A DNA stretch of 64,000 nt from the NCBI GenBank assembly GCA_050010755.1, contig JBEKKK010000001.1, positions 864,001-928,000 of the forward strand, in the 5' to 3' direction. The DNA is from Candidatus Bathyarchaeia archaeon. Its GTDB lineage: Archaea; Thermoproteota; Bathyarchaeia; Bathyarchaeales; Bathycorpusculaceae. How positions within the stretch are numbered: position 1 is the stretch's first letter; every line of letters starts with the position of its first letter. Shown here in pieces: positions 1 through 64,000 of the stretch. The translations under genes and the position numbers were made by a program. Below the pieces are notes generated by a model. That model saw only the letters and a program-made list of their open reading frames with translations, did no database searches and was not told the origin of the DNA.

Positions 1-1082
1 ACGTGATACCCGCACTGGTCTTCTCCGCAGCATATCACAATTTCTCGCATTCCGCTCACTCCTGCCGCGCCTACGACAACAGGTTTTTCCATGCTCATGG
101 CCTCCAGAACAACTATGCCGAAAGGTTCATAAAGGCTCGGGAACACGGCCACGTCGCACGCCGCGTAATGGAGAATGCGTTCCTCCTCAGGAAGGAATTC
201 GAAACGGAATTTCACGCAATTGTCCAACCTCATGTAGTTTACCAAGTTCTTCAAGTAGTCTTGAAGATCGCCCAACCCCAGAATGACCAGCTTGGCCTTT
301 GGTATCTTCTGAAGAATGTGAGGCATGGCCATTATCAGCTTGTCAACTCCCTTCATCCCGGCAAGCCTGCCGACAAAAAGAATCATGGCCTCGTCGTCTT
401 TAACGTCGTAAAGGCTTCTGATCTTTTTTATCTGTTCAGCCTTCACGTCTTGCGGGTTGTATTTCTGAGCGTCAACGCCGTTGTAGCATACCTGTATCTT
501 ATCTTTAGGAAATCCGAGGCTGGTGAGCTCCTCCTTCATCGCAAAAGAAACCGTGACAATCATGTCGGCTGCCTTTGCACAGTGAAGTTCAATGTTGCTG
601 AGCACTTCCGAACCTTTGCCAAGCGTCCTCCCTTTCTCCGTCGAGTGTACATGAAAAGCGAAGGGCAATCCTCCCTCCTTCTTGACTGCCATGCCGCCGA
701 TGGCTGAAAGCCAGTCGTGTGCCACGACAAGGTCATACTTGATGTTATCCTTTTTCATGAGTTCGTTGACCAGTTTCGAAGCGCTAAGATAGTTGTAAAT
801 GAGAACCTTGGAGAAGAATTGAAGACCTCGACCCCATTTAATCCTGATGTCCTCAGCGATTACGTCCGGCAGAGAATCAGAAATGTCGATGTGCAAGGGA
901 CGATGTATCTCAATGCCGCGCCAAATCTCACGGGTTGGTAGCGTTCCAACATCATCGTTCATCGTGAACACCGTCACATCGTTGTCAGTCAGAACAAATT
1001 TCCTAGTAATCTCGGCAGCGTAGGTTCCCAAACCTCCAACAATCATCGGGGGATACTCATAGACCAGCACAGCCATCTTCAT
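1..1082 (-). CDS. GT4 family glycosyltransferase (glycogen synthase/RfaB-like), 3' end outside window
   Basis: Not in ORF track. Manual minus-strand translation from ATG at 1082: MKMAVLVYEYPPMIVGGLGTY...AHDWL...LFVGRL...PSLYEPFGIVVLEAM, typical GT-B/GT4 motifs; frame open to window edge. Confidence 0.9.
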   Translation of the reverse strand, partial: MKMAVLVYEYPPMIVGGLGTYAAEITRKFVLTDNDVTVFTMNDDVGTLPTREIWRGIEIHRPLHIDISDSLPDVIAEDIRIKWGRGLQFFSKVLIYNYLSASKLVNELMKKDNIKYDLVVAHDWLSAIGGMAVKKEGGLPFAFHVHSTEKGRTLGKGSEVLSNIELHCAKAADMIVTVSFAMKEELTSLGFPKDKIQVCYNGVDAQKYNPQDVKAEQIKKIRSLYDVKDDEAMILFVGRLAGMKGVDKLIMAMPHILQKIPKAKLVILGLGDLQDYLKNLVNYMRLDNCVKFRFEFLPEEERILHYAACDVAVFPSLYEPFGIVVLEAMSMEKPVVVGAAGVSGMREIVICCGEDQCGYH

Positions 1083-1292
1083 GTTTCAGCGTTTCTCCTT
1101 ACCGCGATATCCCTATGGGTATCGAGCTATTGCTTATTTACCTTCCTAATGGATTTTACGTACTTGCAATCATTATCGAAACTCTTCGAACTTCCTTCAA
1201 AATGTCTCAAACCCGCAAATCGTCACTAAGTCGTGCCTGAACCGTGAAAAGCCTATTAGGAACATACGACAAATTAAGACCAGTGCAACAGA

Positions 1293-1868
1293 ATGAGCAT
1301 ATCGCCTGTTAAACGTCTAGTTCTAGAAACTCTGTGGTTGATGGACAGACCTGCAAGAGCTACTGAGATAGCAAAAGAGGCTGGACTTGGTTTTCCGCCT
1401 GTAATGATGCACATTCTCGGACTCACGAAGATGGGACACGTTGAAATGCCCGAAAAAGGAATTTACATAATAACGGAAAGCGGCAAAAGAGTGCTCGGAC
1501 TCCCAGACATCAACAGGGAAAAAGCGACTGAAATCCTCGCCTACCTGCCAATGGAAAAATCCTTCCACTTCTACGCCGACATCGGCAAGCCACTCAACAT
1601 CCACACCGCAAGCCTCGGTGATTTCTGCGACAAAATTCAAAAAGTCAACGTGTCCTCCGTAGAATTTCACATCAACCGCGGCGACTTCGAAGCCTGGTTT
1701 GCCGCGCTGGGCGACGCAGAACTTTCACGGAAAACGCTGCTCATCCGAGAAGAGAAAATAACCGGAGAAGATCTGCGCAAAAAACTCCACGAAGTAGTTA
1801 AGAACCGTTGCGACCTGCTGTCAAAAACAAGGAACACGACACCACGACCAGACCAGATTCAACGCTGA
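1293..1868 (+). CDS. winged-helix regulator fused to DUF5752-like domain
   Basis: N-terminal wHTH (ATEIAKEAGL...Y.ITESG); C-terminal FHFYADIG...SVEFHINRGDFEAW resembles DUF5752; divergent from GT4 gene. Confidence 0.75.
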   Translation: MSISPVKRLVLETLWLMDRPARATEIAKEAGLGFPPVMMHILGLTKMGHVEMPEKGIYIITESGKRVLGLPDINREKATEILAYLPMEKSFHFYADIGKPLNIHTASLGDFCDKIQKVNVSSVEFHINRGDFEAWFAALGDAELSRKTLLIREEKITGEDLRKKLHEVVKNRCDLLSKTRNTTPRPDQIQR

Positions 1869-2140
1869 GTTACCCTAAACTGTCCCTCAAGTTTCTAATG
1901 AACCAGCTAACATGGTCTAAACCATATCCCTCCAGAGCTCAGACAAGCTCCCGCTCAGACTCGCACGCACTGCTGCACACCCATGCCTTCAGGCCCAGCC
2001 AATGCGAATGCCGAACTGCCAAATACGCCAACGATCACCGACCGCCTATAGCGCGCGATTTTGCAGACCCAAACCCCAAACAGGGAATCTGCTAGAAGAA
2101 ACTGTGAAATAATAAGAGCTCCAATACTGGTTACGAGGGC

Positions 2141-2647
2141 GTGCTGATGAGCGAGTTGAGAGTCATATCTGCGAAGATTCCAGACGAAGTCTACAAGGAA
2201 ATGATTCTGCGCATTCCCGAGGGAGACAGGAGCAACTTCATCCGCGATGCGATCTTCGAGAAACTGCAGAAAACGCCCAAACCGGATCGAATCCTCGAAT
2301 TGGAAGACAAATTTGGAAAGATGGAGAAGGACTTCTCACAAATCAAGAAGTACTTAGGAGATCTAGAGCTACTCACATACGAACGAGGAAAAACTAACCC
2401 GCACACCTTTGGAACGGACGAGACAGACCACAAAATAATCGACTATCTCACTCACTACAAAGGAGCAACTACCCCTGAACTGGCCGAATACTTGAAAACA
2501 AACAGATGGCTAATTCTAAACAGACTCAGAAAAATACAGAAAACGTCCAAAAAACAAATTGGAAAATCCCTAATTGAATATCATCCAGAAGAAAAATCAG
2601 GAAAAAAGAAGGCCTGGTGGATGAACGAAGAACTAACCGAAACATGA
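2141..2647 (+). CDS. DNA-binding protein: ribbon-helix-helix + coiled coil + winged helix
   Basis: VISAKIPDEVYKEM...RSNFIRDAI (CopG/RHH-like); DHKIIDYL...TTPELAEYL...RLRKI (wHTH). ATG at 2147 is the probable start. Confidence 0.7.
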   Translation: MLMSELRVISAKIPDEVYKEMILRIPEGDRSNFIRDAIFEKLQKTPKPDRILELEDKFGKMEKDFSQIKKYLGDLELLTYERGKTNPHTFGTDETDHKIIDYLTHYKGATTPELAEYLKTNRWLILNRLRKIQKTSKKQIGKSLIEYHPEEKSGKKKAWWMNEELTET

Positions 2648-2692
2648 TTCGACGCTGCAACAATTAAACTCAGCAAAGACCTCACTCATGTC

Positions 2693-2809
2693 GGGCCCGT
2701 AGCCCAGTCAGGATTAAGGCGTCGAACCACACCACGGTGCGCAAGCCTCCGGACAAGAAAAATGGAAGAAAGCCGGAGAACAGGGGTTCAAATCCCCTCG
2801 GGCCCGCCA
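2693..2809 (+). tRNA. tRNA-Arg(CCG) with two introns (29/30: 2725-2744; 37/38: 2753-2770), CCA encoded
   Basis: Acceptor GGGCCCG/CGGGCCC, T-arm AGGGG-TTCAAAT-CCCCT. Removing both inserts gives anticodon arm TCGGC-CT-CCG-GA-GCCGG. Both junction pairs form BHB-like motifs. AT-rich TATA-like box near 2662. Confidence 0.92.
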
Positions 2810-2881
2810 CTCTTGAACACGCGCTCTACCAAAAATCTTAAAACAATTCCTTTTTCAATGAATACGAGGAGAAAGCACAAA

Positions 2882-3196
2882 ATGGTTTACTGTACCAAAT
2901 GCGGCACCAACAATCCTGACGATGCTAAAGTGTGCAAGAATTGCGGAGCACCATTATACACAACAGGAGAAAGCAGGCATTACCGACAAATGGAAGACGA
3001 GTGTTTTGGGATCCCACGAGGAGGTTCATTCGTGGGCTTGGCTATCGGGTTGATAATACTGTTCGCCGGAATCATATATTTTCTGCAGCAGGCCAACATA
3101 ATTGCGAGTAATGTGAGCGTTTGGCCTTTCGCAGTGATAATTTTTGGGATTCTAATAGTTGTCGGCGCCTTGTACGGAATGCGAAGAAGACGCTGA
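2882..3196 (+). CDS. zinc-ribbon domain membrane protein
   Basis: MVYCTKCG...CKNCG followed by two hydrophobic helices and RRRR tail; the longer ORF-track start overlaps the tRNA and is rejected. Confidence 0.85.
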   Translation: MVYCTKCGTNNPDDAKVCKNCGAPLYTTGESRHYRQMEDECFGIPRGGSFVGLAIGLIILFAGIIYFLQQANIIASNVSVWPFAVIIFGILIVVGALYGMRRRR

Positions 3197-3925
3197 GTCC
3201 TCTCTTCTTATGCCTCGAACGTTGCACGGAATCAAACATGCTCTGCAGATCCTCCAGTGATCCCACTGAGAAAGCAGAATTCTCGTGAAAAGCCAGAAAG
3301 AAATCAGGATTAACGAAAACAAATCTACAAGCAAGCTCGCGGCTGATTCATCTATCCCGAAGAGAATCAGAAAAGCACCGAGGACGAACGCAGAGTTCAG
3401 CATCGATCGTGCGAGACCTGCGAGTTTCAGTTGAAGAAATCCAAGTGCCATTGTCGCCACTCCGATAAGAACGGCCAGAGGACCTATCTGAGGCGATTCC
3501 CATCCTGTAAAGAAATAGAGAGCCGTCCCGAAAAGCGCGCCAACTGCTCCAAGAAAGAGACCTGTACACGCTGCGCAAAAAACGTGCCCCTTAATCCGAA
3601 TCACATGAGCCGAGAACCGGCCACAATCATAATGGTGCCCTCTTGTAGTACCTGGAAAGGTTGAAGCTTGCAAAGAGGAAACTGTCGTCTCCATTCTTCT
3701 TCGGTGACCAAGCGTTTCTGAGCATTTCATTGGGGACAAGGCGAGAATTATTCCAAAAACGCATACGAAGGCAAAAGCTGAGCCTACCAAAGGCTTTCGC
3801 CAACTGAAGGTTCCTCCGAATCCGGTACCACGCCATGCGAGCATGAGGATTGCGAAGAACCCGAAAGCAGACACAGCCACCGAAAAAGGCAGCATGAATC
3901 CGATTTGGTCTTTGGACAAGCGCAC
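3152..3925 (-). CDS. multi-pass membrane protein with Cys/His motif (DUF2085-like)
   Basis: About 6 TM helices; GHHYDC...H...FCAACTG resembles the DUF2085 CARCTG motif; 4 bp downstream of rSAM gene. Confidence 0.65.
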   Translation of the reverse strand: MRLSKDQIGFMLPFSVAVSAFGFFAILMLAWRGTGFGGTFSWRKPLVGSAFAFVCVFGIILALSPMKCSETLGHRRRMETTVSSLQASTFPGTTRGHHYDCGRFSAHVIRIKGHVFCAACTGLFLGAVGALFGTALYFFTGWESPQIGPLAVLIGVATMALGFLQLKLAGLARSMLNSAFVLGAFLILFGIDESAASLLVDLFSLILISFWLFTRILLSQWDHWRICRACLIPCNVRGIRREDSASSSHSVQGADNY

Positions 3926-3929
3926 ACGC

Positions 3930-5348
3930 CTACAGTAGAGACTTGAGCTGTCTCATTACGCCCTTGCCAGCCATGTGCCAAGAGACTCTTCTCTTCATCT
4001 CGTTGCGGGAAAACAATGATCGGAGCCTCCTACTCCAAGAACCGTAGAAGCTTCTGTAACATCTGTAAAGTTCTTCTTGCACTTCTCTGGTTGACAGAGT
4101 TTCTGTTGGCATTATCGCATGAACCATGTCGTAATGAGACCAGTTTGTATCTTCGATCCAGCCGTTTTTTCTTGCTTCGTCGAATATCTGGTTTCCAGGG
4201 AACGGCGTGAGAGCCGCAAACATGACGAGGTCGGGATCCAACTCGTTAGCAAACTTCCGTAGGCGAGCTATTGACTCGGCCGTGTCTTTGCGGTTGCCTA
4301 TTATGAACATTGCTTGGGCAAATATGTCATTTTCTTTAAGCAACCTTATTGCTGTCTTAGCCTGGTCCGGCGTGATTCCCTTCCTGAAGTTTTCAAGCGT
4401 CGAAGGTTCAGAGCTTTCAACTCCAAGAAGAACCCAGTTGAGTCCTGATTTCCTCAACTTGGGCAGGTTTTCTTTGTTTCTGACAATGTCATCGCACCTT
4501 GCCTGAACGAACCAAGTCACGTCGGGCATGTCGCGTTTGATGATTTCGTCAGCGATTTCGTTTATCCGCGTGCCTGCGCCCAGATTGTCATCCGTGAGCC
4601 AGATGAACTTGCTCCCGTAGTTCTCGTGACAGAACTCCATTTCATCTGCAATACGCTCGGGCTTCTTTACCCTGTATTTTCCCTGCCAATGCTGCCATTG
4701 AGTACAGAAGGTGCACGTGTGCGGGCATCCTCTCGCGCCTTCGATCAGGGCATAAGGGGCATCGCGTCTAGCCATTATAGCAAAATGGTACTTGTGAACG
4801 AAATCCTTGACGAGATGGTAGCCAGGGTAAGGTAGTTCTTCTAGGTTTTCGATCAATGATCTGGGAGGATTATGGACAACTTCTCCATGCCTAAAAGAGA
4901 TGCCTTTCACGTTTGAAAGCGCGCTTTTATCTTCTATATTCTTGACGAGATCGGCCATGGTTCGCTCTCCTTCTCCTCGCACTATGATGTCGACGTCTGG
5001 ATACTCCTTCAAACTCTCTTGGGCTGTTACGGTGAAATGTTGTCCTCCAGTGACAGTGACGATATCTGGGATCGCTTGCTTAGCCGTCTGCAACGTTCTC
5101 ACAACGACGTAGGTGTTGCAGGTGGCCAGTGAGCTTGAAGCCACGATATCGGGATGAGATGACAGGATTCTGTTCTCCATGTCTTTCCAATCAACATGCT
5201 GGACGTTACAATCTAAGACTTCAACCTCCACTCCTTCCACGCTTTTCTCTAAATACGCTGCAAGTTGAATAATGCCGTAGGGCGGGGGCAAATAGTCTCC
5301 CATCATGAACCATCCTTCTTTCGGCGGTTCAATGAAAAGAACTTTCAT
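3930..5348 (-). CDS. cobalamin-binding radical SAM protein (class B / BchE-like)
   Basis: N-terminal B12-binding domain (PPYG...LAAYL, GGQH, GEGE); CPHTCTFC CxxxCxxC; GVES, FIIG, TPFPG. Confidence 0.92.
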   Translation of the reverse strand: MKVLFIEPPKEGWFMMGDYLPPPYGIIQLAAYLEKSVEGVEVEVLDCNVQHVDWKDMENRILSSHPDIVASSSLATCNTYVVVRTLQTAKQAIPDIVTVTGGQHFTVTAQESLKEYPDVDIIVRGEGERTMADLVKNIEDKSALSNVKGISFRHGEVVHNPPRSLIENLEELPYPGYHLVKDFVHKYHFAIMARRDAPYALIEGARGCPHTCTFCTQWQHWQGKYRVKKPERIADEMEFCHENYGSKFIWLTDDNLGAGTRINEIADEIIKRDMPDVTWFVQARCDDIVRNKENLPKLRKSGLNWVLLGVESSEPSTLENFRKGITPDQAKTAIRLLKENDIFAQAMFIIGNRKDTAESIARLRKFANELDPDLVMFAALTPFPGNQIFDEARKNGWIEDTNWSHYDMVHAIMPTETLSTREVQEELYRCYRSFYGSWSRRLRSLFSRNEMKRRVSWHMAGKGVMRQLKSLL

Positions 5349-5631
5349 CGCGTCTCCCTCTCCATCAACTTCGTCTATGTGGCAATTGAACTTTTAATTC
5401 CTTTTGGCAAACACTACACTTGCCTTTAAAAGAAGAAGCCTCTATCTCACGGGCTAGGAGTTGTCACTCCAAAAGTGTTGGGCATCGTTTCCGATACTTC
5501 GACAGAAATCGATCAGTGCAAAATGGTCAAAAAGTTTTGAATTCTCAAGCTTGTTTCTCTCAAAACCGGTCACATGTCTTAAACCTTATAAGAAGTGTCG
5601 ATAATTATGAGTGACGCTGGATGTGATGTGA

Positions 5632-6006
5632 ATGTCTAGACAAGATAAAGACAAGAAAGCCATGACGAAAGATCGTCTGATAGGAATGCACGTAATCGAC
5701 AGCGAAGGAAACGAAGCCGGAACCGTTCAAGACATTGCGTTCACGGTTGGAAAAGTCGGCATGACTCTGATTTTGGAAACCAAGAAAGGTGACACCAAAG
5801 AAATCGCATGGGAAGACATACAAGCTGCGGGCGACTACGTCATATTGAAATCATCAGCAAGCCAAACCCAGTACTCTGCCACACAGCCAACAATTCAACA
5901 GACTCAACAAACCCAAACACCAACCTGCCCAACTTGCGGAGGACCCTTAACCTACATTCAACAATATCAACGATGGTACTGCTACAAGGATAGAAAGTAC
6001 GTCTGA
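5632..6006 (+). CDS. PRC-barrel protein with Q/T-rich linker and C-terminal zinc ribbon
   Basis: LIGMHVIDSEG...GTVQDI...I.W..I.A.GDYVIL = PRC barrel; CPTCGGPLTYIQQYQRWYCYKD tail. Confidence 0.85.
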   Translation: MSRQDKDKKAMTKDRLIGMHVIDSEGNEAGTVQDIAFTVGKVGMTLILETKKGDTKEIAWEDIQAAGDYVILKSSASQTQYSATQPTIQQTQQTQTPTCPTCGGPLTYIQQYQRWYCYKDRKYV

Positions 6007-6678
6007 CCCACAAAAAACTTCATTATGCACATTATGCACCTCATCATAATCTCTAGTTTTTTCAGTTGAGCGTAGGGATTTCTTGCGGTTCATATTGGTA
6101 CCGCTAGCTTGCGCTTCCAATGCATAGGTCAGCAGTTTTCACACAGGGGTAAAGCCGATCCACTCATCGGCGGAGATGATTGGTTGTGCATGCGGCGCGA
6201 AGCATGTTGAAAATCTTGGCGTCCCGTGAAACATACGTTCGATGCAACAGCATACGCTGCACGACTAGCATGGCAAGGATGTACAAGAAGAACTCGATTA
6301 TTACTAAGCCAAGGGAGAAGGGGCCACAACCTCTGGATCCAGACGAGAATGAATTGTTCAACCGCAAAAACAGTAATTAGGGCGCAGACAATTGTAGCAA
6401 AAAAGGCAGTCCTACCCTTTCAAGGCTTTCGTTGTTCTTAAATCGAAAGTTGAGAAAACCCCAGCGAAGCCGAGGTATTGCAAAAATAGTTGTATACTAT
6501 GAACGGTCAAGTGTATCCAAGTCTTTGGCGCGCTCAATCATGAAAAACAATCGGGGCGGAAAATTCGAGGACCAGAAAAAGGTTTGTTTTGGGCACGCGC
6601 TGTGGATAAGATAAAAGAAAAGTGGATGTCGGGGGATCACGCGTTTCTCGAGTTGGGCTTTGATAGTATGTGTTTAAC

Positions 6679-7185
6679 TTAGGGCGGAGGAGGCGGAGGG
6701 GGTGGAGGAGGCTGTGATGTGGCGGCAAACACGGTCTGTTTTACTGAAACCACCGTCGTTCCCGCAATGCGATCGGTGTATTTTTGGCGTTGATCTTTTC
6801 CAGGTGTAACGATTCCAAGTAGCCAGTCAATCAAGAGGAAAAGCCAATATATCTTGCTTATGTTGCGGATGAATGCTTTTTCAAACGTAACTTTACTGCC
6901 GTCTACCATTTGCACACGCAGACCTAAGATTTTTTTCCCCAGCGTTCCACCATAGTAAGCGTCCATAAACATGAAGTAAAAGAGTTCAAGTATCCCTAAG
7001 AGAAAGCCAAGTAGGAGGATAGGTCCCCACACGAAAAAGAGACCGCCGCCTAAGACGACAAATATTATCAAGATAGCGTATATGACGCCAGCTACTATGC
7101 CGATAATTATAGAGTCGATTATAAATGCGACGAGGCGTAAGAGCCAATGGTTCATATCTAACTGTGAACTGCTTCCTGTAGACAT
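6679..7185 (-). CDS. RDD family membrane protein
   Basis: RLVAFIID, GGTLGKKILGLRV, Q...DRIAGT.VV; poly-Pro tail. Confidence 0.92.
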   Translation of the reverse strand: MSTGSSSQLDMNHWLLRLVAFIIDSIIIGIVAGVIYAILIIFVVLGGGLFFVWGPILLLGFLLGILELFYFMFMDAYYGGTLGKKILGLRVQMVDGSKVTFEKAFIRNISKIYWLFLLIDWLLGIVTPGKDQRQKYTDRIAGTTVVSVKQTVFAATSQPPPPPPPPPP

Positions 7186-7585
7186 TTTTTCATCTCTATC
7201 CGTTATTTCATCGCAACTCGTTATTATTACTTGCGTTCTTTCCGCACAATCGAAGTTAACACGCTTGCGACAACCGAAATCAGGGAAATGTCGTCGTTAC
7301 CAAAGCCATCAAAAAGGCAACGCGGCCTCCCCCAAAAAAAGGCTCTTGAAGTTCCCAAGCGAGCAGAGTTCATTGCAATGAGCGGAATGCCAGCAAAGTC
7401 GCTGAACCCAACTTAAGCGTATGAAGTCGGCAGGATATGAAAAGCATATCAAGAGCCATAATCAAAATGCTCGGGGAAAACAGGATGGCAACGAACGATT
7501 CTAAAGGTTTTTCAAATGGGCGCATCGACTAGCCATTGAGGCCCCAATACTTAAAAGAACAAAACTGACGCGCAAGAGCAGCTGA

Positions 7586-8137
7586 TTAACCGCTCAGTTT
7601 TCGCGATACCTGCTTTTCAAGGTCGTCCTCGTCTATCTTGAAAGTTTCAGGTTCGTCCTTTTTGAGTATGGCCTTCAATTCTTTAGCCGCAAGTTGCGTG
7701 ACCAGTCGAAGCACTTCTCTTTTTGCGTTTTCAAGATGGTTTCGCAGCATCTTCTTGTCTTGGTACACGGCTCCTGCCAGTTGGCATATCCTGTCCATCT
7801 TTACGAACCATTCAATCTTTCCCGTCTTGAGGTTTACGTCAAAAGTGACGGGTCCTGCCACGCACGTTTCTGGTTTCACGGGGTGAATCAGGCATTTTTT
7901 TGTTTTCGTGTCATGAAACACGCAGTATCCGCCGGCTAAAAGCCTCGGAAAGGCATATCCTTTTCGCACGAAGGGGTTTTCGATAGATATTCTGTTCTCT
8001 TTCAAGTAGGCTTCTATGATTTTTCTGCGTTCAGACGTTACGGGTGGTGTCGTGTCGTTGCAGCAGGAATAACTGGTTCTGCAGTTGCTGCACACGTCGA
8101 AGAAGTTGCTCTGCCTGTTGTTTGCATGCTTATTCAA
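7586..8137 (-). CDS. YkgJ/CxxCxxCC family putative Fe-S or Zn cluster protein
   Basis: CSNC...CC, CVF, CLIHPVKPETC..GP. Confidence 0.85.
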   Translation of the reverse strand: MNKHANNRQSNFFDVCSNCRTSYSCCNDTTPPVTSERRKIIEAYLKENRISIENPFVRKGYAFPRLLAGGYCVFHDTKTKKCLIHPVKPETCVAGPVTFDVNLKTGKIEWFVKMDRICQLAGAVYQDKKMLRNHLENAKREVLRLVTQLAAKELKAILKKDEPETFKIDEDDLEKQVSRKLSG

Positions 8138-8160
8138 GTGTTAGTCTCCGTTTTCGAGAG

Positions 8161-9459
8161 CTAGAAGTAGGGTTGATTGTCCATAAGGCTTTCTGTGAGT
8201 TTTGAGTAGACGCTGACCACCGCTTCTTCAAAGTCTGTCCTTTGGGCCCTACGCAAGACTCTCTCGCGTATTAGATCTGAAAGGCTTCCTTGGTCTATTC
8301 TCTTCTTTACGATTGGAAGGTATTTTTTCTCTTCTGGCGAAGCGTTTTTCCATGCGATTTTGTAGAGGTAATGGCAGACTTCGCGTGCAGTTCGCCCGTT
8401 CGGGCTTTCCGTCGGCGCGTTCAGTCCCTTCGCTATGACGAAGTTGAAGTCGTTCACCAAGACCTCATGGGGCACGAGGTGCGTGTCATCGTTGAGCAAT
8501 CCTCTGAGTAGTGCTCTGATGTAACAGCTTATCGCGACATCCGATTTGATGCATTCCTGCTCGTCCATTACACGTATTTCGATTGCTTTTCTGTCAAACC
8601 TGAAGATTACGCCGCGAGAGTTGATCCATTCCTTGTTGAGGATTAGCTCGTCCGCGCCTGCATGGGCCATTTCAGCCGAATATCTCCAGATGATTTTCTT
8701 GTAGTACTCGCTGAAGGATGACACGTACTCCGGGACAATGTCGCCTGTGATCGAGGGTATTTCGCTTTGGTTCACCTTGTAGAAGTGTAACCTGTTGTCA
8801 ACATCTTCTCCGAATTTACCCTCGCAGATCGGAGAGGAGGCAGCGAACGCGGGCAGATAAGAGCAGATGTTAGCTAGCAGGTTGTGCATTTCTACGCCGT
8901 CCTTCTCGTTCGAATATGGGAGGTTCAGCTGGAAGCTTTGAATATTCAACCAGCCGTGCTGGTTAAGGTTGAACAGTTTGCCGTAAGCCTCGTAAATTTG
9001 GCGGTGGCGGTGCGACCAAATGGCTGTATCTGGGAGCCTCAGCAGAGGGTGCATTCCCGTCCCGAGTAGACTCGCCCGGCGTTTTCTGTGCAGAAAATCC
9101 GACATCACCAAGACCGCGTTAAACATACGTTCATCGAAGGCTTGAGGAGAGGTATAGGGCGCGTTGGGTCTTATTTCCATAACGTGCGATTGCAGCTCTT
9201 TTCCAAAGGTGAAGTCGCCACATTTTGCGGAATTGACTATACGACCATGGAAATCTTTTAGAATCTCATCAACAATTGGTAAAACTGTTAGGTCGTCGTC
9301 AACTACCGCAAATTCATGTTCTGGACCTAGAACCTCAAGGGTCTTGTACGTACTAGTTCCTCTTGGTTTTACTGTTTTCAAAGAATCGAATATAAGCCTG
9401 TGGATTTTCCTGTTCAACCCGCTGTCCATGTGAGGCGCTCCTGAAACCAGGAGATGCAC
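8161..9459 (-). CDS. glutamate-cysteine ligase family 2 (GCS2/YbdK-like) carboxylate-amine ligase
   Basis: GPEHEF, ELQ...E, GMHP, QLNL, SSP, R.G...RF...IEIR..D; start may be ATG at 9429. Confidence 0.85.
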   Translation of the reverse strand: MHLLVSGAPHMDSGLNRKIHRLIFDSLKTVKPRGTSTYKTLEVLGPEHEFAVVDDDLTVLPIVDEILKDFHGRIVNSAKCGDFTFGKELQSHVMEIRPNAPYTSPQAFDERMFNAVLVMSDFLHRKRRASLLGTGMHPLLRLPDTAIWSHRHRQIYEAYGKLFNLNQHGWLNIQSFQLNLPYSNEKDGVEMHNLLANICSYLPAFAASSPICEGKFGEDVDNRLHFYKVNQSEIPSITGDIVPEYVSSFSEYYKKIIWRYSAEMAHAGADELILNKEWINSRGVIFRFDRKAIEIRVMDEQECIKSDVAISCYIRALLRGLLNDDTHLVPHEVLVNDFNFVIAKGLNAPTESPNGRTAREVCHYLYKIAWKNASPEEKKYLPIVKKRIDQGSLSDLIRERVLRRAQRTDFEEAVVSVYSKLTESLMDNQPYF

Positions 9460-9483
9460 GGATTAGAAAGTGAGATTCTGTCT

Positions 9484-10068
9484 CTAGGTCATACGTTGGT
9501 CGAGGAGTTTTGCCATGTCTATTGCTTCTAGGCTGTATCCACAGCTTGGGCAGATTTTGAGAACTTCCACGGATTTTGCTCCAATCTTTAAGGGTCTCCC
9601 ACAGTGGCAACAGTGGTAGGTTAGTGTTTGTCCTCTGTCAACCAGTTTTTTGACAAGTTTGTTGATATCGTCTCGTGAAGCAGTCATCTCTTCTTGTTTC
9701 TGACGCAGACGCTTTGCTCTCTCTGGCATCTCGAGTTTTTCACACAATTGAGCTGCTTCATCGTAACGTCCGGTTTTTTCAAAATTGTCAACAGCATCCT
9801 GTTCGGTCTCAACTTCTATTTTATAGTGAGCGCATTTCTCGGCTTGAACAAAATAGTCCATATAACCAATAGTGGTCGGCGTCAATTTGTTTCCAGTTAT
9901 CTTACAAGAATTTTCGTCAAAGTGTGCGCAGTCGTCACAGTTTTTCTTCTTGCCGTATTCCTCTTTGGTTTTTGCGTAGCAGTCGGCACAAAGAGTCGTT
10001 TGTTTTCCATCTAGGGTCAAGCTCAGTCCGGAGCCTGAAAATTTCTTTCCGCAGACCTCGCATCGCAT
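9484..10068 (-). CDS. Cys-rich multi-zinc-finger hypothetical protein
   Basis: CEVC, CADC, CDDC..C, CCHC, CPSC pairs around a helical EKTGRYDEAAQLCEKL segment. Confidence 0.75.
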   Translation of the reverse strand: MRCEVCGKKFSGSGLSLTLDGKQTTLCADCYAKTKEEYGKKKNCDDCAHFDENSCKITGNKLTPTTIGYMDYFVQAEKCAHYKIEVETEQDAVDNFEKTGRYDEAAQLCEKLEMPERAKRLRQKQEEMTASRDDINKLVKKLVDRGQTLTYHCCHCGRPLKIGAKSVEVLKICPSCGYSLEAIDMAKLLDQRMT

Positions 10069-10503
10069 GTTCTATCTTTCTCATTCTAGGATAATCATCT
10101 TTATTTGTCTTACAGTCAACTTCGAATCGCAGACCAAAACAAAGTTATTCAATCGGTCAAGAACTAACTATTTGTGGGTTGAGGGTTGAGCCTCAATTTT
10201 CGTAATGTTATATGAAAAAGTGCAGAGAAGAGACTTCCCTAATTTGAACATTGGCAATTCAACTAGGCTTATTTTCAGGAGATATCTGTTGCTGTTTACA
10301 CGCGCCTTCCATTCATGGTTTGAAAGTGGTATTCAGCTGTTCTTTCATAGGTACGTTAGCCATGGGTTTTGGATGAGCGTGTTTTGGCTCAGTACACGTT
10401 GAAAGAATGAGCTTCTGGAAGATAAGACTCCAAGGAAGATAGAATTCAAAAGTTTGGCCTAGGCTAGACTCTGGAGCTTGAAGCCAAGACTCTTTGCTAG
10501 ATG

Positions 10504-10617
10504 TCAAGGGTTTCTCCATTTGTCGGGGTTCCTGTATTCTACCTTCGGACCGTCTTGCCTGATTATGTCGTATGTCTTCAGGAAATCATCTCGTGAGAGC
10601 CTTCTCCTTCTCCTCAT
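10504..10617 (-). CDS. candidate 37-aa small protein MRRRRRLSRDDFLKTYDIIRQDGPKVEYRNPDKWRNP
   Basis: Manual translation; ATG preceded by purine-rich GAGG/AGGG and a CTTATAT TATA-like box about 35-40 bp upstream. Confidence 0.45.
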   Translation of the reverse strand: MRRRRRLSRDDFLKTYDIIRQDGPKVEYRNPDKWRNP

Positions 10618-10990
10618 CCCTAAGCCTCAGGAAGTGTGTAAGTCTTGAACGGATATAAGCGAAATTGCGATAACGCCAGTATGTCAAGAACAGAAACATT
10701 CCACTCCCACATGCTTGGGGTAGTCGAGAAGCTGTCCTGGATAGTGGCAGTTTTTGAGATTTTACAGTCAGGTTTTTCTAATTCGGTTCTTGGACCGCAT
10801 CGAACTATCGAATCAGCTTACGGCGTAAAAACGAAGTTCGAATTTTGGAAGTTCTGCAATCGCCCTCGCGCGAATAGAAGATTCCTCTAGAAGTAAACCC
10901 TAGAAGTGCGATCCATGATTCTAATATAGAGCTTTCGTACAGAACGGAGTAAAATAAAGGAGAAGCAGGGAAACTCGCAAAATCGTCAGA

Positions 10991-13219
10991 GTGGTTACGC
11001 GTATGGCTAAACGCCCTAGTTCATTTGTTCACAGCGGTGAGCCTCAAAACGCTTGGACTTCAAATGAGGCGAAAAATAGCTTACATGGCAGTTTTGAACT
11101 GGAGGCCTCTAAACAGACGAGGAGATTGCACCAAACCATAGTCGATCTTGAGAATGAAAAACGAACTCTTCTGGGCGAGATGAAGGCTCTTGAAGCTAGG
11201 GCGATGCGAGGGTGGGCAGGTATGAGTCGCAGACAGGTATACTCCATCGTTATGCTGGGCATAATTGCGACTGCGATAGTCATTTTTGTTCCCCCTCTTT
11301 TCATAGTTCCCTTTGCTTCTGAAAACCTTCCGCTCACAACTCTGAACAAGCAGACGAAGCTTGTATCTTACCTGCGAGAAATTCAATCCTACCAAAATAT
11401 CTTTCTCGCTGTTCACGGTTACGATCACAAGTGTCCCATCGATGGCTCAACAGCGTACGAGTTCACATGCCCCACGGGCGAACTTTCGGTTGAAGAAATA
11501 AATGAACGAATTGAGGCTGGCATCGAAATATTCAAGAAATGCGGCCTTGAAATTGACACATATGCTTTTCCAGGTCAGGACTATGATCAACGGGTACTCT
11601 CCGTTTTGAGCAATTACTACCCCACACCCTCGGTGTACAACAAGACAAATCTAGTGGGACTTGGGTTAACAGGAAATTCTTCTTTGACGGATCTTGTCGT
11701 TTACTATGGCTTCAAGGAATACACATGGATGTGGCGCAACGGTGTTACGGAAAAACAATACCAGGATGCCCTAAATCAGCTTTCGCAGGACAAGCCTAGC
11801 CTGCTCCTAGTCCACATTCAAGACATAACAAACCAGACACTGGGCCTGCTTAAAGAATATGCTCTTCTTTGTGGAAGCGCCGGAATTATTCGGCTGGACG
11901 ACGTGACATTCGATAGCCAAGTGGAGGCGACCAGAAAAGTGGTGGATATCGCTTTGGCGTACAATGTGAGCCTAGTCTTGGCTGTAATTCCTGCTTCTCC
12001 ATGGGCTGGAACCTCAAACAGTTTCCTTTCTGAACCCATGATCAACGCTCTTTGGGTGCTTTCGACAAGTCTATTCGTGTTTCCCACAGTCGTCATGATA
12101 CCGTGGGCGCTCCTTTTCAAGATGAAAAAGCGGAAGCCTTACGCAAAGTGGAATCCTCACTATCCAGCGGTCAGTATAATACTTCCCGCTTTCAACGAGG
12201 AGAAAACCATAGCTCAATCAATAGAGCGAAGTTTGAGCCAACGCTACAGAGGCAATATAGAAATTATTGTCGTAGACGACGGAAGCACAGACAGGACTTA
12301 TGAAATCGCCAAGACTTACGCTGACAAACATGCTAACGTAGGAGTCACCCGGCTTGAGAAAAACCTGGGCAAATCCCACGCCCTTAACATGGGTTTTGCA
12401 CAGGCAAAAGGCGAAATCTCGGTGTTCTCCGACACGGATAGCGTCTTGGCTCCCGATGCAATCTCCAGAATGCTTTCCCACTTTAAAGATTCTGAAGTGG
12501 GCATGGTGGCCGGGATGGTTGTCGTGGGAAACGAAAAAAACCTGTTGACACGTTTGCAACAGATCGAATATATTCTGAGTCAGACTCTTATCAGATTTTG
12601 TCAATCATCACAGAAGAACGTTCTGATATGTCCCGGTGCCTGCACGGCAGTGAGGACTGATATAGCTAGGAAGGTTTCTGTTTCCGATAGGACCGTGACG
12701 GAAGACGCTGACTTCACGTTTTCAGTGTGGAAAGAAGGATGGAAAATCTGCCAAGAACCGGAAGCAGTTAGCTACACAGAAGCTCCCACAAGGCTGAGAA
12801 GCTTGATAACTCAGAGAAAGAGATGGCTGTACGGAAGTCTGCAGACCATGGCATTTCATAAGTGGTCTGCAAGGGAAGGAAACCCTTGGGTTCTAAAAGC
12901 TTGGCTTGAATGTTTCCTGAGCCCCTTCGCCTTGGTTTTCATTGCGTCTCTTCCATTACAGTTCTTTTTGTTGGGCTTCGCTTTTCCCCTCTTTCTTCTC
13001 ACCTATGGAATGTTGCCCTTCGCCATTCTGGCAATTAGCGGAGCCATAGGCATACGACTCTTTAACAAAGGCAAAAAATCAAAACTCGCCTTTCTGATGC
13101 CATTATACGCTGTATACCAGCTGATGATGAACATGCTTCTTGTATCCATGGTCTTAGCCTTCGTAACCAAGAGAGGAATACACCTTCCACGCGGAGGAAG
13201 AATCATCCACGTGGTCTGA
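10991..13219 (+). CDS. polysaccharide deacetylase (DUF2334/NodB-like) fused to processive GT2 synthase (PgaC/IcaA-like)
   Basis: HGYDH, EF, IRLDDV...AVIP deacetylase motifs; GT2 PAFNEE, DDGS, DTD, TED, QRKRW; TM helices flanking both domains. Start uncertain. Confidence 0.88.
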   Translation: MVTRMAKRPSSFVHSGEPQNAWTSNEAKNSLHGSFELEASKQTRRLHQTIVDLENEKRTLLGEMKALEARAMRGWAGMSRRQVYSIVMLGIIATAIVIFVPPLFIVPFASENLPLTTLNKQTKLVSYLREIQSYQNIFLAVHGYDHKCPIDGSTAYEFTCPTGELSVEEINERIEAGIEIFKKCGLEIDTYAFPGQDYDQRVLSVLSNYYPTPSVYNKTNLVGLGLTGNSSLTDLVVYYGFKEYTWMWRNGVTEKQYQDALNQLSQDKPSLLLVHIQDITNQTLGLLKEYALLCGSAGIIRLDDVTFDSQVEATRKVVDIALAYNVSLVLAVIPASPWAGTSNSFLSEPMINALWVLSTSLFVFPTVVMIPWALLFKMKKRKPYAKWNPHYPAVSIILPAFNEEKTIAQSIERSLSQRYRGNIEIIVVDDGSTDRTYEIAKTYADKHANVGVTRLEKNLGKSHALNMGFAQAKGEISVFSDTDSVLAPDAISRMLSHFKDSEVGMVAGMVVVGNEKNLLTRLQQIEYILSQTLIRFCQSSQKNVLICPGACTAVRTDIARKVSVSDRTVTEDADFTFSVWKEGWKICQEPEAVSYTEAPTRLRSLITQRKRWLYGSLQTMAFHKWSAREGNPWVLKAWLECFLSPFALVFIASLPLQFFLLGFAFPLFLLTYGMLPFAILAISGAIGIRLFNKGKKSKLAFLMPLYAVYQLMMNMLLVSMVLAFVTKRGIHLPRGGRIIHVV

Positions 13220-13379
13220 CAATAAGTGCAGGCTGCTCCAAAATCGTGGCAGCAACTGAGTCACAACTGTTTTGCAACCATCAAAACGCAGGCGGGTCCG
13301 TTAGAAAGAGTGAACTAGATCATCTTTTTTGGAAAAGCTTATGCGACACTGACGCAATCCTAGATAGAGGGTCTCAAGA

Positions 13380-13694
13380 ATGGGTGATTCTTTTGAGTTT
13401 GAATTCCAGAAAAAGTTGACCAAGATGCGAGAAGAGCTTGGAAAGAGAGAAGTGGACATTAGAGGCCAACTGGCGAACATTGAGAGGATCAAGGTCGAAG
13501 CGTTGAAAAGGACGGAAGAGCTCAAGTTTTCGGCGAAGCATGACGTGGAAAAGTTAGAACAAGACATAATGAAAGCAAAGGACTTGAATACCGAAGTTAG
13601 GTCGAGACTTAATTCAGAAGCGGCCACGCTGAAAGAAGATCTTGATAAGAAATACACTGAACTGAGAAACACTGTCCTTGGCAAAGCTTCCTAG
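13380..13694 (+). CDS. charged coiled-coil hypothetical protein
   Basis: 104 aa, E/K-rich heptad pattern, purine-rich leader. Confidence 0.7.
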   Translation: MGDSFEFEFQKKLTKMREELGKREVDIRGQLANIERIKVEALKRTEELKFSAKHDVEKLEQDIMKAKDLNTEVRSRLNSEAATLKEDLDKKYTELRNTVLGKAS

Positions 13695-14010
13695 GCAAAC
13701 CTGCCTACGAATTTCTCTGACAGTGCTCGTTGCTTGGAAGACGAACTGGCGGCGGATCTGGCGGAGCGTTACTGTGTCTTCTGCGAGAGTGTTGAAGCTC
13801 ACGCTCGGGTTAGCCTTTTGAAGTTCTTTTCTTTCCTCCGAATAAGTTTCGGTGTAGACGCATGGAGCAGAAGAGCGCATGTTGAGAACCTTTATCGCTA
13901 GCACCGTTGAGATGCACGTTGACCAAAGAAAAGAAGGCAAGCGAGCAATGGTTGAATTTTTTGATCAGGGAGTTTTTGTTCAACAGTCTTTTAGGAATAA
14001 TTGTGTTCGT

Positions 14011-14388
14011 TTATTCTTTTCTTGGATCTGCATACGCGCCTAGATGTGTGGCACATTGCATTATTCGCGGAAGGATGTCAGCTCTTCCGTGGAGTTCGTT
14101 TATTTCATTCTCGGCTTCTAAGAGCCTTTCGATTTCGCAACAATGATACATGAACTCTATGCCTTTGTGAGTTGTCTTGTACACCACTTTTTTGTCCAGT
14201 AGAACTTTCTCCAAGAGTTTGGCGTTCATCATGAGCCCGACGTATCTGCTCAGCATATCGGAATTCAATCCTACGTTATACATTATGTTAGTCTTTACTA
14301 TTCCATGTCGCGCCATCTCCAGGATTTCCGCCACTATCGCGATCCTGTCCCTTCCGCTGTTCCTCAGTTCAACGTTGATGTTCGCCAT
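14011..14388 (-). CDS. archaeal winged-helix regulator (HTH_45/DUF4364-like)
   Basis: RDRIAIVAEIL...KTNIMYNVGL...Y.TT.KG; start taken at MANIN (14388). Confidence 0.8.
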   Translation of the reverse strand: MANINVELRNSGRDRIAIVAEILEMARHGIVKTNIMYNVGLNSDMLSRYVGLMMNAKLLEKVLLDKKVVYKTTHKGIEFMYHCCEIERLLEAENEINELHGRADILPRIMQCATHLGAYADPRKE

Positions 14389-14699
14389 GCTGTTTTCGCA
14401 CCAAACAGATAAGTGGGTAGCCAAGGAGTTAATTCTACGTTTTTGTACGTTTCCGTGTCGCCGTACAAAATGTTTGAACGGGTCCATTGGGAACGTTTGA
14501 GCTCGAAAATTACGTTCAACGGGCCAAGATCAAACTGAGAGCTTTCAGAGCAGTCGCAAGCGCCATCTGTTAAGGGTTAGAAGGCATTCAATTCTGGAAA
14601 AAGCTTAATAGCTGGGCTTACTCAGTGCCCATAATCTTTTGCCGTTTAACGGTGACTATGAGATATGACGAAGTGCCTGAAGAAAAGCGCGTTTGACAA

Positions 14700-15674
14700 G
14701 TGCTTGAATGGCGAGTGTTGGTTACTTTGACAAATCCTTCGATAGAGGCCGTAAACCTCTCTAAACGTTATGGTTCGTTTGTTGCCGTTTCGGGTCTAAA
14801 CCTAAAGCTTGAGGGGTCCAAGTGCGTCGGGTTCTTGGGACCGAACGGTGCGGGGAAGACGACTACTCTCAAGATGTTTACGGATCTGATAAGGCCGTCT
14901 TCTGGTCAGGCTTTGATAAACGGCGTGAACGTTCACACTGAGAAGAAGAAAGCGTTGGAGTCTGTTGGGTCCTTGATTGAGACTCCTGAGATTTATCCCT
15001 CATTGACGCCTAAGGAAGCGCTCATGATGATAGCCGAGATTAGAGGGGTGCCTAGGACAGAGCGGATTAAGCGAATTGAAGAAGCGGTCTCTGAGGTGCG
15101 GATGGAAGAATGGATAGACAAGAGGGTCGGCAAGTTTTCGAAAGGAATGAAGCAGAGAATATGTATTGCCTCTGCGCTTCTTAGCGATCCAACCATACTT
15201 GTCTTAGACGAGCCCAGCAACGGACTTGACCCCCGGGGAATGAGTGAGGTCAGAGCTATTGTGAAATCCTTGAAGCGGAAGGAGAGGTTGATCTTCATGA
15301 GTTCCCACATTCTCAGCGAGGTTTCAGAGGTCTGCGACGAGGTTGCGATGATAGACCATGGCAAACTAATAGTTTACGATACGATTTCCAAAGTGTCGGC
15401 CAAGGTTTCTGGAGGAGAAAACATAGTGGAAGTTGGGTTGCTAAGCTCAATCGATGCTGCTTTCGTGACCAAGAAAATAGGAACTCTTGCAGACGTAGTA
15501 GCTACAGAGATGAAAGATGATAGGAATTTGAGAATCAGGTTCAACGGAGGCTTGGATGTGCAGGAACGACTTCTGTCCGACCTCGTGCGAATGAACGTTG
15601 GAGTGATCAGTTACAGGCCAGCGTCATCGGAACTAGAAGACGCTTACCTCAAACTTATCAAGGACACGGTGTGA
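14700..15674 (+). CDS. ABC-2 type exporter ATP-binding subunit
   Basis: Walker A GPNGAGKTT, signature FSKGMKQR, Walker B LVLDEP, SSH. Confidence 0.95.
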   Translation: MLEWRVLVTLTNPSIEAVNLSKRYGSFVAVSGLNLKLEGSKCVGFLGPNGAGKTTTLKMFTDLIRPSSGQALINGVNVHTEKKKALESVGSLIETPEIYPSLTPKEALMMIAEIRGVPRTERIKRIEEAVSEVRMEEWIDKRVGKFSKGMKQRICIASALLSDPTILVLDEPSNGLDPRGMSEVRAIVKSLKRKERLIFMSSHILSEVSEVCDEVAMIDHGKLIVYDTISKVSAKVSGGENIVEVGLLSSIDAAFVTKKIGTLADVVATEMKDDRNLRIRFNGGLDVQERLLSDLVRMNVGVISYRPASSELEDAYLKLIKDTV

Positions 15675-15680
15675 CAAAAC

Positions 15681-16565
15681 ATGAGCGAAATAGAAATCGT
15701 AACTGAGAATAAAGTGCCAAGCAGCATTAAGCAGATCGGCATCACAATGAAATACACGTTCCTCGACTATTTCAGATCTCGCAGATTCTTCATACTCCTA
15801 TTACTTACTTTCATAATAAGCGCCATTCTCACCGTCTTGGTGGGATACTATCGCCCCCCAAGTTTTCTCGGTGATCCAACTACTGATACCTTGAGTTTCC
15901 GTGCACTGACATTCTACTCAAGCTGGTGGGGAAACAGCGTGACCTTCGTGATCATACTTGGAGGGATATTCTTCGGCGGAGACGCCATTAGCGGCGAATT
16001 CCAAAACAAAACGGGCTACTTCGGAGTTCCAAATCCCATCCGGAGATCGAGCATATACATTGGAAAGTGGCTATCAGCCTTCATTGCGGCCACCGTAATC
16101 TTCGCCATCTTTGCAACCATCACCCTTGGCAACGGCTTATACTACTTCGGCGCTAACGTCCCAATCCAATTCGGTCAATCACTGTTATACGCCTGGTTCT
16201 ACCTAGCCGCAGTGATGGGCTTCACTTTCTTCTTCAGTTCCCTGTTCAAGAGTAGCAGCATGTCTATCCTCTTGACAGCGATCCTCTTTCTCTTCGTATT
16301 CTCACTGATAGAACTGCTTGTTTCAAGCCTCATCAATGTTGAACCCTGGTTCATCCTAACTTACGGGGCTGGAATAATCGGAAACATACTAAACCCTCTG
16401 GGGTTCCCGGCCCACGTCTCACATAATCCCATTGGACCGCGTGCGCGCTTTACAATAACGTCCTACGCCGCCTATGTCCCTGAAGGCCTAGCAATAATAG
16501 GACTTTACTTCATCATAACCGCAGTTTTAGGATTGATCTTTTTCGAAAGAAAGGAGTTTACCTAG
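15681..16565 (+). CDS. ABC-2 type exporter permease
   Basis: 6 TM helices, DAISGEFQNKT...PIRRSSIYIGK, F.RKE end; 6 bp after the ATPase gene. Confidence 0.92.
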   Translation: MSEIEIVTENKVPSSIKQIGITMKYTFLDYFRSRRFFILLLLTFIISAILTVLVGYYRPPSFLGDPTTDTLSFRALTFYSSWWGNSVTFVIILGGIFFGGDAISGEFQNKTGYFGVPNPIRRSSIYIGKWLSAFIAATVIFAIFATITLGNGLYYFGANVPIQFGQSLLYAWFYLAAVMGFTFFFSSLFKSSSMSILLTAILFLFVFSLIELLVSSLINVEPWFILTYGAGIIGNILNPLGFPAHVSHNPIGPRARFTITSYAAYVPEGLAIIGLYFIITAVLGLIFFERKEFT

Positions 16566-16646
16566 TTCGTCGCCTTGTCCACTAAGCCAGCTTGCTTTTT
16601 CGAAAGTTAGCCGATGTTCAACATGTCAACTGTCAACACCTAAATC

Positions 16647-16850
16647 CTACTGCTCGTTGATGCGAAATTGCGGGAGCTTGCTGTTTTCCCTCTTGAGTTC
16701 TTTGCGGGCCAAGAGTTCTGGCAGTTCGACCTCTGCCCAGAGTCTCCCGTAGCGTAGTTCGTCTTCGGACCGTTTGAGTAAAGGTTCGCGGGTGTTGACT
16801 CTCGGAATGAACTCGCAGCTGCCCTCTTCACATCGTGGAGATTTGCTCAT
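16647..16850 (-). CDS. small hypothetical protein
   Basis: 67 aa; start overlaps the upstream stop (ATGA), suggesting translational coupling. Confidence 0.45.
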   Translation of the reverse strand: MSKSPRCEEGSCEFIPRVNTREPLLKRSEDELRYGRLWAEVELPELLARKELKRENSKLPQFRINEQ

Positions 16851-17062
16851 TTCTTCAGTGCCTCCCGCATCAAATTCTGCACCGCTTCACTTACGCCGCC
16901 TGGACAGTTGGCAGCCACGTGGCGAATAAAATTCTGCACTAGGTCACCAGGAACATGATGCAAAGTGATGTTTACGAAAATGTCCTCTTTGGCCGAGTCA
17001 ACACAATTGCTCTGAAGGCTGATCTGAGCTTCCCCTTGCTTAATCGTGATAGTCACTCTCAT
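16847..17062 (-). CDS. small protein with C-terminal RHH-like motif
   Basis: VNITLHHVPGDLVQNF...GVSEAVQNLMREAL fits a strand-helix-helix pattern. Confidence 0.5.
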   Translation of the reverse strand: MRVTITIKQGEAQISLQSNCVDSAKEDIFVNITLHHVPGDLVQNFIRHVAANCPGGVSEAVQNLMREALKK

Positions 17063-17375
17063 CCTATACGTAGTTCTGTGGAGCTTGGCGAACCGGCCTT
17101 TTCATGAGGGAATGAGTGTGCTTTTAGACGAGGTTTCCAGAAACTAGGAAGTCTGTTTGACTTTCCTAGACGGAACGGGATCTCGCCTTTGAGATGAATC
17201 GGTCCGCCAAGCCTGCACTCAACGCTGGGTTTCCCAGTTAAAAGGCTGGTTGCGAAAAGACGTTGGCTGAGGGGGGAGAGTCGAGTTAAAGTGTTCAGGC
17301 AGGAAACGGTTGCGCCAAAGATTATTTATGCCGTGGCGGAAGATAGGCTTGCCGTAACGTGTTGGGGTTGGAAGC

Positions 17376-18050
17376 TTGCGCATCATAGGCGTCAGTGGCA
17401 GTCCGAGGGCTGGAGTAAACACTGATATTATACTGTCCGAGGCTTTGGCCGCTGCGAAGGAGGAGGGTGCAGAGGTAGGTCTGATACGCATTTCGGACTA
17501 CAGTTTAGAGCCTTGCAGCGCTTGCCAGGCCTGTTTCACCAATAAGAAATGTGTCATCAACGACGACTGTGAGAAAATCTACCGGGAAATCCTCCGTGCC
17601 GATGGCGTAATACTGGGAAGTCCATCATATTTCCAGGCGGTGTCGGCTCAAATGAAGATTTTCATAGACAGAATTGGTTTCCTGGCCTTGGCGAGGGGAC
17701 GAAAAGATTTTGCGGGTAAAGTCGGCGGAGTCATCGCGGTCGCTCGCCGTTCAGGAGTTTCGAGCGCATGCAGTCAGATGTTGACGTTCTTGACGGCGGT
17801 CAGGATGGTGATTCCCAGCGGCGGAAGGGCCTTCGCCATTGCACGGCAAAAGGGTGAAGTTACACGAGACAAGGAGGGAATGGAAAGCGCAAGATACCTC
17901 GGAAAAATGATGGTAAAGACCGCGGCACTGACAAACCCGAGAGAGGGTGAAGTTACCTCTCGAACACGCAAGCTCAAAAAGCGGCGTCCTCATGTGTCTG
18001 GGGGCTCGAATCGAAGCAGTGCGCTGAAGCAGGGAGATACCAAAAGGTGA
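17376..18050 (+). CDS. iron-sulfur flavoprotein / NADPH-dependent FMN reductase (flavodoxin fold)
   Basis: GSPR...NT, CxxCxxCx5C (CSACQAC...C), GSPSYF, MK.FIDR. Confidence 0.92.
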   Translation: MRIIGVSGSPRAGVNTDIILSEALAAAKEEGAEVGLIRISDYSLEPCSACQACFTNKKCVINDDCEKIYREILRADGVILGSPSYFQAVSAQMKIFIDRIGFLALARGRKDFAGKVGGVIAVARRSGVSSACSQMLTFLTAVRMVIPSGGRAFAIARQKGEVTRDKEGMESARYLGKMMVKTAALTNPREGEVTSRTRKLKKRRPHVSGGSNRSSALKQGDTKR

Positions 18051-18057
18051 AGAAGAC

Positions 18058-19008
18058 GTGACAAAGTTCTCTCGCGTTCTTGTTGCGGGTGGAGCGGGCT
18101 TCATAGGTAGTCACATCGCGGACAGACTCATCGATCAGGACGTAGAGGTCACCGTGTTGGACAACCTGTACGCTGGGCGTCTGGAAAATCTTGAAAACTG
18201 CAGTCGAAGCCGGAAATTTCGGTTTGTCCGGGGAGATGTTCGAAAGTTCAGCGTTGTTAAGCGTCTGGTGAAGGACGTGGACGCGGTGTTCAACGATGCT
18301 GCGGTGGTCAGCGTGCCTCGTTCTCTTGAAGAACCGCTCTTGGCAAATGAGGTGAACGTGGGCGGAACGTTAAACCTTCTCAAGGCATCGGTTGACTCAG
18401 GGGTGAAGCGCTACGTTCAGGCTTCGTCAGCCTCGGTTTACGGCAACACTGAGACGCTGCCTGTAGACGAAAGTCTGGCGGTCAACCCTCTTTCGCCATA
18501 CGCAGTTGCTGAGCTGGCCGCGGAAAATTATGCCAGAGTCTTCCATCGTGCGTACGGGCTTGAGACGGTTTGTCTGCGCTATTTCAACGTTTACGGGCCC
18601 AGACAAACCTTCAGTGCTTACAGCGGTGCCATCACGATATTCTTGAACAAGCTGTCAGGTGGCCAGCGTCCGGTGATTTTCGGGGATGGTGAGCAAACGC
18701 GAGACTTCGTGTACGTTGAGGATGTCGTCGAGGCAAACATGTTGGCAATGAACTCTGCGAAGGGGGTTGGCGAAGCGATAAACATTGGGACTGGCGTTCC
18801 TCATACGATAAATGAGCTCGTTCAAAGACTTCAGGAAAAACTGGACAAAAAACGGTTGAAGCCCATCTACAAAAGTCCCAGACAGGGAGATGTGAGAAAC
18901 AGTTACGCTTCTATAGAAAAAGCCAAGAGAATGCTCGGATACAAACCGAAATTCTCTCTACAAGAAGGCATAAACAAGCTGATCGAATGGTTCCAGCGCG
19001 TGCATTAG
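18058..19008 (+). CDS. NAD-dependent nucleotide-sugar epimerase/dehydratase (GalE-like)
   Basis: GGAGFIG, SSASVYG, RYFNVYGP, RDFVYVEDV. The YxxxK lysine reads E here (YAVAE). Confidence 0.9.
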   Translation: MTKFSRVLVAGGAGFIGSHIADRLIDQDVEVTVLDNLYAGRLENLENCSRSRKFRFVRGDVRKFSVVKRLVKDVDAVFNDAAVVSVPRSLEEPLLANEVNVGGTLNLLKASVDSGVKRYVQASSASVYGNTETLPVDESLAVNPLSPYAVAELAAENYARVFHRAYGLETVCLRYFNVYGPRQTFSAYSGAITIFLNKLSGGQRPVIFGDGEQTRDFVYVEDVVEANMLAMNSAKGVGEAINIGTGVPHTINELVQRLQEKLDKKRLKPIYKSPRQGDVRNSYASIEKAKRMLGYKPKFSLQEGINKLIEWFQRVH

Positions 19009-19211
19009 CCTCTTTCATTGTGAACGGTGCCCCTCGGCTTTCTTTGTTTGCGTCTGATGTAATGCTGCTGTGTAATGTAACGGCGTAAAATGCGATGTTG
19101 CGTTTCGACCCCTGCTCTGCGATATAGGCCCGCGCGTCTTTTTCAAGATGTGTTCTGTTCGGTTGTTAATGCTTAAATATATGGGGTATGTTTTTCACAA
19201 GGGGATGTAAA

Positions 19212-19745
19212 ATGCACGCAAAGAATTACAGGCCTGTCAAGGGACAGAATTACACTCGGAAGAAGTTTGTGAGGGGCTTTCCGCAGCCGAAGATAACGAA
19301 GTTCACTATGGGAGATACGAAAGCCAAGTTTGAGTATGAGGCCAGACTGGTGTCTTTGCAGAGCGCGCAGATTCGTCACAACGCTCTGGAAGCGGCGCGG
19401 ATTGCGACAAACCGTCAGCTGTTGGAAAAGCTCGTGAACAATTACCAGCTGCAGGTTTGCCCTTATCCTCACACGATTCTGAGGGAGAACAAGATGATTT
19501 TCGGGGCTCACGCAGATCGTCTTCAACAGGGTATGCGCAGATCCTTCGGAACACCCATTGGAACTGCTGCCCGTGTGAGGCCTGAGCAGACGATAATAAG
19601 CGTCCGTGTTAACGCAGATGCAGTTGAGCTTGCTAGAGCGTCCCTGAAACGCGGCGCGGCAAAGCTTCCGATGCCTTGTAGGATAGTGGTTGAAAAGACT
19701 CCACCACCAGCGTCTAAGCCGGAAGAGGTGAGCCCTGTTGAGTGA
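19212..19745 (+). CDS. rpl10e: 50S ribosomal protein uL16 (L10e)
   Basis: QIRHNALEAAR, YPH.ILRENK, ADRLQ.GMR.SFG.P.GTAAR, KLP. Confidence 0.97.
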   Translation: MHAKNYRPVKGQNYTRKKFVRGFPQPKITKFTMGDTKAKFEYEARLVSLQSAQIRHNALEAARIATNRQLLEKLVNNYQLQVCPYPHTILRENKMIFGAHADRLQQGMRRSFGTPIGTAARVRPEQTIISVRVNADAVELARASLKRGAAKLPMPCRIVVEKTPPPASKPEEVSPVE

Positions 19746-22194
19746 AATGCGCGAGGACTTGGTAATCTGGTTTGAGGATTTGAGGAGAACAGACATTCCC
19801 TCCGTCGGAGGCAAGAACGCGAACTTGGGCGAAATGACGTATGCCCATCTGCCGGTTCCGCCGGGCTTCGCGATAACAGCTTACTCCTACAAGAAATTCA
19901 TCGAAGGAACGGGTATAGCAACCAAAATCTACGATATCATAAACGAGACGATGACCAACCCAGACGATCCCAAGCAGGGTGAACTCGCCTCCAAGAAAAT
20001 CCGCAAACTGATAGAGTCCACACGCATGCCCAAGGACATCGAGAAGGCCATAAGATCGGCCTACGACGAACTGTGCAAGAAACTCAAGATGAAAGACGTC
20101 TTCGTCGCCGTCAGATCAAGCGCGACGGCCGAAGACTTGGCCGACGCTTCCTTCGCCGGGCAGCAGGAAACGTTCCTGAACATCAGGGGCGGTGACGCTG
20201 TAATCGCTAATACGACGAAGTGCTGGTCCAGCCTCTTCACGCCGCGCGCCATCTTTTATCGAAACGAGAAGGGTTTCGCTCACGAGAAGGTTTTCATCAG
20301 TGTCGGAGTCCAAAAAATGGTAAACTCCAAGGCCGCGGGCGTCATGTTCACGTTGAACCCTGTCACGGGTGACACGACGAAAATAGTCATCGATGGCAAC
20401 TGGGGCCTAGGCGAAGCAGTTGTATCGGGATCAGTCACGCCTGACGACTTTGTGGTCGACAAAGAATCGTTGAAGGTTACTGAGAAAATGTTGGCTCACA
20501 AAACCGTCGAGTACATACGTGATCCCAAGACGGGAGAGACGATTCACGCTGAAGTGCCTAGGGAAAAGCAGGATATGCCGTGCTTGACTGACGAGGAAGT
20601 TCAAAAACTCGCAGAACTTGCCAAACGTATCGAGAGTCATTATGGAAAGCCTCAGGACATCGAATGGGCAATTGACGGGGATATACACTACGCAAACAAC
20701 GTCTTCATAGTTCAGTCGAGGCCGGAAACAGTCTGGTCTGCAAAGATGGGCCAAGCGCCGGCAGGGGGCGAGGCGGAAGAAACCAAGAAAGCCGAAGCGT
20801 TGAAGGTGGTCGTCAAAGGAATCGCCGCAGGCAAACGAGGCTTCGGCGCAGGCACGGCGAAAATCGTTGCAACAACTGAGGAAGCGGCCAAAGTCATGCA
20901 GAAAGGTGACATTCTCGTCACGGAAATGACCAACCCTGACTACGTGCCCTTCATGAAGCTGGCAGGAGCGATAGTGACTGACAAGGGCGGAGTAACGTGC
21001 CACGCGGCAATAGTGAGCCGCGAACTGGGCATACCATGCGTTGTCGGAACAGAAAACGCCACAAAACTTATGAAAACTGGAAAACAGTACACGGTAGACT
21101 CGCGAAGCGGCGTCGTGTACGAGGGAATAATGGAAGCGCTGACAGAACAATTATCATCAGCCGCAGGAACAGCTGCGGGCCTAACAGCGATGGGTACAGG
21201 CGTGTTCCAGTCGGTGCCTGTAACGGCTACGAAGATTTACATGAACTTGGGAGTACCTGAAAAAGTGGGCGAGTACAAGGACCTGCCCTTCGAGGGCATA
21301 GGGCTGATGCGCATCGAATTCATTTTGGCCAGCTACATCGGCGAACACCCGATGCGTTTCGTTGAAACAGGAGAAAGCCAAAAGTTCGTCGACAAGCTCG
21401 CGGAAGGAATTGCAACCGTTGCTAGAGGAATAATGCCGCGTCCGGTTGTGGTGCGCTTCAGCGACTTCAAGACAAACGAGTACCGAGACCTGAAGGGCGG
21501 AGAAAAATATGAAATCGTGGAAGCCAACCCGATGCTCGGATGGAGAGGCTGCAGCCGCTACATAAGCCAATGGTACGAGAAAGCCTACAGGCTTGAATGC
21601 CAAGCCATCATGAAATGTCGAAAGGAATGGGGCCTCAAGAACGTGTGGGCCATGCTTCCAGTCGTTCGCACCCTGTGGGAAGCAAAAGCGGTGCTGGAAA
21701 TCATGCGCCAAGAAGGCCTGGAGAGATCGAAAGACTTCAAAGTGTGGTTCATGGCTGAAACGCCCTCAATTGCCATACTCGCTGACGAATTCTCAAAGCT
21801 TGCAGACGGGTTCTCGATAGGCTCAAACGACATGACTCAAGGAATACTCATGATTGACAGAGACTCAGAACGCCTAGGGCTGATGGGATACTTCGACGAA
21901 AGGGACCCAGCCGTCAAAAGAATAATCGCGCACCTCATCAGAGTCGCCCATGAAAACGGCGCAACAGTTTCTATATGTGGAGAAGGCCCGTCAAACCTGC
22001 CGGACTTTGCAGAGTTCTTGGTGAGGATGGGAATAGACAGCATTTCAGTGAACAACGACGCAGTCATAGCCACGAAGAAACTGGTCGCCAGCGTTGAACA
22101 GAAACTAATTCTGGAAAGGCTCGCCGAACAAGAAGTAAGAGCCCTCGGGCATCCAATTGTGAAACCGAAACAAGATTGGGAATGGACAGAATAG
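19738..22194 (+). CDS. ppsA: phosphoenolpyruvate synthase
   Basis: VGGKNANLGE, RSSATAEDL..ASFAGQQET, phospho-His GGVTCHAAIVSRE, EANPMLGWRG, GSND, CG. Confidence 0.97.
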   Translation: MSEMREDLVIWFEDLRRTDIPSVGGKNANLGEMTYAHLPVPPGFAITAYSYKKFIEGTGIATKIYDIINETMTNPDDPKQGELASKKIRKLIESTRMPKDIEKAIRSAYDELCKKLKMKDVFVAVRSSATAEDLADASFAGQQETFLNIRGGDAVIANTTKCWSSLFTPRAIFYRNEKGFAHEKVFISVGVQKMVNSKAAGVMFTLNPVTGDTTKIVIDGNWGLGEAVVSGSVTPDDFVVDKESLKVTEKMLAHKTVEYIRDPKTGETIHAEVPREKQDMPCLTDEEVQKLAELAKRIESHYGKPQDIEWAIDGDIHYANNVFIVQSRPETVWSAKMGQAPAGGEAEETKKAEALKVVVKGIAAGKRGFGAGTAKIVATTEEAAKVMQKGDILVTEMTNPDYVPFMKLAGAIVTDKGGVTCHAAIVSRELGIPCVVGTENATKLMKTGKQYTVDSRSGVVYEGIMEALTEQLSSAAGTAAGLTAMGTGVFQSVPVTATKIYMNLGVPEKVGEYKDLPFEGIGLMRIEFILASYIGEHPMRFVETGESQKFVDKLAEGIATVARGIMPRPVVVRFSDFKTNEYRDLKGGEKYEIVEANPMLGWRGCSRYISQWYEKAYRLECQAIMKCRKEWGLKNVWAMLPVVRTLWEAKAVLEIMRQEGLERSKDFKVWFMAETPSIAILADEFSKLADGFSIGSNDMTQGILMIDRDSERLGLMGYFDERDPAVKRIIAHLIRVAHENGATVSICGEGPSNLPDFAEFLVRMGIDSISVNNDAVIATKKLVASVEQKLILERLAEQEVRALGHPIVKPKQDWEWTE

Positions 22195-22265
22195 ACCACG
22201 CACAAGCACCCTTTTCTTTCTGAACCCAGATTTCATTTTCCGCAATCTTTGCTGAAGGGTCGAGA

Positions 22266-23267
22266 ATGAAACAATTCGATTTTGAAGAGGAAAGAGTTAA
22301 ACAGGAAATCCTTAAACTCGGAGCAAAACGCGTCCTAATTCAGTTCCCGGAAGGCCTGAAACCCGAAGCGCCACGCATAGCGAAAACCATTGAAAAGCTC
22401 GGAGTTCTCCCGATAATCTCCGCAGACCCGTGCTACGGCGCCTGCGATCTTGCAACAGCAGACGCTGAACACCTGGGAGTAGACTTGGTAATCCATTACG
22501 GCCACTCTAAACTGGTGAAGTACGAACGGTTCCCAACGATTTACGTCGAAGCCAGAGCGACACTGAACGTTCCTTCGGTCGTCGAAAAAGCGTTGCCGAT
22601 GCTCGAAAAATGGCGAAAAATAGGCCTAGCCACGACGGTTCAACACGTGCAAACCCTCGACGAAGTCAGAGAGATTCTAACCCGTCACGGAAAAATCGTT
22701 GTGATAGGCGACACTGGACGCCTGGGATATCCCGGCCAAGTCATCGGATGTGACTACAGCAACGCGGTTTCGATCGTGAAGGATGTTGAAGCCTTCCTCT
22801 TCGTCGGCGGCGGACAATTTCACGCCTTAGGCGTAGCCCTTTCAACTTCGAAACCCACAATAGTCGTAGATCCTTACGACAACACAGCCGCCTCCGTTGA
22901 CAAAGAAGCCGAAACAATATTGAAACAAAGATGGGCACACGTGCAAGAAGCAAAAAAAGCGAAGGTCTTCGCGGTTCTGATCGGGCTGAAACCAGGACAA
23001 AAGAGACTCGAAGAAGCACTGCAACTGAAGGAGAAACTCGAAAAAGAAGGAAAGACAGCACATCTTTTCGCCATGAAAGAAATCACGCCTGAAGCCCTCA
23101 TGGAATTTCCTTCGATTGAAGCCTTTGTAAACACAGCCTGCCCCAGAATATCGCTTGACGATTCTGCCAGATTCAGAAAGCCCATCCTCACCATCAACGA
23201 AACACTAGTAACCATTGGCAAAATGACCTGGGAAGACCTATGCAGAAAAGGCTTGCTCGAAAGCTAG
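22266..23267 (+). CDS. dph2: diphthamide biosynthesis enzyme Dph2
   Basis: QFPEGL, CYGACD, GQVIGC, TACPR (three Fe-S Cys). Confidence 0.95.
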   Translation: MKQFDFEEERVKQEILKLGAKRVLIQFPEGLKPEAPRIAKTIEKLGVLPIISADPCYGACDLATADAEHLGVDLVIHYGHSKLVKYERFPTIYVEARATLNVPSVVEKALPMLEKWRKIGLATTVQHVQTLDEVREILTRHGKIVVIGDTGRLGYPGQVIGCDYSNAVSIVKDVEAFLFVGGGQFHALGVALSTSKPTIVVDPYDNTAASVDKEAETILKQRWAHVQEAKKAKVFAVLIGLKPGQKRLEEALQLKEKLEKEGKTAHLFAMKEITPEALMEFPSIEAFVNTACPRISLDDSARFRKPILTINETLVTIGKMTWEDLCRKGLLES

Positions 23268-23926
23268 ATTTAGAAATCTTGCTTTCAAACATCAAGCCAC
23301 ACCCGACGCCAAACCCAAACCTCGAACAATACACGATTTCCTCCAGCATTGCAGCTCAAATGCTCTACACAGCAGCCTACACGTACGGTGACATCGTGGA
23401 CAAAACCGTTCTGGACCTAGGCTGCGGCACCGGAAGACTCGCCCTTGGAGCCGCGTTTCTAGGCGCAAAAGAAGTTGTAGGCGTAGACATAGACCGAACG
23501 GCTGTGAAAGCTGCCGCTGAAAACTCTGCGAACATAAGACTGAAAGATAAGGTTCAATGGGTCACCGCGGACATAGACGCCGTCTGCGGGCAATTCGACA
23601 CGGTGCTTCAAAACCCACCGTTCGGCGTGCAAAAAAGAGGCGCAGATCGCAAATTTCTTGAAAAAGCGCTCAAGTCAGGCAAAACCGTCTACTCGCTCCA
23701 CAAAGGCACAAAAAGCAACGACACGTTGACGAAAAAACCAAAAGGCCGCAGGGATGACGCCCTTCGATTTTCCCCCTCGCCCTTTCTCAGAAGTCTCATA
23801 GAGAGCCATGGCGGAACGATTAGAGCCGTTTACCCAATGATCATGACTATACCCCACATGTTCGCCTTTCACGAAAGACGAAGACACGAGTTCGTGGTGT
23901 ATCTCTATGTCATAGAAAAGAGATGA
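23240..23926 (+). CDS. METTL5-family RNA methyltransferase
   Basis: LEQY, DLGCGTG, NPPFG, D..FL, YSLHK, FH. Confidence 0.92.
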   Translation: MQKRLARKLDLEILLSNIKPHPTPNPNLEQYTISSSIAAQMLYTAAYTYGDIVDKTVLDLGCGTGRLALGAAFLGAKEVVGVDIDRTAVKAAAENSANIRLKDKVQWVTADIDAVCGQFDTVLQNPPFGVQKRGADRKFLEKALKSGKTVYSLHKGTKSNDTLTKKPKGRRDDALRFSPSPFLRSLIESHGGTIRAVYPMIMTIPHMFAFHERRRHEFVVYLYVIEKR

Positions 23927-24001
23927 AAAAAAACAACGGAGAGCATGCCGCGTGCGCTGAATTGTTCACAAGGTTCCCTTTCTTCCAGGGATCGGGCGAT
24001 G

Positions 24002-24352
24002 TCACTTAGAAGGTGGAATCCTCTCTTTTTCGCTTTCTCCCCCAAATACCGCTACTTTTCCGCCCTTTCTCGATGCAGTAGTTCTGAGTTGTTCATCCCT
24101 CTTTTTCTGTTCTTCATTAACCTTTCTCGATTCCTTGTCAACATTCTTTTGCAAACGCTTGAATTGGGAAAACCTCTCTTCCGTCAATCTTCTGAGTCTG
24201 TCTATCATTCTGAGATGGTCAAGCTCCCTAGCGCAAGAAGCTTCGTGTTTTAGCCAATGGAAGATTGGTGCGACTTCAGGCCACTTAGGGTTTGTTTTTT
24301 GGAAAATCTTGCCAAATCTCTTGATGAAATTCTCCTGAATCTCATCAGTCAT
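24002..24352 (-). CDS. hypothetical basic coiled-coil protein
   Basis: 116-aa ORF with GGGAG upstream of ATG; no recognised motif. Confidence 0.55.
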   Translation of the reverse strand: MTDEIQENFIKRFGKIFQKTNPKWPEVAPIFHWLKHEASCARELDHLRMIDRLRRLTEERFSQFKRLQKNVDKESRKVNEEQKKRDEQLRTTASRKGGKVAVFGGESEKERIPPSK

Positions 24353-24604
24353 GTAACAGATCTCCCCTTTGCTTGTTGAGACAACACTGAGTTTTGCTCT
24401 GTTTATTTTCTAATTGACGTGCACCCGAGCATGCACTCTAGCTGGTGTTGATAAAAGACGCAGCCTCTGAGGTTAAAAGGAGTTTGTTAATGCAACCTCT
24501 TAGATGAGTACAGAGAGTCCAGAGTTAAAGTGAAAGCGCCCGCTTTTGTTCGGAGCCTCAGCGTGCTTTTGGGATCGTACTGTTCTATTTGTTGCTGTTG
24601 GTTC

Positions 24605-25924
24605 TCAGGGTTGCTTATGTTTTTTCTTGAAGGTTTGGATAGCTGCCACAATGATAATCGCGGCGGTTAATTCTAGAGCGGTGATGGCTACGGGGAAGAC
24701 TAGCGGAACTGTTTGGGATGGCAGGGGCGACGTTACGGTTAATGCGTCAACTCTGTAGGCGTAGTAGCCGACTGGAAAAGTGAAGGTTCTCACTATTTGG
24801 CCCGTCGTGTTCACTTCTACAAACACGGCGCCTGTGTCGTTGAAGTTCCAAGGTTGTTTTTGCGAATATTGGTGCGTTGGATCACCGAAGTCCCCTAGGA
24901 AGTCGCCGTTTGGAAGTATGACGGTGGCGCCTCCGTATGTAGTCCAGTATTGCGCTGGGGCTTCCCAACTCCAGTTAACGTACCCGGTCATGTTTGTCTC
25001 GTTAAGTGTGAGTTCTATCAGACTGCTGTGGCAGTCAGCAGGGTTGGTGTTGTTTTCATAATCATTGTTAAACATGGTGAACACGTCGGGCGCGGCTTGT
25101 TTGAGGTCGTGGCTGTGATACCATAAACTGGAAACCTGTTGACCATCAGCACCGAGGAGGGTAAAGTTGCCGAATTCGCCGCAGGCCCATATTATGTCGC
25201 CGGTGGTTTGGTTGATTTTGTAGAAAGTGTTTGTGCTTCTTAGGTTTAGGTAGATGATGCTGTCGTTGTAGTCCCAGTCCAGAGTGTTTGCGTGAGTGAA
25301 ATCTATCACTGTTAGCCCGTTGATTGAAGATGTCTCGTTGAACGGGGAGGCTTCGCTTAGCGGAATATAGTCGTAGGTGTCCCAGGTCCACAACGCGTTA
25401 CCTGCTGCGTCAACCTGCACAATCTTGTCGTAGAGAATGGAGTTGTTTCCCACCGTCCTGACGTAGTCTTGCAGCGTGAGAAAGGTATTGTTGAGTGGAT
25501 CATATTGGATGTCATGGTGACTGATGACGGTGGGGAAGTCTTCAGTCGTGTTTGTGGCCAAGTTCCATACGTGTGTGGCGTAAGTGGGAGCCGTGCCAGC
25601 TCCGTCCACGTAGGGTTCGCCCTGGAACAGCAGAGTGTTGTTTGCGATGTTGTAAACGGCGTTGTAGCCGTTGGATTCACGCAAGTTCAGAACGCTGCCG
25701 TTAGTGTCCATGACCACTAGATAATTGCTGTTATTTGGTCCCGATAGAGGAAAAGTTAACTCTCCACTCCAAGCGTTTCCGTACGTGTCAATAGTACACG
25801 GCAAAGTGAAAACATTGGCCGTTTCGGAAAAACACGTTGGCGTATAACCTGAAAAAACAAGACACACCGCAACCGCTACGACAACCATCATCCTTGTTCT
25901 TTGCTTCTTTGCAAAAAAAGCCAA
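24605..25924 (-). CDS. secreted, membrane-anchored aryl-sulfate sulfotransferase (ASST)-like beta-propeller protein
   Basis: Signal peptide; HHD, DFTHANT, LR..N, HSHD, FNN motifs; C-terminal TM + KKK; many N-x-S/T sequons. Confidence 0.8.
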   Translation of the reverse strand: MAFFAKKQRTRMMVVVAVAVCLVFSGYTPTCFSETANVFTLPCTIDTYGNAWSGELTFPLSGPNNSNYLVVMDTNGSVLNLRESNGYNAVYNIANNTLLFQGEPYVDGAGTAPTYATHVWNLATNTTEDFPTVISHHDIQYDPLNNTFLTLQDYVRTVGNNSILYDKIVQVDAAGNALWTWDTYDYIPLSEASPFNETSSINGLTVIDFTHANTLDWDYNDSIIYLNLRSTNTFYKINQTTGDIIWACGEFGNFTLLGADGQQVSSLWYHSHDLKQAAPDVFTMFNNDYENNTNPADCHSSLIELTLNETNMTGYVNWSWEAPAQYWTTYGGATVILPNGDFLGDFGDPTHQYSQKQPWNFNDTGAVFVEVNTTGQIVRTFTFPVGYYAYRVDALTVTSPLPSQTVPLVFPVAITALELTAAIIIVAAIQTFKKKHKQP

Positions 25925-26175
25925 GCAAATGACGCCTCTTCTAACACTACATCAGCTTGTTTTCGCCCAGCAAGCAAATTTACAATCCCGACCTCAACTC
26001 TCTTAAACTTATTGTCTATTTGCAGCGCGTGTAAGTAGCGCGCGCTTTTCTTGTTTATTGAGCCGAGGGCGATGATCAAGCGCATAGTATGGCGCGCGCT
26101 CGATTGATCGCTCACTTCGTCTGAGCAAAGTCTTAATCAATCGGCTTCATAAACAGGTTAGCAGGCGAATAGGAG

Positions 26176-27528
26176 ATGCCGGCGAAGCTGCTTAGAGGAG
26201 TCGAAGAGGAAGTCACCAGTTTTCTGAGCGGATTAATCCGCATAAACACGACGAACCCTCCTGGAAATGAAACTGCCGCCGCGAAATACGTTGCAGAAAC
26301 ACTGGAACAGGATGGTTTCAGATGCGAATTGTTGGAGTCTCAGGCGGGAAGAGGCAGCGTTGTAACTCGGCTAAAGGGAGAAGGTGGGAAGCCGAGTCTA
26401 CTTTTGCTCTCGCATTTGGACGTCGTCGCCGCAAACGCGAAGGAATGGAGCGTTGAGCCCTTCGGCGGCCTGGTCAAGAATGGGTTTGTTTGGGGCCGGG
26501 GCGCGTTGGACATGAAGGGGATGACGGCTGTCGAGGTTATGGTGTTGAAGCTTCTCAAAAGAAACAAAGTCAAACTCAAGGGCGATGTCATTTTGGTCGC
26601 AACGGCCGACGAGGAAAAGGGCGGCGATAAGGGTGCAGGTTGGCTTGTTCATAACCATCCAGACAAGGTGTACGCTGATTACGTTTTGAACGAAGGTGCA
26701 GGGATGGCTATGAAAATCGATGGAAAGAACATCTTCACCATAAACACTGCCGAGAAGGGCATACTGTGGTTCAAGGTTAAGGCAGGTGGAACGCCAGGCC
26801 ACGGTTCGGTCCCTGGCGCTGCAGACAACGCCATCTTGCGTATGAACAAGGTCGTTGAGAAAATAAGTAGCTTCCAGCCCAAAACCTTGCTTGTTCCAAC
26901 CGTCAAACAGTACGTCAGTGAGCTGTCAAAGTGCAAGAGCTTCCAATATCTTTCAGCCTTGCTCAAAACCCCGAATCAGGGTGATAAGATATTGGACAAG
27001 CTGGCTCAAAAGGAAAAATACCTGGCGGAAGAGCTTCGGGCCAGAATCAGAATGACGGTCACGCCTACCATCATCCATGGCGGAGTGAAGGAGAACATAA
27101 TACCATCGGAATGTGAAGCAGTTTTTGACTGTCGAGTTCTGCCCGGTCAAACACCCGGAGAAGCCCTGAGCGAAATAAAAAAGCTCTTGGGGGATGCAGG
27201 CATGGATAAGTTGAGCTTCGAAGTTATTCAGGCGAACGACCCCACCGAGTCGCCGCTGAACACTCCACTCTACGACACGATCTTGAGGGTCTTGAAAGAG
27301 TTTGAACCCAACAGCGGCTCGATCCCTGTCATGCTTACCGGGGGAACGGATTCCCGTTTCTTCCGAAAGATTGGCAGTGTATGCTACGGTTTTCACCCTG
27401 TTCGACCAGAAACATCGTACTCGGAAATGCAGCAGACCATTCACGGAATAAACGAGCGCATATCAACAGAGAACCTTGTATTCGGGACAAGCGTCCTCTA
27501 TAATATCGTCGAGCGATTCCTGACCTGA
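26176..27528 (+). CDS. M20/M25/M40 metallo-hydrolase (ArgE/DapE-like)
   Basis: SHLDVV, GRGALDMK, DEE, NEG, GHGS, GGTD, HGINE. Confidence 0.93.
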   Translation: MPAKLLRGVEEEVTSFLSGLIRINTTNPPGNETAAAKYVAETLEQDGFRCELLESQAGRGSVVTRLKGEGGKPSLLLLSHLDVVAANAKEWSVEPFGGLVKNGFVWGRGALDMKGMTAVEVMVLKLLKRNKVKLKGDVILVATADEEKGGDKGAGWLVHNHPDKVYADYVLNEGAGMAMKIDGKNIFTINTAEKGILWFKVKAGGTPGHGSVPGAADNAILRMNKVVEKISSFQPKTLLVPTVKQYVSELSKCKSFQYLSALLKTPNQGDKILDKLAQKEKYLAEELRARIRMTVTPTIIHGGVKENIIPSECEAVFDCRVLPGQTPGEALSEIKKLLGDAGMDKLSFEVIQANDPTESPLNTPLYDTILRVLKEFEPNSGSIPVMLTGGTDSRFFRKIGSVCYGFHPVRPETSYSEMQQTIHGINERISTENLVFGTSVLYNIVERFLT

Positions 27529-27755
27529 AACGGCAATTTGAGTCTCAAAACGCCTGAATTTAGCATTCTAACACGGGTTCCAGAACCCAGACACCGTCTG
27601 CGACAAAGCGCGGGGCACGAGACTTTGTTCTGTCGTGTTCTATCCTTAAACTTTTATCAAAAGGTTTATTCATAGGCGCATAAAGTAGAGTTATAAACAT
27701 TCAGTTAATGCGACAGACATCTGACGCGAACGTGACAGACAGAGGGAGATTTGAA

Positions 27756-28364
27756 ATGAGTTCAAAACTTGGGGAACAGAAAATCGGTCAGCTGGCCGTG
27801 CCAGGCGACCGTCTAGGTGTGATTGAGGAGTTCATTCCCGACGCTGGAACATACGTCAAAGACGGTGTAATCTATTCCAAGGTCATCGGTCGCATTCTCA
27901 TCGACTTGGTTCACAGACGTGTTTCAGTGCATCAGCTCATCGGCCCATCGAAGGTTCCTGCTCTGGGCAGTACAGTTCTGGCGCAGGTTTCGAACGCGCA
28001 GTCAGACACTGCGGGGGCACGCATATTTGAAATCGGCGGAGAAGAAATCAACGGTGTCTTCACGGGTATTCTGCATGTTTCCGACGTAGCGTTGAGGTAC
28101 GTGGACTCGATGTACGACGTGTGCAAGGCTGGCGACATCATAAGGGCCAAAGTCGTGAGCGAAAAAAACCGAACGTACCACCTGTCTACTAAAGACAAGA
28201 ACCTTGGCGTCGTCTACGCTTTCTGTTCCAACTGCGGCACGCTTCTTGAGCCCCGCCGCCAAGGCATGCACTGCCCCAAGTGTGGAAGGATTGAAAAACG
28301 GAAAACAGCGTCCGACTACGGAAAAGGCCTGATACATGGGAAAGAGGGTCTGGATGAAAGTTAA
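27756..28364 (+). CDS. csl4: exosome RNA-binding protein Csl4
   Basis: PGDRLG..EEF, S1 domain (GDIIRAKV), LGVVYA.CSNC...CPKC...RK; upstream of rpoL. Confidence 0.95.
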   Translation: MSSKLGEQKIGQLAVPGDRLGVIEEFIPDAGTYVKDGVIYSKVIGRILIDLVHRRVSVHQLIGPSKVPALGSTVLAQVSNAQSDTAGARIFEIGGEEINGVFTGILHVSDVALRYVDSMYDVCKAGDIIRAKVVSEKNRTYHLSTKDKNLGVVYAFCSNCGTLLEPRRQGMHCPKCGRIEKRKTASDYGKGLIHGKEGLDES

Positions 28365-28638
28365 CGTGCTCAAAAAAACATCGAACGAGCTGCGAATAGA
28401 GATTGAAGGCACAGGTCACACCGTCTGTAACGTACTGCAGAAAAAAATCTTGGAACAAAAAGGCGTGGATCTAGCTGGCTACGACATACCGCATCCGCTT
28501 ACACCTAACGCAATAATCTACGTCCGCACGAAAGGCACAGTCAAGCCTGAACAGGTGCTGCGGGACGCGTTGGAAAGCGCGCGTGGGATGAACAAGGAAT
28601 TCAGCAAAGAACTCGTAAGAGCGCTCAAGGAAAAGTAA
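28354..28638 (+). CDS. rpoL: DNA-directed RNA polymerase subunit L (Rpo11)
   Basis: GHTVCN.L, AGYDIPHPL; conserved csl4-rpoL context. Confidence 0.95.
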   Translation: MKVNVLKKTSNELRIEIEGTGHTVCNVLQKKILEQKGVDLAGYDIPHPLTPNAIIYVRTKGTVKPEQVLRDALESARGMNKEFSKELVRALKEK

Positions 28639-29011
28639 CCCTCCTCCTAACCGTTGCTAACAGTTCGCTAACACCTTCAACCGCGTCCTCACTCTTCTTC
28701 ATTATCTTGACACTCTCATCCAATGTTAGACAACCGTTCAGCCACGCGTACACAATCAGCGCTTCAGCTGCATCCGCGAGAGCATGTCTCGACATTCTCG
28801 AGCCTAAATGATCCCTCAGCCCAGCCTTCCGTAGCGCCTCAGCAAGCACGCTTCCCTTGACTTTAACCCCTAGCGGTTTCTTCCTCTTAACCGACAGTGC
28901 GAGCGAGTACGCAAAGTTCACGTACGAGTCGCCCAAAGAAGCCAAGTCATGATCCGCCAATACTTCTGCAAGGCCTCCTCTGACCGTTCGAAATGAGAAC
29001 GCTCTGCCCAA
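28625..29011 (-). CDS. archaeal mini RNase III-like protein
   Basis: LASLGDSYVNF.YSLA, ADAAEAL..YAW. Confidence 0.85.
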   Translation of the reverse strand: MGRAFSFRTVRGGLAEVLADHDLASLGDSYVNFAYSLALSVKRKKPLGVKVKGSVLAEALRKAGLRDHLGSRMSRHALADAAEALIVYAWLNGCLTLDESVKIMKKSEDAVEGVSELLATVRRRVTFP

Positions 29012-29097
29012 TGCTCAACCCCTCCTTGGCCGTTACTATTGATCAAGCTTATAATTGCTGTCTCTTACTCTTGTCTTGGAGCTAATGGGGAAAAGGT

Positions 29098-29694
29098 TTG
29101 TCGGTAAAGAAATTTCGCACAATTAAACCTGAAATCCGCGTCTTAGGAGTCGATGATGGACCGTTCACTCCTCACAGGGGTTACGCTCCCATTGTTGGCG
29201 TCGTCTTCCGCGGCGGCTACTGGCTCGACGGAGTGTTGAGCACCAGAATCAAAGTAGATGATTTCGACGCCACGGATAAGATATCCTCTATGATTGTTGA
29301 ATCTGCGCACTACCGCCAGGTTAGAGTCATTATGCTCGACGGCGTCACGTTCGGCGGCTTCAACATCGTCAACATAAAAGAACTCAATGCCCTCACAAAA
29401 CTGCCCGTCATAGTCGTGACGCGCGACAAACCTGACTTCAGCGAAATTCATGCAGCGTTGAGGCATCTGCCGAGGAGCGCGGAACGCTGGGCAGCTGTTC
29501 AGGATGCTGGGCAAATTTTCGAGGTGCAGACTGGAAGCAGAGGCGAAAGAGTGTACTTGGAAATCTGCGGTATTCAGGAAAGTGATGCGCGAAGGATTGT
29601 CCAGTTGACCTCCACGCGGAGCAACATTCCAGAGGCCCTGCGCGTCGCGCATCTTGTCGCTTCTGGTGCCTGCCAGTTTAACTTGAATATTTAG
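29098..29694 (+). CDS. DUF99 family protein (endonuclease V-like, endonuclease dU)
   Basis: R.LGVDDGPF, DATD, DGVTFGGFN, PEALRVAH. Confidence 0.92.
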   Translation: MSVKKFRTIKPEIRVLGVDDGPFTPHRGYAPIVGVVFRGGYWLDGVLSTRIKVDDFDATDKISSMIVESAHYRQVRVIMLDGVTFGGFNIVNIKELNALTKLPVIVVTRDKPDFSEIHAALRHLPRSAERWAAVQDAGQIFEVQTGSRGERVYLEICGIQESDARRIVQLTSTRSNIPEALRVAHLVASGACQFNLNI

Positions 29695-29760
29695 CTGAAC
29701 ATAAGAAAGTTTAAAAGAGACTTTGCTAAGGCTAAAGAAACGAAAGACGGAGAAAGACTC

Positions 29761-30114
29761 ATGGAATTTTGCCCAAAATGCGGTTCTCGCCTTGAGGCTA
29801 AGAAAGGAAAAAGCGGCGAAGAAAAGACCTTAGTGTTGATCTGTGGAAAGTGCGGCTACAAAAAACCGGCTGCAACGAAGAAAATCGAACCCAAAGTCGC
29901 CAAGGTTTTCCAACATAAGCCAACGCAGCTCGTGGCAGTGATAGGGAAAGAGGAACAGAAATTGAGAACCCTACCCACCGTGAGGATGGAGTGCCCGAAA
30001 TGCGGAAACAATGTGGCCTACGTGTGGCAAGTGCAAACAAGAGGAGCAGACGAATCCTCAACACAGTTTCTACGTTGCACAAAATGCAGCTACACTTTCC
30101 GAGAATACTCGTAG
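29761..30114 (+). CDS. tfs: transcription elongation/cleavage factor TFS
   Basis: Two Zn ribbons; catalytic QTRGADE motif intact. Confidence 0.95.
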   Translation: MEFCPKCGSRLEAKKGKSGEEKTLVLICGKCGYKKPAATKKIEPKVAKVFQHKPTQLVAVIGKEEQKLRTLPTVRMECPKCGNNVAYVWQVQTRGADESSTQFLRCTKCSYTFREYS

Positions 30115-30238
30115 ACTTTCAGACTTTCGAGAACATTCTAAACTTCCTCTTCGAATTCAGAAATGGAGGATGCTCTCAATCGATTCTGGTGACCCTGATT
30201 AGAGCTTTGAACTTGACGGCGTCAAACACGAATCTTAT

Positions 30239-31576
30239 TCAGCTAAAGCAAATATCGTCGGCGGAGCTTAGAGCATTATCGCCAAGTTCAACTACATTTG
30301 CGATGTCGATGGCGCGCTTGGGCGATCCCTTTTTTCTTCTGCTTCTGACAAGAGCTGCGAACATTAAGATGAGCAAAGCCAAAACTGTTGCGAGAACCAC
30401 TTTCACGGCAAGAGGAACGTACTGTGGCGGGCTTTCGACCGTTACAGTTAACGTTTCAGAACTGCTGAGGTCATTGCTGTCTGTGACCTTAATCGCCATT
30501 TGATAAGTTCCTTCTTTGTTGTAGGAGTGTGACACAACGGCCCCTGTTCCATTGGTGCCGTCACCGAAGCTCCACTCATATGACACTATTGTTCCATAGC
30601 CGAAAGATTTGCTCGCATCGAAAATGGCGTTTTCTCCAGTGTAGATGTTCTGGGGCAGATTCAGGTTGATTTCAGGCGCAAACCCGAAGATGTCAGTGCC
30701 AAACAAGTTAACAGTGTGAAAGCCTTCTGGGATGAGGGCGTAAACAAATGATTGATTGGTTAGGTCAGCTTCAACGATGTCGATTGCTCGGTTGTCTACA
30801 GTAACATTGTATGGATTTTTGAGAAAATTTTGAGGTAGCGTGAAATCTGCAAAGCTTGTCGTTCCAGTAGGCACGGTTAGGTTTAGACTAATCTGCTTCT
30901 GTGAATAGTTGAGCTCGTACCCAGTGATTGAGGCGTTTGTGAACGCTTCCGAGCTAAACGTTAGGTTTCCAAGCGCAAAATCCAACTCTTGAAGAGGAGG
31001 CGTTATCGATGGCAGAACAGTCAGGCCGGGTCTGACTGCGTCGTCGGAATATCCGCTGCTCTCCCACGTTCCTTTGTAATCATAATTCACCACTTCAATC
31101 GCATCCACTTCGGCAACCCATTTGTAACCCCAATTGTTTGGAACGATGAGGCGTGGCAAAGGTTCAATCTCGCTAGCGCTTGTTGTTCCATTGTCTGCCA
31201 CTGCAAGGATGGTTGTAGGCCTCAAGGCGTCTTCGACCAAAAGGTCTGATGAGTACCCATCCGAGCCGTACGTGATGACCTTGTAGGCACTGGCGTTAAT
31301 CTAGGCTAGGGTCAAGAGGTAGAAAAGGGGTATTCCCGTCCAGTTGCCGGTTACGTCTGGAAAACCATCCACACACTTCAATTCTGCCACTTCTGAAACC
31401 ATCGGAAAAGAAAGCAGTTCAGCATAGGTCAAGTTCAGAGGCCTGTTCACATCTCCGTAAATGCTGATAACTCCTGATGTTTGAAGTGCGTCAGCCCCGC
31501 TCTGCACGGGTAGGACGCTGATCAGAGCAACAGCCACTATCACGGCCATGCATATTATTCCAAGCTGCTTTCGCAT
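30239..31576 (-). pseudogene. surface-anchored molybdopterin oxidoreductase (sulfite oxidase/MsrP-like) + PKD domain, interrupted by in-frame TAG at 31301-31303
   Basis: ORFs 31301..31576 and 30239..31240 share one frame; read-through gives LKCVDG...WTGIPL..LLTLA*INASAYKV...DGY...PRLIVP..WGYKW...GTWE..GY, then PKD (YEWSFGDG) and TM. Confidence 0.75.
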
Positions 31577-31588
31577 TTCTTCAGCTCC

Positions 31589-31972
31589 TCATGGCGTTAG
31601 GTACTGCATTAGAACGAGCAAGGTCACCGTGAAGGCTCCCAAGAGAATCAAGAAAGCGTTCAGAAGATTGCCATCTTTTACACCCCAGCGAATCAGGGCT
31701 GATCTGAATGCAATCAGAATGTGAATCATCAGCAACGCCAAAGCCGGAAGAACCACCGCCGTGTGAACCTGCAGCGATGTATAACGATCGGCAAAAATAC
31801 CCCCGGTTAATTCGCTTATCACGACGGGGTTTACGATACCGTAGCCCGAGATGGCCAAAACTATGAACAAGACCAAAGTCGGCACTGCAAGCAAACGGTT
31901 GAAACTTTGCAAGCGATTCTTTTTTTCTTCTTCCAATACCCTTTGCCCTTTAATCACAGTATACAATGCCAC
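31589..31972 (-). CDS. small membrane protein, possible cytochrome b-type partner
   Basis: 3 TM helices, ISGY, two His 14 residues apart (QVHT...MIHI); 12 bp upstream of the oxidoreductase gene. Confidence 0.65.
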   Translation of the reverse strand: MALYTVIKGQRVLEEEKKNRLQSFNRLLAVPTLVLFIVLAISGYGIVNPVVISELTGGIFADRYTSLQVHTAVVLPALALLMIHILIAFRSALIRWGVKDGNLLNAFLILLGAFTVTLLVLMQYLTP

Positions 31973-32261
31973 AGATTAAAATCTTCGTGAGTACACTCAA
32001 AAAACACGTTAGCAACACGAAAACTCAGGAATTGCTCTATTAACTCGTTTTTGTCTGTTTGTCTGCCTACCTGTCTGCTTCTGGGTATATGTCTGCCCTG
32101 TGGGTCTTGCCATGTAGAAAGGGATAGAGCATAAGAGAAGGTAGCAGATAAATGCAAAAATGTGGAGAGATAAAGTTCTGTTCCAAACTGCATTGTAATC
32201 ATTTCAGCGTAGCCAATCCTCAAAATCGAAACGCAGCTTACAGCATATCCATGCTCAATGC

Positions 32262-32387
32262 TCATCCGTATTGCTGCCTTTCAAGTCTGGCAAGCTTTTT
32301 CTTCTTCCGCTTTTCTTTTCTTTCTCTTTTTTTCTCAGGCGTAGGTTTTTTCAGTTCCTCTCTCTTCTTTCTTCGAGGGTAACCCAA
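32262..32387 (-). CDS. candidate 41-aa highly basic protein (M)GYPRRKKREELKKPTPEKKRERKEKRKKKKLARLERQQYG
   Basis: Manual translation; TTG start preceded by AAAGGCGGT; alternative ATG at 32414; 20 of 41 residues are K/R. Confidence 0.45.
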   Translation of the reverse strand: MGYPRRKKREELKKPTPEKKRERKEKRKKKKLARLERQQYG

Positions 32388-32602
32388 GAGACCGCCTTTT
32401 CTACTGAGAAACATGGACTGCCACCTTTTCTCTCTTGCGCTTTCCCCGTTGATGCCTTTTGATTCTAGTAATTGTGCTCAAGATTTCCTGAATAAGCAAC
32501 AAACAGCGAGAACATCCCTGAATGTCAACGAAAAAACTAGGTAATGGCAAGATAGAAATGATTGGAATACACTCAGGGTAAGTGTAAAACCATTACTCTC
32601 TT

Positions 32603-33949
32603 ATGCGCCTGGCACCAGTACTCACATGTTTAGACATGGTCTTAGATAATCAGAACATTTACGTGTTTGTTCCAGGAAAGAATTGGAAGCTGTCCCTAGC
32701 GGAGCTTGTAGCATATTTTAAAGGTAGAAACCGCGGGTTTGAGTTTTCCGAGGTCACACCAGCTTTCTTCACGGTTAAAGTAGAAGGGGCTCTGAGTACC
32801 TCGACTGCCGCTGATATGGGTGGATTCATAAAGATAGGGAAGGTTGTCACGAACCTTGCCACTTGGACGGTAAAAGAAGCTTTTCTTCAAGAGAGCAAGC
32901 AGGCTCAGGCACAAATCAGGATGAGCTTTTCCACAAGCGGCATAGTTGATGAAATGGTTGACGCTACTTCTGGAAAATCTGTTTTTGGCGTGAGCGTATA
33001 CTTTCTGGAGCGGTCTTTTCGTCCAGTTGCACGAGCGATGCAACGGTTTGTCGGAAGCTCTCTGAAGCATGAGTTGGCGGCTCACGGTAGAAGATCGGGG
33101 TTCATCGGCTTTCCCAGGAACAGACCGCAGCCTCAGCTGAGTCACGTTGAAGTGTTGAAGAAAGGCTTGGTTGAGAGGAAGGCGGAAGTGCTGTTTTGTG
33201 TTGGTAAAGAACAGACGTTTGTGTCCACAACTGTCGCAGTGCATGACCCGTTCGAATTTCAGAAACGCGACATAGGCAGACCCTTTCAGCGCAAGATATT
33301 TGGTATGCCGCCGCGATTGGCAAGAATCATGATAAACTTGGCCTTCTGCACGGCTGGAAAATCTCTGCTCGATCCGTTCTGCGGTGTCGGCACAATCCTT
33401 CAGGAAGCGCTTCTGGCCAAGGCAAGAGTAATCGGACTGGACGTGAACCCATGGTGTGTTGAAGCTTCCAAGGAAAATCTTGAGTGGCTCAAGAAACAGT
33501 ACTCGTTGGAAGATGCAGCATACGCGGTTCTGCCGGGAGATTCACGCAGATTGACGGAGAAAATTCGACAGAATGTAGATTGCATAGCAACAGAACCCGA
33601 TCTGGGCCCGCCGCTGAGGCACGTTGCCACCACAACATACGCGACAAAGATAATCAGCAAGCTGACACCGTTATACTATGATTTCTTGGAAAGCGCGCAC
33701 CAGACCCTCACAAAAGATGGGCGGCTGGTGCTGATAACGCCTCACATAAAAACTCGTTCAGGAGAACCGGTCACCATGAACATTGAAGAAAAAGCGGTGA
33801 ATATTGGTTTCAAGAAAGTCGCCCTATTTCCTAAAGACGTTCGTGCCAGAGATAACACTGCATATGAGAATTTGATCGAAACGGCATCCCTCATTGACGA
33901 GGAAGAAAGACACAAGATCGGGCGGGAAATTCACATTTTCCAGAAATAG
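32603..33949 (+). CDS. Trm11/TrmG10-like RNA methyltransferase
   Basis: RD..RP...MPPRLARIMINL, LLDPFCGVGT, IATEP.LG. Confidence 0.85.
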   Translation: MRLAPVLTCLDMVLDNQNIYVFVPGKNWKLSLAELVAYFKGRNRGFEFSEVTPAFFTVKVEGALSTSTAADMGGFIKIGKVVTNLATWTVKEAFLQESKQAQAQIRMSFSTSGIVDEMVDATSGKSVFGVSVYFLERSFRPVARAMQRFVGSSLKHELAAHGRRSGFIGFPRNRPQPQLSHVEVLKKGLVERKAEVLFCVGKEQTFVSTTVAVHDPFEFQKRDIGRPFQRKIFGMPPRLARIMINLAFCTAGKSLLDPFCGVGTILQEALLAKARVIGLDVNPWCVEASKENLEWLKKQYSLEDAAYAVLPGDSRRLTEKIRQNVDCIATEPDLGPPLRHVATTTYATKIISKLTPLYYDFLESAHQTLTKDGRLVLITPHIKTRSGEPVTMNIEEKAVNIGFKKVALFPKDVRARDNTAYENLIETASLIDEEERHKIGREIHIFQK

Positions 33950-34521
33950 AAACACATCAAAAGCGCGCGTCAAATGTTTCAGCAGAACTTCTAGATATTA
34001 GGGCAGCAAGCGTCGCATAGACGCGCGCGTGAATTAAATAATTGGGGAAAGTGTTGAATGAACTTTTTGAAACTGGGACGTGAAGTGGCAAGGAGTGCTT
34101 AACTTGGTCTGGTGGTGTTTACGGCAATCATCTTCTCGGCTCCTGTAGGCGTGTTGATGAGTCTGGAGGGTTTTAGCAGTTCTGAGCGCAGACTTGGACC
34201 GAAGCCGTTACTATGTCTTAACATCGTTAAACGGGTTAATCCTGAAATCATCCTGCAGGTTAGCAACTGTACAGTGAGTTTGTATGTTGTTATGAGTGAC
34301 TTTGGGGTCTGAACAGAGCCTGCTGGGAGCTTCATTCGCAAAACGCAGTCTCCGTTCAGCTTAGTTCTGAAAAACTTTTTCTGGCATCAAAACCCCGCGT
34401 CCAAATTCAACGCTTCTCTTCTCTGATTTTCTCAGTATCCTAAACAACGCGCTCTAATTATTTAACTAGCCTGCGCGACTGGCACTCTTGTCCAGTCAAA
34501 TGGGTGTGCTTGGTTTGGGTT

Positions 34522-35043
34522 CTAGGCGAGTAGACGTTTGTTCTTTAGCCACGTTTTTGCCAGTTCTTCGTAGTTTGGGAAGACGCGCTTAAGAATTGGG
34601 ATGTACATTTGCATTTCTTCTTCTGAAAGGTATTGGAATTGGAATTCTCCCATGTATGGGGAGGGTTCTCCTTCTCTGGTTACAAATTCTACGTGCATGA
34701 ACGGGTCTCCGCGTTTGATTGTGATGGGGCGGCGGTCGTTGCTGAGGTTTACAAGCTCCAGGGCGAGTCTTCCGATGAATCCGCTGTGAACTTTTGCGGC
34801 GTTCAGGAACGAGAGTCCCATTCTGCCGTACTTGCTTTTGGCGGTCAAGTGGGCTACGTTTGTGGGCAGCGTGAAGACGATTTCATGGGTGATGAGGTTC
34901 TTGTGTTCTAGGTAGTTGAGAGTTGTTTCCTCCCTCACCGTCAAGATGTACCCGTCTCCGTCGAGCAGGTTGTAATCGTATGGGTAAACGCACTTGTAAT
35001 TGTCAATAAGTTCTTTCAGCTTGTCTTTGCCTAGGACACTCAT
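34522..35043 (-). CDS. trimeric dUTPase/dCTP deaminase family protein
   Basis: AKSKYGRMGL, VHSGF.G.L.LEL.N, PY.G.FQ.Q. Confidence 0.85.
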   Translation of the reverse strand: MSVLGKDKLKELIDNYKCVYPYDYNLLDGDGYILTVREETTLNYLEHKNLITHEIVFTLPTNVAHLTAKSKYGRMGLSFLNAAKVHSGFIGRLALELVNLSNDRRPITIKRGDPFMHVEFVTREGEPSPYMGEFQFQYLSEEEMQMYIPILKRVFPNYEELAKTWLKNKRLLA

Positions 35044-35262
35044 GTACGGAAAACCTCGCTGTTTTCTAGCAGTACTAAACCTTTGAAGTTATATAGTTTT
35101 TTGCGCGGGGCTGAGAAGATAGTATTTCGCGGAACTGGATATTTTCTGTTAGTGCAAGATTCGATTCGCAGTCGCGCTGTCTCGGATGTTTTGGGGTGAG
35201 CTAGTATTTTATACGTTGAATACCACTTGCTTTTCATTCCTAAAAAGGGACAGAGTGATGAG

Positions 35263-35862
35263 ATGGGCTGCAAGCAATGTGTGAAAGACGCAGTTTATAG
35301 GTGCGGGGTTTGTGGCAAGCTGCTTTGTGCGGAGCATGCGGAGTTGACAACTGTGTGCGCTTCTCACTTGACGAAGTCGGAACTGGAGTTCGCGGTGCAC
35401 AAGATTGTAAGAGGAGAGGAAAGATCTGCTGTTCGAGAATTCGTGAGGAGGTTTTGGGGAGAGGAGGAACAGTTGACTTTTGACGGAAAATTCAGAGTTG
35501 CAGAACTGCCAGGCTTTGTTGCCAAAGCGCAAGAAAGGGTAATCGGGTTTATTTCATTTTCACCGACAAGCGATGCCCTCTTAGTTGTTGCTTTAGGCGT
35601 CCTGCCGAGATACCAATGCTGCGGAATCGGGAGAAGATTGATTAGGAAGGTTGAGGTTGAAGCGAGAAAGCTCGGAAAAATCAAAGTGCTTGTTTCAACT
35701 TCAAACGACGATTTGCCCGCTTTAGGCTTCTACCAGTCGCGTGGCTTCCAGATTTTCGAAGTAAAACCTAACGTCATCGCCGAGAAACATGCAAAGATCC
35801 TACGGGGAATAGGCGGACTGCCAGTGAGGGATGAGTTGAGGCTTCAGAAAATGCTCAATTAG
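35263..35862 (+). CDS. GNAT acetyltransferase with N-terminal B-box/AN1-like zinc finger
   Basis: CKQC...CGVC..LCAEH...C..H; GIGRRL, TSNDD..ALGFYQ.RGF, G.PVRDE. Confidence 0.88.
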   Translation: MGCKQCVKDAVYRCGVCGKLLCAEHAELTTVCASHLTKSELEFAVHKIVRGEERSAVREFVRRFWGEEEQLTFDGKFRVAELPGFVAKAQERVIGFISFSPTSDALLVVALGVLPRYQCCGIGRRLIRKVEVEARKLGKIKVLVSTSNDDLPALGFYQSRGFQIFEVKPNVIAEKHAKILRGIGGLPVRDELRLQKMLN

Positions 35863-35935
35863 ACTGGCACTTCTTTGCAGGTTAAGAATTTTCATATCAA
35901 AAACGGGTGATTTTCTCCTTGACGCTTTTGTGTCT

Positions 35936-36439
35936 CTAGAGAATTCTGGACACCATTTCGCTTACCCTCTTGAGGAAGGCTTCGTCTTGGTTAGTAAACG
36001 GTGAGAGAGCATGAGAGTCTATGTCGAGTTCGCCGATTACTTTCTTGTTTTTGAAGATGGGAACGACGATTTCAGACTTCACGTTTGTGCTGCATGAGAG
36101 ATAGTTCTTCTCTTTTGAAACGTCCTGCACGAGAAACGTTCGTCCAATCTGGGCGGCCTGACCGCATATGCCCCTTCCGAAGGCTATCCTGGTGTGCTCC
36201 GTGCGTTCCCCCTCAAAGGGACCTAGAACGAGCTCATTCCTCCTCTTTTCGTCCACGATGTAGAAACCCACCCAATTGTAATAGGGAACATTGTCTTTGA
36301 GCAGTCTGCAGACTTTTCTTAGTTTTCCATCCCTGTCTTCCTCGCCTTTGAGGGCTTCATCTATTCTTTTCGTGAGAAACTCGAACGATTCCCTACGATC
36401 CGCCAAACTTTGCCACCGGCAACAGTCACGTTTCAACAT
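35936..36439 (-). CDS. msrC: GAF-domain free methionine-R-sulfoxide reductase (MsrC-like)
   Basis: NWVGFY, LGPF.G, GRGICG.AA, DV...YLSC...SEIVVP, LDIDS, F...D. Confidence 0.8.
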   Translation of the reverse strand: MLKRDCCRWQSLADRRESFEFLTKRIDEALKGEEDRDGKLRKVCRLLKDNVPYYNWVGFYIVDEKRRNELVLGPFEGERTEHTRIAFGRGICGQAAQIGRTFLVQDVSKEKNYLSCSTNVKSEIVVPIFKNKKVIGELDIDSHALSPFTNQDEAFLKRVSEMVSRIL

Positions 36440-36500
36440 GTAAACTCGGACGGTAAATATGTTACCATCAACAGCGCATCCGGTTACGAGATAAGAGCAT

Positions 36501-39011
36501 TTGATGCCGCGCTTCTGGGCCTACAAGCGAACGATTTTTTCAGTTTTTCCCGCTTTCCTTAAGAAGTGGAACGCTCTGTCAAGACCAGAAGGTAAGCATG
36601 TTTTGGAACAATCGTCTAGAGACATATCTGGCCTGTCTGCAGCTGAAGCTGAAAAGCGTCTGAAAGAATTTGGGCCGAATGAAATTCCTGAAAAGAAGAC
36701 GAGCCTTCCAGTCAAGTTTTTTGGTTATCTCTGGGGTCCCATTCCGTGGATGATAGAAGTTGCTGTAGTCTTGTCTGCGGTCATCGGACATTGGGATGAC
36801 TTCGCAATCATTCTCGTCTTACTCTTCGTAAACGCAGTCGTGGGATTCTGGCAGGAATACAAGGCGGACAATGCCATTGAATTGCTAAAGCAGAGACTTG
36901 CTTTGAAAGCTAGGGTTCTGCGAGATGGAAGATGGAGTGAAATACCCGCTCGCGAGCTTGTGCCCGAAGATGTTGTCCGAGTACGTTTGGGTGATGTTGC
37001 GCCGGCTGACGTCAAACTAACGGAAGGGGATTATCTTCTCGTAGACCAGTCGGCGCTGACGGGTGAATCCTTGCCCGTTGAAAAACACGTTTCCGACGTT
37101 GCCTACGCTGGATCAGTGATTCGCCAGGGCGAAATGAACGGGCTCGTGGTCGGAACTGGCGTCAACAGTTATTTCGGAAGGACCGCGAAACTCGTTGGAG
37201 AGGCCAAGACCAGAAGCCACTTTCAGAAAGCCGTGATAAGAATCGGCAACTATCTCATAATTCTCGCCACAAGCTTGGTCATCACCATTCTTGTTGCAGC
37301 TCTAATCCGTCACCAGAGCATCCTCAGCACTGGACAGTTTGCGCTCGTCCTGCTCGTGGCAGCCATACCAGTAGCCATGCCGGCCGTTCTGACGGTCACC
37401 ATGGCTGTGGGCGCCTTGGCATTGGCCAAGAAAGAGGCCATAGTCAGCAAGCTCGTCTCAATTGAGGAAATGGCCGGAATGGACATTCTGTGTTCAGACA
37501 AAACTGGCACAATAACAAAGAATGAGTTAATCGTTACAGAACTCGAGACTTTCGCAGATTTCACTCATGAAGACGCGCTTCTTTTTGGATCCTTAGCCTC
37601 CAGACGAGAAGACAATGATCCAATCGACATGGCTATCCTCTCCAAAGCTGGAGCGTCTTCGACAGTTGCTGCAACCATAGGCAGTTACAAGATAGTGGGG
37701 TTCAAGCCTTTCGATCCGACGTCAAAGCGAACGGAAGCTACAGTAGAGGATACGGCTGGTAACCGATTCAAGGTGACAAAAGGAGCGCCGCAAGTCGTTC
37801 TGTCCCTCGTGACAAACAACAAAACGATTGGTTCAAAGGTCAATAGTTTCGTGGAAGCATTCGCAAGAAAAGGATACCGCGCATTGGGAGTTGCAAAGAC
37901 TGACAAGCAAGGAGAATGGCAGTTTGCGGGTCTGTTTGCGATATATGATCCGCCACGTGAGGATTCTGCATCGACCGTGAAGACGGCGCAGAGTATGGGT
38001 GTAAACGTGAAGATGGTGACAGGCGACCACATCGCAATCGCAAGGGAAATCGCCAGCGAGGTCAGATTGGGAACCAACATCGTTTCAGCTGATTCATTCT
38101 TGGAAAAGAATGACAATGAAGCTCAAAGCGTCGTGGAGGAAGCAGACGGCTTTGCACAGGTCTTTCCCGAACACAAGTATCGCATCGTTGAGCTCCTTCA
38201 AGAGCGCGGACACATCATAGGCATGACAGGAGACGGAGTTAACGATGCGCCCGCCCTGAAAAAAGCCGATTCAGGAATTGCCGTCGCTGGGGCCACGGAT
38301 GCGGCAAAATCTGCAGCGTCCATAGTCCTGACAAGACCAGGGCTCTCAGTCATTATTGACGGGATAAAAGAGAGCCGAAAGATATTCCAGCGCATGAGCA
38401 ATTACGCGATTTACCGAATCGCGGAAACAACACGTGTTTTAATATTCTTGACACTGGCGATTCTTGTTTTCAGCTTTCAACCGATAACCGCCTTGATGCT
38501 GGTCATTCTTGCGATGCTGAATGACCTTCCAATAATGATGATCGCGTACGACAACGCAAAAATCTCCAAAGGCCCGGTTCGCTGGGACATGCGCCAGGTT
38601 CTCACGATTGCCACAGTGCTAGGTCTTGCAGGGGTGGTTTCGAGTTTTCTTTTGCTATGGATCGGTTTAGACGTGCTCCACCTCAGTCTACTAACCCTGA
38701 ACACTCTGATCTTTCTGAAATTGGCTGTAGCTGGGCACATGACACTCTACCTCGCCCGCACAGGTGAACAGCATTTCTGGGCTCGTCCTCTTCCGTCGAT
38801 TTGGTTGTTCTTGGCGACTGAACTCACCCAGGCAGGAGGTACGGTTCTGGCTGTGTACGGCATCCTGATGCAACCCCTTGGTTGGGCCCTCGCTGGTTTC
38901 GTCTGGGGGTATGCCATACTGTTCTTTCTGATTAACGATTCTGTGAAAGTGAACGTAGTCAAAATGCTGAATCACAACGACGAAAATCCACGCGTGGGTA
39001 GTCCGCACTAG
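36501..39011 (+). CDS. plasma-membrane proton-efflux P-type ATPase (P3A), copy 1
   Basis: TGES, IPVAMP, CSDKTGT, KGAP, TGD, GDGVND, M6 Asp (LND). Start likely TTG at 36603. Confidence 0.93.
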   Translation: MMPRFWAYKRTIFSVFPAFLKKWNALSRPEGKHVLEQSSRDISGLSAAEAEKRLKEFGPNEIPEKKTSLPVKFFGYLWGPIPWMIEVAVVLSAVIGHWDDFAIILVLLFVNAVVGFWQEYKADNAIELLKQRLALKARVLRDGRWSEIPARELVPEDVVRVRLGDVAPADVKLTEGDYLLVDQSALTGESLPVEKHVSDVAYAGSVIRQGEMNGLVVGTGVNSYFGRTAKLVGEAKTRSHFQKAVIRIGNYLIILATSLVITILVAALIRHQSILSTGQFALVLLVAAIPVAMPAVLTVTMAVGALALAKKEAIVSKLVSIEEMAGMDILCSDKTGTITKNELIVTELETFADFTHEDALLFGSLASRREDNDPIDMAILSKAGASSTVAATIGSYKIVGFKPFDPTSKRTEATVEDTAGNRFKVTKGAPQVVLSLVTNNKTIGSKVNSFVEAFARKGYRALGVAKTDKQGEWQFAGLFAIYDPPREDSASTVKTAQSMGVNVKMVTGDHIAIAREIASEVRLGTNIVSADSFLEKNDNEAQSVVEEADGFAQVFPEHKYRIVELLQERGHIIGMTGDGVNDAPALKKADSGIAVAGATDAAKSAASIVLTRPGLSVIIDGIKESRKIFQRMSNYAIYRIAETTRVLIFLTLAILVFSFQPITALMLVILAMLNDLPIMMIAYDNAKISKGPVRWDMRQVLTIATVLGLAGVVSSFLLLWIGLDVLHLSLLTLNTLIFLKLAVAGHMTLYLARTGEQHFWARPLPSIWLFLATELTQAGGTVLAVYGILMQPLGWALAGFVWGYAILFFLINDSVKVNVVKMLNHNDENPRVGSPH

Positions 39012-39085
39012 CTGATGAGAAAAAGATTAAAGGGGTTGTTGTTAGTCTGGTGTGAGTATTCAGTCTAGTTTGGGGTTCTTCAGAG

Positions 39086-40765
39086 ATGAGCAGAATCGCA
39101 AGCCGCAACAGGTACTACTATTTGCTCATCGCTGGCATCGGAATTGCGGCGTCTGCTTCAACTTCTGGAGTGTACCTTCTTTACACTAGTCTTTGGAATC
39201 CAATTCTTAACCTCCTGAGGAAAACGAGCTGGTACTACTTTCTGTTTGCTATTGTCGCACTCGTAGTGCCGTATGCCATTGTGAAAGTCTTTGCTGATAC
39301 CAAGACAACCGGTAGCGGTACTCATCTAGTTCTGGAGAGGTATCACCTGAGCAACGGAGAGGTAAGTGTCCGAGACACGGTTGTCAAGACGTTTGCTTCA
39401 ATAGTGACTCTGGGTTTTGGAGGCAGTGCTGGCCCGGAAGGCCCAAGTTTGCTCATTGGAGGAGGGATTGCCTCAAACGTTTCAAGGCGTCTCAAAGTTC
39501 GCATATACAACGTTAGGAGAATATTCATCGCGGGAGCAGCCGCGGGCCTGGCCGCGGTGTTCAGAACGCCCTTGACGGGTATTCTCTTTGCGTTGGAGAT
39601 CCCTTATCGAAACGATTTAGACATGGAGACCTTCATCGAGGCAATGGTGGCCTCGATACCTTCGTATCTGATTGCTGTACTCATTCTCGGTAGTGAAAGA
39701 ATATTCGGAAACGCCGTAGAGGCACAACTCACACTGACCGGAATATTCCTCTCTCTCGTACTGGGTTTGATATGCGGCGGGTACGCCATATTTTTCACCA
39801 AGGTCTTCAACGGTGCCGAACGTTTCAGAGGGTCAATCAGGAAGAAAGCGGGAACAGTCGGCGTAGTCGCCTTTGGCGCGGTTCTTTTGGGATTAATGGG
39901 CTATTTCTCAATCTACTCGATTGGAGTCGGAACGCAATTCATGGACGCAATAATCAACGGGACAAGCTTCACGATTGCTCTGATAATAGCGATAATCTTG
40001 CTCAAAACATTTGCCACCGTCCTGACGCTGAATTTCGGAGGAAGCGGAGGCCTATTCTTCCCAACAATCATAATCGGCGCTGGCATCGGCTTTCTCTTTT
40101 CCAGCCTAACCGACGCGAACTTCAAAATTTTGTTTGTAGCGGTCGGCATGGCTGCCCTGCTCGCTGGGACCCACAAGATTCTTTTGACTCCAATCGCCTT
40201 CGTGGTCGAAACGCTAGGCGGAATATACGCGATACCCGCTCTTCTTGCAAGCGGAGTCAGCTATCTAGTCTCGGGGAACGCGTCCTTCTATTCGATCCAA
40301 CCGCGCACCAGGCTAAAAGCAGAAGAGTTAGCTTTGGAAAAATTCTATGCAAGGGCAAAGGCCTCCTATCCTGAAGGGCTCAAGGCAACGTTGGCCGAGA
40401 GTTTCATGACCCAGCAACCAGTTTCAGTATCTGAAACTGCAACGGTCAAGGAGGCCTTGGAAGCATTCGAGAAAACGCGTTTCCGCGTCATGCCAGTGTT
40501 GGATGATACTCAAAGAGTCGTGGGTGCTGTGACCATGGAAGACCTTGGAAATATCGACCCTCGACAAATGAAAGACCACCTCTCGGAGAGACTCATGCAC
40601 AAACCGCTTTTGATAGCCAAGGACACAAGCTTGGAGGCGACAGCAGATATGCTGATAAAACGCGAAGAAGATCACGCGTTCGTCGTCGATGAAAACGATC
40701 ACGTCATAGGGGTGATTGCAGTTATCGACGTGGTTAGAAAGATAATGGAGCTGTCAACCGTCTAA
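39086..40765 (+). CDS. ClC chloride channel/antiporter with C-terminal CBS pair
   Basis: GSGT, GPEGP, GLFFP, C-terminal Y; CBS pair at the end. Confidence 0.92.
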   Translation: MSRIASRNRYYYLLIAGIGIAASASTSGVYLLYTSLWNPILNLLRKTSWYYFLFAIVALVVPYAIVKVFADTKTTGSGTHLVLERYHLSNGEVSVRDTVVKTFASIVTLGFGGSAGPEGPSLLIGGGIASNVSRRLKVRIYNVRRIFIAGAAAGLAAVFRTPLTGILFALEIPYRNDLDMETFIEAMVASIPSYLIAVLILGSERIFGNAVEAQLTLTGIFLSLVLGLICGGYAIFFTKVFNGAERFRGSIRKKAGTVGVVAFGAVLLGLMGYFSIYSIGVGTQFMDAIINGTSFTIALIIAIILLKTFATVLTLNFGGSGGLFFPTIIIGAGIGFLFSSLTDANFKILFVAVGMAALLAGTHKILLTPIAFVVETLGGIYAIPALLASGVSYLVSGNASFYSIQPRTRLKAEELALEKFYARAKASYPEGLKATLAESFMTQQPVSVSETATVKEALEAFEKTRFRVMPVLDDTQRVVGAVTMEDLGNIDPRQMKDHLSERLMHKPLLIAKDTSLEATADMLIKREEDHAFVVDENDHVIGVIAVIDVVRKIMELSTV

Positions 40766-40877
40766 CACACGCTTGCACGGTTAAGGATCTTGCAGACAGG
40801 AAACGCAGGGCCAATCCGCCCTCTTTTTATATTTGCTTAACAGATGATTATTCTTCACGTTTAAGATTGGCAAATAA

Positions 40878-43331
40878 ATGTTCGAGGAGAAACCCCAGCT
40901 GACAGAAAAAGGGTCGCCTTTTGATCAGATGAAAGTTGACGAGGTGCTTAGTTCACTGGGTTCAGACTCAAACAAAGGGCTCAAAACGTCCGATGTCGAG
41001 GCCAAGCTAAGACAGTATGGGTATAATGAAGTTCCTGAAAAGAAGATTAGCCCTTGGGTGACGTTTGCAAAGAAGTTCTGGGGTCTTACTGCTTGGATGC
41101 TTGAGTTCATAATAATCTTTTCGTTGATTCTGGGCAACTACGCGGACCTTTACATTGTGACGGGGCTTCTGGTATTCAATTCGATTTTGGGTTTTGTAGA
41201 GGAGCAGAGAGCATCCGGCGTAGTGGAAGCATTGAAGCAGAAACTGCAGGTCACCGCTAGAGTTCTTAGAGATGGCACGTGGAGAAACTTGCCCGCGAGA
41301 GAATTGGTTCCCGGCGACATACTTCGGACGCGTTCCGGCGACTTCGTTCCAGCTGATGTGAAGATAATGGAAGGCGAGCTTGAAGTCGACCAATCAGCTT
41401 TGACAGGAGAATCGCTCCTTGCCGAAAAGAAGCCAGATGGCATTCTCTATTCGGGCTCGGTTGTGAAGAGGGGCGAGGCCAACGGAATCGTAATCTCGAC
41501 AGGAGTTAAGACCTATTTTGGGAGAACCGCTCAACTCGTTCAGCTTGCACGGCCAAAACTGCATCTGGAAGACGTCATCTCGAACGTTGTCAAGTGGTTA
41601 TTGGTGATAGTCATCACGTTGATAGCCGTACTCGTTGTTTTTTCTTTGGCAGAGGCAAAAGATCCGACGAAATTGTTGCCCATAGTCTTGGTCCTCTTGT
41701 TGTCCGCGATACCTGTCGCTTTGCCTGCGATGTTCACGGTCAGCATGGCTTTGGGCTCCATGGAACTCGCCAAGAAGGGCGTTTTGGTGACTCGCCTGAG
41801 CGCTTCAGAGGACGCGGCCACTATGAACGTTCTCTGCGCAGACAAGACGGGCACGATAACCATGAATAGGCTGTCGGTCGCGAAAATAATTCCGCTGAAC
41901 AAATTTGCTGAACAACAGGTCATCCTCTACGGAGCTCTGGCCTCTCAGGAGGCAAATCAGGACCCGATAGACATGGCGTTTATAAACGTGGCAAAACAGC
42001 AGAATCTCTTGGATCCGTCATTTAAACAGAAAAGTTTCACTCCTTTTGATCCGAAGACGCGCAGAACCGAAGCTTCGCTTGAGGAAAACGGTCGGGAACT
42101 GCGGGTAATGAAGGGAGCAGTGGATGTGATTGCCGCGGCTTGCAGACTTGAGAAGAGTGCTATCGCTCAGCTCGAGACGAGCATGAATGAATTTGCTGAA
42201 AAGGGCTACAGAACGCTCGCCGTCGCCAAGACCGACGATGAGAAGGGGGCTGAGCTCGTGGGTTTAGTGGCGCTTCGAGACACGCCTAGGCCTGATTCAA
42301 AACGCCTGATAGGAGAACTCAGAGAATTGAGCATCTCGGTCAAAATGCTGACAGGCGACGCTCTTCCAATCGCGAAAGAAATCGCGGCCGACGTTGGACT
42401 GGGAGATAGGGTCATCAAAGCAGCAGACCTGAAAGAATCCATAAAAGAAAACCCCATAGAAGCCACGCTTGCAGCAGACAAGAGTGACGGGTTCGCTGAA
42501 GTTTATCCTGAAGATAAATACACGATTGTCAGGAGCCTTCAAGCCACAAGACACGTGGTAGGTATGACTGGCGACGGAGTGAACGATGCGCCGGCGCTCA
42601 GACAGGCAGAAGTGGGCATAGCCGTCAGCAACGCGACAGACGTGGCAAAAGGTGCGGCCAGCGTCGTGCTAACAAACGAAGGGCTAACGGGCATCGTGGA
42701 TCTTATCAAGCATGGAAGAATCATCTACGAGAGGATAACCGCGTGGATACTCAGCAAAATAGTCCGAACCCTGCAAATAGCTACATTCGTGGTCATAGCC
42801 TTCCTCCTGACAGGAGACTACGTCGTCTCGGCATTCGTGATAATACTCTATTTCTTCATGACGGACTTCGTGAAGATAGCGCTGTCCACAGATAACCAGA
42901 AATCGTCCAAAAAACCCGATGCTTGGAATGTAGCCAGTTTAGTGAAGGTTTCCACAATTCTTAGCTCGCTCGTCATCGGGGAATCGTTTGCCCTGCTCTA
43001 TGCCGGACTGAACATTTTCCATCTTACCGTGGCCGATCAGACTCTCTACACGTTCACATTCGAGATCCTGTTCTACTCCGCGATGTTCCTAATATTCAAC
43101 GTCAGAGAAAGAGGACACTTCTGGAACTCCAGACCCAGCAGAACCCTGTTCATCGCAATAATACTGAGCATGATCGCAGCAACCATAGTAACGACAACTG
43201 GGCTTCCAGGACTCGTACCAATACCCATCGGCGAGACTCTCTTCGTATTATCCAGCTCCGCAGCCTTCTCACTGATACTGAATGATGCAGTCAAATACCT
43301 CATAGTGGAAAAAACAGAAATCAGATGGTAA
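40878..43331 (+). CDS. plasma-membrane proton-efflux P-type ATPase (P3A), copy 2
   Basis: TGES, IPVALP, CADKTGT, KGA, TGD, GDGVND, M6 Asp (MTD). Confidence 0.93.
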   Translation: MFEEKPQLTEKGSPFDQMKVDEVLSSLGSDSNKGLKTSDVEAKLRQYGYNEVPEKKISPWVTFAKKFWGLTAWMLEFIIIFSLILGNYADLYIVTGLLVFNSILGFVEEQRASGVVEALKQKLQVTARVLRDGTWRNLPARELVPGDILRTRSGDFVPADVKIMEGELEVDQSALTGESLLAEKKPDGILYSGSVVKRGEANGIVISTGVKTYFGRTAQLVQLARPKLHLEDVISNVVKWLLVIVITLIAVLVVFSLAEAKDPTKLLPIVLVLLLSAIPVALPAMFTVSMALGSMELAKKGVLVTRLSASEDAATMNVLCADKTGTITMNRLSVAKIIPLNKFAEQQVILYGALASQEANQDPIDMAFINVAKQQNLLDPSFKQKSFTPFDPKTRRTEASLEENGRELRVMKGAVDVIAAACRLEKSAIAQLETSMNEFAEKGYRTLAVAKTDDEKGAELVGLVALRDTPRPDSKRLIGELRELSISVKMLTGDALPIAKEIAADVGLGDRVIKAADLKESIKENPIEATLAADKSDGFAEVYPEDKYTIVRSLQATRHVVGMTGDGVNDAPALRQAEVGIAVSNATDVAKGAASVVLTNEGLTGIVDLIKHGRIIYERITAWILSKIVRTLQIATFVVIAFLLTGDYVVSAFVIILYFFMTDFVKIALSTDNQKSSKKPDAWNVASLVKVSTILSSLVIGESFALLYAGLNIFHLTVADQTLYTFTFEILFYSAMFLIFNVRERGHFWNSRPSRTLFIAIILSMIAATIVTTTGLPGLVPIPIGETLFVLSSSAAFSLILNDAVKYLIVEKTEIRW

Positions 43332-43481
43332 ATCTCATGATAACGGCCCAACAGAAGCGGTGCGCACAATAACCTTGAGAAACAAACTCGCCAAAGGCAT
43401 AAATTTCGCCGAACCGCTGCTGTCTCCGAAAAAGGAAAAGTTCATCTACAAGATGGCAAGTAACGGTTCAGGGGAAAATTT

Positions 43482-43931
43482 TTGAAACAAGGCAAGAAAA
43501 CGGTTCTCGTGGTCGACGATGACGAAACAGTTCTGAAAAGCATAAGCAAGTATCTAGCCTCCAAGGGTTATGGCGTAGAAACTGCCACGACTGGACGCGA
43601 AGCAGTGGAAAAGTCTAACAAATGTTTCATCAACCTGGCAATCTTGGACATCAGACTTCCGGACATGGATGGAACGGAACTTCTGACGAGGATGATTGAA
43701 ACTGAGCCTAAGATGAAGAAGATTATGCTCACCGGGTACCCGAGCGTGGAAAACGCGGCTGAATCCGTCAACAAACAGGCGGACGCTTACATTCTCAAGC
43801 CTGTTGATCTGAAGAAACTCTTCAGAGTCATAGAACAGAAGCTAGTGGAACAGGAACAAGAATTGAAAATGGACCGTAAGCGACTTATAACCTACATAAA
43901 GAGCCGAGACAAAGAACAGGGCGACACTTAA
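43482..43931 (+). CDS. single-domain response regulator (receiver)
   Basis: VVDDD, LDIRLPDMDG (phospho-Asp), LTG, KP; no output domain; no kinase in window. Confidence 0.93.
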   Translation: MKQGKKTVLVVDDDETVLKSISKYLASKGYGVETATTGREAVEKSNKCFINLAILDIRLPDMDGTELLTRMIETEPKMKKIMLTGYPSVENAAESVNKQADAYILKPVDLKKLFRVIEQKLVEQEQELKMDRKRLITYIKSRDKEQGDT

Positions 43932-44066
43932 ACTGCCTCTCAGTAGAAGAAATGCGATGCTTGGTCTTATGACGCCCGAACAATTCAATGTCACATGTCG
44001 CACAAGAATGTCTCTTTTTCAAATCTGCAAGGTTTAAATTTTAAACAAATCAACCAAAATTCTACT

Positions 44067-44221
44067 GCGGTCACCAACCCTGCGCTGTGACGCTCAATCC
44101 TTCTCCCTCTCTTCAACATCCATCCTTCTACACAACCTCACACGCGTGCAGGAACATACGCGCACATGGACTGGGATGTGAGAGGGTGAAGAAGGACAAA
44201 GCCAGCGCGCTAGCTAATTTT
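44067..44221 (+). ncRNA. candidate ~150-nt structured non-coding RNA
   Basis: TTTAAATTTTAAA at 44033-44045; nested complementary blocks GCGCTG/CAGCGC, TCCTTC/GAAGGA, CCCTCTC/GAGAGGG, ACATCC/GGATGT, CGCGTG/TACGCG; ends at a short T-run; no ORF. Confidence 0.5.
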
Positions 44222-44244
44222 CCGTAAAACTTGACAGGTCATCT

Positions 44245-47200
44245 TTATCCTTTTAGCCAGCCCTTGATTCCAAGTTCGCTGACCTTGAGGGTCAGTGGCT
44301 CAGGCTGGTGCGATTTGTAATTTCCGTTTTCGTCGAGATACAGTACCGTGGGTTTAAGTGAGAACTCGCCTTGAACTTTCGGCTTGAGTTTAAGCTTCAC
44401 TTCTTCGGTTTTCAAGGGGTCAAGTCGTTTTCCTTTCATGTTCAAATAGCTGTCTTCCACCCTGTAGACTTCGGGTTTTTCTGCCAGTTCGAAGCCTTTC
44501 GGGATGAGCTCGGTGATTTTCATCAACAGCGCAGGGCCTTTTCCTGCATTGACAAGCTCTATTTCCAAGTCCAAATTTTCACCCACGTTTAGCTGTTTTT
44601 GGCGGGAAATGATGTTTGCCTGTATGTTAGCGTTCTCAAACTTCTCAATACCCACAGCATTCTCATGACTCGGAGCAGGCGTACTGAACGCCGTCGTTGT
44701 AGAGACAATTGTAGGAGTGTGTAACACCTCACTGAGGGACATAGCCAGCTCTTGTTCTTCTTTCACTTTGTCAAGGAGTCTCAGAACCTGTTCTCTCTTT
44801 TCTGGGTGTTCAGCTTTCATGAAAGAGCCCGCGGAAGTTTGCAGGATTTTTTGGGCCATTGCAAACAGTTTTGTTTTTCTTTCAGGGTCAGCTTCTTTCT
44901 TTGCGTTGTTGATGTTTGAGTAGGCGTCTAGAAGCAGTTCGGTTGCTTTGGCGTATTCCGAAGCGCTCTGAATGCCAGCTTTCACGTAGTATCTTGCGGC
45001 GCTTTCCAATTGCTGAATGGCGATGTTGTGGAGTTTTTCGTCCGCCGTGTCGGAAAATTCCATTCCAGCTTCAAGTGCTCTGCAGAAGCGACTGTGCCCC
45101 AGTGCTAGCGTCTTTGCTTTCTCGTTGGGGCTAAGCTCTTTGGCCTTCTCAAATAGCTGAGATGCTTCCGCGTATAAACCTGGCGATTCCTCGGCTTCAG
45201 CCTTGGTCATTTTTGCCCAAGCTTGAGAGAGAGTTGCGATAAGTTTGAACTCCTTCTTGTCCTGCTCTGTTTCTACAGCTTCCTGTATGCCTTCGAGGAT
45301 TTCAGCTGCTGAACTGTACTTCTCGGAGCTTGAAAAGTGATCTCCCTTCTTGTCAAAGATTTTGGCTTCTTCAACTGCGACTCGTGCTATGCAGTATTTA
45401 TGTCTCAGGTCGGTAGCCTTCAACATTTCTTCTGCCATCTCTTTTTCATCGGCGTCCTCGATCGTTGGCAACTGGTTTTCCAGAGACTTTCTGGTTTCCT
45501 CTAGAAGTGTGGAAGCTGTCTCAAAGGCTTGAAGAGCTTCTTCACTGTTCTCTTTCCTGCTCAGTTCTTCTGCTTTGTCAAGCTTTGCCCATGCTGAATA
45601 GTTAGGTGCGAGATAGTTCCATCGTTTCAATGATTTGTGAAGACCTGCGGCTTTGTCAAAATGCTCTTCTGCCATTTTATATTCTTGTTTCTGATGATGA
45701 AATCTTGCTTTTTCAATTTCGCTCCAAGCTTGCATGTACAGCGCATGGTCGCCGTAGAAGCCTTTGAGCTGTGGGAACTTCTCTAATGCCGAAGCGTAGC
45801 TCCGTGATGCACACTCAAAATCCTGAGCGGCTGCCAAATGGTCTCCAAGCTTGTCATATACTTGTGCTCTTCTCCAACAATTCTCCGCTATTCTACTCAC
45901 CAAGCTGAGCTTTTGATAGGATTCGGTTGAAGCGTCATAACTCTGTACCGCTTTTTTCAGATGCTCCTTCTCGCCCGTTAATTCGTACAAACGAACAAGC
46001 GCGCGTGCATATCCATGTTGCAGTGCTCCCACGGTTACGAAGAGAGAGGTCCCCGAGCCTTTCTTAATCATGTACGTCAATTCTCTGATGCACAACTCGA
46101 TTGCTTTCTGCTTGTCGGCCACTGCAGCCACGAGCAAAGCCTTCTTTTTCTCCGAGTCCTCGGTCACTTCAGCAAGTTCATATTCAACGTTTCCCAACGA
46201 ACTTCGCATGACACCAATATTCCAGTATTGAAAAGGGACAAGGCACTCTTGAATTCCCTTGGCTTTATTTATGTAAACGAGGGCTTCTTCAAGACCTTTT
46301 TTTCTTTCCACAAGCTCTGCTTCGAATTTGGTGAGCCTGTGGCAAAGCCAGCCTCCCCCACCATACCAAGCCATCATGATTTCCGGATAACCAGATTCTT
46401 CCCACACCTTTCGATTGCGCAGACCCCACTGGAAAGCCTCTTCAAGTAAGGCTCTTTTTTTCTTCGGATCAGTCTCAACGTCAACTTGAAAATAGAGACG
46501 GCTCTGTTCAATTCCTGCTCTAGTCCAGGCAAGATCGCCGCGGGGGCTTACGAAAGGCACCTTGCTGAACTCGCACAGTGATTCCTCTGCATATTTTAGA
46601 CACCTTTCAATGGCGCGCTCTTTCTCAGCTGGATCATCGGTTCCCTCAAGCTTCCATGCAGTGTGGTAGACGAGCCAATCTAATGCGCAACCGATAATGA
46701 ACTTGTCATTCATCTTTTTGCCGTATTCTAACGCTTTCGTACAGTTTTCAAACGCTTGATCGGAGCCTTCCAAGCCGAAGAAAACTTGGCCTCCAAAAAC
46801 GGGATACACAGACTCGGTCATCGCTATTTGTTCAGAAAGCTGTTTGGCTTTGCCCCAATAGTTGAGGCCTTCCAGTCGATACTTCTCCCTTTCATTAATG
46901 TCTCTGAAGTTGTAGCTGAAAACTCCTAGAAAAACGACGGTTCGGGCGTAGGCCATCGCAAGTTGGCAAGCATCCCCAGAGGTTGAGAGGAATTCTATTG
47001 CCATCTCGCCCGACTTCACTGCCTCTTGTATTACCTCTTCGCGGGATTTGAAATCGGGTTCACGGGTAAATAGAAAAATCGCTGCGTCTGAAAGTTGGAG
47101 GTATGTCTTCACAAATTCACTTCGTTCCTCTATCTTTTCGAATGCTCGCATACTCCCAGTTGCGAGCTTCCAGCATTCATCCAACCATTTCTTCTTTTCA

Positions 47201-47556
47201 GAACTGTCAGACGCCAACCAATGCTCAATGTATGCGTTGGTAGCATTGCATCGAAGACCTTTGGCATTCGCCTTCTCAGAGCCATTGATCCTTTCGTAAG
47301 CCTCAAGAGCCTTTCCATAGTGAGCAGCAGCCTTGTTCATCCTGTTCGTGAACTCGTTCACATTTTCGGCCTGCATCGCAGCTTTGCGGAAGGCATAACC
47401 TAAGCGCTCGTGGAGATCGCCTGAGCTTGAGAAATTCTGTGCCGATATTGAGTCCAATACTTTCGCGTAATTCTCAGCCGCGCCTAGCCAATCATACTCT
47501 TTTTCCTTTATTTTGGCCTGAGTCAGGATTGCATCGGCGCTAGATGTGTTTGACAT
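44245..47556 (-). CDS. large cytoplasmic TPR/alpha-solenoid protein with C-terminal Ig-like beta-sandwich
   Basis: About 970 aa of A/E/K-rich helical repeats (AAENY.K, A.HY.KA, AS.LFEKA); C-terminal LDLEIELVNAGKG.A...G.F.L.P.V.Y.D; no signal peptide. Start uncertain (47556 or 47622). Confidence 0.85.
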   Translation of the reverse strand: MSNTSSADAILTQAKIKEKEYDWLGAAENYAKVLDSISAQNFSSSGDLHERLGYAFRKAAMQAENVNEFTNRMNKAAAHYGKALEAYERINGSEKANAKGLRCNATNAYIEHWLASDSSEKKKWLDECWKLATGSMRAFEKIEERSEFVKTYLQLSDAAIFLFTREPDFKSREEVIQEAVKSGEMAIEFLSTSGDACQLAMAYARTVVFLGVFSYNFRDINEREKYRLEGLNYWGKAKQLSEQIAMTESVYPVFGGQVFFGLEGSDQAFENCTKALEYGKKMNDKFIIGCALDWLVYHTAWKLEGTDDPAEKERAIERCLKYAEESLCEFSKVPFVSPRGDLAWTRAGIEQSRLYFQVDVETDPKKKRALLEEAFQWGLRNRKVWEESGYPEIMMAWYGGGGWLCHRLTKFEAELVERKKGLEEALVYINKAKGIQECLVPFQYWNIGVMRSSLGNVEYELAEVTEDSEKKKALLVAAVADKQKAIELCIRELTYMIKKGSGTSLFVTVGALQHGYARALVRLYELTGEKEHLKKAVQSYDASTESYQKLSLVSRIAENCWRRAQVYDKLGDHLAAAQDFECASRSYASALEKFPQLKGFYGDHALYMQAWSEIEKARFHHQKQEYKMAEEHFDKAAGLHKSLKRWNYLAPNYSAWAKLDKAEELSRKENSEEALQAFETASTLLEETRKSLENQLPTIEDADEKEMAEEMLKATDLRHKYCIARVAVEEAKIFDKKGDHFSSSEKYSSAAEILEGIQEAVETEQDKKEFKLIATLSQAWAKMTKAEAEESPGLYAEASQLFEKAKELSPNEKAKTLALGHSRFCRALEAGMEFSDTADEKLHNIAIQQLESAARYYVKAGIQSASEYAKATELLLDAYSNINNAKKEADPERKTKLFAMAQKILQTSAGSFMKAEHPEKREQVLRLLDKVKEEQELAMSLSEVLHTPTIVSTTTAFSTPAPSHENAVGIEKFENANIQANIISRQKQLNVGENLDLEIELVNAGKGPALLMKITELIPKGFELAEKPEVYRVEDSYLNMKGKRLDPLKTEEVKLKLKPKVQGEFSLKPTVLYLDENGNYKSHQPEPLTLKVSELGIKGWLKG

Positions 47557-47825
47557 GTTATCAGACTGAAATCTAGGTACCATTAAGTATCTGAAAAGCC
47601 TTTTCATGAATGACGTTTTCAATGGATACGCACGGGGACTTTTGAAGCGTGGTTTTTCGCATAACTAAGTAGCGACGCGGTGCCATAAGTCAGAGCGCTC
47701 GCTTTCTTGGAAGTACGCGCCTTAATTGTCGCTCATTAGTGAGAATTCATACAGTTTAAAACAAAACGTCCTGTCTTCTATCATTAGATATCCGAGTCTG
47801 ATTTGAACTCTGCGGGTCGTAATAA

Positions 47826-48344
47826 ATGACATATCCTGCACAGATACCACCAGAACTCTTTGCTCTCGTAGGCGTTTTCCTATTCCTAGCGCTTAGCCTG
47901 TTGACCTACCTCGGCGAGGATAGATTTCCGAAGAAGCTTCCTTACATCTATCAGGTGGCGGCTTTCTTTGGTCTTCTTTCTCTTGTGGCAAGCAGGTTTG
48001 TTTTTCCAGGGCTCGGGGAATCCACGCGGCTTTGGTATTGCTATGGTTACCTCATCGCGGTATTGGTGAATGTTATAGGTACAAACATCTACCTCACAGT
48101 GCCCAAACGACAGTATAAAACATCGAGAAAGTGGTCAGCAGTTGTCACTTTCCCTTCAATTCTGATCAGCTCATATCTTGTTGCTCAGTATGGCCTTTCG
48201 CAAGCTTCCTTGGTGTCTTCAATTGAGCAAATAACCGTGGTGGTTTCCTGTGTTGCTATGGCAACGTGCGCTGGCATTCTTGTTTTCAAGCGAATTTCGC
48301 ACGCACTATTTCATAACGTCCACGTAGGGGAGGTGACAAAGTGA
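47826..48344 (+). CDS. ~5-TM hypothetical membrane protein
   Basis: Hydrophobic helices; stop overlaps next start (GTGA). Confidence 0.75.
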   Translation: MTYPAQIPPELFALVGVFLFLALSLLTYLGEDRFPKKLPYIYQVAAFFGLLSLVASRFVFPGLGESTRLWYCYGYLIAVLVNVIGTNIYLTVPKRQYKTSRKWSAVVTFPSILISSYLVAQYGLSQASLVSSIEQITVVVSCVAMATCAGILVFKRISHALFHNVHVGEVTK

Positions 48345-48910
48345 ATCTGAGAAAAGCATTGTCTAAGAAGTATGTCAAATTCATTATTCTTGTTGCATTG
48401 GCTGCACTCATTGGCACTGCAAGTGCTGCTGTCTATTACTCGGTATTAATGCAGCCAAGTGTGACGATAACTGGCGCGACAGTGATTTTTGTTTCGGGAA
48501 ACGACTTTCCCACAGGATCTACCATGGGAACCAACTCAACGTGGGTCTACCTTGCCCTAAAGGCATATCCTAACGCTACTCTAACTTATGATCAACCGCT
48601 CAACATCAGCAATACGGATGCTGCATCTCACAATTTCAGACTACGCAACGTTTCGATCACGCCCGCTTCAGGAACCGCTTCAGTCAGTAACTTCACGGCC
48701 ATCAACTTCTTTGTCGAAAACACAGCCGGAGCCGTACAAGCTAACTTCTACTACAACACCACAGGCACCACTTGGAACACTCCAGCCACAACGGGGTATA
48801 TGACATTACCTGCAAGCACCACATGGATAGTCATGGTGCAGACGACGGCGGCCCCTGGTGCTAGTAGCACAGTCGCAGCAAGCCTAGTGATATCAGTAGA
48901 CGTGCAGTAG
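48341..48910 (+). CDS. secreted beta-rich fibre subunit (TasA/archaeal bundling pilin-like), copy 1
   Basis: GGAGGTG RBS; Sec signal ending ASA-A; T/S/N-rich all-beta mature part; 6 N-glycosylation sequons; no C-terminal anchor. Confidence 0.65.
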   Translation: MNLRKALSKKYVKFIILVALAALIGTASAAVYYSVLMQPSVTITGATVIFVSGNDFPTGSTMGTNSTWVYLALKAYPNATLTYDQPLNISNTDAASHNFRLRNVSITPASGTASVSNFTAINFFVENTAGAVQANFYYNTTGTTWNTPATTGYMTLPASTTWIVMVQTTAAPGASSTVAASLVISVDVQ

Positions 48911-48953
48911 TTCACCTTCCATTTTTCCTCTAGTCTGATACGGAAGATCGAAT

Positions 48954-50969
48954 ATGGAAACGCGTCGCAAGCGGAAGCGTTTCTCATTTGTCGTTTTCAT
49001 AGTGCTAACTTTGTTTCTTGTCACGGGTCTTTTTAGCTCGGATGTTTTTGCTGCAGCTCACGATTCATTCCTAAACCAGCCCAGCACAACAATTGCTGCA
49101 CCTCCTGTTCTTTTGTATGCTGGCACAGCTGGCACCAGCACCATTTACGCGAACAGTACGAGCGCAATGGTCAACGTTGCGGCTCCAGAAAATCAGTATG
49201 TCACTCAGCAAAGCAACGTTGACGGAGTAGGAGACGTGGGCACTCACTCGAACTTTACTGCTCAACAGTATGGTCCCGACAATATTTACGACAACCTAAC
49301 CGAAGCAAACACAAATGCAGCAGCTCCTTACATCCCTATCACGTTCAATAACACCGTATCATCAGCTACTCCGAACCCGTTCCAAGAAGAGATAACCTGG
49401 AATCCCTCCAGCTACACGAGTTACGAAGCATCCAACTTGGGCAACATCCGATTCTATAATGACAGCGGCTTTACTACACCTCTGTACGCGTGGCTCGAAT
49501 CCTGCACCCCTTCACTGTCTAATGCAGCTACCAATGCCACAGCATGGATCAAACTGACCACCCAAATAGCTGGAAACGGAGGCACCCAAACGATTTACAT
49601 GGCGTTTCTCTCCACAGCTACGAGTTTTGACGGCAGTTACTGGGGAGTCGCGCCCAACCTGTCAAGCCCCTACGGCCAATACGACAACGGAGCAAACGTA
49701 TTCAGCTTCTACGACAACTTTACTGGGACAAGCCTTAACTCCCGATGGACAATATTCGGTTCGTCACAAGGAACGGTATCAGTCAACAACGGCGTCACCC
49801 TCACATCGTCTTCTTCGACTCTTTCCATAGGCATATTTGCATCATACACACCACCAACAACGGGTATAGTCACAGAAACATACTTCAATGCCACAAGCCC
49901 CACGGCGGGATACAGAATCTTTGACGGATACGGCATGACAAGCACATCAACAGCAGAACAGAACGGGTATATAGGCATCCTTCAAGCGGGTGGCGGAAGC
50001 ACCCTCAGACTGAGTAAGATGGTATCTGGAACCCAGACCACCCTCGTCTCCGCTACAGACGCTTTGACCGCGGGCAACAACTACACAAGCAGTCTTCTGT
50101 GGCAAAGTAGCACTCTAACTATGGCTGATTTAACCAATAGCCATTCATCATCTACCACCGACACTACCTACAGTCTTTCCACAATGACTCAAGTCGCAAT
50201 GGCACTAGGCGCCACCAGCGGAACCAAGTATGTCACCTTCTGGTTCAGGGTGAGGCAAAGCCCTCCAAGCGGAGTGATGCCGACCACCTCTTTCGGCAGC
50301 GTGGCTTCCTCGAGTCCAAACTACAAGCTTGACATTGAAGAACAATGGACAAACACAAACACAACAGCCACGAACGAGGAACTTGACATTTACACTGGAG
50401 CCTTCAGCACTCCAGCATCAATCCTGTCAGTTCAATGGTATAACACCACCAGCAGCTCTTGGCTCACAATAATCAGTTCACTAAATGCAAGCACTTGGAA
50501 CAATGTTACCGTGGTCAATTATCTCACGTCTTCAACGTTCACAATACAGTTTGTGAACACCACAACTGGAGCGACTCAAAGTTGGTGGCAAATAGATTGC
50601 GCACTTCTGCACATTTGGACAACTTCAACTTATGACCCTGTTCTCAATGTTGTCAACCAAGTGACAACTGCTTGGAATGTGAGCTTGCAAGTCTACGGCA
50701 GCTCAAACATTGCCCGCCTATCAAGCGCGGCCATAAGTTTGCACGACGGCACCTCGAGCCAGCAAATAGTCGTCAACGGCGGAAGTATAGTTCAGTCGCA
50801 AGGAGCATTGTTCAACCTTCTGGGAGGCTCAGGCACCACTATATACGTGAGCATCAGCAACCTCTTAGCAAACTCGACCGGAACGTCGTATCTGTATGCC
50901 TATCTGGAAATCCTTACGCCAAACACGTCCACCTTCTTAGCCTACGCAGTAACCTTCGCAATTACTTGA
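48954..50969 (+). CDS. large secreted adhesin/minor fibre subunit with DUF2341-like and lectin-like inserts
   Basis: Signal peptide; NIRFY...LYAWLES...WIKL...YDNG..VF.FYDNF (DUF2341-like); N- and C-terminal segments align with the 48341 subunit. Confidence 0.7.
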   Translation: METRRKRKRFSFVVFIVLTLFLVTGLFSSDVFAAAHDSFLNQPSTTIAAPPVLLYAGTAGTSTIYANSTSAMVNVAAPENQYVTQQSNVDGVGDVGTHSNFTAQQYGPDNIYDNLTEANTNAAAPYIPITFNNTVSSATPNPFQEEITWNPSSYTSYEASNLGNIRFYNDSGFTTPLYAWLESCTPSLSNAATNATAWIKLTTQIAGNGGTQTIYMAFLSTATSFDGSYWGVAPNLSSPYGQYDNGANVFSFYDNFTGTSLNSRWTIFGSSQGTVSVNNGVTLTSSSSTLSIGIFASYTPPTTGIVTETYFNATSPTAGYRIFDGYGMTSTSTAEQNGYIGILQAGGGSTLRLSKMVSGTQTTLVSATDALTAGNNYTSSLLWQSSTLTMADLTNSHSSSTTDTTYSLSTMTQVAMALGATSGTKYVTFWFRVRQSPPSGVMPTTSFGSVASSSPNYKLDIEEQWTNTNTTATNEELDIYTGAFSTPASILSVQWYNTTSSSWLTIISSLNASTWNNVTVVNYLTSSTFTIQFVNTTTGATQSWWQIDCALLHIWTTSTYDPVLNVVNQVTTAWNVSLQVYGSSNIARLSSAAISLHDGTSSQQIVVNGGSIVQSQGALFNLLGGSGTTIYVSISNLLANSTGTSYLYAYLEILTPNTSTFLAYAVTFAIT

Positions 50970-51066
50970 GCGCACACGTGCTCAGGTTTAGAAAGAATCG
51001 CCATTTTGAATTCATAACGTTTTTCAACTTTGCATGCATCGATTGAATAGTGGAGCGTGATTATTT

Positions 51067-51516
51067 ATGAAGTTACGGGAACTGATGACCAAGAACGTAA
51101 TCACGATAGACAAAAACATGACGGTGCAACTGGCTGCGGGAACCATGAACAAGAAGAGAATAGGCTGCTTGGTGACCGTTGACAAAGAGGGAATCAAAGG
51201 AATCGTAACAGAGAGAGATCTACTCACGAGAGTCTTGGAAGCATGCAAAGACCCCAAGACAACCAAGGTCTCAGACGTTATGACCCAGAGCATTATTTTC
51301 GGGAATCCTGAAATGCAACTGGTTGAAGCTACACGCCTAATGTTTGAAAACGGAATCAAGAAACTGCCAATACTAGAAGACAACCAACTGGTCGGCTTGG
51401 TCACACTTACCGACATAGCTCGTGCGACAAGCTCTGACAGGAAGACTATGGATCTCATCGAAGCACTCTCAAACATGCACAAGGTCAGCTCATTACAAGC
51501 ACACACAACAACGTAG
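51067..51516 (+). CDS. CBS domain pair protein
   Basis: MTKNVIT...GIVTERD...VSDVMT...LPI...VGLVTLTD. Confidence 0.93.
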   Translation: MKLRELMTKNVITIDKNMTVQLAAGTMNKKRIGCLVTVDKEGIKGIVTERDLLTRVLEACKDPKTTKVSDVMTQSIIFGNPEMQLVEATRLMFENGIKKLPILEDNQLVGLVTLTDIARATSSDRKTMDLIEALSNMHKVSSLQAHTTT

Positions 51517-51704
51517 CCCGCGTGCACCATGGAAAATTCATGATAAAATCTTTTTGCTAGCGCCTCTCGCAACTTGCTGAAACACTATTTGGGGTGCATG
51601 CGTCAACTTGGCTAAAGGCCTGCCGGGGAGTAAAGCATCACGTCTGGAAACCTTGTTTCAATCCTGGCTCGTGCTTTCTCAACATCGATGTCCAGAACGT
51701 CCTA

Positions 51705-52010
51705 CTAGCCCAGCATATTGGCGACTTCTTCGAAAATGTGCAGAAAACTCTTTCCTTTCTTAGTCGTCCTGTAAACGATTCCTTTCTTCTCTCTTGATTC
51801 TTGCAACAGTTCTGATTTGGAAAGCAACGGCAGGTACTTTTGCGCCTGTTCAGAACTCAAGCCGACTTTGCACATCAGTTCCGTCTTCTTAACCCCACTC
51901 GTGGCAAGCAGCAAAATATCTGAGATTATGATAAACGGGTCTCTGCGACTGCGGGCACCGTCGACTCTCCAGGGAGGGAAAACGCTGCGTGTCAGCATCA
52001 CATCTATCAA
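51705..52010 (-). CDS. archaeal winged-helix regulator (HTH_45/DUF4364-like)
   Basis: RRDPFIIISDIL...KTELMCKVGLS...YRTTKKG; paralog of the 14011 gene. Start uncertain. Confidence 0.8.
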   Translation of the reverse strand: MIDVMLTRSVFPPWRVDGARSRRDPFIIISDILLLATSGVKKTELMCKVGLSSEQAQKYLPLLSKSELLQESREKKGIVYRTTKKGKSFLHIFEEVANMLG

Positions 52011-52345
52011 ACGATACGCGACGTTTATACCTTGCCGCTAAACCCAAACTAGGTTTTGAATCGATCAATTCATCAATCCACCACACAAATCTATCAATAA
52101 CGCAAGAAACAACGTTCAACTTACACGACTGCAATAGTCGTGCCCGTGTCTTGCAAGCTGACGAAGCCTTGAATCAATACGCCTTTGACGTAGAACCCGC
52201 AAAACCATCTCTGTTCAACTGTAACCCTCAAATTGTGTCTAAAAAATCGCAAATTGGTTCAAGTGCGAGTGCTCTCTCTTATTTTCTGTTTCTATTTCTA
52301 CCAACATAAGAACAAACAAAAAAAGCGCGCGCTTTTCGGCCGGTC

Positions 52346-52675
52346 TCAGAGAAGTTCTGGAAAATACTTGAGCCAATCCCGACAGGATGCTCTGGTCGTC
52401 ATCTCAGTTGTGCGGAGAGCTAGAGCGACTTCTCGCTGAGTTTTCAAATTCCCCATATTTGATCCGAGGTGATAGAATAGTCCTGAGAGGATCCCTTTCT
52501 CGCTTTTTCCACTGAAAAAGGCAGGTCTTTTTTCGTAGGCTTTTTGAATTATCTTTGAAGCTCTGGTCGAAACAGTTGCTGCGATTGAAGGTTGATTCTG
52601 CCATGTTTTAGCTGCAAGGACCATCACTTTTTCAGGCGACAATCGTTTTGGAAGATAGCTTTCGGTTTTTTTCAT
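52346..52675 (-). CDS. truncated TFB/TFIIB-like protein (single C-terminal cyclin repeat with HTH)
   Basis: SGKSEKGILSGLFY...KTQREVALALRTTEMTTRA matches the TFB consensus GKxPxGxAAAxxY...TQxEVAxxxxVTEVTVR; no Zn ribbon or first cyclin repeat. Confidence 0.7.
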   Translation of the reverse strand: MKKTESYLPKRLSPEKVMVLAAKTWQNQPSIAATVSTRASKIIQKAYEKRPAFFSGKSEKGILSGLFYHLGSNMGNLKTQREVALALRTTEMTTRASCRDWLKYFPELL

Positions 52676-53000
52676 CTTTATTGTAGACCTCTCTGAGTTT
52701 CTTGACATGATTTTCAAACGATGATTTATCCTGCTTGTCAAACTTGATTTTCATCTCGGCGCATAAGGCTGCAAGTATAGTCTCTTCTAAAACTGCCGCG
52801 GCACCAAGAAGCTGTCCCCTTCCAGGGCCGAGGATCTTTCTGAGCTCTATGGAAAATGCGCTTGGTTTTGTTGGGATTTCATAGAAGGCGCACCCGTTTT
52901 TTTGCAGATAGTCGTAGATTATGCCCGCGTTTATGTCTCCGAAAACGTATCTGACGGTCTTGTCAATGACCTGTAATAAAAGGTCATCAAATTTGTCCAA
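52632..53000 (-). CDS. NitrOD5/DUF3227-like small helical protein
   Basis: IDKTVRYVFG.....IYDYL......EIPTKP..FS.ELRKILG...A.VLE..I, a pattern seen in archaeal signal-transduction loci; GGAGG RBS. Confidence 0.7.
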   Translation of the reverse strand: MDKFDDLLLQVIDKTVRYVFGDINAGIIYDYLQKNGCAFYEIPTKPSAFSIELRKILGPGRGQLLGAAAVLEETILAALCAEMKIKFDKQDKSSFENHVKKLREVYNKDEKNRKLSSKTIVA

Positions 53001-53301
53001 TCTTCAAGCCTCCTTCTGATCACTCGGCGCGTGCTAAGAACTCCAACTTGCATAACAAAATAGCTCAGAAAGCCAAATTTCGTTAAAGGAATGCATAAAG
53101 TCATACCTTCTCATCCCTGCCCTGTTCCCAGGTTCTTTCAATGCCACGATGTCCGTGAGACTTTTGATAAAATGTTCAGACAAATCTTTAGAAATCTTCG
53201 ACCACATGCCATCCTACTCCGAACAGGACTATGGACTGTCTTCCAGGTTTTATTTGACTTTCGGTCAAAAAAAATGCATAAGTATGATTGAAAGTGAAGA
53301 A

Positions 53302-54435
53302 TTACGCCGCTTTCAGGAAACGATTCACTGTAGACTGCAGCTTTTCTAAATGTGCCGCATGATCATACAGCCACTTGTTCTCCTTGAACAGTTGATAAGG
53401 AATCGTGTCTCTTTGTGCCTTAGCCATGTCCTGAATGACGTATTCGTAAGTGTTCAGGAATCCCGCCCTCACTAGCTTTGAAAGCGCTTGAACTAGATTC
53501 CTTAACTGTTGTCTTGGCAAATACACTTGGACAAGTAGCTGATTTCTGCCGTACACTTTCCCCACTGTTCTGACGAATGGTTTGTCCAGTAATGAGGAAG
53601 CGAATTTGGCAAGGTTGTCATAGTTGCTGAATACAAAACGGAAGAAATAGGTGTCTGGGGACAATCCTTTAAAATGGTCTGCTAGTATTTGGGGGCCTTC
53701 AAACATTTTCTCCTTCGTGATGTGGTTATCTATATGATACTTCACTCTTTGCAAGCTTATCCCAAGCATCCTGGCTATATCTTTCAACTTGATGGCACAA
53801 TTCTTTTCAAGTTCTTTCAGTATCATGATGTCTATCCAATCTGCCCTCTGTGGGTAATCGTCGGGATCTTTGAGTGTGTAAGGGAGCTCTTTCTTATTCA
53901 TAATCGCTTCTTTTAGCCATGAATCCCAGGAAAAGGTCCATTCTTCAGAGGTGTTGTCAAACCATGTGCTTGTCACATTTACATTTTGGAAGCAGGTGGA
54001 AAAGTAAAATTTGACGCTGCACATCGAATCTATCTGTTGAAGCTTTTCCAAAAACCCTTCAAATTCTTTTTCTCTTCCTGCGGGGATTCCGTATACCGCC
54101 AAGCATTTTGGGGACCCGACGCATTGACTCAAGTATAGCCAATAATCATTACATTTTAGGCATTCGTAAAGGAGTTCTTCATAACCTGGCTTTGACTCTG
54201 CAAAGACTGCGACTTTTCTGAGTCCGATGTTAGTATGGTAGATGTTTCCTTGGAGAAATAGGGAAAACTGAGAGCGCAGGTGGTTGATTCTGCGGCGGAG
54301 TGTCGCGTTCGGCATGTTAAGTTTGGCTGCGACTTTTGATGTGTTTTTTGGGCCGCATAGTGCCAATCCTTCGAGTACCTCTACATCGATGCTGCGGACC
54401 TTATTTTGCTCGTTGGATTGCACGCGTTTGATCAA
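53302..54435 (-). CDS. tandem Lrp/AsnC-type regulator (HTH-RAM-HTH-RAM)
   Basis: IDVEVLEGL...SKVAAKL.MP..TLRRRI...IGL and IDIMILKEL.KN....LKDIARMLGISLQRVKYH, each followed by a beta-alpha domain. Confidence 0.82.
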   Translation of the reverse strand: MIKRVQSNEQNKVRSIDVEVLEGLALCGPKNTSKVAAKLNMPNATLRRRINHLRSQFSLFLQGNIYHTNIGLRKVAVFAESKPGYEELLYECLKCNDYWLYLSQCVGSPKCLAVYGIPAGREKEFEGFLEKLQQIDSMCSVKFYFSTCFQNVNVTSTWFDNTSEEWTFSWDSWLKEAIMNKKELPYTLKDPDDYPQRADWIDIMILKELEKNCAIKLKDIARMLGISLQRVKYHIDNHITKEKMFEGPQILADHFKGLSPDTYFFRFVFSNYDNLAKFASSLLDKPFVRTVGKVYGRNQLLVQVYLPRQQLRNLVQALSKLVRAGFLNTYEYVIQDMAKAQRDTIPYQLFKENKWLYDHAAHLEKLQSTVNRFLKAA

Positions 54436-54499
54436 GGACGGTCTGACTACTTGTTGTCACAATGGATTTTTAGCCCTTTCCCTTGATGCTTTGATGGTT

Positions 54500-54727
54500 C
54501 TATGGGAAGCCTCCACCGCCCACTGGGTCGCCGCCGTTAGGATTTGTGCCGTTCACTGGGTCGTCGACGAATGTCAGGGTTGGACTGTTTCCGTTATGAC
54601 TGTGACCTGCAGAATCGCTGCCCAATGCGCGAGTTGCATGCGAAGCTGTGGAAATCATCGTAACGGCAAAAATCGCTAAGAACAGCAAAACGGAAAGCAA
54701 TAAGAACTTACCAAAATTCAGTTTCAT
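54500..54727 (-). CDS. 75-aa secreted pre-pro-peptide ending DDPVNGTNPNGGDPVGGGGFP
   Basis: Strong RBS GGAGGTG 5-6 nt before ATG 54727; TTTTATTTT TATA-like box at 54778-54786; K-rich n-region + hydrophobic h-region + ASHA/TRA cleavage site; low-complexity spacer. Confidence 0.8.
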   Translation of the reverse strand: MKLNFGKFLLLSVLLFLAIFAVTMISTASHATRALGSDSAGHSHNGNSPTLTFVDDPVNGTNPNGGDPVGGGGFP

Positions 54728-54875
54728 GTTTTTCACCTCCATTCACTTTTGGTCAAAAAACTGGTTGAGTTCGATTGAAAATAAAAGTTGTGTGAAAGCA
54801 GCATTCAGAATTTGAAATCACCGCTCGCGCTAATCATAAATACGAGTTGTTGGGGCAGTTTGTTCTTGACGTGGG

Positions 54876-55493
54876 GTGACTGCAATTTCTGTTCGAGGAT
54901 TTAGGCCGAGGGCGCATCTTGCAACAATCGCTTTGTTGTCCTTCATTTTCTCCTTCATTGCAGCGAGAACATTCACGACGTTTTACCCGTCCACAGTTCT
55001 GGTCAGTGGCGGCATTCACGTTCATCATTTTTGGTATGGTATAGCCTTGCTAGCCATTGGGGGTTGGCTAGGAATCGGCTATGAGAATAGAGAAACTGGC
55101 CGGGTGGCAGCGATTCTTTACGGGGCTGGCGGCGGGCTGATCGTTGATGAGGTAGGACTGTTGCTCACTTTCGGAAACTACTGGACAGGTTTAACATACA
55201 CTTTCCTCATCATTCTCCTGGCTTTCGTCACCATCTTAATGCTTTTCAACAGATACCGACTGCTAATAGTGACAGAGCTCGGCGAATTAGTCGGCAACAA
55301 GGCGAGCCTTTATCTGGGCGTTTTCCTTGCCGCAGCTTCTGTGGCTTTCATAACGCAGACCAACAATGCTTTGGTCACGGGGATGGCGAGTGGATTAACA
55401 ATCATCGGAATAATCCTCATAACGACTTACCTGATTCGCCGAGCAAAGATAATCCCAAAAAGAAACTCTTGGAGCATGAGGAGGATAAACTGA
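54876..55493 (+). CDS. integral membrane protein with HVHHFWYG motif
   Basis: 6 TM helices; GIHVHH, YG.G.GLIVDE. Confidence 0.8.
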   Translation: MTAISVRGFRPRAHLATIALLSFIFSFIAARTFTTFYPSTVLVSGGIHVHHFWYGIALLAIGGWLGIGYENRETGRVAAILYGAGGGLIVDEVGLLLTFGNYWTGLTYTFLIILLAFVTILMLFNRYRLLIVTELGELVGNKASLYLGVFLAAASVAFITQTNNALVTGMASGLTIIGIILITTYLIRRAKIIPKRNSWSMRRIN

Positions 55494-55561
55494 AAAGCGG
55501 ATCTAAAACGCACAAGAAAGGGCTTTCTAGAATCAAAACATTTTAAGACTCCAAGAAGTTA

Positions 55562-56089
55562 TTGACTGAAGAACCAAGTTCTAAGCTGGTCTCGTATATG
55601 GCTTCAACTTCAAGCGGTGACCAAAAAGTCGACGAAATTACTCAAAGAATCATGACAGAAATTGAGAACAAAAACTCAAAAGAGCTTACAGAGTCCGACG
55701 AAATGATAAAGATCCTGCATTTGACGAATATGCATCACGCGAAAACTTTGCTGCAGCATGCGGATGAGGCGCCCACTAAGACCGAACGTGACGCCGGGAA
55801 ACAGGCAGTTGTACAGGCACTGCTGCTTTCTATGTGGCATCAGAGGCTATATTTCATTGTGCGCTCATTCATCATGGGCATAATTGGGGCCATGCTTACG
55901 CTTGTTTTCGTTCTGATTTTTGGCCCCATAAAACTCACTCTGGAAATCCCCTTGGGCATATTCTCTTTCGTGTTCACGCTCGCCACCTCGCGACTGCTCG
56001 ATGTGCAGATTGTCAAAGCTGCAAGAATCATAGTTAACTTTTTAGCAAGCCATAAGAGTCTGAGGGATTTCGTCCTAAGCCACTTCTAA
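55562..56089 (+). CDS. hypothetical membrane protein (2 C-terminal TM)
   Basis: 175-aa ORF; start uncertain. Confidence 0.65.
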   Translation: MTEEPSSKLVSYMASTSSGDQKVDEITQRIMTEIENKNSKELTESDEMIKILHLTNMHHAKTLLQHADEAPTKTERDAGKQAVVQALLLSMWHQRLYFIVRSFIMGIIGAMLTLVFVLIFGPIKLTLEIPLGIFSFVFTLATSRLLDVQIVKAARIIVNFLASHKSLRDFVLSHF

Positions 56090-56320
56090 CGTCAGAATTC
56101 ACTGCGATGGACCATCAGGGATATTTTCCTTACAATCAATCTGCATAAGAAAAAACCAGAAACCTTAGCTGTGCTCTGAACGCAAAGTTGAGTGAAGGCG
56201 TCGTCAAAGGACCAAGTGACTTAATTTTGAAAACATGGATTTTTTACAGGTTGATGACTAGATAGAATAGCAGGATAACGGCGCGCGAGCGCACCTGCTC
56301 AATATGTGCCTTCATTACCG

Positions 56321-56401
56321 CTCACTAGTCGGGATCCAACAGTTTACTCACTAGTTGAGATCCAACAGTTTACTCACTAGTAGAAATGCACAGAGTTTAA
56401 A
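56321..56401 (+). repeat. 26-bp tandem repeat (about 3 units, core CTCACTAGT) abutting the TATA box of fibre-subunit copy 2
   Basis: Units start at 56321, 56347 and 56373: CTCACTAGT-cgggatccaacagttta / CTCACTAGT-tgagatccaacagttta / CTCACTAGT-agaaatgcacagagTTTAAA. Confidence 0.9.
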
Positions 56402-56463
56402 CAAGGGTTCTGCCACTTACCATTAAACAGAGAGCGCCGATGGACATATGCTGAGGTGAAAAC

Positions 56464-57033
56464 GTGAATCTAAGAAAAGCATTGTCTAAGAAATATTTCA
56501 AATTCGTTATTCTTGTTGCAATGGCCGCACTTATTGGCACTGCAAGTGCTGCTGTCTATTACTCGGTATTAATGCAACCAAGCGTGACGATAACTGGCGC
56601 GACAGTAATTTTTGTTTCAGGAGACGACTGGCCCATCGGATCTATCTTGGGTACCAACTCAACGTGGGTCAGCTTAGCCCTACAGGCGTATCCTAACGCG
56701 ACTCTGACATATGATCAACCGCTCAACATCAGCAACACGGATACTTCATCCCACCTTTTCAGATTGCGCAACATTTCGATTTTACCCGCTTCAGGAATGT
56801 CATCAGTTAGTAACTTCACGGCAATCAACTTCATTGTTGAAGACACGGCCGGAACCGAACAAGCTGAATTCTTCTACAACACCACAGGCACCACTTGGAA
56901 CACTCCAGCCACAACGGGATACATGACATTGCCGGCGAGTACCACATGGATAATCAGTGTTCAGACAACCGCGGCCCCAGGTGCCAGCAGCACCGCCGCA
57001 GCAAACCTAGTGATATCAGTCGACGTGCAGTAG
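56464..57033 (+). CDS. secreted beta-rich fibre subunit (TasA/bundling pilin-like), copy 2
   Basis: Same length (189 aa) as 48341..48910; 27 differences by manual count (~86% identity); GAGGTG RBS. Confidence 0.7.
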   Translation: MNLRKALSKKYFKFVILVAMAALIGTASAAVYYSVLMQPSVTITGATVIFVSGDDWPIGSILGTNSTWVSLALQAYPNATLTYDQPLNISNTDTSSHLFRLRNISILPASGMSSVSNFTAINFIVEDTAGTEQAEFFYNTTGTTWNTPATTGYMTLPASTTWIISVQTTAAPGASSTAAANLVISVDVQ

Positions 57034-57109
57034 TTCACCTTCCATTTTCTTTAGCTGGCGCTAGGCCATTTGCTTAAACAACACTGAAAATGATGGTAAT
57101 GTTGGTGTG

Positions 57110-57187
57110 TGGTGGGCCGGACCGGACTCGAACCGGCGACCTTCTGCACGTCAAGCAGATGTCCTAACCGAGCTAGACTACCGGCCC
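57110..57187 (-). tRNA. tRNA-Val(GAC), intronless, CCA encoded
   Basis: GGGCCGG...TCTGC-TT-GAC-GT-GCAGA...GCCGG-TTCGAGT-CCGGT-CCGGCCC-A-CCA. Confidence 0.96.
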
Positions 57188-57894
57188 TCTTATTTTCATT
57201 AAGGCAACTTGCATTTAAGAGATTTGGGTCAATGGTTGGGTCAATTGGGTCAGTGTTCTTTTTCTCTTCGCGCCCGAACGATGGGCAACTTGACCATCAG
57301 ATATATTGGCAAGAAGACAAGGATAGAGAGTAGTGAATAGATGATTGGAATGGTAACTCATAAACAGAAAGAAAAGATACAGGCTCAGAACAAACCCAAG
57401 AAACTGAGGAAAGAAACACAACGCAAAAAGAAGTGACTATCGTTTTGCCAAGCTTGGCTCTTTTCTTGAATTGATAGAGATTTCAGGGATTCCATAGAAG
57501 TTTTTCATCGCAGGAAGGCTAGTCTACACACAAAGAAGAAATCACAAACTGAAGAAGGATAGCCTGTTCTACAGTTTAGAACAACTTGTACAAAAGCATA
57601 GAATAATGAGGCTGTTTTCCCAGTAGTTCTTCGTTGGTGAGGAAAGAGCGGAACTCCCTTCTCCTTTCTCATTCTACTCTTCCTCACAAATAGAAACTTA
57701 TCCTGCAAGACGATTTTCATTGACAGAGAGCTCTGGAACCGCGGACACTTATGTTGGCCGTTCAGTCTTGGTGAGAAAAGGGAATCTAGGACTCTTTTCC
57801 ATAGAGAATACCTCTTCTGTTTGCGGCAGGTGTTTGTTTATTGATTCTTCCACAAATCATAAGAACTACAAAAAGGACTAGTTGATGACGTGCC

Positions 57895-58401
57895 ATGGAG
57901 AAAATGAAAACCATCGATAACAGACTCTTGGGTGAGCTACTGAAGAATAGTCGCAGGAGTGACAGAGAATTGGCCAAGGTTCTCGGAGTGTCTCAACCCA
58001 CTGTCACCAGGAGAAGGACAGCTCTTGAAAAGGACTTCATTGATGGGTACACGGCGATACCAAAATGGGAAAAAGTCGGTTTTGAATTAATTGCGTTCAC
58101 CTTTGTAAAAACCAAGCTCAAGTATGCCAAGCCTGAAGTGAGGAAAGCAGGTTTCAAGAGAGTGGAAGAGTGGATGATGAACCACGCCAATGTTATCTTA
58201 ACCATAGACGGACAGGGAATGGGGTGGGATGCAGTCTTTGTTTCATTCCACAAGAACTATTCAGCCTTTGCAGAGTTCATGAGAGAGCATGACAGTGAGC
58301 TTTCAGATAATTTGATTGAAAGCTCAAGCTTCATCGCAGACATTAACCCGATAACTATTAGAAAAGCATTTCACCTGAAGTATCTGGCAGATGCGAAATA
58401 G
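57895..58401 (+). CDS. Lrp/AsnC family transcriptional regulator
   Basis: D..LLGELLKNSRRSDRELAKVLGVSQPTVTRR...IDGYT.IP...KVG. Confidence 0.92.
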   Translation: MEKMKTIDNRLLGELLKNSRRSDRELAKVLGVSQPTVTRRRTALEKDFIDGYTAIPKWEKVGFELIAFTFVKTKLKYAKPEVRKAGFKRVEEWMMNHANVILTIDGQGMGWDAVFVSFHKNYSAFAEFMREHDSELSDNLIESSSFIADINPITIRKAFHLKYLADAK

Positions 58402-58724
58402 TACTGTAGAAACGAAAGGCAGAAAGATCTATCGGAAGGATGTACAAAAGTTATAAGAACTGAAACAAAAGGACAGATTCGCTAATAGAGAAAAAAATGC
58501 GTTGATTGGATTGGGTTTATTTCAGTGCGATCTTCACGGTTCTTGCTGTTTTCTTCAGAGGGAGTTTAGGGCCTAAAACTCCATCTTTGAACTGCTCAAC
58601 CTTTTTTAGGTCCGCTCATGGGCTAGATTGTAGCAAGCTGAATACACGCACGCGTTGAGTATGGTTAGCGGAAAAGCGTATACCACAGGTTCCCTTGACA
58701 CATGATGAAGAATTGTATCGGTGA

Positions 58725-59186
58725 GTGCTTGTGATCAAATCTAATATCAGGCTTTACGTAAAAAGCGTCAAAACAGTAACAGGGAATATTGAACTGGATC
58801 TTGGGTATGAGCATGTTGAAGGCGCTTATGACCGTCAAGTACTGGATGAAAGCGGTGGTTACCCGTATGGACCGTATGGACAAACCATTGGTATTGATAG
58901 CGCCGATCGACCGAGCCATCCGCCGAACGTGAGGACAGGACCCAAAGAAGAGTACGTGCTTCCTGATGATCAAAAGGAAACTGTCAAACTGGTTCGAAGA
59001 GTGGCTTCCAAGCTTGGTTTGGGAGTTGAAGTAGTCGATGTGGCCAGAGAGAATGTTATCAGCAGAGAAATCCAGAAACAACGAGAAAAGATAAGAGTTT
59101 TCCCAACTCTGATTGTGAGTTCTGGAGAGAGAATCGAAGGCGCCCTAACTGAGGAACAAGTCAAGTCCCTCCTGTCAAGAAGTTGA
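58725..59186 (+). CDS. thioredoxin/glutaredoxin-fold-like protein lacking CxxC
   Basis: VEVVDV......I..FPTLIV..G.RIEG...EQVKSLL resembles the C-terminal half of the Trx fold; no Cys. Confidence 0.6.
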   Translation: MLVIKSNIRLYVKSVKTVTGNIELDLGYEHVEGAYDRQVLDESGGYPYGPYGQTIGIDSADRPSHPPNVRTGPKEEYVLPDDQKETVKLVRRVASKLGLGVEVVDVARENVISREIQKQREKIRVFPTLIVSSGERIEGALTEEQVKSLLSRS

Positions 59187-59291
59187 AAAACACGAAAAAC
59201 GCAAATCTCGCCAGAGCCGCGCTAATTCAATTGACTATTCAGCGGTTGCGCTGAGGATTCAACGTCTTCCACCCACTCATCTATCTGAGTT

Positions 59292-59552
59292 TTAATCCTC
59301 TCTATCCGCTTTATCTGGATTTGGCTCGCGCTGGCGGGAATAGATTTTTTTGGCACCCAAAGCTATCATAGTGGATAGAACAACTGCTGCAATCACATAA
59401 CCAACGGCTAGGACACGGTTGTTTCCAATAATTCCAGTAGCCCAGCCTATGGTATAGAATAATAAGAATAGCACAGTGATGATTATTCCGACAACGCTAT
59501 GCGGACCGCGCGACGGCCACCATTGCCCTGATTCTCTTCCTTCATCATCCAT
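59292..59552 (-). CDS. small 2-TM membrane protein
   Basis: 86 aa, two hydrophobic helices; overlaps the upstream stop. Confidence 0.65.
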   Translation of the reverse strand: MDDEGRESGQWWPSRGPHSVVGIIITVLFLLFYTIGWATGIIGNNRVLAVGYVIAAVVLSTMIALGAKKIYSRQREPNPDKADRED

Positions 59553-61380
59553 AATGCGAACACCATAATTTCTTTTGGAAAAGCGCGCGCGTTAGGCTCC
59601 TCCTCTTTTTTTGTAGTATGGCTAAAGCTGAACTGATAATCAGCGCAATTGCTAAGATTGGTGTCAAGATTCCAGTGTTTGGAAATTCTGGTATTTGATT
59701 GTTGGCTACGGTGAAGGAAATCGTGTTTGAAGCTCCGACGAGGCCTAGCTTGTCTGCTGCGTAGACTGTTAGCGTGTGCGTGCCTGGGGTTAGCCCGGTC
59801 AGGGTGATGCTCTGGTTTGCAGTGGTGTTTGTTTGCCCGTCTAGGCTGTAAGCGGCCCACGAGACAGGTTTGTTCACTGTAAAGTTCAAAAGTACACTGT
59901 TGGTGTTAAACGTACTATTCTGTTTTGATTGGATGGAAACGTCTACCGGTACGGTGTCAACTGCAAAGCTTCCAAAGTACACGGTGTTTGAGGCTCCGGT
60001 GTTAAATGCTGGGTCGGTGGCGTACACGGTTATGTTGTGGAATCCGTCTGGAAGTTGGGGCAGGGTGGTGTTTCCAGTTATGGTGACGTTTAATCCGTTG
60101 TCTACGGCGTAGCCCATCCACTGAACGGGCTGGTTACTGTAGAAAGTCAAGGGAACACTGCTTGAAACGTATGTGCTGTTTTCAGGGGATAAGACTGTGA
60201 TGGTTGGAGGCGTAACGTCAGTTTTCAGCGTGACCATCGTGAGGTCAACGTAAAGCCCGCCCTGACCGAAGGTGTTTGATGCACCTGCCAATGCAAAATT
60301 GTCAGAGCTCATCTCAACTAGAGAATATGCTCGAGTGAACCATTCTTGCGGTTCTGTTACCGAGTCGTAGGTTTCGTTCCACAGTATGCCACCTGATGGA
60401 TCGGTTATTAGCAGGCATGCTCGGTCGCCGGTCATTGCATAGTTTCCATCACTGGTCTGGATCAATGAATACACTCCGAGTCCGGGGTAAGTCTGGCTCC
60501 ACATGACGTTGCCAGACGAGTCTGACTTTATCAGCCAAGCTCCGCGCGAGCCTGTGCTGTTTGTCATTGTCCAGCCCGCTAGGGCGTAGCCGCCGTCGCT
60601 TGTTTTGATAACCGATTCCGTCGTAGCCTCGTCGCTTGGTCCAGCATAAGTCTGATTCCACTGGATGTTGCCAACGGAGTCAACTTTCACGAGTCCAAAA
60701 GCGTTAGGATACGCTGTTGCCAAGGCGTAGCCGCCATCGCTTGTTTGAACCATGGAATTTGCCTCTTGCCCAGGGAGGGTTTGACTCCATATCATGTTTC
60801 CAGCGGAGTCTGTTTTGACCAGCCAGGTGCTTTGGCCAGCCCCATCGGAAGAGTTCACGTAGCCTGCTAGGAGGTATCCACCGTCGTTCGTTTGAATTAC
60901 GGAGTTTGCCCCATCGTCTAGGAGACCACCGTATGTCGCGTTCCATAGCATCGTACCGTTTGAATCAGTTTTAACCAGCCACATGTCAGTTCCGCCTGCG
61001 CCAAAAGAACTCGTATAGCCTGCCAACGCATAACCGCCGTCGCTGGTTTGAACCGCACACCTTGCCACATCATCCTGTAATCCACCATAAGTTTCGCTCC
61101 ACTGTAGCGAGGAAGTATTGGGCGCGATCTTCAAGAGCCACATGTCTGAGCCGCCCGCACCATAAGATCTGGTGTAGCCTGCTAATGCACAGCCGCCATC
61201 ACTAGTCTTTATTATTGAATAAGCCACGTTGTCCTGTGATCCGCCAAAACTGGTGCTAGATTCGAATAATGGTCCATAAGCCGCTTTAACTGGAACGCAA
61301 AAACAGGAAAAACTCACCATCAGGAATATCAAAAACATACAAACAAGAATTATGTGATGTCTTAAAGAGTGAACGTCCAT
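59545..61380 (-). CDS. cell-surface beta-propeller protein with two Ig-like domains and PEF-CTERM-like sorting signal
   Basis: Signal peptide; repeated QTSDGGYALAG...W L.KTDS.G...W..TY; two YSLDG...G.H..TVYA.D domains; IPEFP-TM-KKRR. Confidence 0.88.
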   Translation of the reverse strand: MDVHSLRHHIILVCMFLIFLMVSFSCFCVPVKAAYGPLFESSTSFGGSQDNVAYSIIKTSDGGCALAGYTRSYGAGGSDMWLLKIAPNTSSLQWSETYGGLQDDVARCAVQTSDGGYALAGYTSSFGAGGTDMWLVKTDSNGTMLWNATYGGLLDDGANSVIQTNDGGYLLAGYVNSSDGAGQSTWLVKTDSAGNMIWSQTLPGQEANSMVQTSDGGYALATAYPNAFGLVKVDSVGNIQWNQTYAGPSDEATTESVIKTSDGGYALAGWTMTNSTGSRGAWLIKSDSSGNVMWSQTYPGLGVYSLIQTSDGNYAMTGDRACLLITDPSGGILWNETYDSVTEPQEWFTRAYSLVEMSSDNFALAGASNTFGQGGLYVDLTMVTLKTDVTPPTITVLSPENSTYVSSSVPLTFYSNQPVQWMGYAVDNGLNVTITGNTTLPQLPDGFHNITVYATDPAFNTGASNTVYFGSFAVDTVPVDVSIQSKQNSTFNTNSVLLNFTVNKPVSWAAYSLDGQTNTTANQSITLTGLTPGTHTLTVYAADKLGLVGASNTISFTVANNQIPEFPNTGILTPILAIALIISSALAILQKKRRSLTRALFQKKLWCSHYG

Positions 61381-61596
61381 AGGCCAACCCCCTCGCACAT
61401 TTATGTTCTCTTGCGCGCTTATATTTCTAATGTTTAGAATGCTTGCGCGCGAGAGTTTGAGGGGTGTGGCGATATCTTCACTTATCGTGAGTTCAAACCT
61501 GCCTCACGACAATATAGGCTAAAGAGGCTTAGCGCGCGCCAAGAAGAAAACTTATAATTCGACATTTTCGATAATGTATTATTTGATGGTCATTGC

Positions 61597-62241
61597 ATGA
61601 GAACCCAGCTGTTGAAGGAAGAATTTATTCTGAAACAAATGGAGGGGTCTTTGGACATCGAGGGCAAATGTTCGAGAGGTGAATGTTACTTAACTGATCG
61701 CAGACTAATCTTTGAGGAATCTGACAGCAGGACTCATCAAAAGAGAATTCCAGACGAGGAAAAGTTCGTAAAAGATGCTGCTGTAGGATATGCGCTCATG
61801 GGCGGCTTCGGAGCATTATACGGAGCTGTTAGGAACACAGAAAGTAACAAGGGAGAAGTGATTCCTGGAAGCGATATCAGTACATGGTTTGAGGAAGTGA
61901 CCGACCTAAAAGTGACAGACAGTGCGGTCGAGATGACAATTCAAAAAGACACGAGCAAACCTAAATTGGTCAGGTTTGAGGCAGCACCGCACGCAGGAAA
62001 ATTCACGGCGAGCGAACAGGAAAAGTTGAAAGAACTGCTGAAGAGCGGCAAACTGAATACGAAAAATCCTGAGAAACAAGCACTTGATCTGGAAGCAAAA
62101 CTTTCGCTTCTCATAGAGTTCAACGCAAAGAAAGGTTTTCTGAGGCCCGAGCAAAAAGTTGAATACGACATTTCCAGAAAAATGAATTCGGGCAAGACGA
62201 GGGAAGAGGCAATCAAAGAACTCTACGATGAAACAAGCTGA
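61597..62241 (+). CDS. hypothetical protein with PH/GRAM-like motif
   Basis: G.CYLTDRRLIF strand pattern; Gly-rich hydrophobic insert. Confidence 0.6.
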   Translation: MRTQLLKEEFILKQMEGSLDIEGKCSRGECYLTDRRLIFEESDSRTHQKRIPDEEKFVKDAAVGYALMGGFGALYGAVRNTESNKGEVIPGSDISTWFEEVTDLKVTDSAVEMTIQKDTSKPKLVRFEAAPHAGKFTASEQEKLKELLKSGKLNTKNPEKQALDLEAKLSLLIEFNAKKGFLRPEQKVEYDISRKMNSGKTREEAIKELYDETS

Positions 62242-62271
62242 AATAATCACGCAAGGGCGCTACACAAATCT

Positions 62272-62781
62272 CTAGGGAGTTTTCAGGGTCAAAAGAAATT
62301 CGCAATATGGGTCTCCATGTCCTATACATTTCGTTTCCTTAACTTTTGGAGATACGTGTAGTATCCCTTCGTATATGCCTGAAAGCAAACCTATGATGTA
62401 AGTGCAATAGGTTGATTCTTTATCGCGCATCTCGGCGAAAATGTTATTCCAAACTCGGACTGTCATCCTCGCTTCTTCAAGCTTCAGTTCAGAAACTTCA
62501 AGTCTTCCTAAGCCGTTCTGAGAGAACCTCTTTGCGTAAAGACTCAATGAACTCTTGATATCAGTCTTTGCTTCTTTTCCAATCGAATCTACTATATTTC
62601 TGCCGGCCGCTCGGCTCGATTCTAGGAGAAGAACCTCAATCCCTGCCTTGAAAATCTCTGAGAGTCCTTTGAATACGCTTTCTAATCCCTTTTGATAAAC
62701 TACAAGAACCCTTTCCCCAGTCAATTTGTCTCTGATAATTCCGTTATCCTCATCAAAATCAAAATTTGCCAATGCGAACAC
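62272..62781 (-). CDS. V4R (4-vinyl reductase) domain protein
   Basis: GLG.LE, C....G...G, ETKCIGHGDPYCEF. Confidence 0.9.
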   Translation of the reverse strand: MFALANFDFDEDNGIIRDKLTGERVLVVYQKGLESVFKGLSEIFKAGIEVLLLESSRAAGRNIVDSIGKEAKTDIKSSLSLYAKRFSQNGLGRLEVSELKLEEARMTVRVWNNIFAEMRDKESTYCTYIIGLLSGIYEGILHVSPKVKETKCIGHGDPYCEFLLTLKTP

Positions 62782-62896
62782 TATATGCTACTTTGATGTT
62801 CCAGAAATAAAAGTTTTTAGCACGTACTTCAAACATTGCATTCATTCTTGTTTATGCTATTCGTACTGCCGAGGAGTGCGCGCGCTACGCGCCGTC

Positions 62897-63298
62897 TTAA
62901 TCACTCTTGCTTTCAGATATTAGCTTCTGTACCAGCCGCTCAATATCGTCTCTGATTTCTCTCACTTTCTCGATGGGCTTTCCCTTCGGGTCTTCCAGTT
63001 TCCAATCGATTGTTGGTTTAAAGAACGGTCCAGGGCAGATTCCTTGGTCATTGCATCCCATCGTAACAATCAAGTCAGAATCTTGTGCCATCTGAAAAGT
63101 GAGCAACTTGGGCTTATTCGTTGAGATGTCGATGCCTTTCTCCTTTAAGACTTCAACCACTACGGGATTAACTTTTTCGGCAGGTTTGTTGCCAGCGCTA
63201 GAGACGATAAATTTGTCTTTTCCGTACTTTTTAGCAAAAGCTTCTGCCATCTGGCTTCGGCCAGCATTCTCAACACAAACAAAAAGTATCCGCTTCAA
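62897..63298 (-). CDS. arsC: arsenate reductase, LMW-PTP family
   Basis: CVENAGRSQMAE P-loop, TMGC....CP, W..EDP.G; divergent from arsR. Confidence 0.92.
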   Translation of the reverse strand: MKRILFVCVENAGRSQMAEAFAKKYGKDKFIVSSAGNKPAEKVNPVVVEVLKEKGIDISTNKPKLLTFQMAQDSDLIVTMGCNDQGICPGPFFKPTIDWKLEDPKGKPIEKVREIRDDIERLVQKLISESKSD

Positions 63299-63367
63299 CT
63301 TGGTCCCTTAACAAGAGAATAAAAAACATATTTAAATGTGTTGTTATCATATCTTATTTGAAAAGAC

Positions 63368-63754
63368 ATGGCTATATCGAAGATTGACAAGAGGTTACAA
63401 CGGTTAGCAGCCTCTGGAATTTGCTCTGGCGAAACTGCCTCAGAATATGCTGAAAAGCTAAAGGAACAAGCAGACAAAAACCAAAGTTTGGAAAAAAGTG
63501 AAGCCCAGAGCAAAGTCCTCAAGGCTCTTGCAGACGCCATCAGATTGAGAATTCTAGGTTTGCTATCGTCCAAAGAGATGTGTGTTTGTGAAGTCATGGT
63601 TGCTCTCGATCTAACACAACCTACTGCTTCTCATCATCTGAGGATTCTAGAGAATGTTGGGCTGGTCAAGGACAGGAAAGAAGGAAAATGGGTTTTCTAC
63701 AGCATAGCAAACCCTGAGCTTCTTGAAGGCATGCGCAAACTGAAAATCCTTTGA
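63368..63754 (+). CDS. arsR: ArsR/SmtB family metalloregulator
   Basis: KALAD..RLRIL, EMCVCEV, SHHL..L...GLV...K.GKWVFY. Confidence 0.92.
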   Translation: MAISKIDKRLQRLAASGICSGETASEYAEKLKEQADKNQSLEKSEAQSKVLKALADAIRLRILGLLSSKEMCVCEVMVALDLTQPTASHHLRILENVGLVKDRKEGKWVFYSIANPELLEGMRKLKIL

Positions 63755-63841
63755 TTCTTTCAAGATGTAATCGTTGCAAAGCAATATGTTGTAACGATAG
63801 ATTTAAATTCTTGAATATGACTATTCGCCCTTTGTGAGCCA

Positions 63842-64000
63842 ATGAATATTGAGAAAGTTGTCCTGAAGTCTTCAAAAAAAGATTGTAATACATGTAGCAC
63901 ATGTGCAATTTTCAAGGCAGACAACCTCCGACACGCACTATCCAGGTTAAGCGGAGTATCAAAAGCTAAAGTTGACGAGATAACCGGTAAGGTCACGATA
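63842..64000 (+). CDS. heavy-metal-associated (HMA)-like domain protein, truncated by window end
   Basis: Manual translation MNIEKVVLKSSKKDCNTCSTCAIFKADNLRHALSRLSGVSKAKVDEITGKVTI; TTTAAA about 40 bp upstream. Confidence 0.75.
   Translation, partial: MNIEKVVLKSSKKDCNTCSTCAIFKADNLRHALSRLSGVSKAKVDEITGKVTI

Follow-up and report, generated by a model that had tools for sequence, protein, structure and literature searches.

A probable mosaic beside tRNA-Val in a bathyarchaeal genome, comprising a thread-like pilus cassette and a candidate peptide-regulator pair

The window analysed here, a stretch of 64,000 nucleotides, comes from a bathyarchaeon that inhabits peat. Its positions 43482-57187 raise the question of whether a crowd of regulatory, membrane-protein and pilin genes next to a tRNA gene forms one functional system or an assembly of separate parts. 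A sequence-only reading had proposed a single 14-kb circuit, in which a secreted peptide, a giant TPR protein and an orphan receiver would govern fibre synthesis in the manner of the Phr, Rap and Spo0F proteins of Bacillus. Synteny comparisons and phylogenetic profiling do not support this proposal, as the families concerned are scattered in the closest relative, are distributed independently of each other among 40 relatives and, a few cases apart, are not found beside the fibre genes. In our judgement the 14-kb stretch is rather likely to be a mosaic of two independently conserved units, a pilus cassette (unit A) and a peptide-regulator pair (unit B), together with loose regulators and membrane proteins, and not a conserved circuit.

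A species-variable segment next to tRNA-Val

The mosaic is part of a segment of about 21 kb that adjoins tRNA-Val(GAC) (57110-57187, minus strand; ARAGORN and Rfam, 65.4 bits) and varies between the species of the genus. The distance from the GAF gene to tRNA-Val, the 3' end of which points into the variable segment, is 20.7 kb here versus 2.8 kb in the congener G003, and in the congener G002 only 4.0 kb separate the GNAT gene from tRNA-Val. In G003, the closest relative, the genes of the window are spread over at least five contigs, with the ATPase on C15, the TPR gene and a 122-aa protein on C9, the tandem Lrp and the peptide on C3, the CBS gene and a 205-aa membrane protein on C8, and tRNA-Val with Lrp168 on C7; contig separation in fragmented metagenome-assembled genomes is no proof of distance, although none of the families turned up in the 3.5-10 kb of flanking sequence that was fetched. 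The arrangement itself recurs in the independent run X3, which tiles it with identical contigs (7006 nt bridging 48751-55756 and 2165 nt bridging 46289-48453), while in run X10 a contig of 92% likeness covers the TPR gene only.

A search of the segment for classical island marks such as an integrase or att repeats found none, nor was a second copy of the 3' part of tRNA-Val found within the window. As had been noticed from the open reading frames, no metabolic enzyme family was matched between the P-type ATPase/CLC cluster and tRNA-Val. The candidate ncRNA of the same reading finds no confirmation, since apart from the tRNA nothing reaches an Rfam gathering score; the best sub-threshold match has 24.5 bits where 50 are required, and the fold z-scores are -1.5 and -0.1.

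The peptide and its tandem Lrp regulator

Unit B (53302-54742) pairs a tandem Lrp/AsnC regulator with a candidate gene for a small exported pro-peptide immediately upstream of it. The regulator (53302-54435, minus strand, 377 aa) carries two HTH+RAM units in one chain and no TM segment. Its reading as a double Lrp is well founded, each half matching solved Lrp/AsnC proteins (1I1G at 192-298, 2EFO at 6-79 and 1RI7 at 4-127; HTH_24 1.6e-10), and it is present in 21 of the 40 relatives (E<=1e-5). The small ORF at 54500-54742 (minus strand), likely to start at ATG 54727 (75 aa), which follows a GGAGGTG motif, has the hydrophobic N-terminus that had suggested a secreted peptide and from which export can be predicted, as well as a conserved C-terminal Gly/Pro motif (GDPxGGG..P). 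A similar small ORF lies immediately upstream of the tandem Lrp gene in 17/19 loci, the other two having no recognisable one, and is preceded by a GGAGG motif, as read by eye, in 14 of 16; outside the order, members of the regulator family lack such an ORF.

Most probably the conserved C-terminal tail of the peptide would act as the ligand of the regulator, in which case the precursor would undergo signal-peptide cleavage, further processing and re-import; the genome holds three genes for OppA-type binding proteins. A complex model places the tail in the regulator with peptide residues 67-80 as the interface and a score, which is the model's own confidence, of 0.80 versus 0.00 for the best of three controls. 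In calibration, 116 of 157 solved complexes attained this mark, as did 2 of 215 mismatched pairs, and agreement between the runs extends to at least 52% of the contacts; the pLDDT of the partner is low (46-47), and the partner's own fold is uncertain.

It is also quite possible, though we lean the other way, that the small ORF is not a signal but a secreted or membrane-anchored small protein that is co-transcribed with the Lrp gene or regulated by its product, and that the predicted complex is a modelling artefact arising from a flexible Gly/Pro tail. The low pLDDT of the partner and the absence of such an ORF beside members of the regulator family outside the order would fit this explanation, and neither a processing protease nor a dedicated transporter is conserved adjoining the pair. 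To our knowledge, moreover, the ligands of Lrp/AsnC proteins are amino acids and not peptides. However, the modelled interface coincides exactly with the sole conserved portion of the peptide, all three controls scoring 0.00, and at one locus of G003 (L024) the precursor comprises just the signal segment and nine residues of the motif. In addition, the motif unit is repeated twice in G002 and three times in G004, which points to the tail being the functional product, and paralogous pairs within the single genome of G003 (L019, L020 and L024) bear different tails.

The supposed likeness to Phr peptides survives in altered form: a gene for a candidate exported pro-peptide does adjoin the gene of a cytoplasmic regulator, but the partner is the tandem Lrp and not the TPR protein. 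Three congeners hold the peptide-regulator pair and no detectable pilus cassette, and the conserved role of unit B is therefore not the control of fibres.

Loose regulators, shared promoters and the single-circuit hypothesis

The remaining genes are a heterogeneous set. The receiver (43482-43931, plus strand, 149 aa) is a single-domain response-regulator receiver as described (PF00072, 2.5e-25), with six paralogues in the genome. It is convergent with the gene of the presumed giant TPR protein (44245-47622, minus strand), which encodes a helical-repeat protein of 1125 aa with a TRAP_beta-like C-terminal beta-sandwich (residues 1011-1094) and, according to a KD scan, no TM segment; the TPR label itself is weak, all TPR matches lying below the Pfam cut-offs. 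This protein has 8 matches in G003, where no receiver was found within about 8 kb of its 90%-identical orthologue (L017), and in none of the three relatives with full-length homologues of both does it share a contig with the cassette. The stand-alone CBS-pair protein (51067-51516, plus strand; PF00571, 1.7e-27), which has many paralogues, and the small wHTH protein (51705-52010, minus strand; HTH_45 2.3e-15, Sso10a family 6.4e-18, over the cut-off) were both correctly recognised, and a homologue of the latter lies a few kb from tandem-Lrp genes in 3/18 other loci (L020, L031 and L036).

Less can be said for the mini-TFB (52346-52627, minus strand), a protein of about 93 aa with a single TFB-type cyclin repeat that matches NCBIfam NF001658 (2.9e-6) and Pfam TFIIB PF00382 (0.0091) only below the cut-offs; as the longer frame runs into the adjacent gene, translation probably begins at 52627. 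That neighbour (52632-53000, minus strand) had been called NitrOD5-like, a label that finds no confirmation, as the 122-aa protein belongs to no Pfam or NCBIfam family; similar proteins adjoin the tandem Lrp at four loci (L020, L029, L024 and L031), and a paralogue adjoins a receiver paralogue at G000:C1:1095841-1096696. Two membrane proteins without family complete the set: one of 205 aa with four TM segments in a KD scan (54876-55493, plus strand), absent beside the cassette (0/13 and 0/80 loci) as well as beside the tandem Lrp (0/18), and one of 175 aa with a single C-terminal TM segment by the same method (55562-56089, plus strand), of which a homologue occurs in none of the fetched loci.

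That all these parts form one density-dependent aggregation switch, at least in this lineage, with the secreted peptide, the TPR protein, the receiver and the local DNA-binding proteins jointly controlling the fibre genes, seems unlikely to us. The hypothesis draws on the adjacency of every part in the genome, in an arrangement recovered also from an independent metagenome run, on the position of the peptide-regulator pair between two pilin genes, and on a passage in the account of the Pyrobaculum ABP operon (PMC9245690) that places a wHTH gene there as well. It draws further on the pilin promoters. P1, upstream of the cassette (47732-47760, plus strand), consists of CTCATTAGT, a spacer and ACAGTTTAAA, and P2, detected by a repeat search (56321-56401, plus strand), of three tandem units bearing CTCACTAGT with a 26-nt period, the last of which is fused to an ACAG(A)GTTTAAA core as in P1. 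In the genome of 2,186,690 bases this combined motif occurs only twice, in P1 and P2, and 4 of the 15 genome-wide occurrences of its 9-mer, which is present in one and three copies, respectively, and resembles a factor-binding site, fall within the two promoters. Since the genome-unique motif is common to both, the cassette operon and the solitary pilin gene are, judging from their upstream sequences, probably co-regulated by a common factor. However, the 9-mer is missing from the promoter of the peptide-regulator pair.

Against a single switch speak also the gene order, as the peptide gene shares its operon with the Lrp gene and not with the TPR gene, which has the same orientation but is separated from it by 7 kb and six other genes, and as the receiver and TPR genes, convergent here, are not adjacent in G003. 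The genes for the TPR, wHTH, mini-TFB, 122-aa, tandem-Lrp and peptide families and for the two membrane proteins are found beside the cassette in 0/13 and 0/80 other loci, the exceptions among the families of the window being CBS (2/13 and 6/80), the receiver (2/13, at 8-9 kb, and 1/80) and an Lrp (2/80); these counts are not independent, because the genome sets overlap and are related. Units A and B share a neighbourhood in none of the eight genomes that have both (0/11 at a looser cut-off), and over the 40 relatives, with the same reservation as to independence, the presence of the cassette is associated neither with that of the tandem Lrp (Fisher p 0.20) nor with that of the TPR protein (p 0.67).

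The pilus cassette and its relation to known filaments

Within the mosaic, unit A occupies 47826-50969 and includes a further pilin gene at 56464-57033. It represents the thread/bundling-pilus (TasA-superfamily) kind of archaeal pilus cassette, and in it the gene for a multi-pass membrane protein is followed by that for a pilin and by that for a minor pilin or adhesin candidate. The cassette is found repeatedly across Bathyarchaeia, the membrane gene lying upstream of the pilin in 12/13 loci and the third gene keeping its position in 10/13; four congeners (77-99% complete) gave no match to the cassette profiles (0/4).

The first gene (47826-48344, plus strand) encodes a 172-aa membrane protein with some 4-5 TM segments (four in a KD scan), without a family in Pfam or NCBIfam or detectable relatives of known function, the family alignment of which has 16 invariant columns. 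Its end overlaps the start of the pilin gene by 4 nt. Among 80 loci found via the membrane protein a same-strand pilin-family ORF is present at 66, and 13 of the other 14 have no downstream room for one.

The major pilin candidate FibA1 (48341-48910, plus strand, 189 aa), with 82 representatives in its family, has a Sec-type signal, an N-terminal strand, a jelly-roll/beta-sandwich and six N-glycosylation sequons. Its AF2 model (pLDDT 93.9) retrieves in Foldseek the subunits 7UEG (E 7.2e-7) and 7PNB (E 8.9e-7), and in a fold comparison (VIA) it matches the Sulfolobus thread 7PNB with Z 14.1 (rmsd 3.0 over 151 residues) and the Pyrobaculum bundling pilus 7UEG with Z 13.7 (rmsd 2.5 over 151 residues), the next best match scoring only Z 8.0. 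TasA itself is missing from the best 50 fold matches, and Pfam PF12389 is unmatched. The solitary second pilin gene, FibA2 (56464-57033, plus strand, 189 aa), encodes a protein identical to FibA1 at 162/189 positions, the DNA repeat beginning 11 nt ahead of the start codon; a third paralogue lies at G000:C1:233763-234245.

The 671-aa minor pilin or adhesin candidate (48954-50969, plus strand) has a signal peptide, a pilin-like N-terminal strand, inserted DUF2341/lectin-like beta domains (DUF2341 at 6.3e-6; its homologues bear DUF2341 and LamG) and a conserved pilin-like C-terminal domain (556-671). Elsewhere the third cassette gene encodes a short pilin homologue of 188-208 aa; aligned by hhalign with the pilin family, this minimal form yields a probability of 95.2% (E 2.5e-8). 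Of the three related secreted fibre-like subunits seen in the sequence, the two 189-aa proteins are close relatives, but a relationship of the 671-aa protein to them emerges at the profile level only (BLASTP E 0.15). The AF2 model of the 671-aa protein has a pLDDT of 76, with residues 27-86 disordered, and Foldseek returns generic beta-sandwich/lectin matches only, at TM 0.19 or less. The notion of a fibre accordingly holds in modified form, in that the fold matches and hhalign identify the encoded pilins as being of the TasA-superfamily type (thread/ABP-like).

In the mechanism we propose, the 189-aa pilin would be exported via Sec, cleaved after an Ala-Ser-Ala site and N-glycosylated, and in the polymer each subunit would donate its N-terminal strand to the following one. 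The 671-aa protein, as a pilin paralogue with inserted lectin-like domains, would take a terminal position in the fibre as adhesin or nucleator, and the translationally coupled multi-pass membrane protein would serve as anchor or assembly factor. The alternative that the 189-aa and 671-aa proteins are non-polymerising cell-surface glycoproteins or adhesins, i.e. monomeric or S-layer-associated beta-sandwich proteins with the membrane protein as an unrelated neighbour, is improbable in our view: many surface proteins outside filaments share such folds, the 671-aa model resembles, weakly, lectin/CBM-type proteins only, and the filament reading takes a predicted monomer and not a polymer model as its basis, yet both top fold matches are filament subunits, 6 Z units above the next and covering residues 30-189 including the N-terminal tail, and the membrane gene is coupled to a pilin gene in 66 of the 67 loci with room for one. 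Moreover, as in the thread and ABP loci, the pilin gene here is accompanied by one for a paralogous minor subunit that has the same N-terminal strand.

Composition and variability of the region beside tRNA-Val

The region between the second P-type ATPase gene (40878-43331) and tRNA-Val(GAC) (57110-57187, minus strand) is a variable segment which carries a class-wide pilus cassette with a second copy of the pilin gene, together with an unrelated pair of genes coding for a peptide and a double-Lrp regulator. In the source genome (2.19 Mb, 8 contigs, 93% complete), of which the window covers positions 864001-928000 on contig C1, the inventory of this interval, based on the ORF list and on family scans, comprises a single-domain receiver, a helical-repeat protein of 1125 aa with TPR matches that all lie under the Pfam cut-offs, a multi-pass membrane protein of 172 aa, the first copy of a secreted protein of 189 aa, a secreted protein of 671 aa with a DUF2341 match, a CBS pair, a wHTH protein of the HTH_45/Sso10a type, a single TFB-like cyclin repeat (a sub-threshold match), a 122-aa protein without family, a 377-aa protein consisting of two Lrp/AsnC units, a small ORF with a hydrophobic N-terminus, two membrane proteins without family and the second copy of the 189-aa secreted protein. 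The parts list drawn up in the sequence-only reading was largely right. In particular, it had stated that metabolic enzymes are absent, and no such family was matched among the ORFs from the ATPase to tRNA-Val; its guess of fibre subunits was likewise a good one, as the model fold of the 189-aa protein matches the thread subunit 7PNB and AbpA (7UEG). Two of its entries were not confirmed, namely the label 'NitrOD5-like', the 122-aa protein being without family in the family scans, and a candidate ncRNA, as Rfam searches at the gathering threshold and at E<=1 returned the tRNA and two chance-level matches. The RNA folds at 56090-56463 (z -1.53) and 52011-52345 (z -0.08) are unremarkable.

Some of these families have further members outside the region. 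The family of the 1125-aa helical-repeat protein is expanded in G003, the closest relative, with eight matches on contigs C1, C2, C9, C10 and C14; on C10 three members lie inside 20 kb, one of them with an in-frame TAG. The source genome has two copies, the second with two in-frame stops. At positions 1095841-1096696 of the source contig, the gene for a receiver paralogue (42% identical) is directly preceded, on the same strand, by one for a 122-aa-type paralogue (43%), and this paralogue pair outside the window suggests that the 122-aa family works with single-domain receivers. Just past the region, at 59545-61398, lies a gene whose 617-aa product contains internal repeats and matches PKD weakly; it has a paralogue on contig C2 and DNA matches of 83-87% in two congeners.

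By comparison of DNA and protein sequences, the distance from the GAF gene to tRNA-Val is 20.7 kb in the window versus 2.8 kb in G003, and in the congener G002 tRNA-Val lies 4.0 kb from a GNAT gene. The segment 36440-57110 is thus replaced by 2.8-4.0 kb in two congeners, and since the pump cluster (two P-type ATPases and a CLC channel) lies inside it, this cluster is also variable. In G003 the genes of the window are found on five contigs, with the ATPase on C15, the TPR gene (92% DNA identity) and a 122-aa-like fragment on C9, the tandem Lrp and the peptide on C3, the CBS gene and a 205-aa membrane gene on C8, and tRNA-Val and the downstream Lrp gene on C7. Furthermore, none of the window's other genes lies within about 8 kb of a 90%-identical TPR orthologue (L017), and the profiles of the pilin and of the membrane protein gave no match in four genomes of the same genus (77-99% complete). 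The tight clustering of signalling genes beside the tRNA marks a variable segment and not a conserved pathway.

As in a tRNA-linked island, the tRNA-adjacent segment is absent from close relatives (20.7 versus 2.8 and 4.0 kb). A repeat of the tRNA 3' end, which is a hallmark of such islands, was found neither in 43000-58500 nor elsewhere in the window, and none of the scanned ORFs matched an integrase family. tRNA-Val and the downstream Lrp gene (57110-58401) are neighbours in both the source genome and G003 (L148), being divergent here and convergent in G003, which points to a local rearrangement at the tRNA. The gene arrangement in the window is not an assembly artefact, because it is tiled by identical contigs from an independent metagenome run (X3), among them one of 7006 nt that spans 48751-55756 and one of 2165 nt that spans 46289-48453, with breaks only at the duplicated pilin genes. 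In another run (X10), a 92%-like contig spans the TPR gene alone. The metagenomes that contain DNA of this stretch are from peat and wetlands; for 47600-57200, no RNA data set was listed.

It had been proposed that the whole of 43482-57187 forms one density-dependent aggregation switch, likened to the Bacillus route from Phr, Rap and Spo0F to TasA. Such a single 14-kb circuit is not supported by synteny and phylogenetic profiles, which show the families to be scattered and independently distributed; this agrees with the first half of what the sequence-only reading had itself given as evidence against the idea. Of 40 relatives, 16 have the cassette (pilin or membrane gene), 15 the tandem Lrp (E<=1e-50) and 6 full-length TPR homologues, and neither the joint distribution of cassette and Lrp (8/8/7/17 for both, cassette only, Lrp only and neither; Fisher p 0.20) nor that of cassette and TPR (3/13/3/21, p 0.67) indicates association. 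In none of the 8 genomes with both (0/11 at a looser cut-off) do cassette and Lrp have a neighbourhood in common, and in the sole genome with both on one contig they are more than 1 Mb apart. Nor does the region hold a module of the Rap-Phr-Spo0F kind, as the peptide gene shares an operon with the Lrp gene, at a distance of 7 kb from the TPR gene; the TPR and receiver genes are convergent, and they are not adjacent in G003.

The putative pilus cassette

The cassette consists of the gene for the 172-aa membrane protein (47826-48344), the pilin gene FibA1 (48341-48910) and a third gene (48954-50969). The first two overlap by 4 nt in the window, with a GGAGGTGA motif ahead of the pilin start. The extra pilin FibA2 is encoded at 56464-57033 and is identical to FibA1 in 162/189 residues. 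In 13 pilin loci from relatives, which were searched with every protein of the region, the membrane gene is located directly upstream of the pilin gene in 12, the thirteenth locus starting at the pilin gene, and the third gene comes next in 10. By contrast with these genes, the TPR protein, the wHTH, the mini-TFB, the tandem Lrp, the peptide and the two membrane proteins occur in 0/13 of the loci, the CBS gene in two, the receiver in two at a distance of 8-9 kb, and the 122-aa protein as one weak match. A scan of the membrane-protein alignment against one genome per species gave 80 loci, of which 78 carry the label Bathyarchaeia or Bathyarchaeota, and a pilin-family ORF was present on the same strand in 66; of the 14 remaining, 13 end too near the membrane gene for a pilin, and one has room but no match. 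Within 3.5 kb of these 80 loci, CBS was found six times, Lrp twice and the receiver once, and all other proteins of the region not at all. The 13- and 80-locus sets overlap and their genomes are related, so that the counts are not independent. The three-gene pilus cassette with its TasA-superfamily pilin occurs class-wide in Bathyarchaeia, and the 172-aa membrane protein is its obligate, previously undescribed partner, for which the ESM Atlas holds only unnamed clusters under 0.9 and Pfam at E<=5 gave nothing usable. CBS was also considered as a cassette partner; with 2/13 and 6/80 in overlapping sets and many CBS paralogues, this was judged too weak. One of the 80 loci (L060) is from a MAG labelled bacterial (Krumholzibacteriaceae), for which a binning error seems more likely than a transfer.

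The pilin family is small, with 82 representatives among 1.84 billion clustered proteins. Its AlphaFold2 model is confident (pLDDT 93.9, from a 57-sequence alignment) and displays a predicted jelly-roll/beta-sandwich fold like that of Saci_0406 and AbpA. With two aligners, the top fold matches are the thread subunit of Sulfolobus acidocaldarius (7PNB; Z 14.1, rmsd 3.0, 151 residues) and AbpA of Pyrobaculum (7UEG; Z 13.7, rmsd 2.5, 151 residues), with Foldseek E values of 8.9e-7 for 7PNB and 7.2e-7 for 7UEG, and the next-ranked match is a cannula subunit with Z 8.0. The cassette thus belongs, by predicted fold, to the TasA superfamily as lately defined. TasA itself is not among the top 50 fold matches of the model, and neither of the 189-aa proteins matched the TasA/camelysin family PF12389 or any other Pfam family at E<=0.01. 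Residues 6-24 form a hydrophobic segment as in a Sec-type N-terminus, and around the predicted cleavage site S28, A29 and Y32 hardly vary among 57 pilin sequences; as read from the sequence, a Sec signal and a putative signal-peptidase-I site are followed by an N-terminal strand. The pilin has six N-glycosylation sequons.

The 671-aa product of the third gene is seemingly unrelated to the pilin (BLASTP E 0.15), and Foldseek against the PDB gave only generic multi-domain beta-sandwich or lectin matches with TM 0.19 or less. In other genomes the third gene encodes only 188-208 aa, and the homology of this minimal form to the pilin extends to the N-terminal strand (hhalign probability 95.2%, E 2.5e-8, 131 columns). 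Two parts of the 671-aa protein, its N-terminus and residues 556-671, align with the minimal form, and DUF2341/LamG-type beta domains are inserted between them. Because its ends match the pilin-homologous form on either side of these domains, it is best read as a putative minor pilin bearing an adhesin module. The pilin-homologous third gene would thus supply, in 10/13 loci, a co-encoded minor subunit able to cap or nucleate.

The promoters of the cassette (P1, 47732-47760) and of the solitary pilin gene FibA2 (P2, 56321-56401) both combine a CTCAYTAGT unit with a downstream ACAG(A)GTTTAAA core, the unit occurring once in P1 and three times, as 26-nt tandem repeats, in P2. The 9-mer alone occurs 15 times in the genome, four of these in P1 and P2, and the combined pattern is found genome-wide only in these two promoters; therefore, the cassette and the solitary pilin gene are probably co-regulated. 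The 9-mer is absent from the peptide promoter at 54743-54875. A third pilin paralogue on the same contig (233763-234245; 70% identical, with a shortened N-terminal signal region) has a related core promoter (AAGTTTGAAACAA) without the CTCAYTAGT unit and no membrane gene upstream, and is followed by a gene for an unrelated 542-aa secreted protein. In relatives, an inverted repeat GAATTCGGA-N7-TCCGAATTC is located upstream of the membrane gene beside a CTTAAATAA box in 6/12 loci. In L005, L007 and L013-L016, which come from several genera, it is near-perfect and abuts a CATAYGNCTTAAATAA box. It has the appearance of a conserved operator for the pilus genes and differs from the motif of the source genome. 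As an operator shared by both the cassette and the peptide-regulator pair it was rejected, as it does not occur near the peptide-regulator promoters, the sole match (L025) being 6 kb off.

The peptide and tandem-Lrp pair

The 377-aa tandem-Lrp regulator is encoded at 53302-54435 and the small ORF at 54500-54742, both on the minus strand. With 18 loci fetched around tandem-Lrp homologues, or 19 counting the window, a small ORF is found directly upstream on the same strand in 17/19. These ORFs code for 46-118 aa, each with an N-terminal hydrophobic segment and with a conserved Gly/Pro-rich C-terminal motif of the GDPxGGG..P or PIDxPGGP type, and by eye a GGAGG motif precedes 14/16 of them; owing to the position of this motif, the window peptide probably starts at ATG 54727. 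In one locus the precursor consists of the signal segment and nine motif residues and nothing more. In G004 (L021) and G002 (L022), both relatives, a 16-residue unit with the GDPVGGG motif is present in three and two tandem copies, respectively, and these repeated units resemble multi-copy precursors of processed peptide signals. G003 has three paralogous peptide-regulator pairs with different tails.

Both halves of the regulator match solved Lrp/AsnC chains across HTH and RAM (positions 4-128 and 184-316), with HTH_24 and HTH_AsnC matches, so that the N-terminal HTH and C-terminal RAM effector domain of this family are both present. When the regulator (18-row alignment) was modelled with peptide residues 36-80, the complex scored 0.80, 0.79 and 0.83 and all three controls 0.00, the mark in the calibration of this score being reached by 116/157 solved complexes and 2/215 mismatched pairs. 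At least 52% of the contacts are common to the runs. The pLDDT of the peptide partner is 46-47, its own fold thus being uncertain, and its confident contacts are residues 67-80, which is exactly the conserved tail; on the regulator side the contacts fall in the C-terminal extension and in each of the two RAM-like domains, and two conserved positions, W99 and E210, are within the modelled interface. The model thus supports binding of the peptide tail by the tandem-Lrp regulator.

Small regulators recur near the pair, namely a PadR-like wHTH in five loci and a zinc-ribbon protein in four and, counting the window, the 122-aa type in five and the HTH_45 wHTH in four; therefore, the block at 51.7-54.7 kb seems to form a separate, loose neighbourhood of regulators. 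As three congeners without detected cassette retain the pair, its conserved role is not fibre control, and in the source genome it may have been recruited next to the pilus genes. Outside the order, the regulator family occurs in 33/200 sampled genomes of the phylum at E<=1e-20. No motif-type peptide ORF passed the filter upstream of these more distant homologues, and six loci of one genus have an unrelated 103-aa two-TM ORF upstream of the regulator.

It is conceivable, if somewhat doubtful, that the pair represents archaeal peptide-based cell-to-cell signalling, that is, a functional analogue of the RRNPP systems with another receptor fold. The pro-peptide would leave the cell by the Sec route and be processed to a short, Gly/Pro-rich peptide from its C-terminus, of the GDPxGG or PIDxPGGP type, which would then be re-imported and bound between the two RAM-like domains of the fused double-Lrp regulator, and several diversified pairs per genome could serve as private channels. 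Genes for OppA-type binding proteins are present in the genome in three copies.

Significance and comparison with known systems

Bathyarchaeia are abundant in peat and sediments. Since they are studied largely through metagenome-assembled genomes, little is known of their cell surface and social behaviour. The class-wide three-gene TasA-superfamily cassette offers a concrete candidate for a surface-fibre system in this class and, by predicted fold, would carry the family of donor-strand filaments further than the cultivated Thermoproteota and the haloarchaea. If true, signalling by an exported peptide and a double-Lrp regulator would matter more than the fibre result. At the level of search results, no literature on thread or donor-strand pili naming Bathyarchaeia was found, nor any on an archaeal peptide-receptor signalling system.

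According to two publications, the thread (7PNB) and AbpA (7UEG) filaments are joined by donor-strand complementation (PMC9715654, PMC9245690), and the S. acidocaldarius thread has Saci_0406 as major subunit and Saci_0405 as putative cap (PMC9715654); the word stem 'Bathyarchae' is absent from both texts. As described there, the thread resembles the cassette in having a pilin with an N-terminal tail behind a Sec-type signal, numerous sequons for N-glycosylation, a paralogue that is co-transcribed and has the same tail, and further conserved neighbours (PMC9715654). However, the pilin is only 11% identical to the thread subunit and shares no sequence family with it, and, unlike in the thread as covered in that text, the minor subunit here has a signal peptide and large lectin-like inserts (PMC9715654) and the obligate partner is a multi-pass membrane protein. 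The text on AbpA/AbpB of Pyrobaculum calidifontis likewise describes a pilin gene followed by one for a larger secreted multi-domain protein (a proposed nucleator/adhesin), operon neighbours with about four TM segments, and the lack of a dedicated signal peptidase or chaperone/usher (PMC9245690). In contrast to the third gene product here, which is a pilin paralogue, AbpB is TapA-like with a fold differing from that of the pilin, and that locus has eight genes instead of three (PMC9245690). The lack of a PF12389 match and the position of TasA outside the top 50 fold matches distinguish the cassette from TasA-TapA-SipW. By analogy, the pilus cassette would work like the thread and ABP loci.

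As to the regulator, a full HTH+RAM unit, as in LrpA (1I1G) and FL11/PH1519 (1RI7), can be aligned to either half of the 377-aa protein. Unlike in these proteins, the two units are fused in a single chain, which has a Trp-rich linker that is conserved and is extended at the C-terminus, and the ligand in the model is a peptide tail between two RAM-like domains and not, as for Lrp/AsnC proteins, a free amino acid.

In the RRNPP systems of Firmicutes and phages (Rap-Phr, PlcR-PapR, AimR-AimP), a short Sec-type pro-peptide and a cytoplasmic regulator are encoded side by side, activity resides in the C-terminal tail of the peptide, a single genome can carry several diversified pairs, and oligopeptide-binding proteins mediate uptake; the receptors have a TPR-type peptide-binding domain. 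The present pair resembles them in that a gene for a putatively exported pro-peptide with a conserved C-terminal part adjoins the regulator gene (17/19 loci), in the diversified pairs within one genome and in the presence of OppA-type proteins. It differs in that the host is archaeal, that the regulator consists of two Lrp/AsnC units without a TPR-type domain, and that the TPR protein of the region is unlinked to the peptide gene. The peptide-regulator pair may therefore work like an RRNPP pair, yet it is not a member of that family.

Follow-up and report, generated by a model that had tools for sequence, protein, structure and literature searches.

A candidate peptide–receptor cassette in Bathyarchaeia pairing a putative secreted peptide with a tandem Lrp/AsnC-type regulator

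Introduction

The closest described systems are those of the RRNPP group, for which we compared Rap/Phr, NprR/NprX, PlcR/PapR, Rgg/SHP, PrgX and the phage arbitrium pair AimR/AimP. As outlined in PMC10075063, their signature is a propeptide of 10–100 aa with a Sec signal and maturation outside the cell, encoded next to a receptor of 250–500 aa that binds the peptide through tetratricopeptide repeats (TPR). Both minimal precursors and precursors with repeated cores are described there. As far as we searched, in abstracts and in PMC10075063 and PMC11442133, descriptions of peptide communication with an intracellular receptor are limited to Bacillota, their phages and plasmids. We found no archaeal case in this literature, in line with the original prediction for the locus described here, which knew of no such system in archaea.

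The locus lies in a 64,000-nucleotide stretch of contig JBEKKK010000001.1 from a Candidatus Bathyarchaeia archaeon; this whole stretch is referred to as the window. With a propeptide of 75 aa, a candidate receptor of 377 aa and a gap of 64 nt (range −50 to 191 bp), the gene pair falls within the sizes outlined for RRNPP systems.

Results

Organisation of the gene pair

All cassette genes are on the minus strand, in the region 52346–54790 of the window (Table 1). On re-reading the coordinates we confirmed the predicted 75-aa ORF with its TATA-like box, GGAGGTG site, signal-like N-terminus and duplicated D-P-V (D56–V58 and D67–V69, the last residue being P75), as well as the regulator ORF 64 nt downstream on the same strand. 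An alternative upstream ATG at 54742 gives an 80-aa product. The same T-rich box is found at equal distance upstream of the peptide ORFs of related loci, and among 57 related peptide ORFs a crude regular expression detected a Shine-Dalgarno-like site ahead of an in-frame start in 50. No T-run terminator was present in the 64-nt spacer. A clade-conserved A-rich element (54466–54473) lies about 30 nt ahead of the regulator start and could act as a promoter of its own for a leaderless regulator mRNA. A repeat search of the window's peptide promoter revealed no inverted repeat as a candidate operator. Palindromes over the TATA box were seen in the promoters of relatives.

Using our own heuristics for hydrophobicity and the −3/−1 positions, we assigned to the peptide a small-x-small site preceded by a basic n-region and a hydrophobic core. 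The core is long and may also be that of an uncleaved membrane anchor. The peptide had no family match above cut-off in Pfam or NCBIfam, and five of seven candidates from the databases were homologues.

Table 1. Features of the cassette (window coordinates)
Feature	Coordinates	Strand	Remarks
TATA-like box T4AT4 of peptide gene	54778..54786	-	51-59 nt upstream of ATG
Shine-Dalgarno-like GGAGGTG	54734..54740	-	6 nt before ATG at 54727
Pro-peptide ORF, 75 aa + stop	54500..54727	-	stop codon 54500-54502; 4 close homologues, 67-73% identity; syntenic counterparts
Signal-peptide-like segment, residues 1-31	54635..54727	-	K2/K7, hydrophobic core, S-H-A before T32
First, degenerate motif copy D55-G60, then N-G-T sequon	54548..54565	-	
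C-terminal motif G66-P75 (G-D-P-V-G-G-G-G-F-P), predicted ligand	54503..54532	-	invariant columns; predicted interface
64-nt spacer, peptide ORF to regulator	54436..54499	-	spacer comparison
Tandem Lrp/AsnC-type protein, 377 aa	53302..54435	-	start codon could be a few codons further in
wHTH 1, residues 15-57	54265..54393	-	model secondary structure; aligned by the profile with PH0061 and LrpC from residue 4-8 on
RAM-like domain 1, residues 58-151	53983..54264	-	predicted peptide contacts 58-67, 94-101, 114, 149
Trp-rich linker/extension, residues 152-198	53842..53982	-	W158, W166, W170, W173 (near-)invariant
wHTH 2, AsnC-type, residues 199-240	53716..53841	-	PF13404, PF13412; predicted contacts K207, E210, K211
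RAM-like domain 2, residues 241-342	53410..53715	-	predicted contacts 249, 251, 289, 290, 303, 340-342
C-terminal extension, residues 343-377	53305..53409	-	predicted contacts 343-349; near-invariant T344, I345, Y347

Conservation of the pair and its surroundings

The peptide ORF and the regulator are a conserved gene pair. In a formal test, we scored ORFs with a signal-like N-terminus and an acidic Pro/Gly-rich tail that lie on the same strand and end 7–80 nt upstream. Such an ORF was found at 28 of the 34 regulator homologue loci that had upstream DNA, drawn from 61 related genomes; four further loci carried a variant peptide ORF or a copy frameshifted at a homopolymer, and two had none. The baseline in the window's own genome was 6 of 1966 long ORFs (0.3%), and the 137,715 bp of locus DNA, read on both strands, contained one other such ORF. 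Inspection by eye identified an upstream ORF of this kind in all 38 of the 38 further Bathyarchaeia MAG loci with upstream DNA, as expected from the original prediction that regulator homologues would have signal-peptide ORFs as neighbours. Under a laxer criterion, which also catches some spurious ORFs, pairing was seen for 15/15 regulators with at least 55% identity, 42/44 at 35–55%, 10/19 at 25–35% and 1/13 below 25%. The small ORF keeps its position, strand and architecture at dozens of loci, including some whose regulators are only about 26% identical. Among the 21 loci of more distant regulators outside the order (L096–L116), a comparable upstream ORF was found in L102 alone; the pairing is a property of a subfamily and not of every tandem Lrp protein.

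Genes downstream of the regulator vary from locus to locus. The 122-aa ORF and the TFB-like ORF, which the original prediction had listed after the regulator, are not conserved beside regulator homologues, and we therefore left them out of the cassette. The 'NitrOD5-like' label of the former found no backing, as no Pfam or NCBIfam model matched at E ≤ 0.1 except a chance-level LisH; the proposed mini-TFB is weakly supported, with a Pfam TFIIB match at E 0.018 and NCBIfam PRK00423 at 26.6 bits (cut-off 384). In the loci examined, we saw no conserved modifying enzyme, protease or dedicated exporter near the cassette, consistent with the earlier remark that no modifying enzyme is adjacent.

We detected no paralogue of either gene in the window's own genome. 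Several other genomes carry two or three paralogous cassettes that differ in tail class, such as L003, L032 and L033 in G003. One viral contig has the cassette, and three scans of viral contigs each returned that same contig. In the window and at three cellular loci (L121, L123, L124), the neighbours are ordinary chromosomal genes and include no capsid or terminase genes, so these cellular cassettes are not obviously proviral. The window's own genome encodes three Opp/Dpp-type binding proteins (PF00496); such importers are common, and their presence is not specific evidence.

The precursor combines a putative export signal with a conserved tail motif

Across the family, only the putative export signal and a tail motif of about 10 residues, G-[DE]-[PE]-[VI]-x-[GP]-x-x-P, are kept. 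In 19 clade members the invariant columns are G66, D67, V69, G71, G72 and P75, and no others. Over 194 pairs, the last 12 residues showed an identity of 0.50, compared with 0.29 in the spacer, 0.38 in the signal zone and 0.62 in the regulator, so the C-terminus is indeed more conserved than the spacer, as had been anticipated. Related precursors are mostly 40–105 aa long, with outliers of 118 and 146 aa (longest ORFs), and their spacers vary from 0 to about 100 residues. In the shortest precursors (43–57 aa), a putative signal peptide with a small-x-small end is followed directly by a 9–13-residue motif. The core motif is present in two or three copies in L006, L007, L026 and the window's peptide.

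In 9 of the 19 clade peptides, the motif has 5–15 extra residues behind it, which carry N-x-S/T sequons. Such peptides could not place a free C-terminus in the pocket predicted below unless the tail is trimmed, and from sequence the sequon-bearing extension could point to a glycosylated surface peptide. Reading the peptide against the general definitions of two other signals, we ruled out a class III (pilin-type) signal as well as an archaeosortase sorting signal (PGF-CTERM and the like). In the latter a C-terminal membrane helix and a basic tail come after the motif, whereas this product ends at the motif's last proline with no hydrophobic segment after it.

The regulator is predicted to contain two HTH–RAM units

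The original prediction assigned two HTH+RAM units to the regulator. In Pfam, the second HTH alone is above cut-off (PF13412, 40.9 bits, cut-off 21.9; PF13404, 32.5 bits, cut-off 27); the first HTH falls below the cut-offs and the RAM model PF01037 has no match in the protein. Both units were recovered by a family profile together with an AlphaFold model and fold matches. The profile aligns the first HTH with PH0061 (E 3e-5) and LrpC (E 1e-4), matches both halves to whole Lrp/FFRP chains and extends across the RAM region (regulator 192–326 with 9–140 of 7fby). The model (pLDDT 94.3, pTM 0.90) has two units of an HTH plus beta-alpha-beta-beta-alpha-beta, and Foldseek matched it to whole Lrp chains (TMt 0.61–0.73). 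The best full-length match was the siroheme decarboxylase NirDL (4ch7; E 1.4e-9, TMq 0.54, TMt 0.64). Identity between the halves and known regulators is 18–21%. We did not detect any TPR family at E ≤ 0.1 in Pfam, and model and fold search gave HTH+RAM units alone. Neither a signal peptide nor a membrane segment is present in the regulator.

The peptide tail is predicted to dock between the RAM domains

Modelling of regulator and peptide together gave a complex score of 0.86, whereas the best of three controls scored 0.00. Peptide residues 63–75 make up the whole predicted interface, and the predicted site is the cleft between the two RAM domains, as the original prediction of a double-RAM receptor would have it. 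On the regulator side the interface includes the near-invariant residues H67, W99, Y101, E210, R342, T344, I345 and Y347. Among 80 solved complexes, 58 attained this mark, against 2 among 110 mismatched pairs; the counts are rough because our own alignments were used. To our knowledge there is no solved Lrp–peptide complex, which makes it unlikely that the score reflects a memorised structure. Contact agreement in the complex runs was at least 46% and partner pLDDT at least 45; the peptide chain itself is modelled at low confidence (pLDDT 45–46).

Predicted contact positions were not more conserved than the rest (0.64 vs 0.60, permutation p 0.15). The proposed co-variation between peptide and pocket was not borne out either: predicted contacts showed no excess co-variation with peptide class (MI/H 0.301 vs 0.274, p 0.13). 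In L018, one of the two loci that lack a peptide ORF, near-invariant pocket positions of the regulator are changed (Y101H, T344P).

Discussion

We consider it about an even call that the locus is a two-gene peptide–receptor cassette, RRNPP-like in design and with a non-homologous receptor. The 75-aa product would be exported via Sec and its signal peptide removed, and a short C-terminal peptide with G-D-P-V-x-G-G-x-x-P would be released outside the cell. This peptide would then be re-imported, probably by an oligopeptide ABC importer, and bind the RAM–RAM cleft of the adjacent tandem regulator, against helix 1 of the second HTH. Binding would alter the DNA binding or assembly of the regulator and hence transcription of a putative regulon, possibly in dependence on cell density. 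These results support, in silico, the receptor–ligand pairing that the original prediction put forward; its further proposal, quorum sensing, is an inference. The tests that were run on the signalling idea did not refute it.

One explanation, which we regard as unlikely but the most serious competitor, is that peptide and regulator do not interact. The former would then be secreted or membrane-anchored in its own right, and the latter would control its expression in response to another ligand. Candidates are a bacteriocin-like, surface, glycosylated or metal-binding peptide on the one side and, for example, an amino acid on the other. Lrp RAM domains normally bind amino acids, as in their solved complexes, and the negative co-variation test is what this explanation would lead one to expect. 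Cys and His near the motif in many homologues also speak for it, as do the sequons after the motif (9/19) and a weak similarity to YxzE-like bacteriocins in Pfam (PF25184). The last of these reached 17.6 bits, far under the cut-off of 40, and we rejected this assignment. The complex score and its controls argue against a lack of binding, as does an interface confined to the conserved tail. A conserved 10-residue tail behind a freely varying spacer is also unusual for a structural or antimicrobial peptide, and the pocket changes in L018 accompany the absence of the peptide ORF.

If the products do bind, they might do so without any signalling between cells. The regulator would bind the tail of the unexported precursor inside the producer cell, providing secretion-coupled or autoregulatory feedback. 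The predicted interface fits this equally well, both proteins are made side by side, the regulator lacks a signal peptide and a membrane segment, and neither importer nor processing protease is needed. We give it a somewhat smaller chance than the absence of binding. Against it, export signals are kept family-wide, and minimal precursors consist of a signal peptide and a 9-mer. Repeated cores and clade-specific tail classes are easier to understand with a released, specific signal, and the sequons after the motif suggest that the tail is exposed outside the cell.

It is improbable that the pair is RiPP-like, with a Pro-flanked core that is cut out and possibly cyclised or modified, and with the Lrp-fold protein as a peptide-binding maturation scaffold or enzyme in place of a transcription factor. 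Prolines do bracket the core, some precursors (L006, L007, L026) are multi-core, the predicted complex has the protein gripping the core, and NirDL, the best full-length fold match, is an Lrp-fold enzyme. Identity to NirDL is 7–8%, however, and no siroheme-decarboxylase-type Pfam family was matched; both HTHs resemble the usual DNA-binding motif of the AsnC type, and each half matches regulators. A Sec signal would be unusual on a RiPP precursor, and no maturation or export gene is conserved nearby. That the small ORF is a chance open frame, as its short length, lack of a family match above cut-off and few database homologues might suggest, is refuted in practice by the synteny counts over a baseline of 0.3%; its conserved architecture and the strong Shine-Dalgarno-like site and TATA-like box also speak against it.

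Returning to the peptide–receptor cassette, we hold it somewhat short of even that Bathyarchaeia and at least one head-tailed virus that infects them signal from cell to cell with secreted oligopeptides read by an RRNPP-independent double Lrp/RAM receptor, in tail-specific orthogonal channels. If so, peptide quorum sensing would be known in Archaea for the first time, as would a peptide ligand for an Lrp-family protein, and peptides would join amino acids among the ligands of this widespread family. Paralogous cassettes with distinct tails would be orthogonal channels within one genome, the viral copy possibly an archaeal-virus counterpart of arbitrium, and the propeptide-plus-receptor design would have evolved convergently. 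Bathyarchaeia, abundant and uncultured, play a central part in the carbon turnover of sediments and peat. A signal that is encoded in the genome and can be synthesised, together with a soluble receptor, would provide a direct handle on their regulation and might aid cultivation.

Comparison with known systems

RiPP systems with a winged-helix RRE resemble the cassette in that a precursor, in some cases multi-core, adjoins a protein that, by prediction, holds on to one particular part of the chain. Here, in contrast, the recognised part is the C-terminal core and not the leader, the precursor bears a putative Sec-type signal, and the cassette has no conserved modifying enzyme nearby.

Among solved structures NirDL, considered with AhbA–AhbB, alone is a tandem Lrp-fold chain, and it also gave the best full-length Foldseek match (4ch7, 4czc). 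It differs in sequence, with no matching sequence family, and it is an enzyme rather than a regulator; no haem-synthesis genes are found in the cassette neighbourhood.

As in Lrp/AsnC regulators (LrpA 1i1g, PH0140 7fby/9w4v, PH0061 2dbb, ST1022), an AsnC-type wHTH precedes a RAM-type domain in both halves, and the ligand is predicted at a RAM–RAM interface. In contrast to a regulator with one unit of about 150 aa that binds amino acids and DNA, the cassette protein joins two units in a 377-aa chain, each with an extra Trp/Tyr-rich extension and with PF01037 unmatched, and the predicted ligand is a peptide instead of an amino acid.

From RRNPP systems the cassette differs in its receptor, which is tandem Lrp/AsnC (HTH+RAM) without TPR, in its hosts, which are Bathyarchaeia and not Bacillota or their mobile elements, and in its Gly/Pro-rich 9–10-mer motif; it is proposed here from sequence and models. 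As outlined for RRNPP and arbitrium, however, the propeptide gene directly adjoins the gene of a cytoplasmic (here candidate) receptor, the putative N-terminal export signal is basic and hydrophobic, and the active part is C-terminal (here by prediction). The likeness extends to intragenic repeats of the core, several paralogous pairs per genome and at least one viral copy.

Gene organization of the cassette

The pairing of a small peptide ORF with a tandem Lrp/AsnC regulator gene is, with near certainty, a real and conserved two-gene module. All of its features lie on the minus strand (see table). The peptide begins with a basic n-region (K2, K7), after which come a long hydrophobic core and an S-H-A site preceding T32. 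This signal-like segment is followed by a Ser/Gly/Asn/His-rich spacer and two D-P-V motifs, the second of which (G66-P75) is the end of the protein. Reading of the window confirmed the small ORF with signal-like N-terminus and duplicated D-P-V that had been claimed upstream of the regulator. The triplet N59-G60-T61 lies between the two motif copies.

Features of the peptide-regulator cassette in the window
Feature	Position	Strand	Description
TATA-like box (T4AT4)	54778-54786	-	Promoter of peptide ORF
GGAGGTG	54734-54740	-	Precedes ATG of peptide ORF
Peptide ORF	54500-54727	-	75 aa, counted from the ATG after GGAGGTG
A-rich element	54466-54473	-	About 30 nt before regulator start; clade-conserved, also in equivalent spacers
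Regulator ORF	53302-54435	-	377 aa; starts 64 nt downstream of peptide ORF

The regulator start is not preceded by a Shine-Dalgarno sequence, and the arrangement suggests that the gene may have a separate promoter and a leaderless mRNA. At four other loci around regulator homologues, inverted repeats or palindromes overlap the peptide gene's TATA box as candidate operators (L048, 845-888; L062, 941-986; L066, 940-983; L067, 997-1040); the window's own peptide promoter has no palindrome.

Conservation of the gene pair

Regulator homologues were present in 33 of 61 related genomes. We counted 34 loci, including the window's own, with at least 200 nt of upstream DNA and at least 25% regulator identity; L015, L028, L030 and L039 had too little upstream DNA and were left out. 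Two of the counted loci (L021 and L033) are near-identical, and related genomes are not independent. A locus was scored if a same-strand ORF of 35-150 aa ended -60 to +150 nt from the regulator start and carried a hydrophobic 13-mer (mean Kyte-Doolittle at least 1.8) with K or R ahead of it; its last 14 residues had to include one or more Pro, four or more Pro plus Gly, and one or more Asp or Glu. Such an ORF was found at 28 of the 34 loci. As a baseline, it preceded 6 of 1966 ORFs (150 aa or longer) of the genome from which the window comes, the cassette itself being one of the six. The scan called for by the original prediction thus recovered small signal-peptide ORFs beside the regulator homologues. 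Only one other ORF with these properties occurs on the two strands of the locus DNA (137,715 bp).

L013 and L036 each have an ORF that is signal-like and ends in an acidic-Pro tail, with too few Gly and Pro residues to be scored. At L010 and L011, a frameshift in an A-run or A/T-run interrupts the peptide ORF and puts the tail motif into another frame beyond the homopolymer; decay, slippage or an assembly error could account for it. In L018 and L037, which belong to the same genus, a nucleoside-phosphorylase-like gene lies upstream of the regulator in place of the peptide ORF. No peptide ORF was found upstream of four regulator paralogues at 20-23% identity.

An independent collection of named MAG contigs gave 39 loci, at least 8 of which duplicate loci of the first set, and a peptide-type ORF was seen by eye at all 38 with upstream DNA. 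Four of the 39 carry labels other than Bathyarchaeia or Bathyarchaeota: one 'Acidoferrum', two 'Nitrososphaeria' and one 'Thermoproteota'. L057 (contig DASPTR010000002.1), labelled Candidatus Acidoferrum, has a typical Bathyarchaeia cassette with 60% regulator identity and is probably mis-binned.

After de-duplication, 91 unique regulators had upstream DNA. With a laxer criterion, which admits some spurious ORFs, pairing was found for 15/15 regulators at 55% identity or more, 42/44 at 35-55%, 10/19 at 25-35% and 1/13 below 25%. Tandem-Lrp relatives (E<=1e-30) occur in 55 of 401 genomes of the wider phylum. Among 21 loci checked outside the window's order, only L102 had a comparable upstream ORF, and the pairing is therefore the mark of a subfamily. 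A single in-frame TGA or TAG is present in the matches to several distant regulator homologues (G310, G042:C24, G196, G098, G151, G128, G066 and others, G numbers being genomes), and in genus g79 five of the seven genomes with a regulator match show one TGA each.

Conservation within the peptide

In 19 members of the window's clade, only G66, D67, V69, G71, G72 and P75 are invariant, and the spacer varies freely in sequence and length. Over 194 cassette pairs with regulators 50-95% identical (mean 0.62), peptide identity was 0.33 overall. By segment it was 0.38 (signal zone), 0.29 (spacer) and 0.50 (last 12 residues), so the C-terminus is better conserved than the spacer, the comparison posed at the outset. 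Tail identity exceeded spacer identity in 156 of these pairs, which are not independent.

The family-wide tail consensus is G-[DE]-[PE]-[VIM]-x-[GP]-x-x-P, with classes specific to clades. In genomes with several regulator paralogues, such as G003, each paralogue adjoins a different tail class. Two to three tandem core copies are present in L006, L007 and L026. The shortest precursors (43-57 aa) consist of a signal peptide ending in A/V-x-A and, at once, a 9- to 13-residue motif, which signal peptidase by itself would free.

Regulator fold and predicted complex

Pfam detected an AsnC-type HTH above cut-off at residues 199-236 and a weaker HTH signal at 29-54; it gave no RAM match. With a profile built from 43 family members, both halves match whole Lrp/FFRP chains. 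The AlphaFold model (pLDDT 94.3, pTM 0.90) contains two HTH plus RAM-like units, each followed by a Trp/Tyr-rich extension. Foldseek matched the halves to Lrp/AsnC regulators and the whole chain, at 7-8% identity, to NirDL, an enzyme with a tandem Lrp fold.

In one controlled prediction, with the regulator and peptide residues 32-75 each given as an alignment, the complex scored 0.86 (runs 0.86, 0.87 and 0.82), and the best of three controls scored 0.00. Among solved complexes, 58 of 80 reach this mark, and among mismatched pairs 2 of 110; these counts are only rough because we used our own alignments. Contact agreement between runs is 46% or more. With a partner pLDDT of 45 or more, the model leaves the fold of the peptide itself uncertain. 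The complex modelling that had been proposed thus places the tail at the interface: on the peptide side the confident interface comprises residues 63-75 only. They are predicted to contact strands of both RAM domains (58-67, 94-101, 249-251, 289-290, 303), helix 1 of the second HTH (207, 210, 211) and residues 340-349. Among the predicted contacts, H67, W99, Y101, E210, R342, T344, I345 and Y347 are near-invariant and others vary by clade. Contact positions were overall not more conserved than the rest (0.64 vs 0.60, p 0.15), and the expected peptide/RAM co-variation did not appear, as they track peptide class no better than other positions (p 0.13). The prediction supports tail-regulator binding without demonstrating it, and we consider direct binding likely.

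Nine of the 19 clade peptides (L050-L058) have a short tail after the motif with one or two N-x-S/T sequons, which the modelled pocket could accommodate only after trimming. Such a tail may instead indicate a glycosylated surface peptide.

Viral copy, neighbouring genes and import

A full cassette lies at ~6797-8190 (-) on an IMG/VR contig of 12,287 bp (L119; CheckV completeness 15%), the sole match in three viral-contig scans, the two later of which added none. Its precursor is 68 aa with a P-I-D-type tail and its regulator 387 aa at 40% identity. On one side of the cassette is a weak terminase-like gene, on the other a capsid module encoding a cement protein and an HK97-type capsid protein (PF05065, E 3.8e-8; phrog_267, E 1.8e-12). 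The contig, from a head-tailed virus, also has a weak protease-like gene. In the window and at three other cellular loci, the cassette is set in ordinary chromosomal DNA.

Downstream genes vary between loci (PadR-like, Zn-ribbon, unrelated). In the window, Pfam/NCBIfam searches did not support 'NitrOD5-like' for the ORF after the regulator and only weakly supported 'mini-TFB'. Window neighbours at 57895-58401 (+), 51705-52010 (-), 51067-51516 (+) and 52346-52741 (-) include an AsnC-type HTH protein, an Sso10a-like wHTH (NF053610, 64.6 bits), a CBS-pair protein and a short ORF in which a single TFB-like cyclin repeat is recognizable. Elsewhere, a Cys-rich Zn-ribbon protein (~108-122 aa) is found downstream of the regulator in L004, L006, L007 and L027 and, divergent upstream of the cassette, on the viral contig (L117, 399-767). 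In L003/L124 (9110-9517), L025 and L026, the next gene after the tandem Lrp gene encodes a PadR-like regulator (PF03551, E 5e-8 in L124). A conserved Glu/Lys-rich ORF of ~52-57 aa with an I-P-W-L motif lies ~600-730 nt upstream of the regulator in L003, L008 and L024. In G003, an ABC-2-type transporter pair (L124, 12249-13963, +) is oriented divergently to the peptide gene, ~1.3 kb upstream of it; no such pair was seen in the window.

The window's own genome encodes three Opp/Dpp-type binding proteins, so an uptake route exists, although this is not specific evidence. The regulator could alternatively sense the unexported precursor inside the cell, a reading against which the family-wide conservation of the export signal counts. 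The small protein could also be a regulated secreted product that does not bind the regulator, a reading that accommodates the sequons and faces the predicted tail interface. A RiPP-like maturation system is the third alternative.

Comparison with known systems

The best-supported reading is a propeptide-receptor cassette working like RRNPP or arbitrium (AimR/AimP) systems; cell-to-cell signalling by it is plausible, if unproven, at slightly less than even chances. At the level of abstracts, we found neither an archaeal peptide-receptor system nor a peptide-binding Lrp protein in the literature, and cases may exist in print. PMC10075063 gives the RRNPP/arbitrium signature as five criteria: a small propeptide, a Sec signal, a receptor of 250-500 aa, gene adjacency and a TPR receptor. 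The cassette shares the small propeptide, the receptor size and the adjacency; as for the Sec signal, the peptide shows sequence features compatible with one. Pfam matched no TPR family to the regulator (E<=0.1), and the cassette therefore falls outside the RRNPP family, as an analogue on a tandem Lrp/RAM scaffold.
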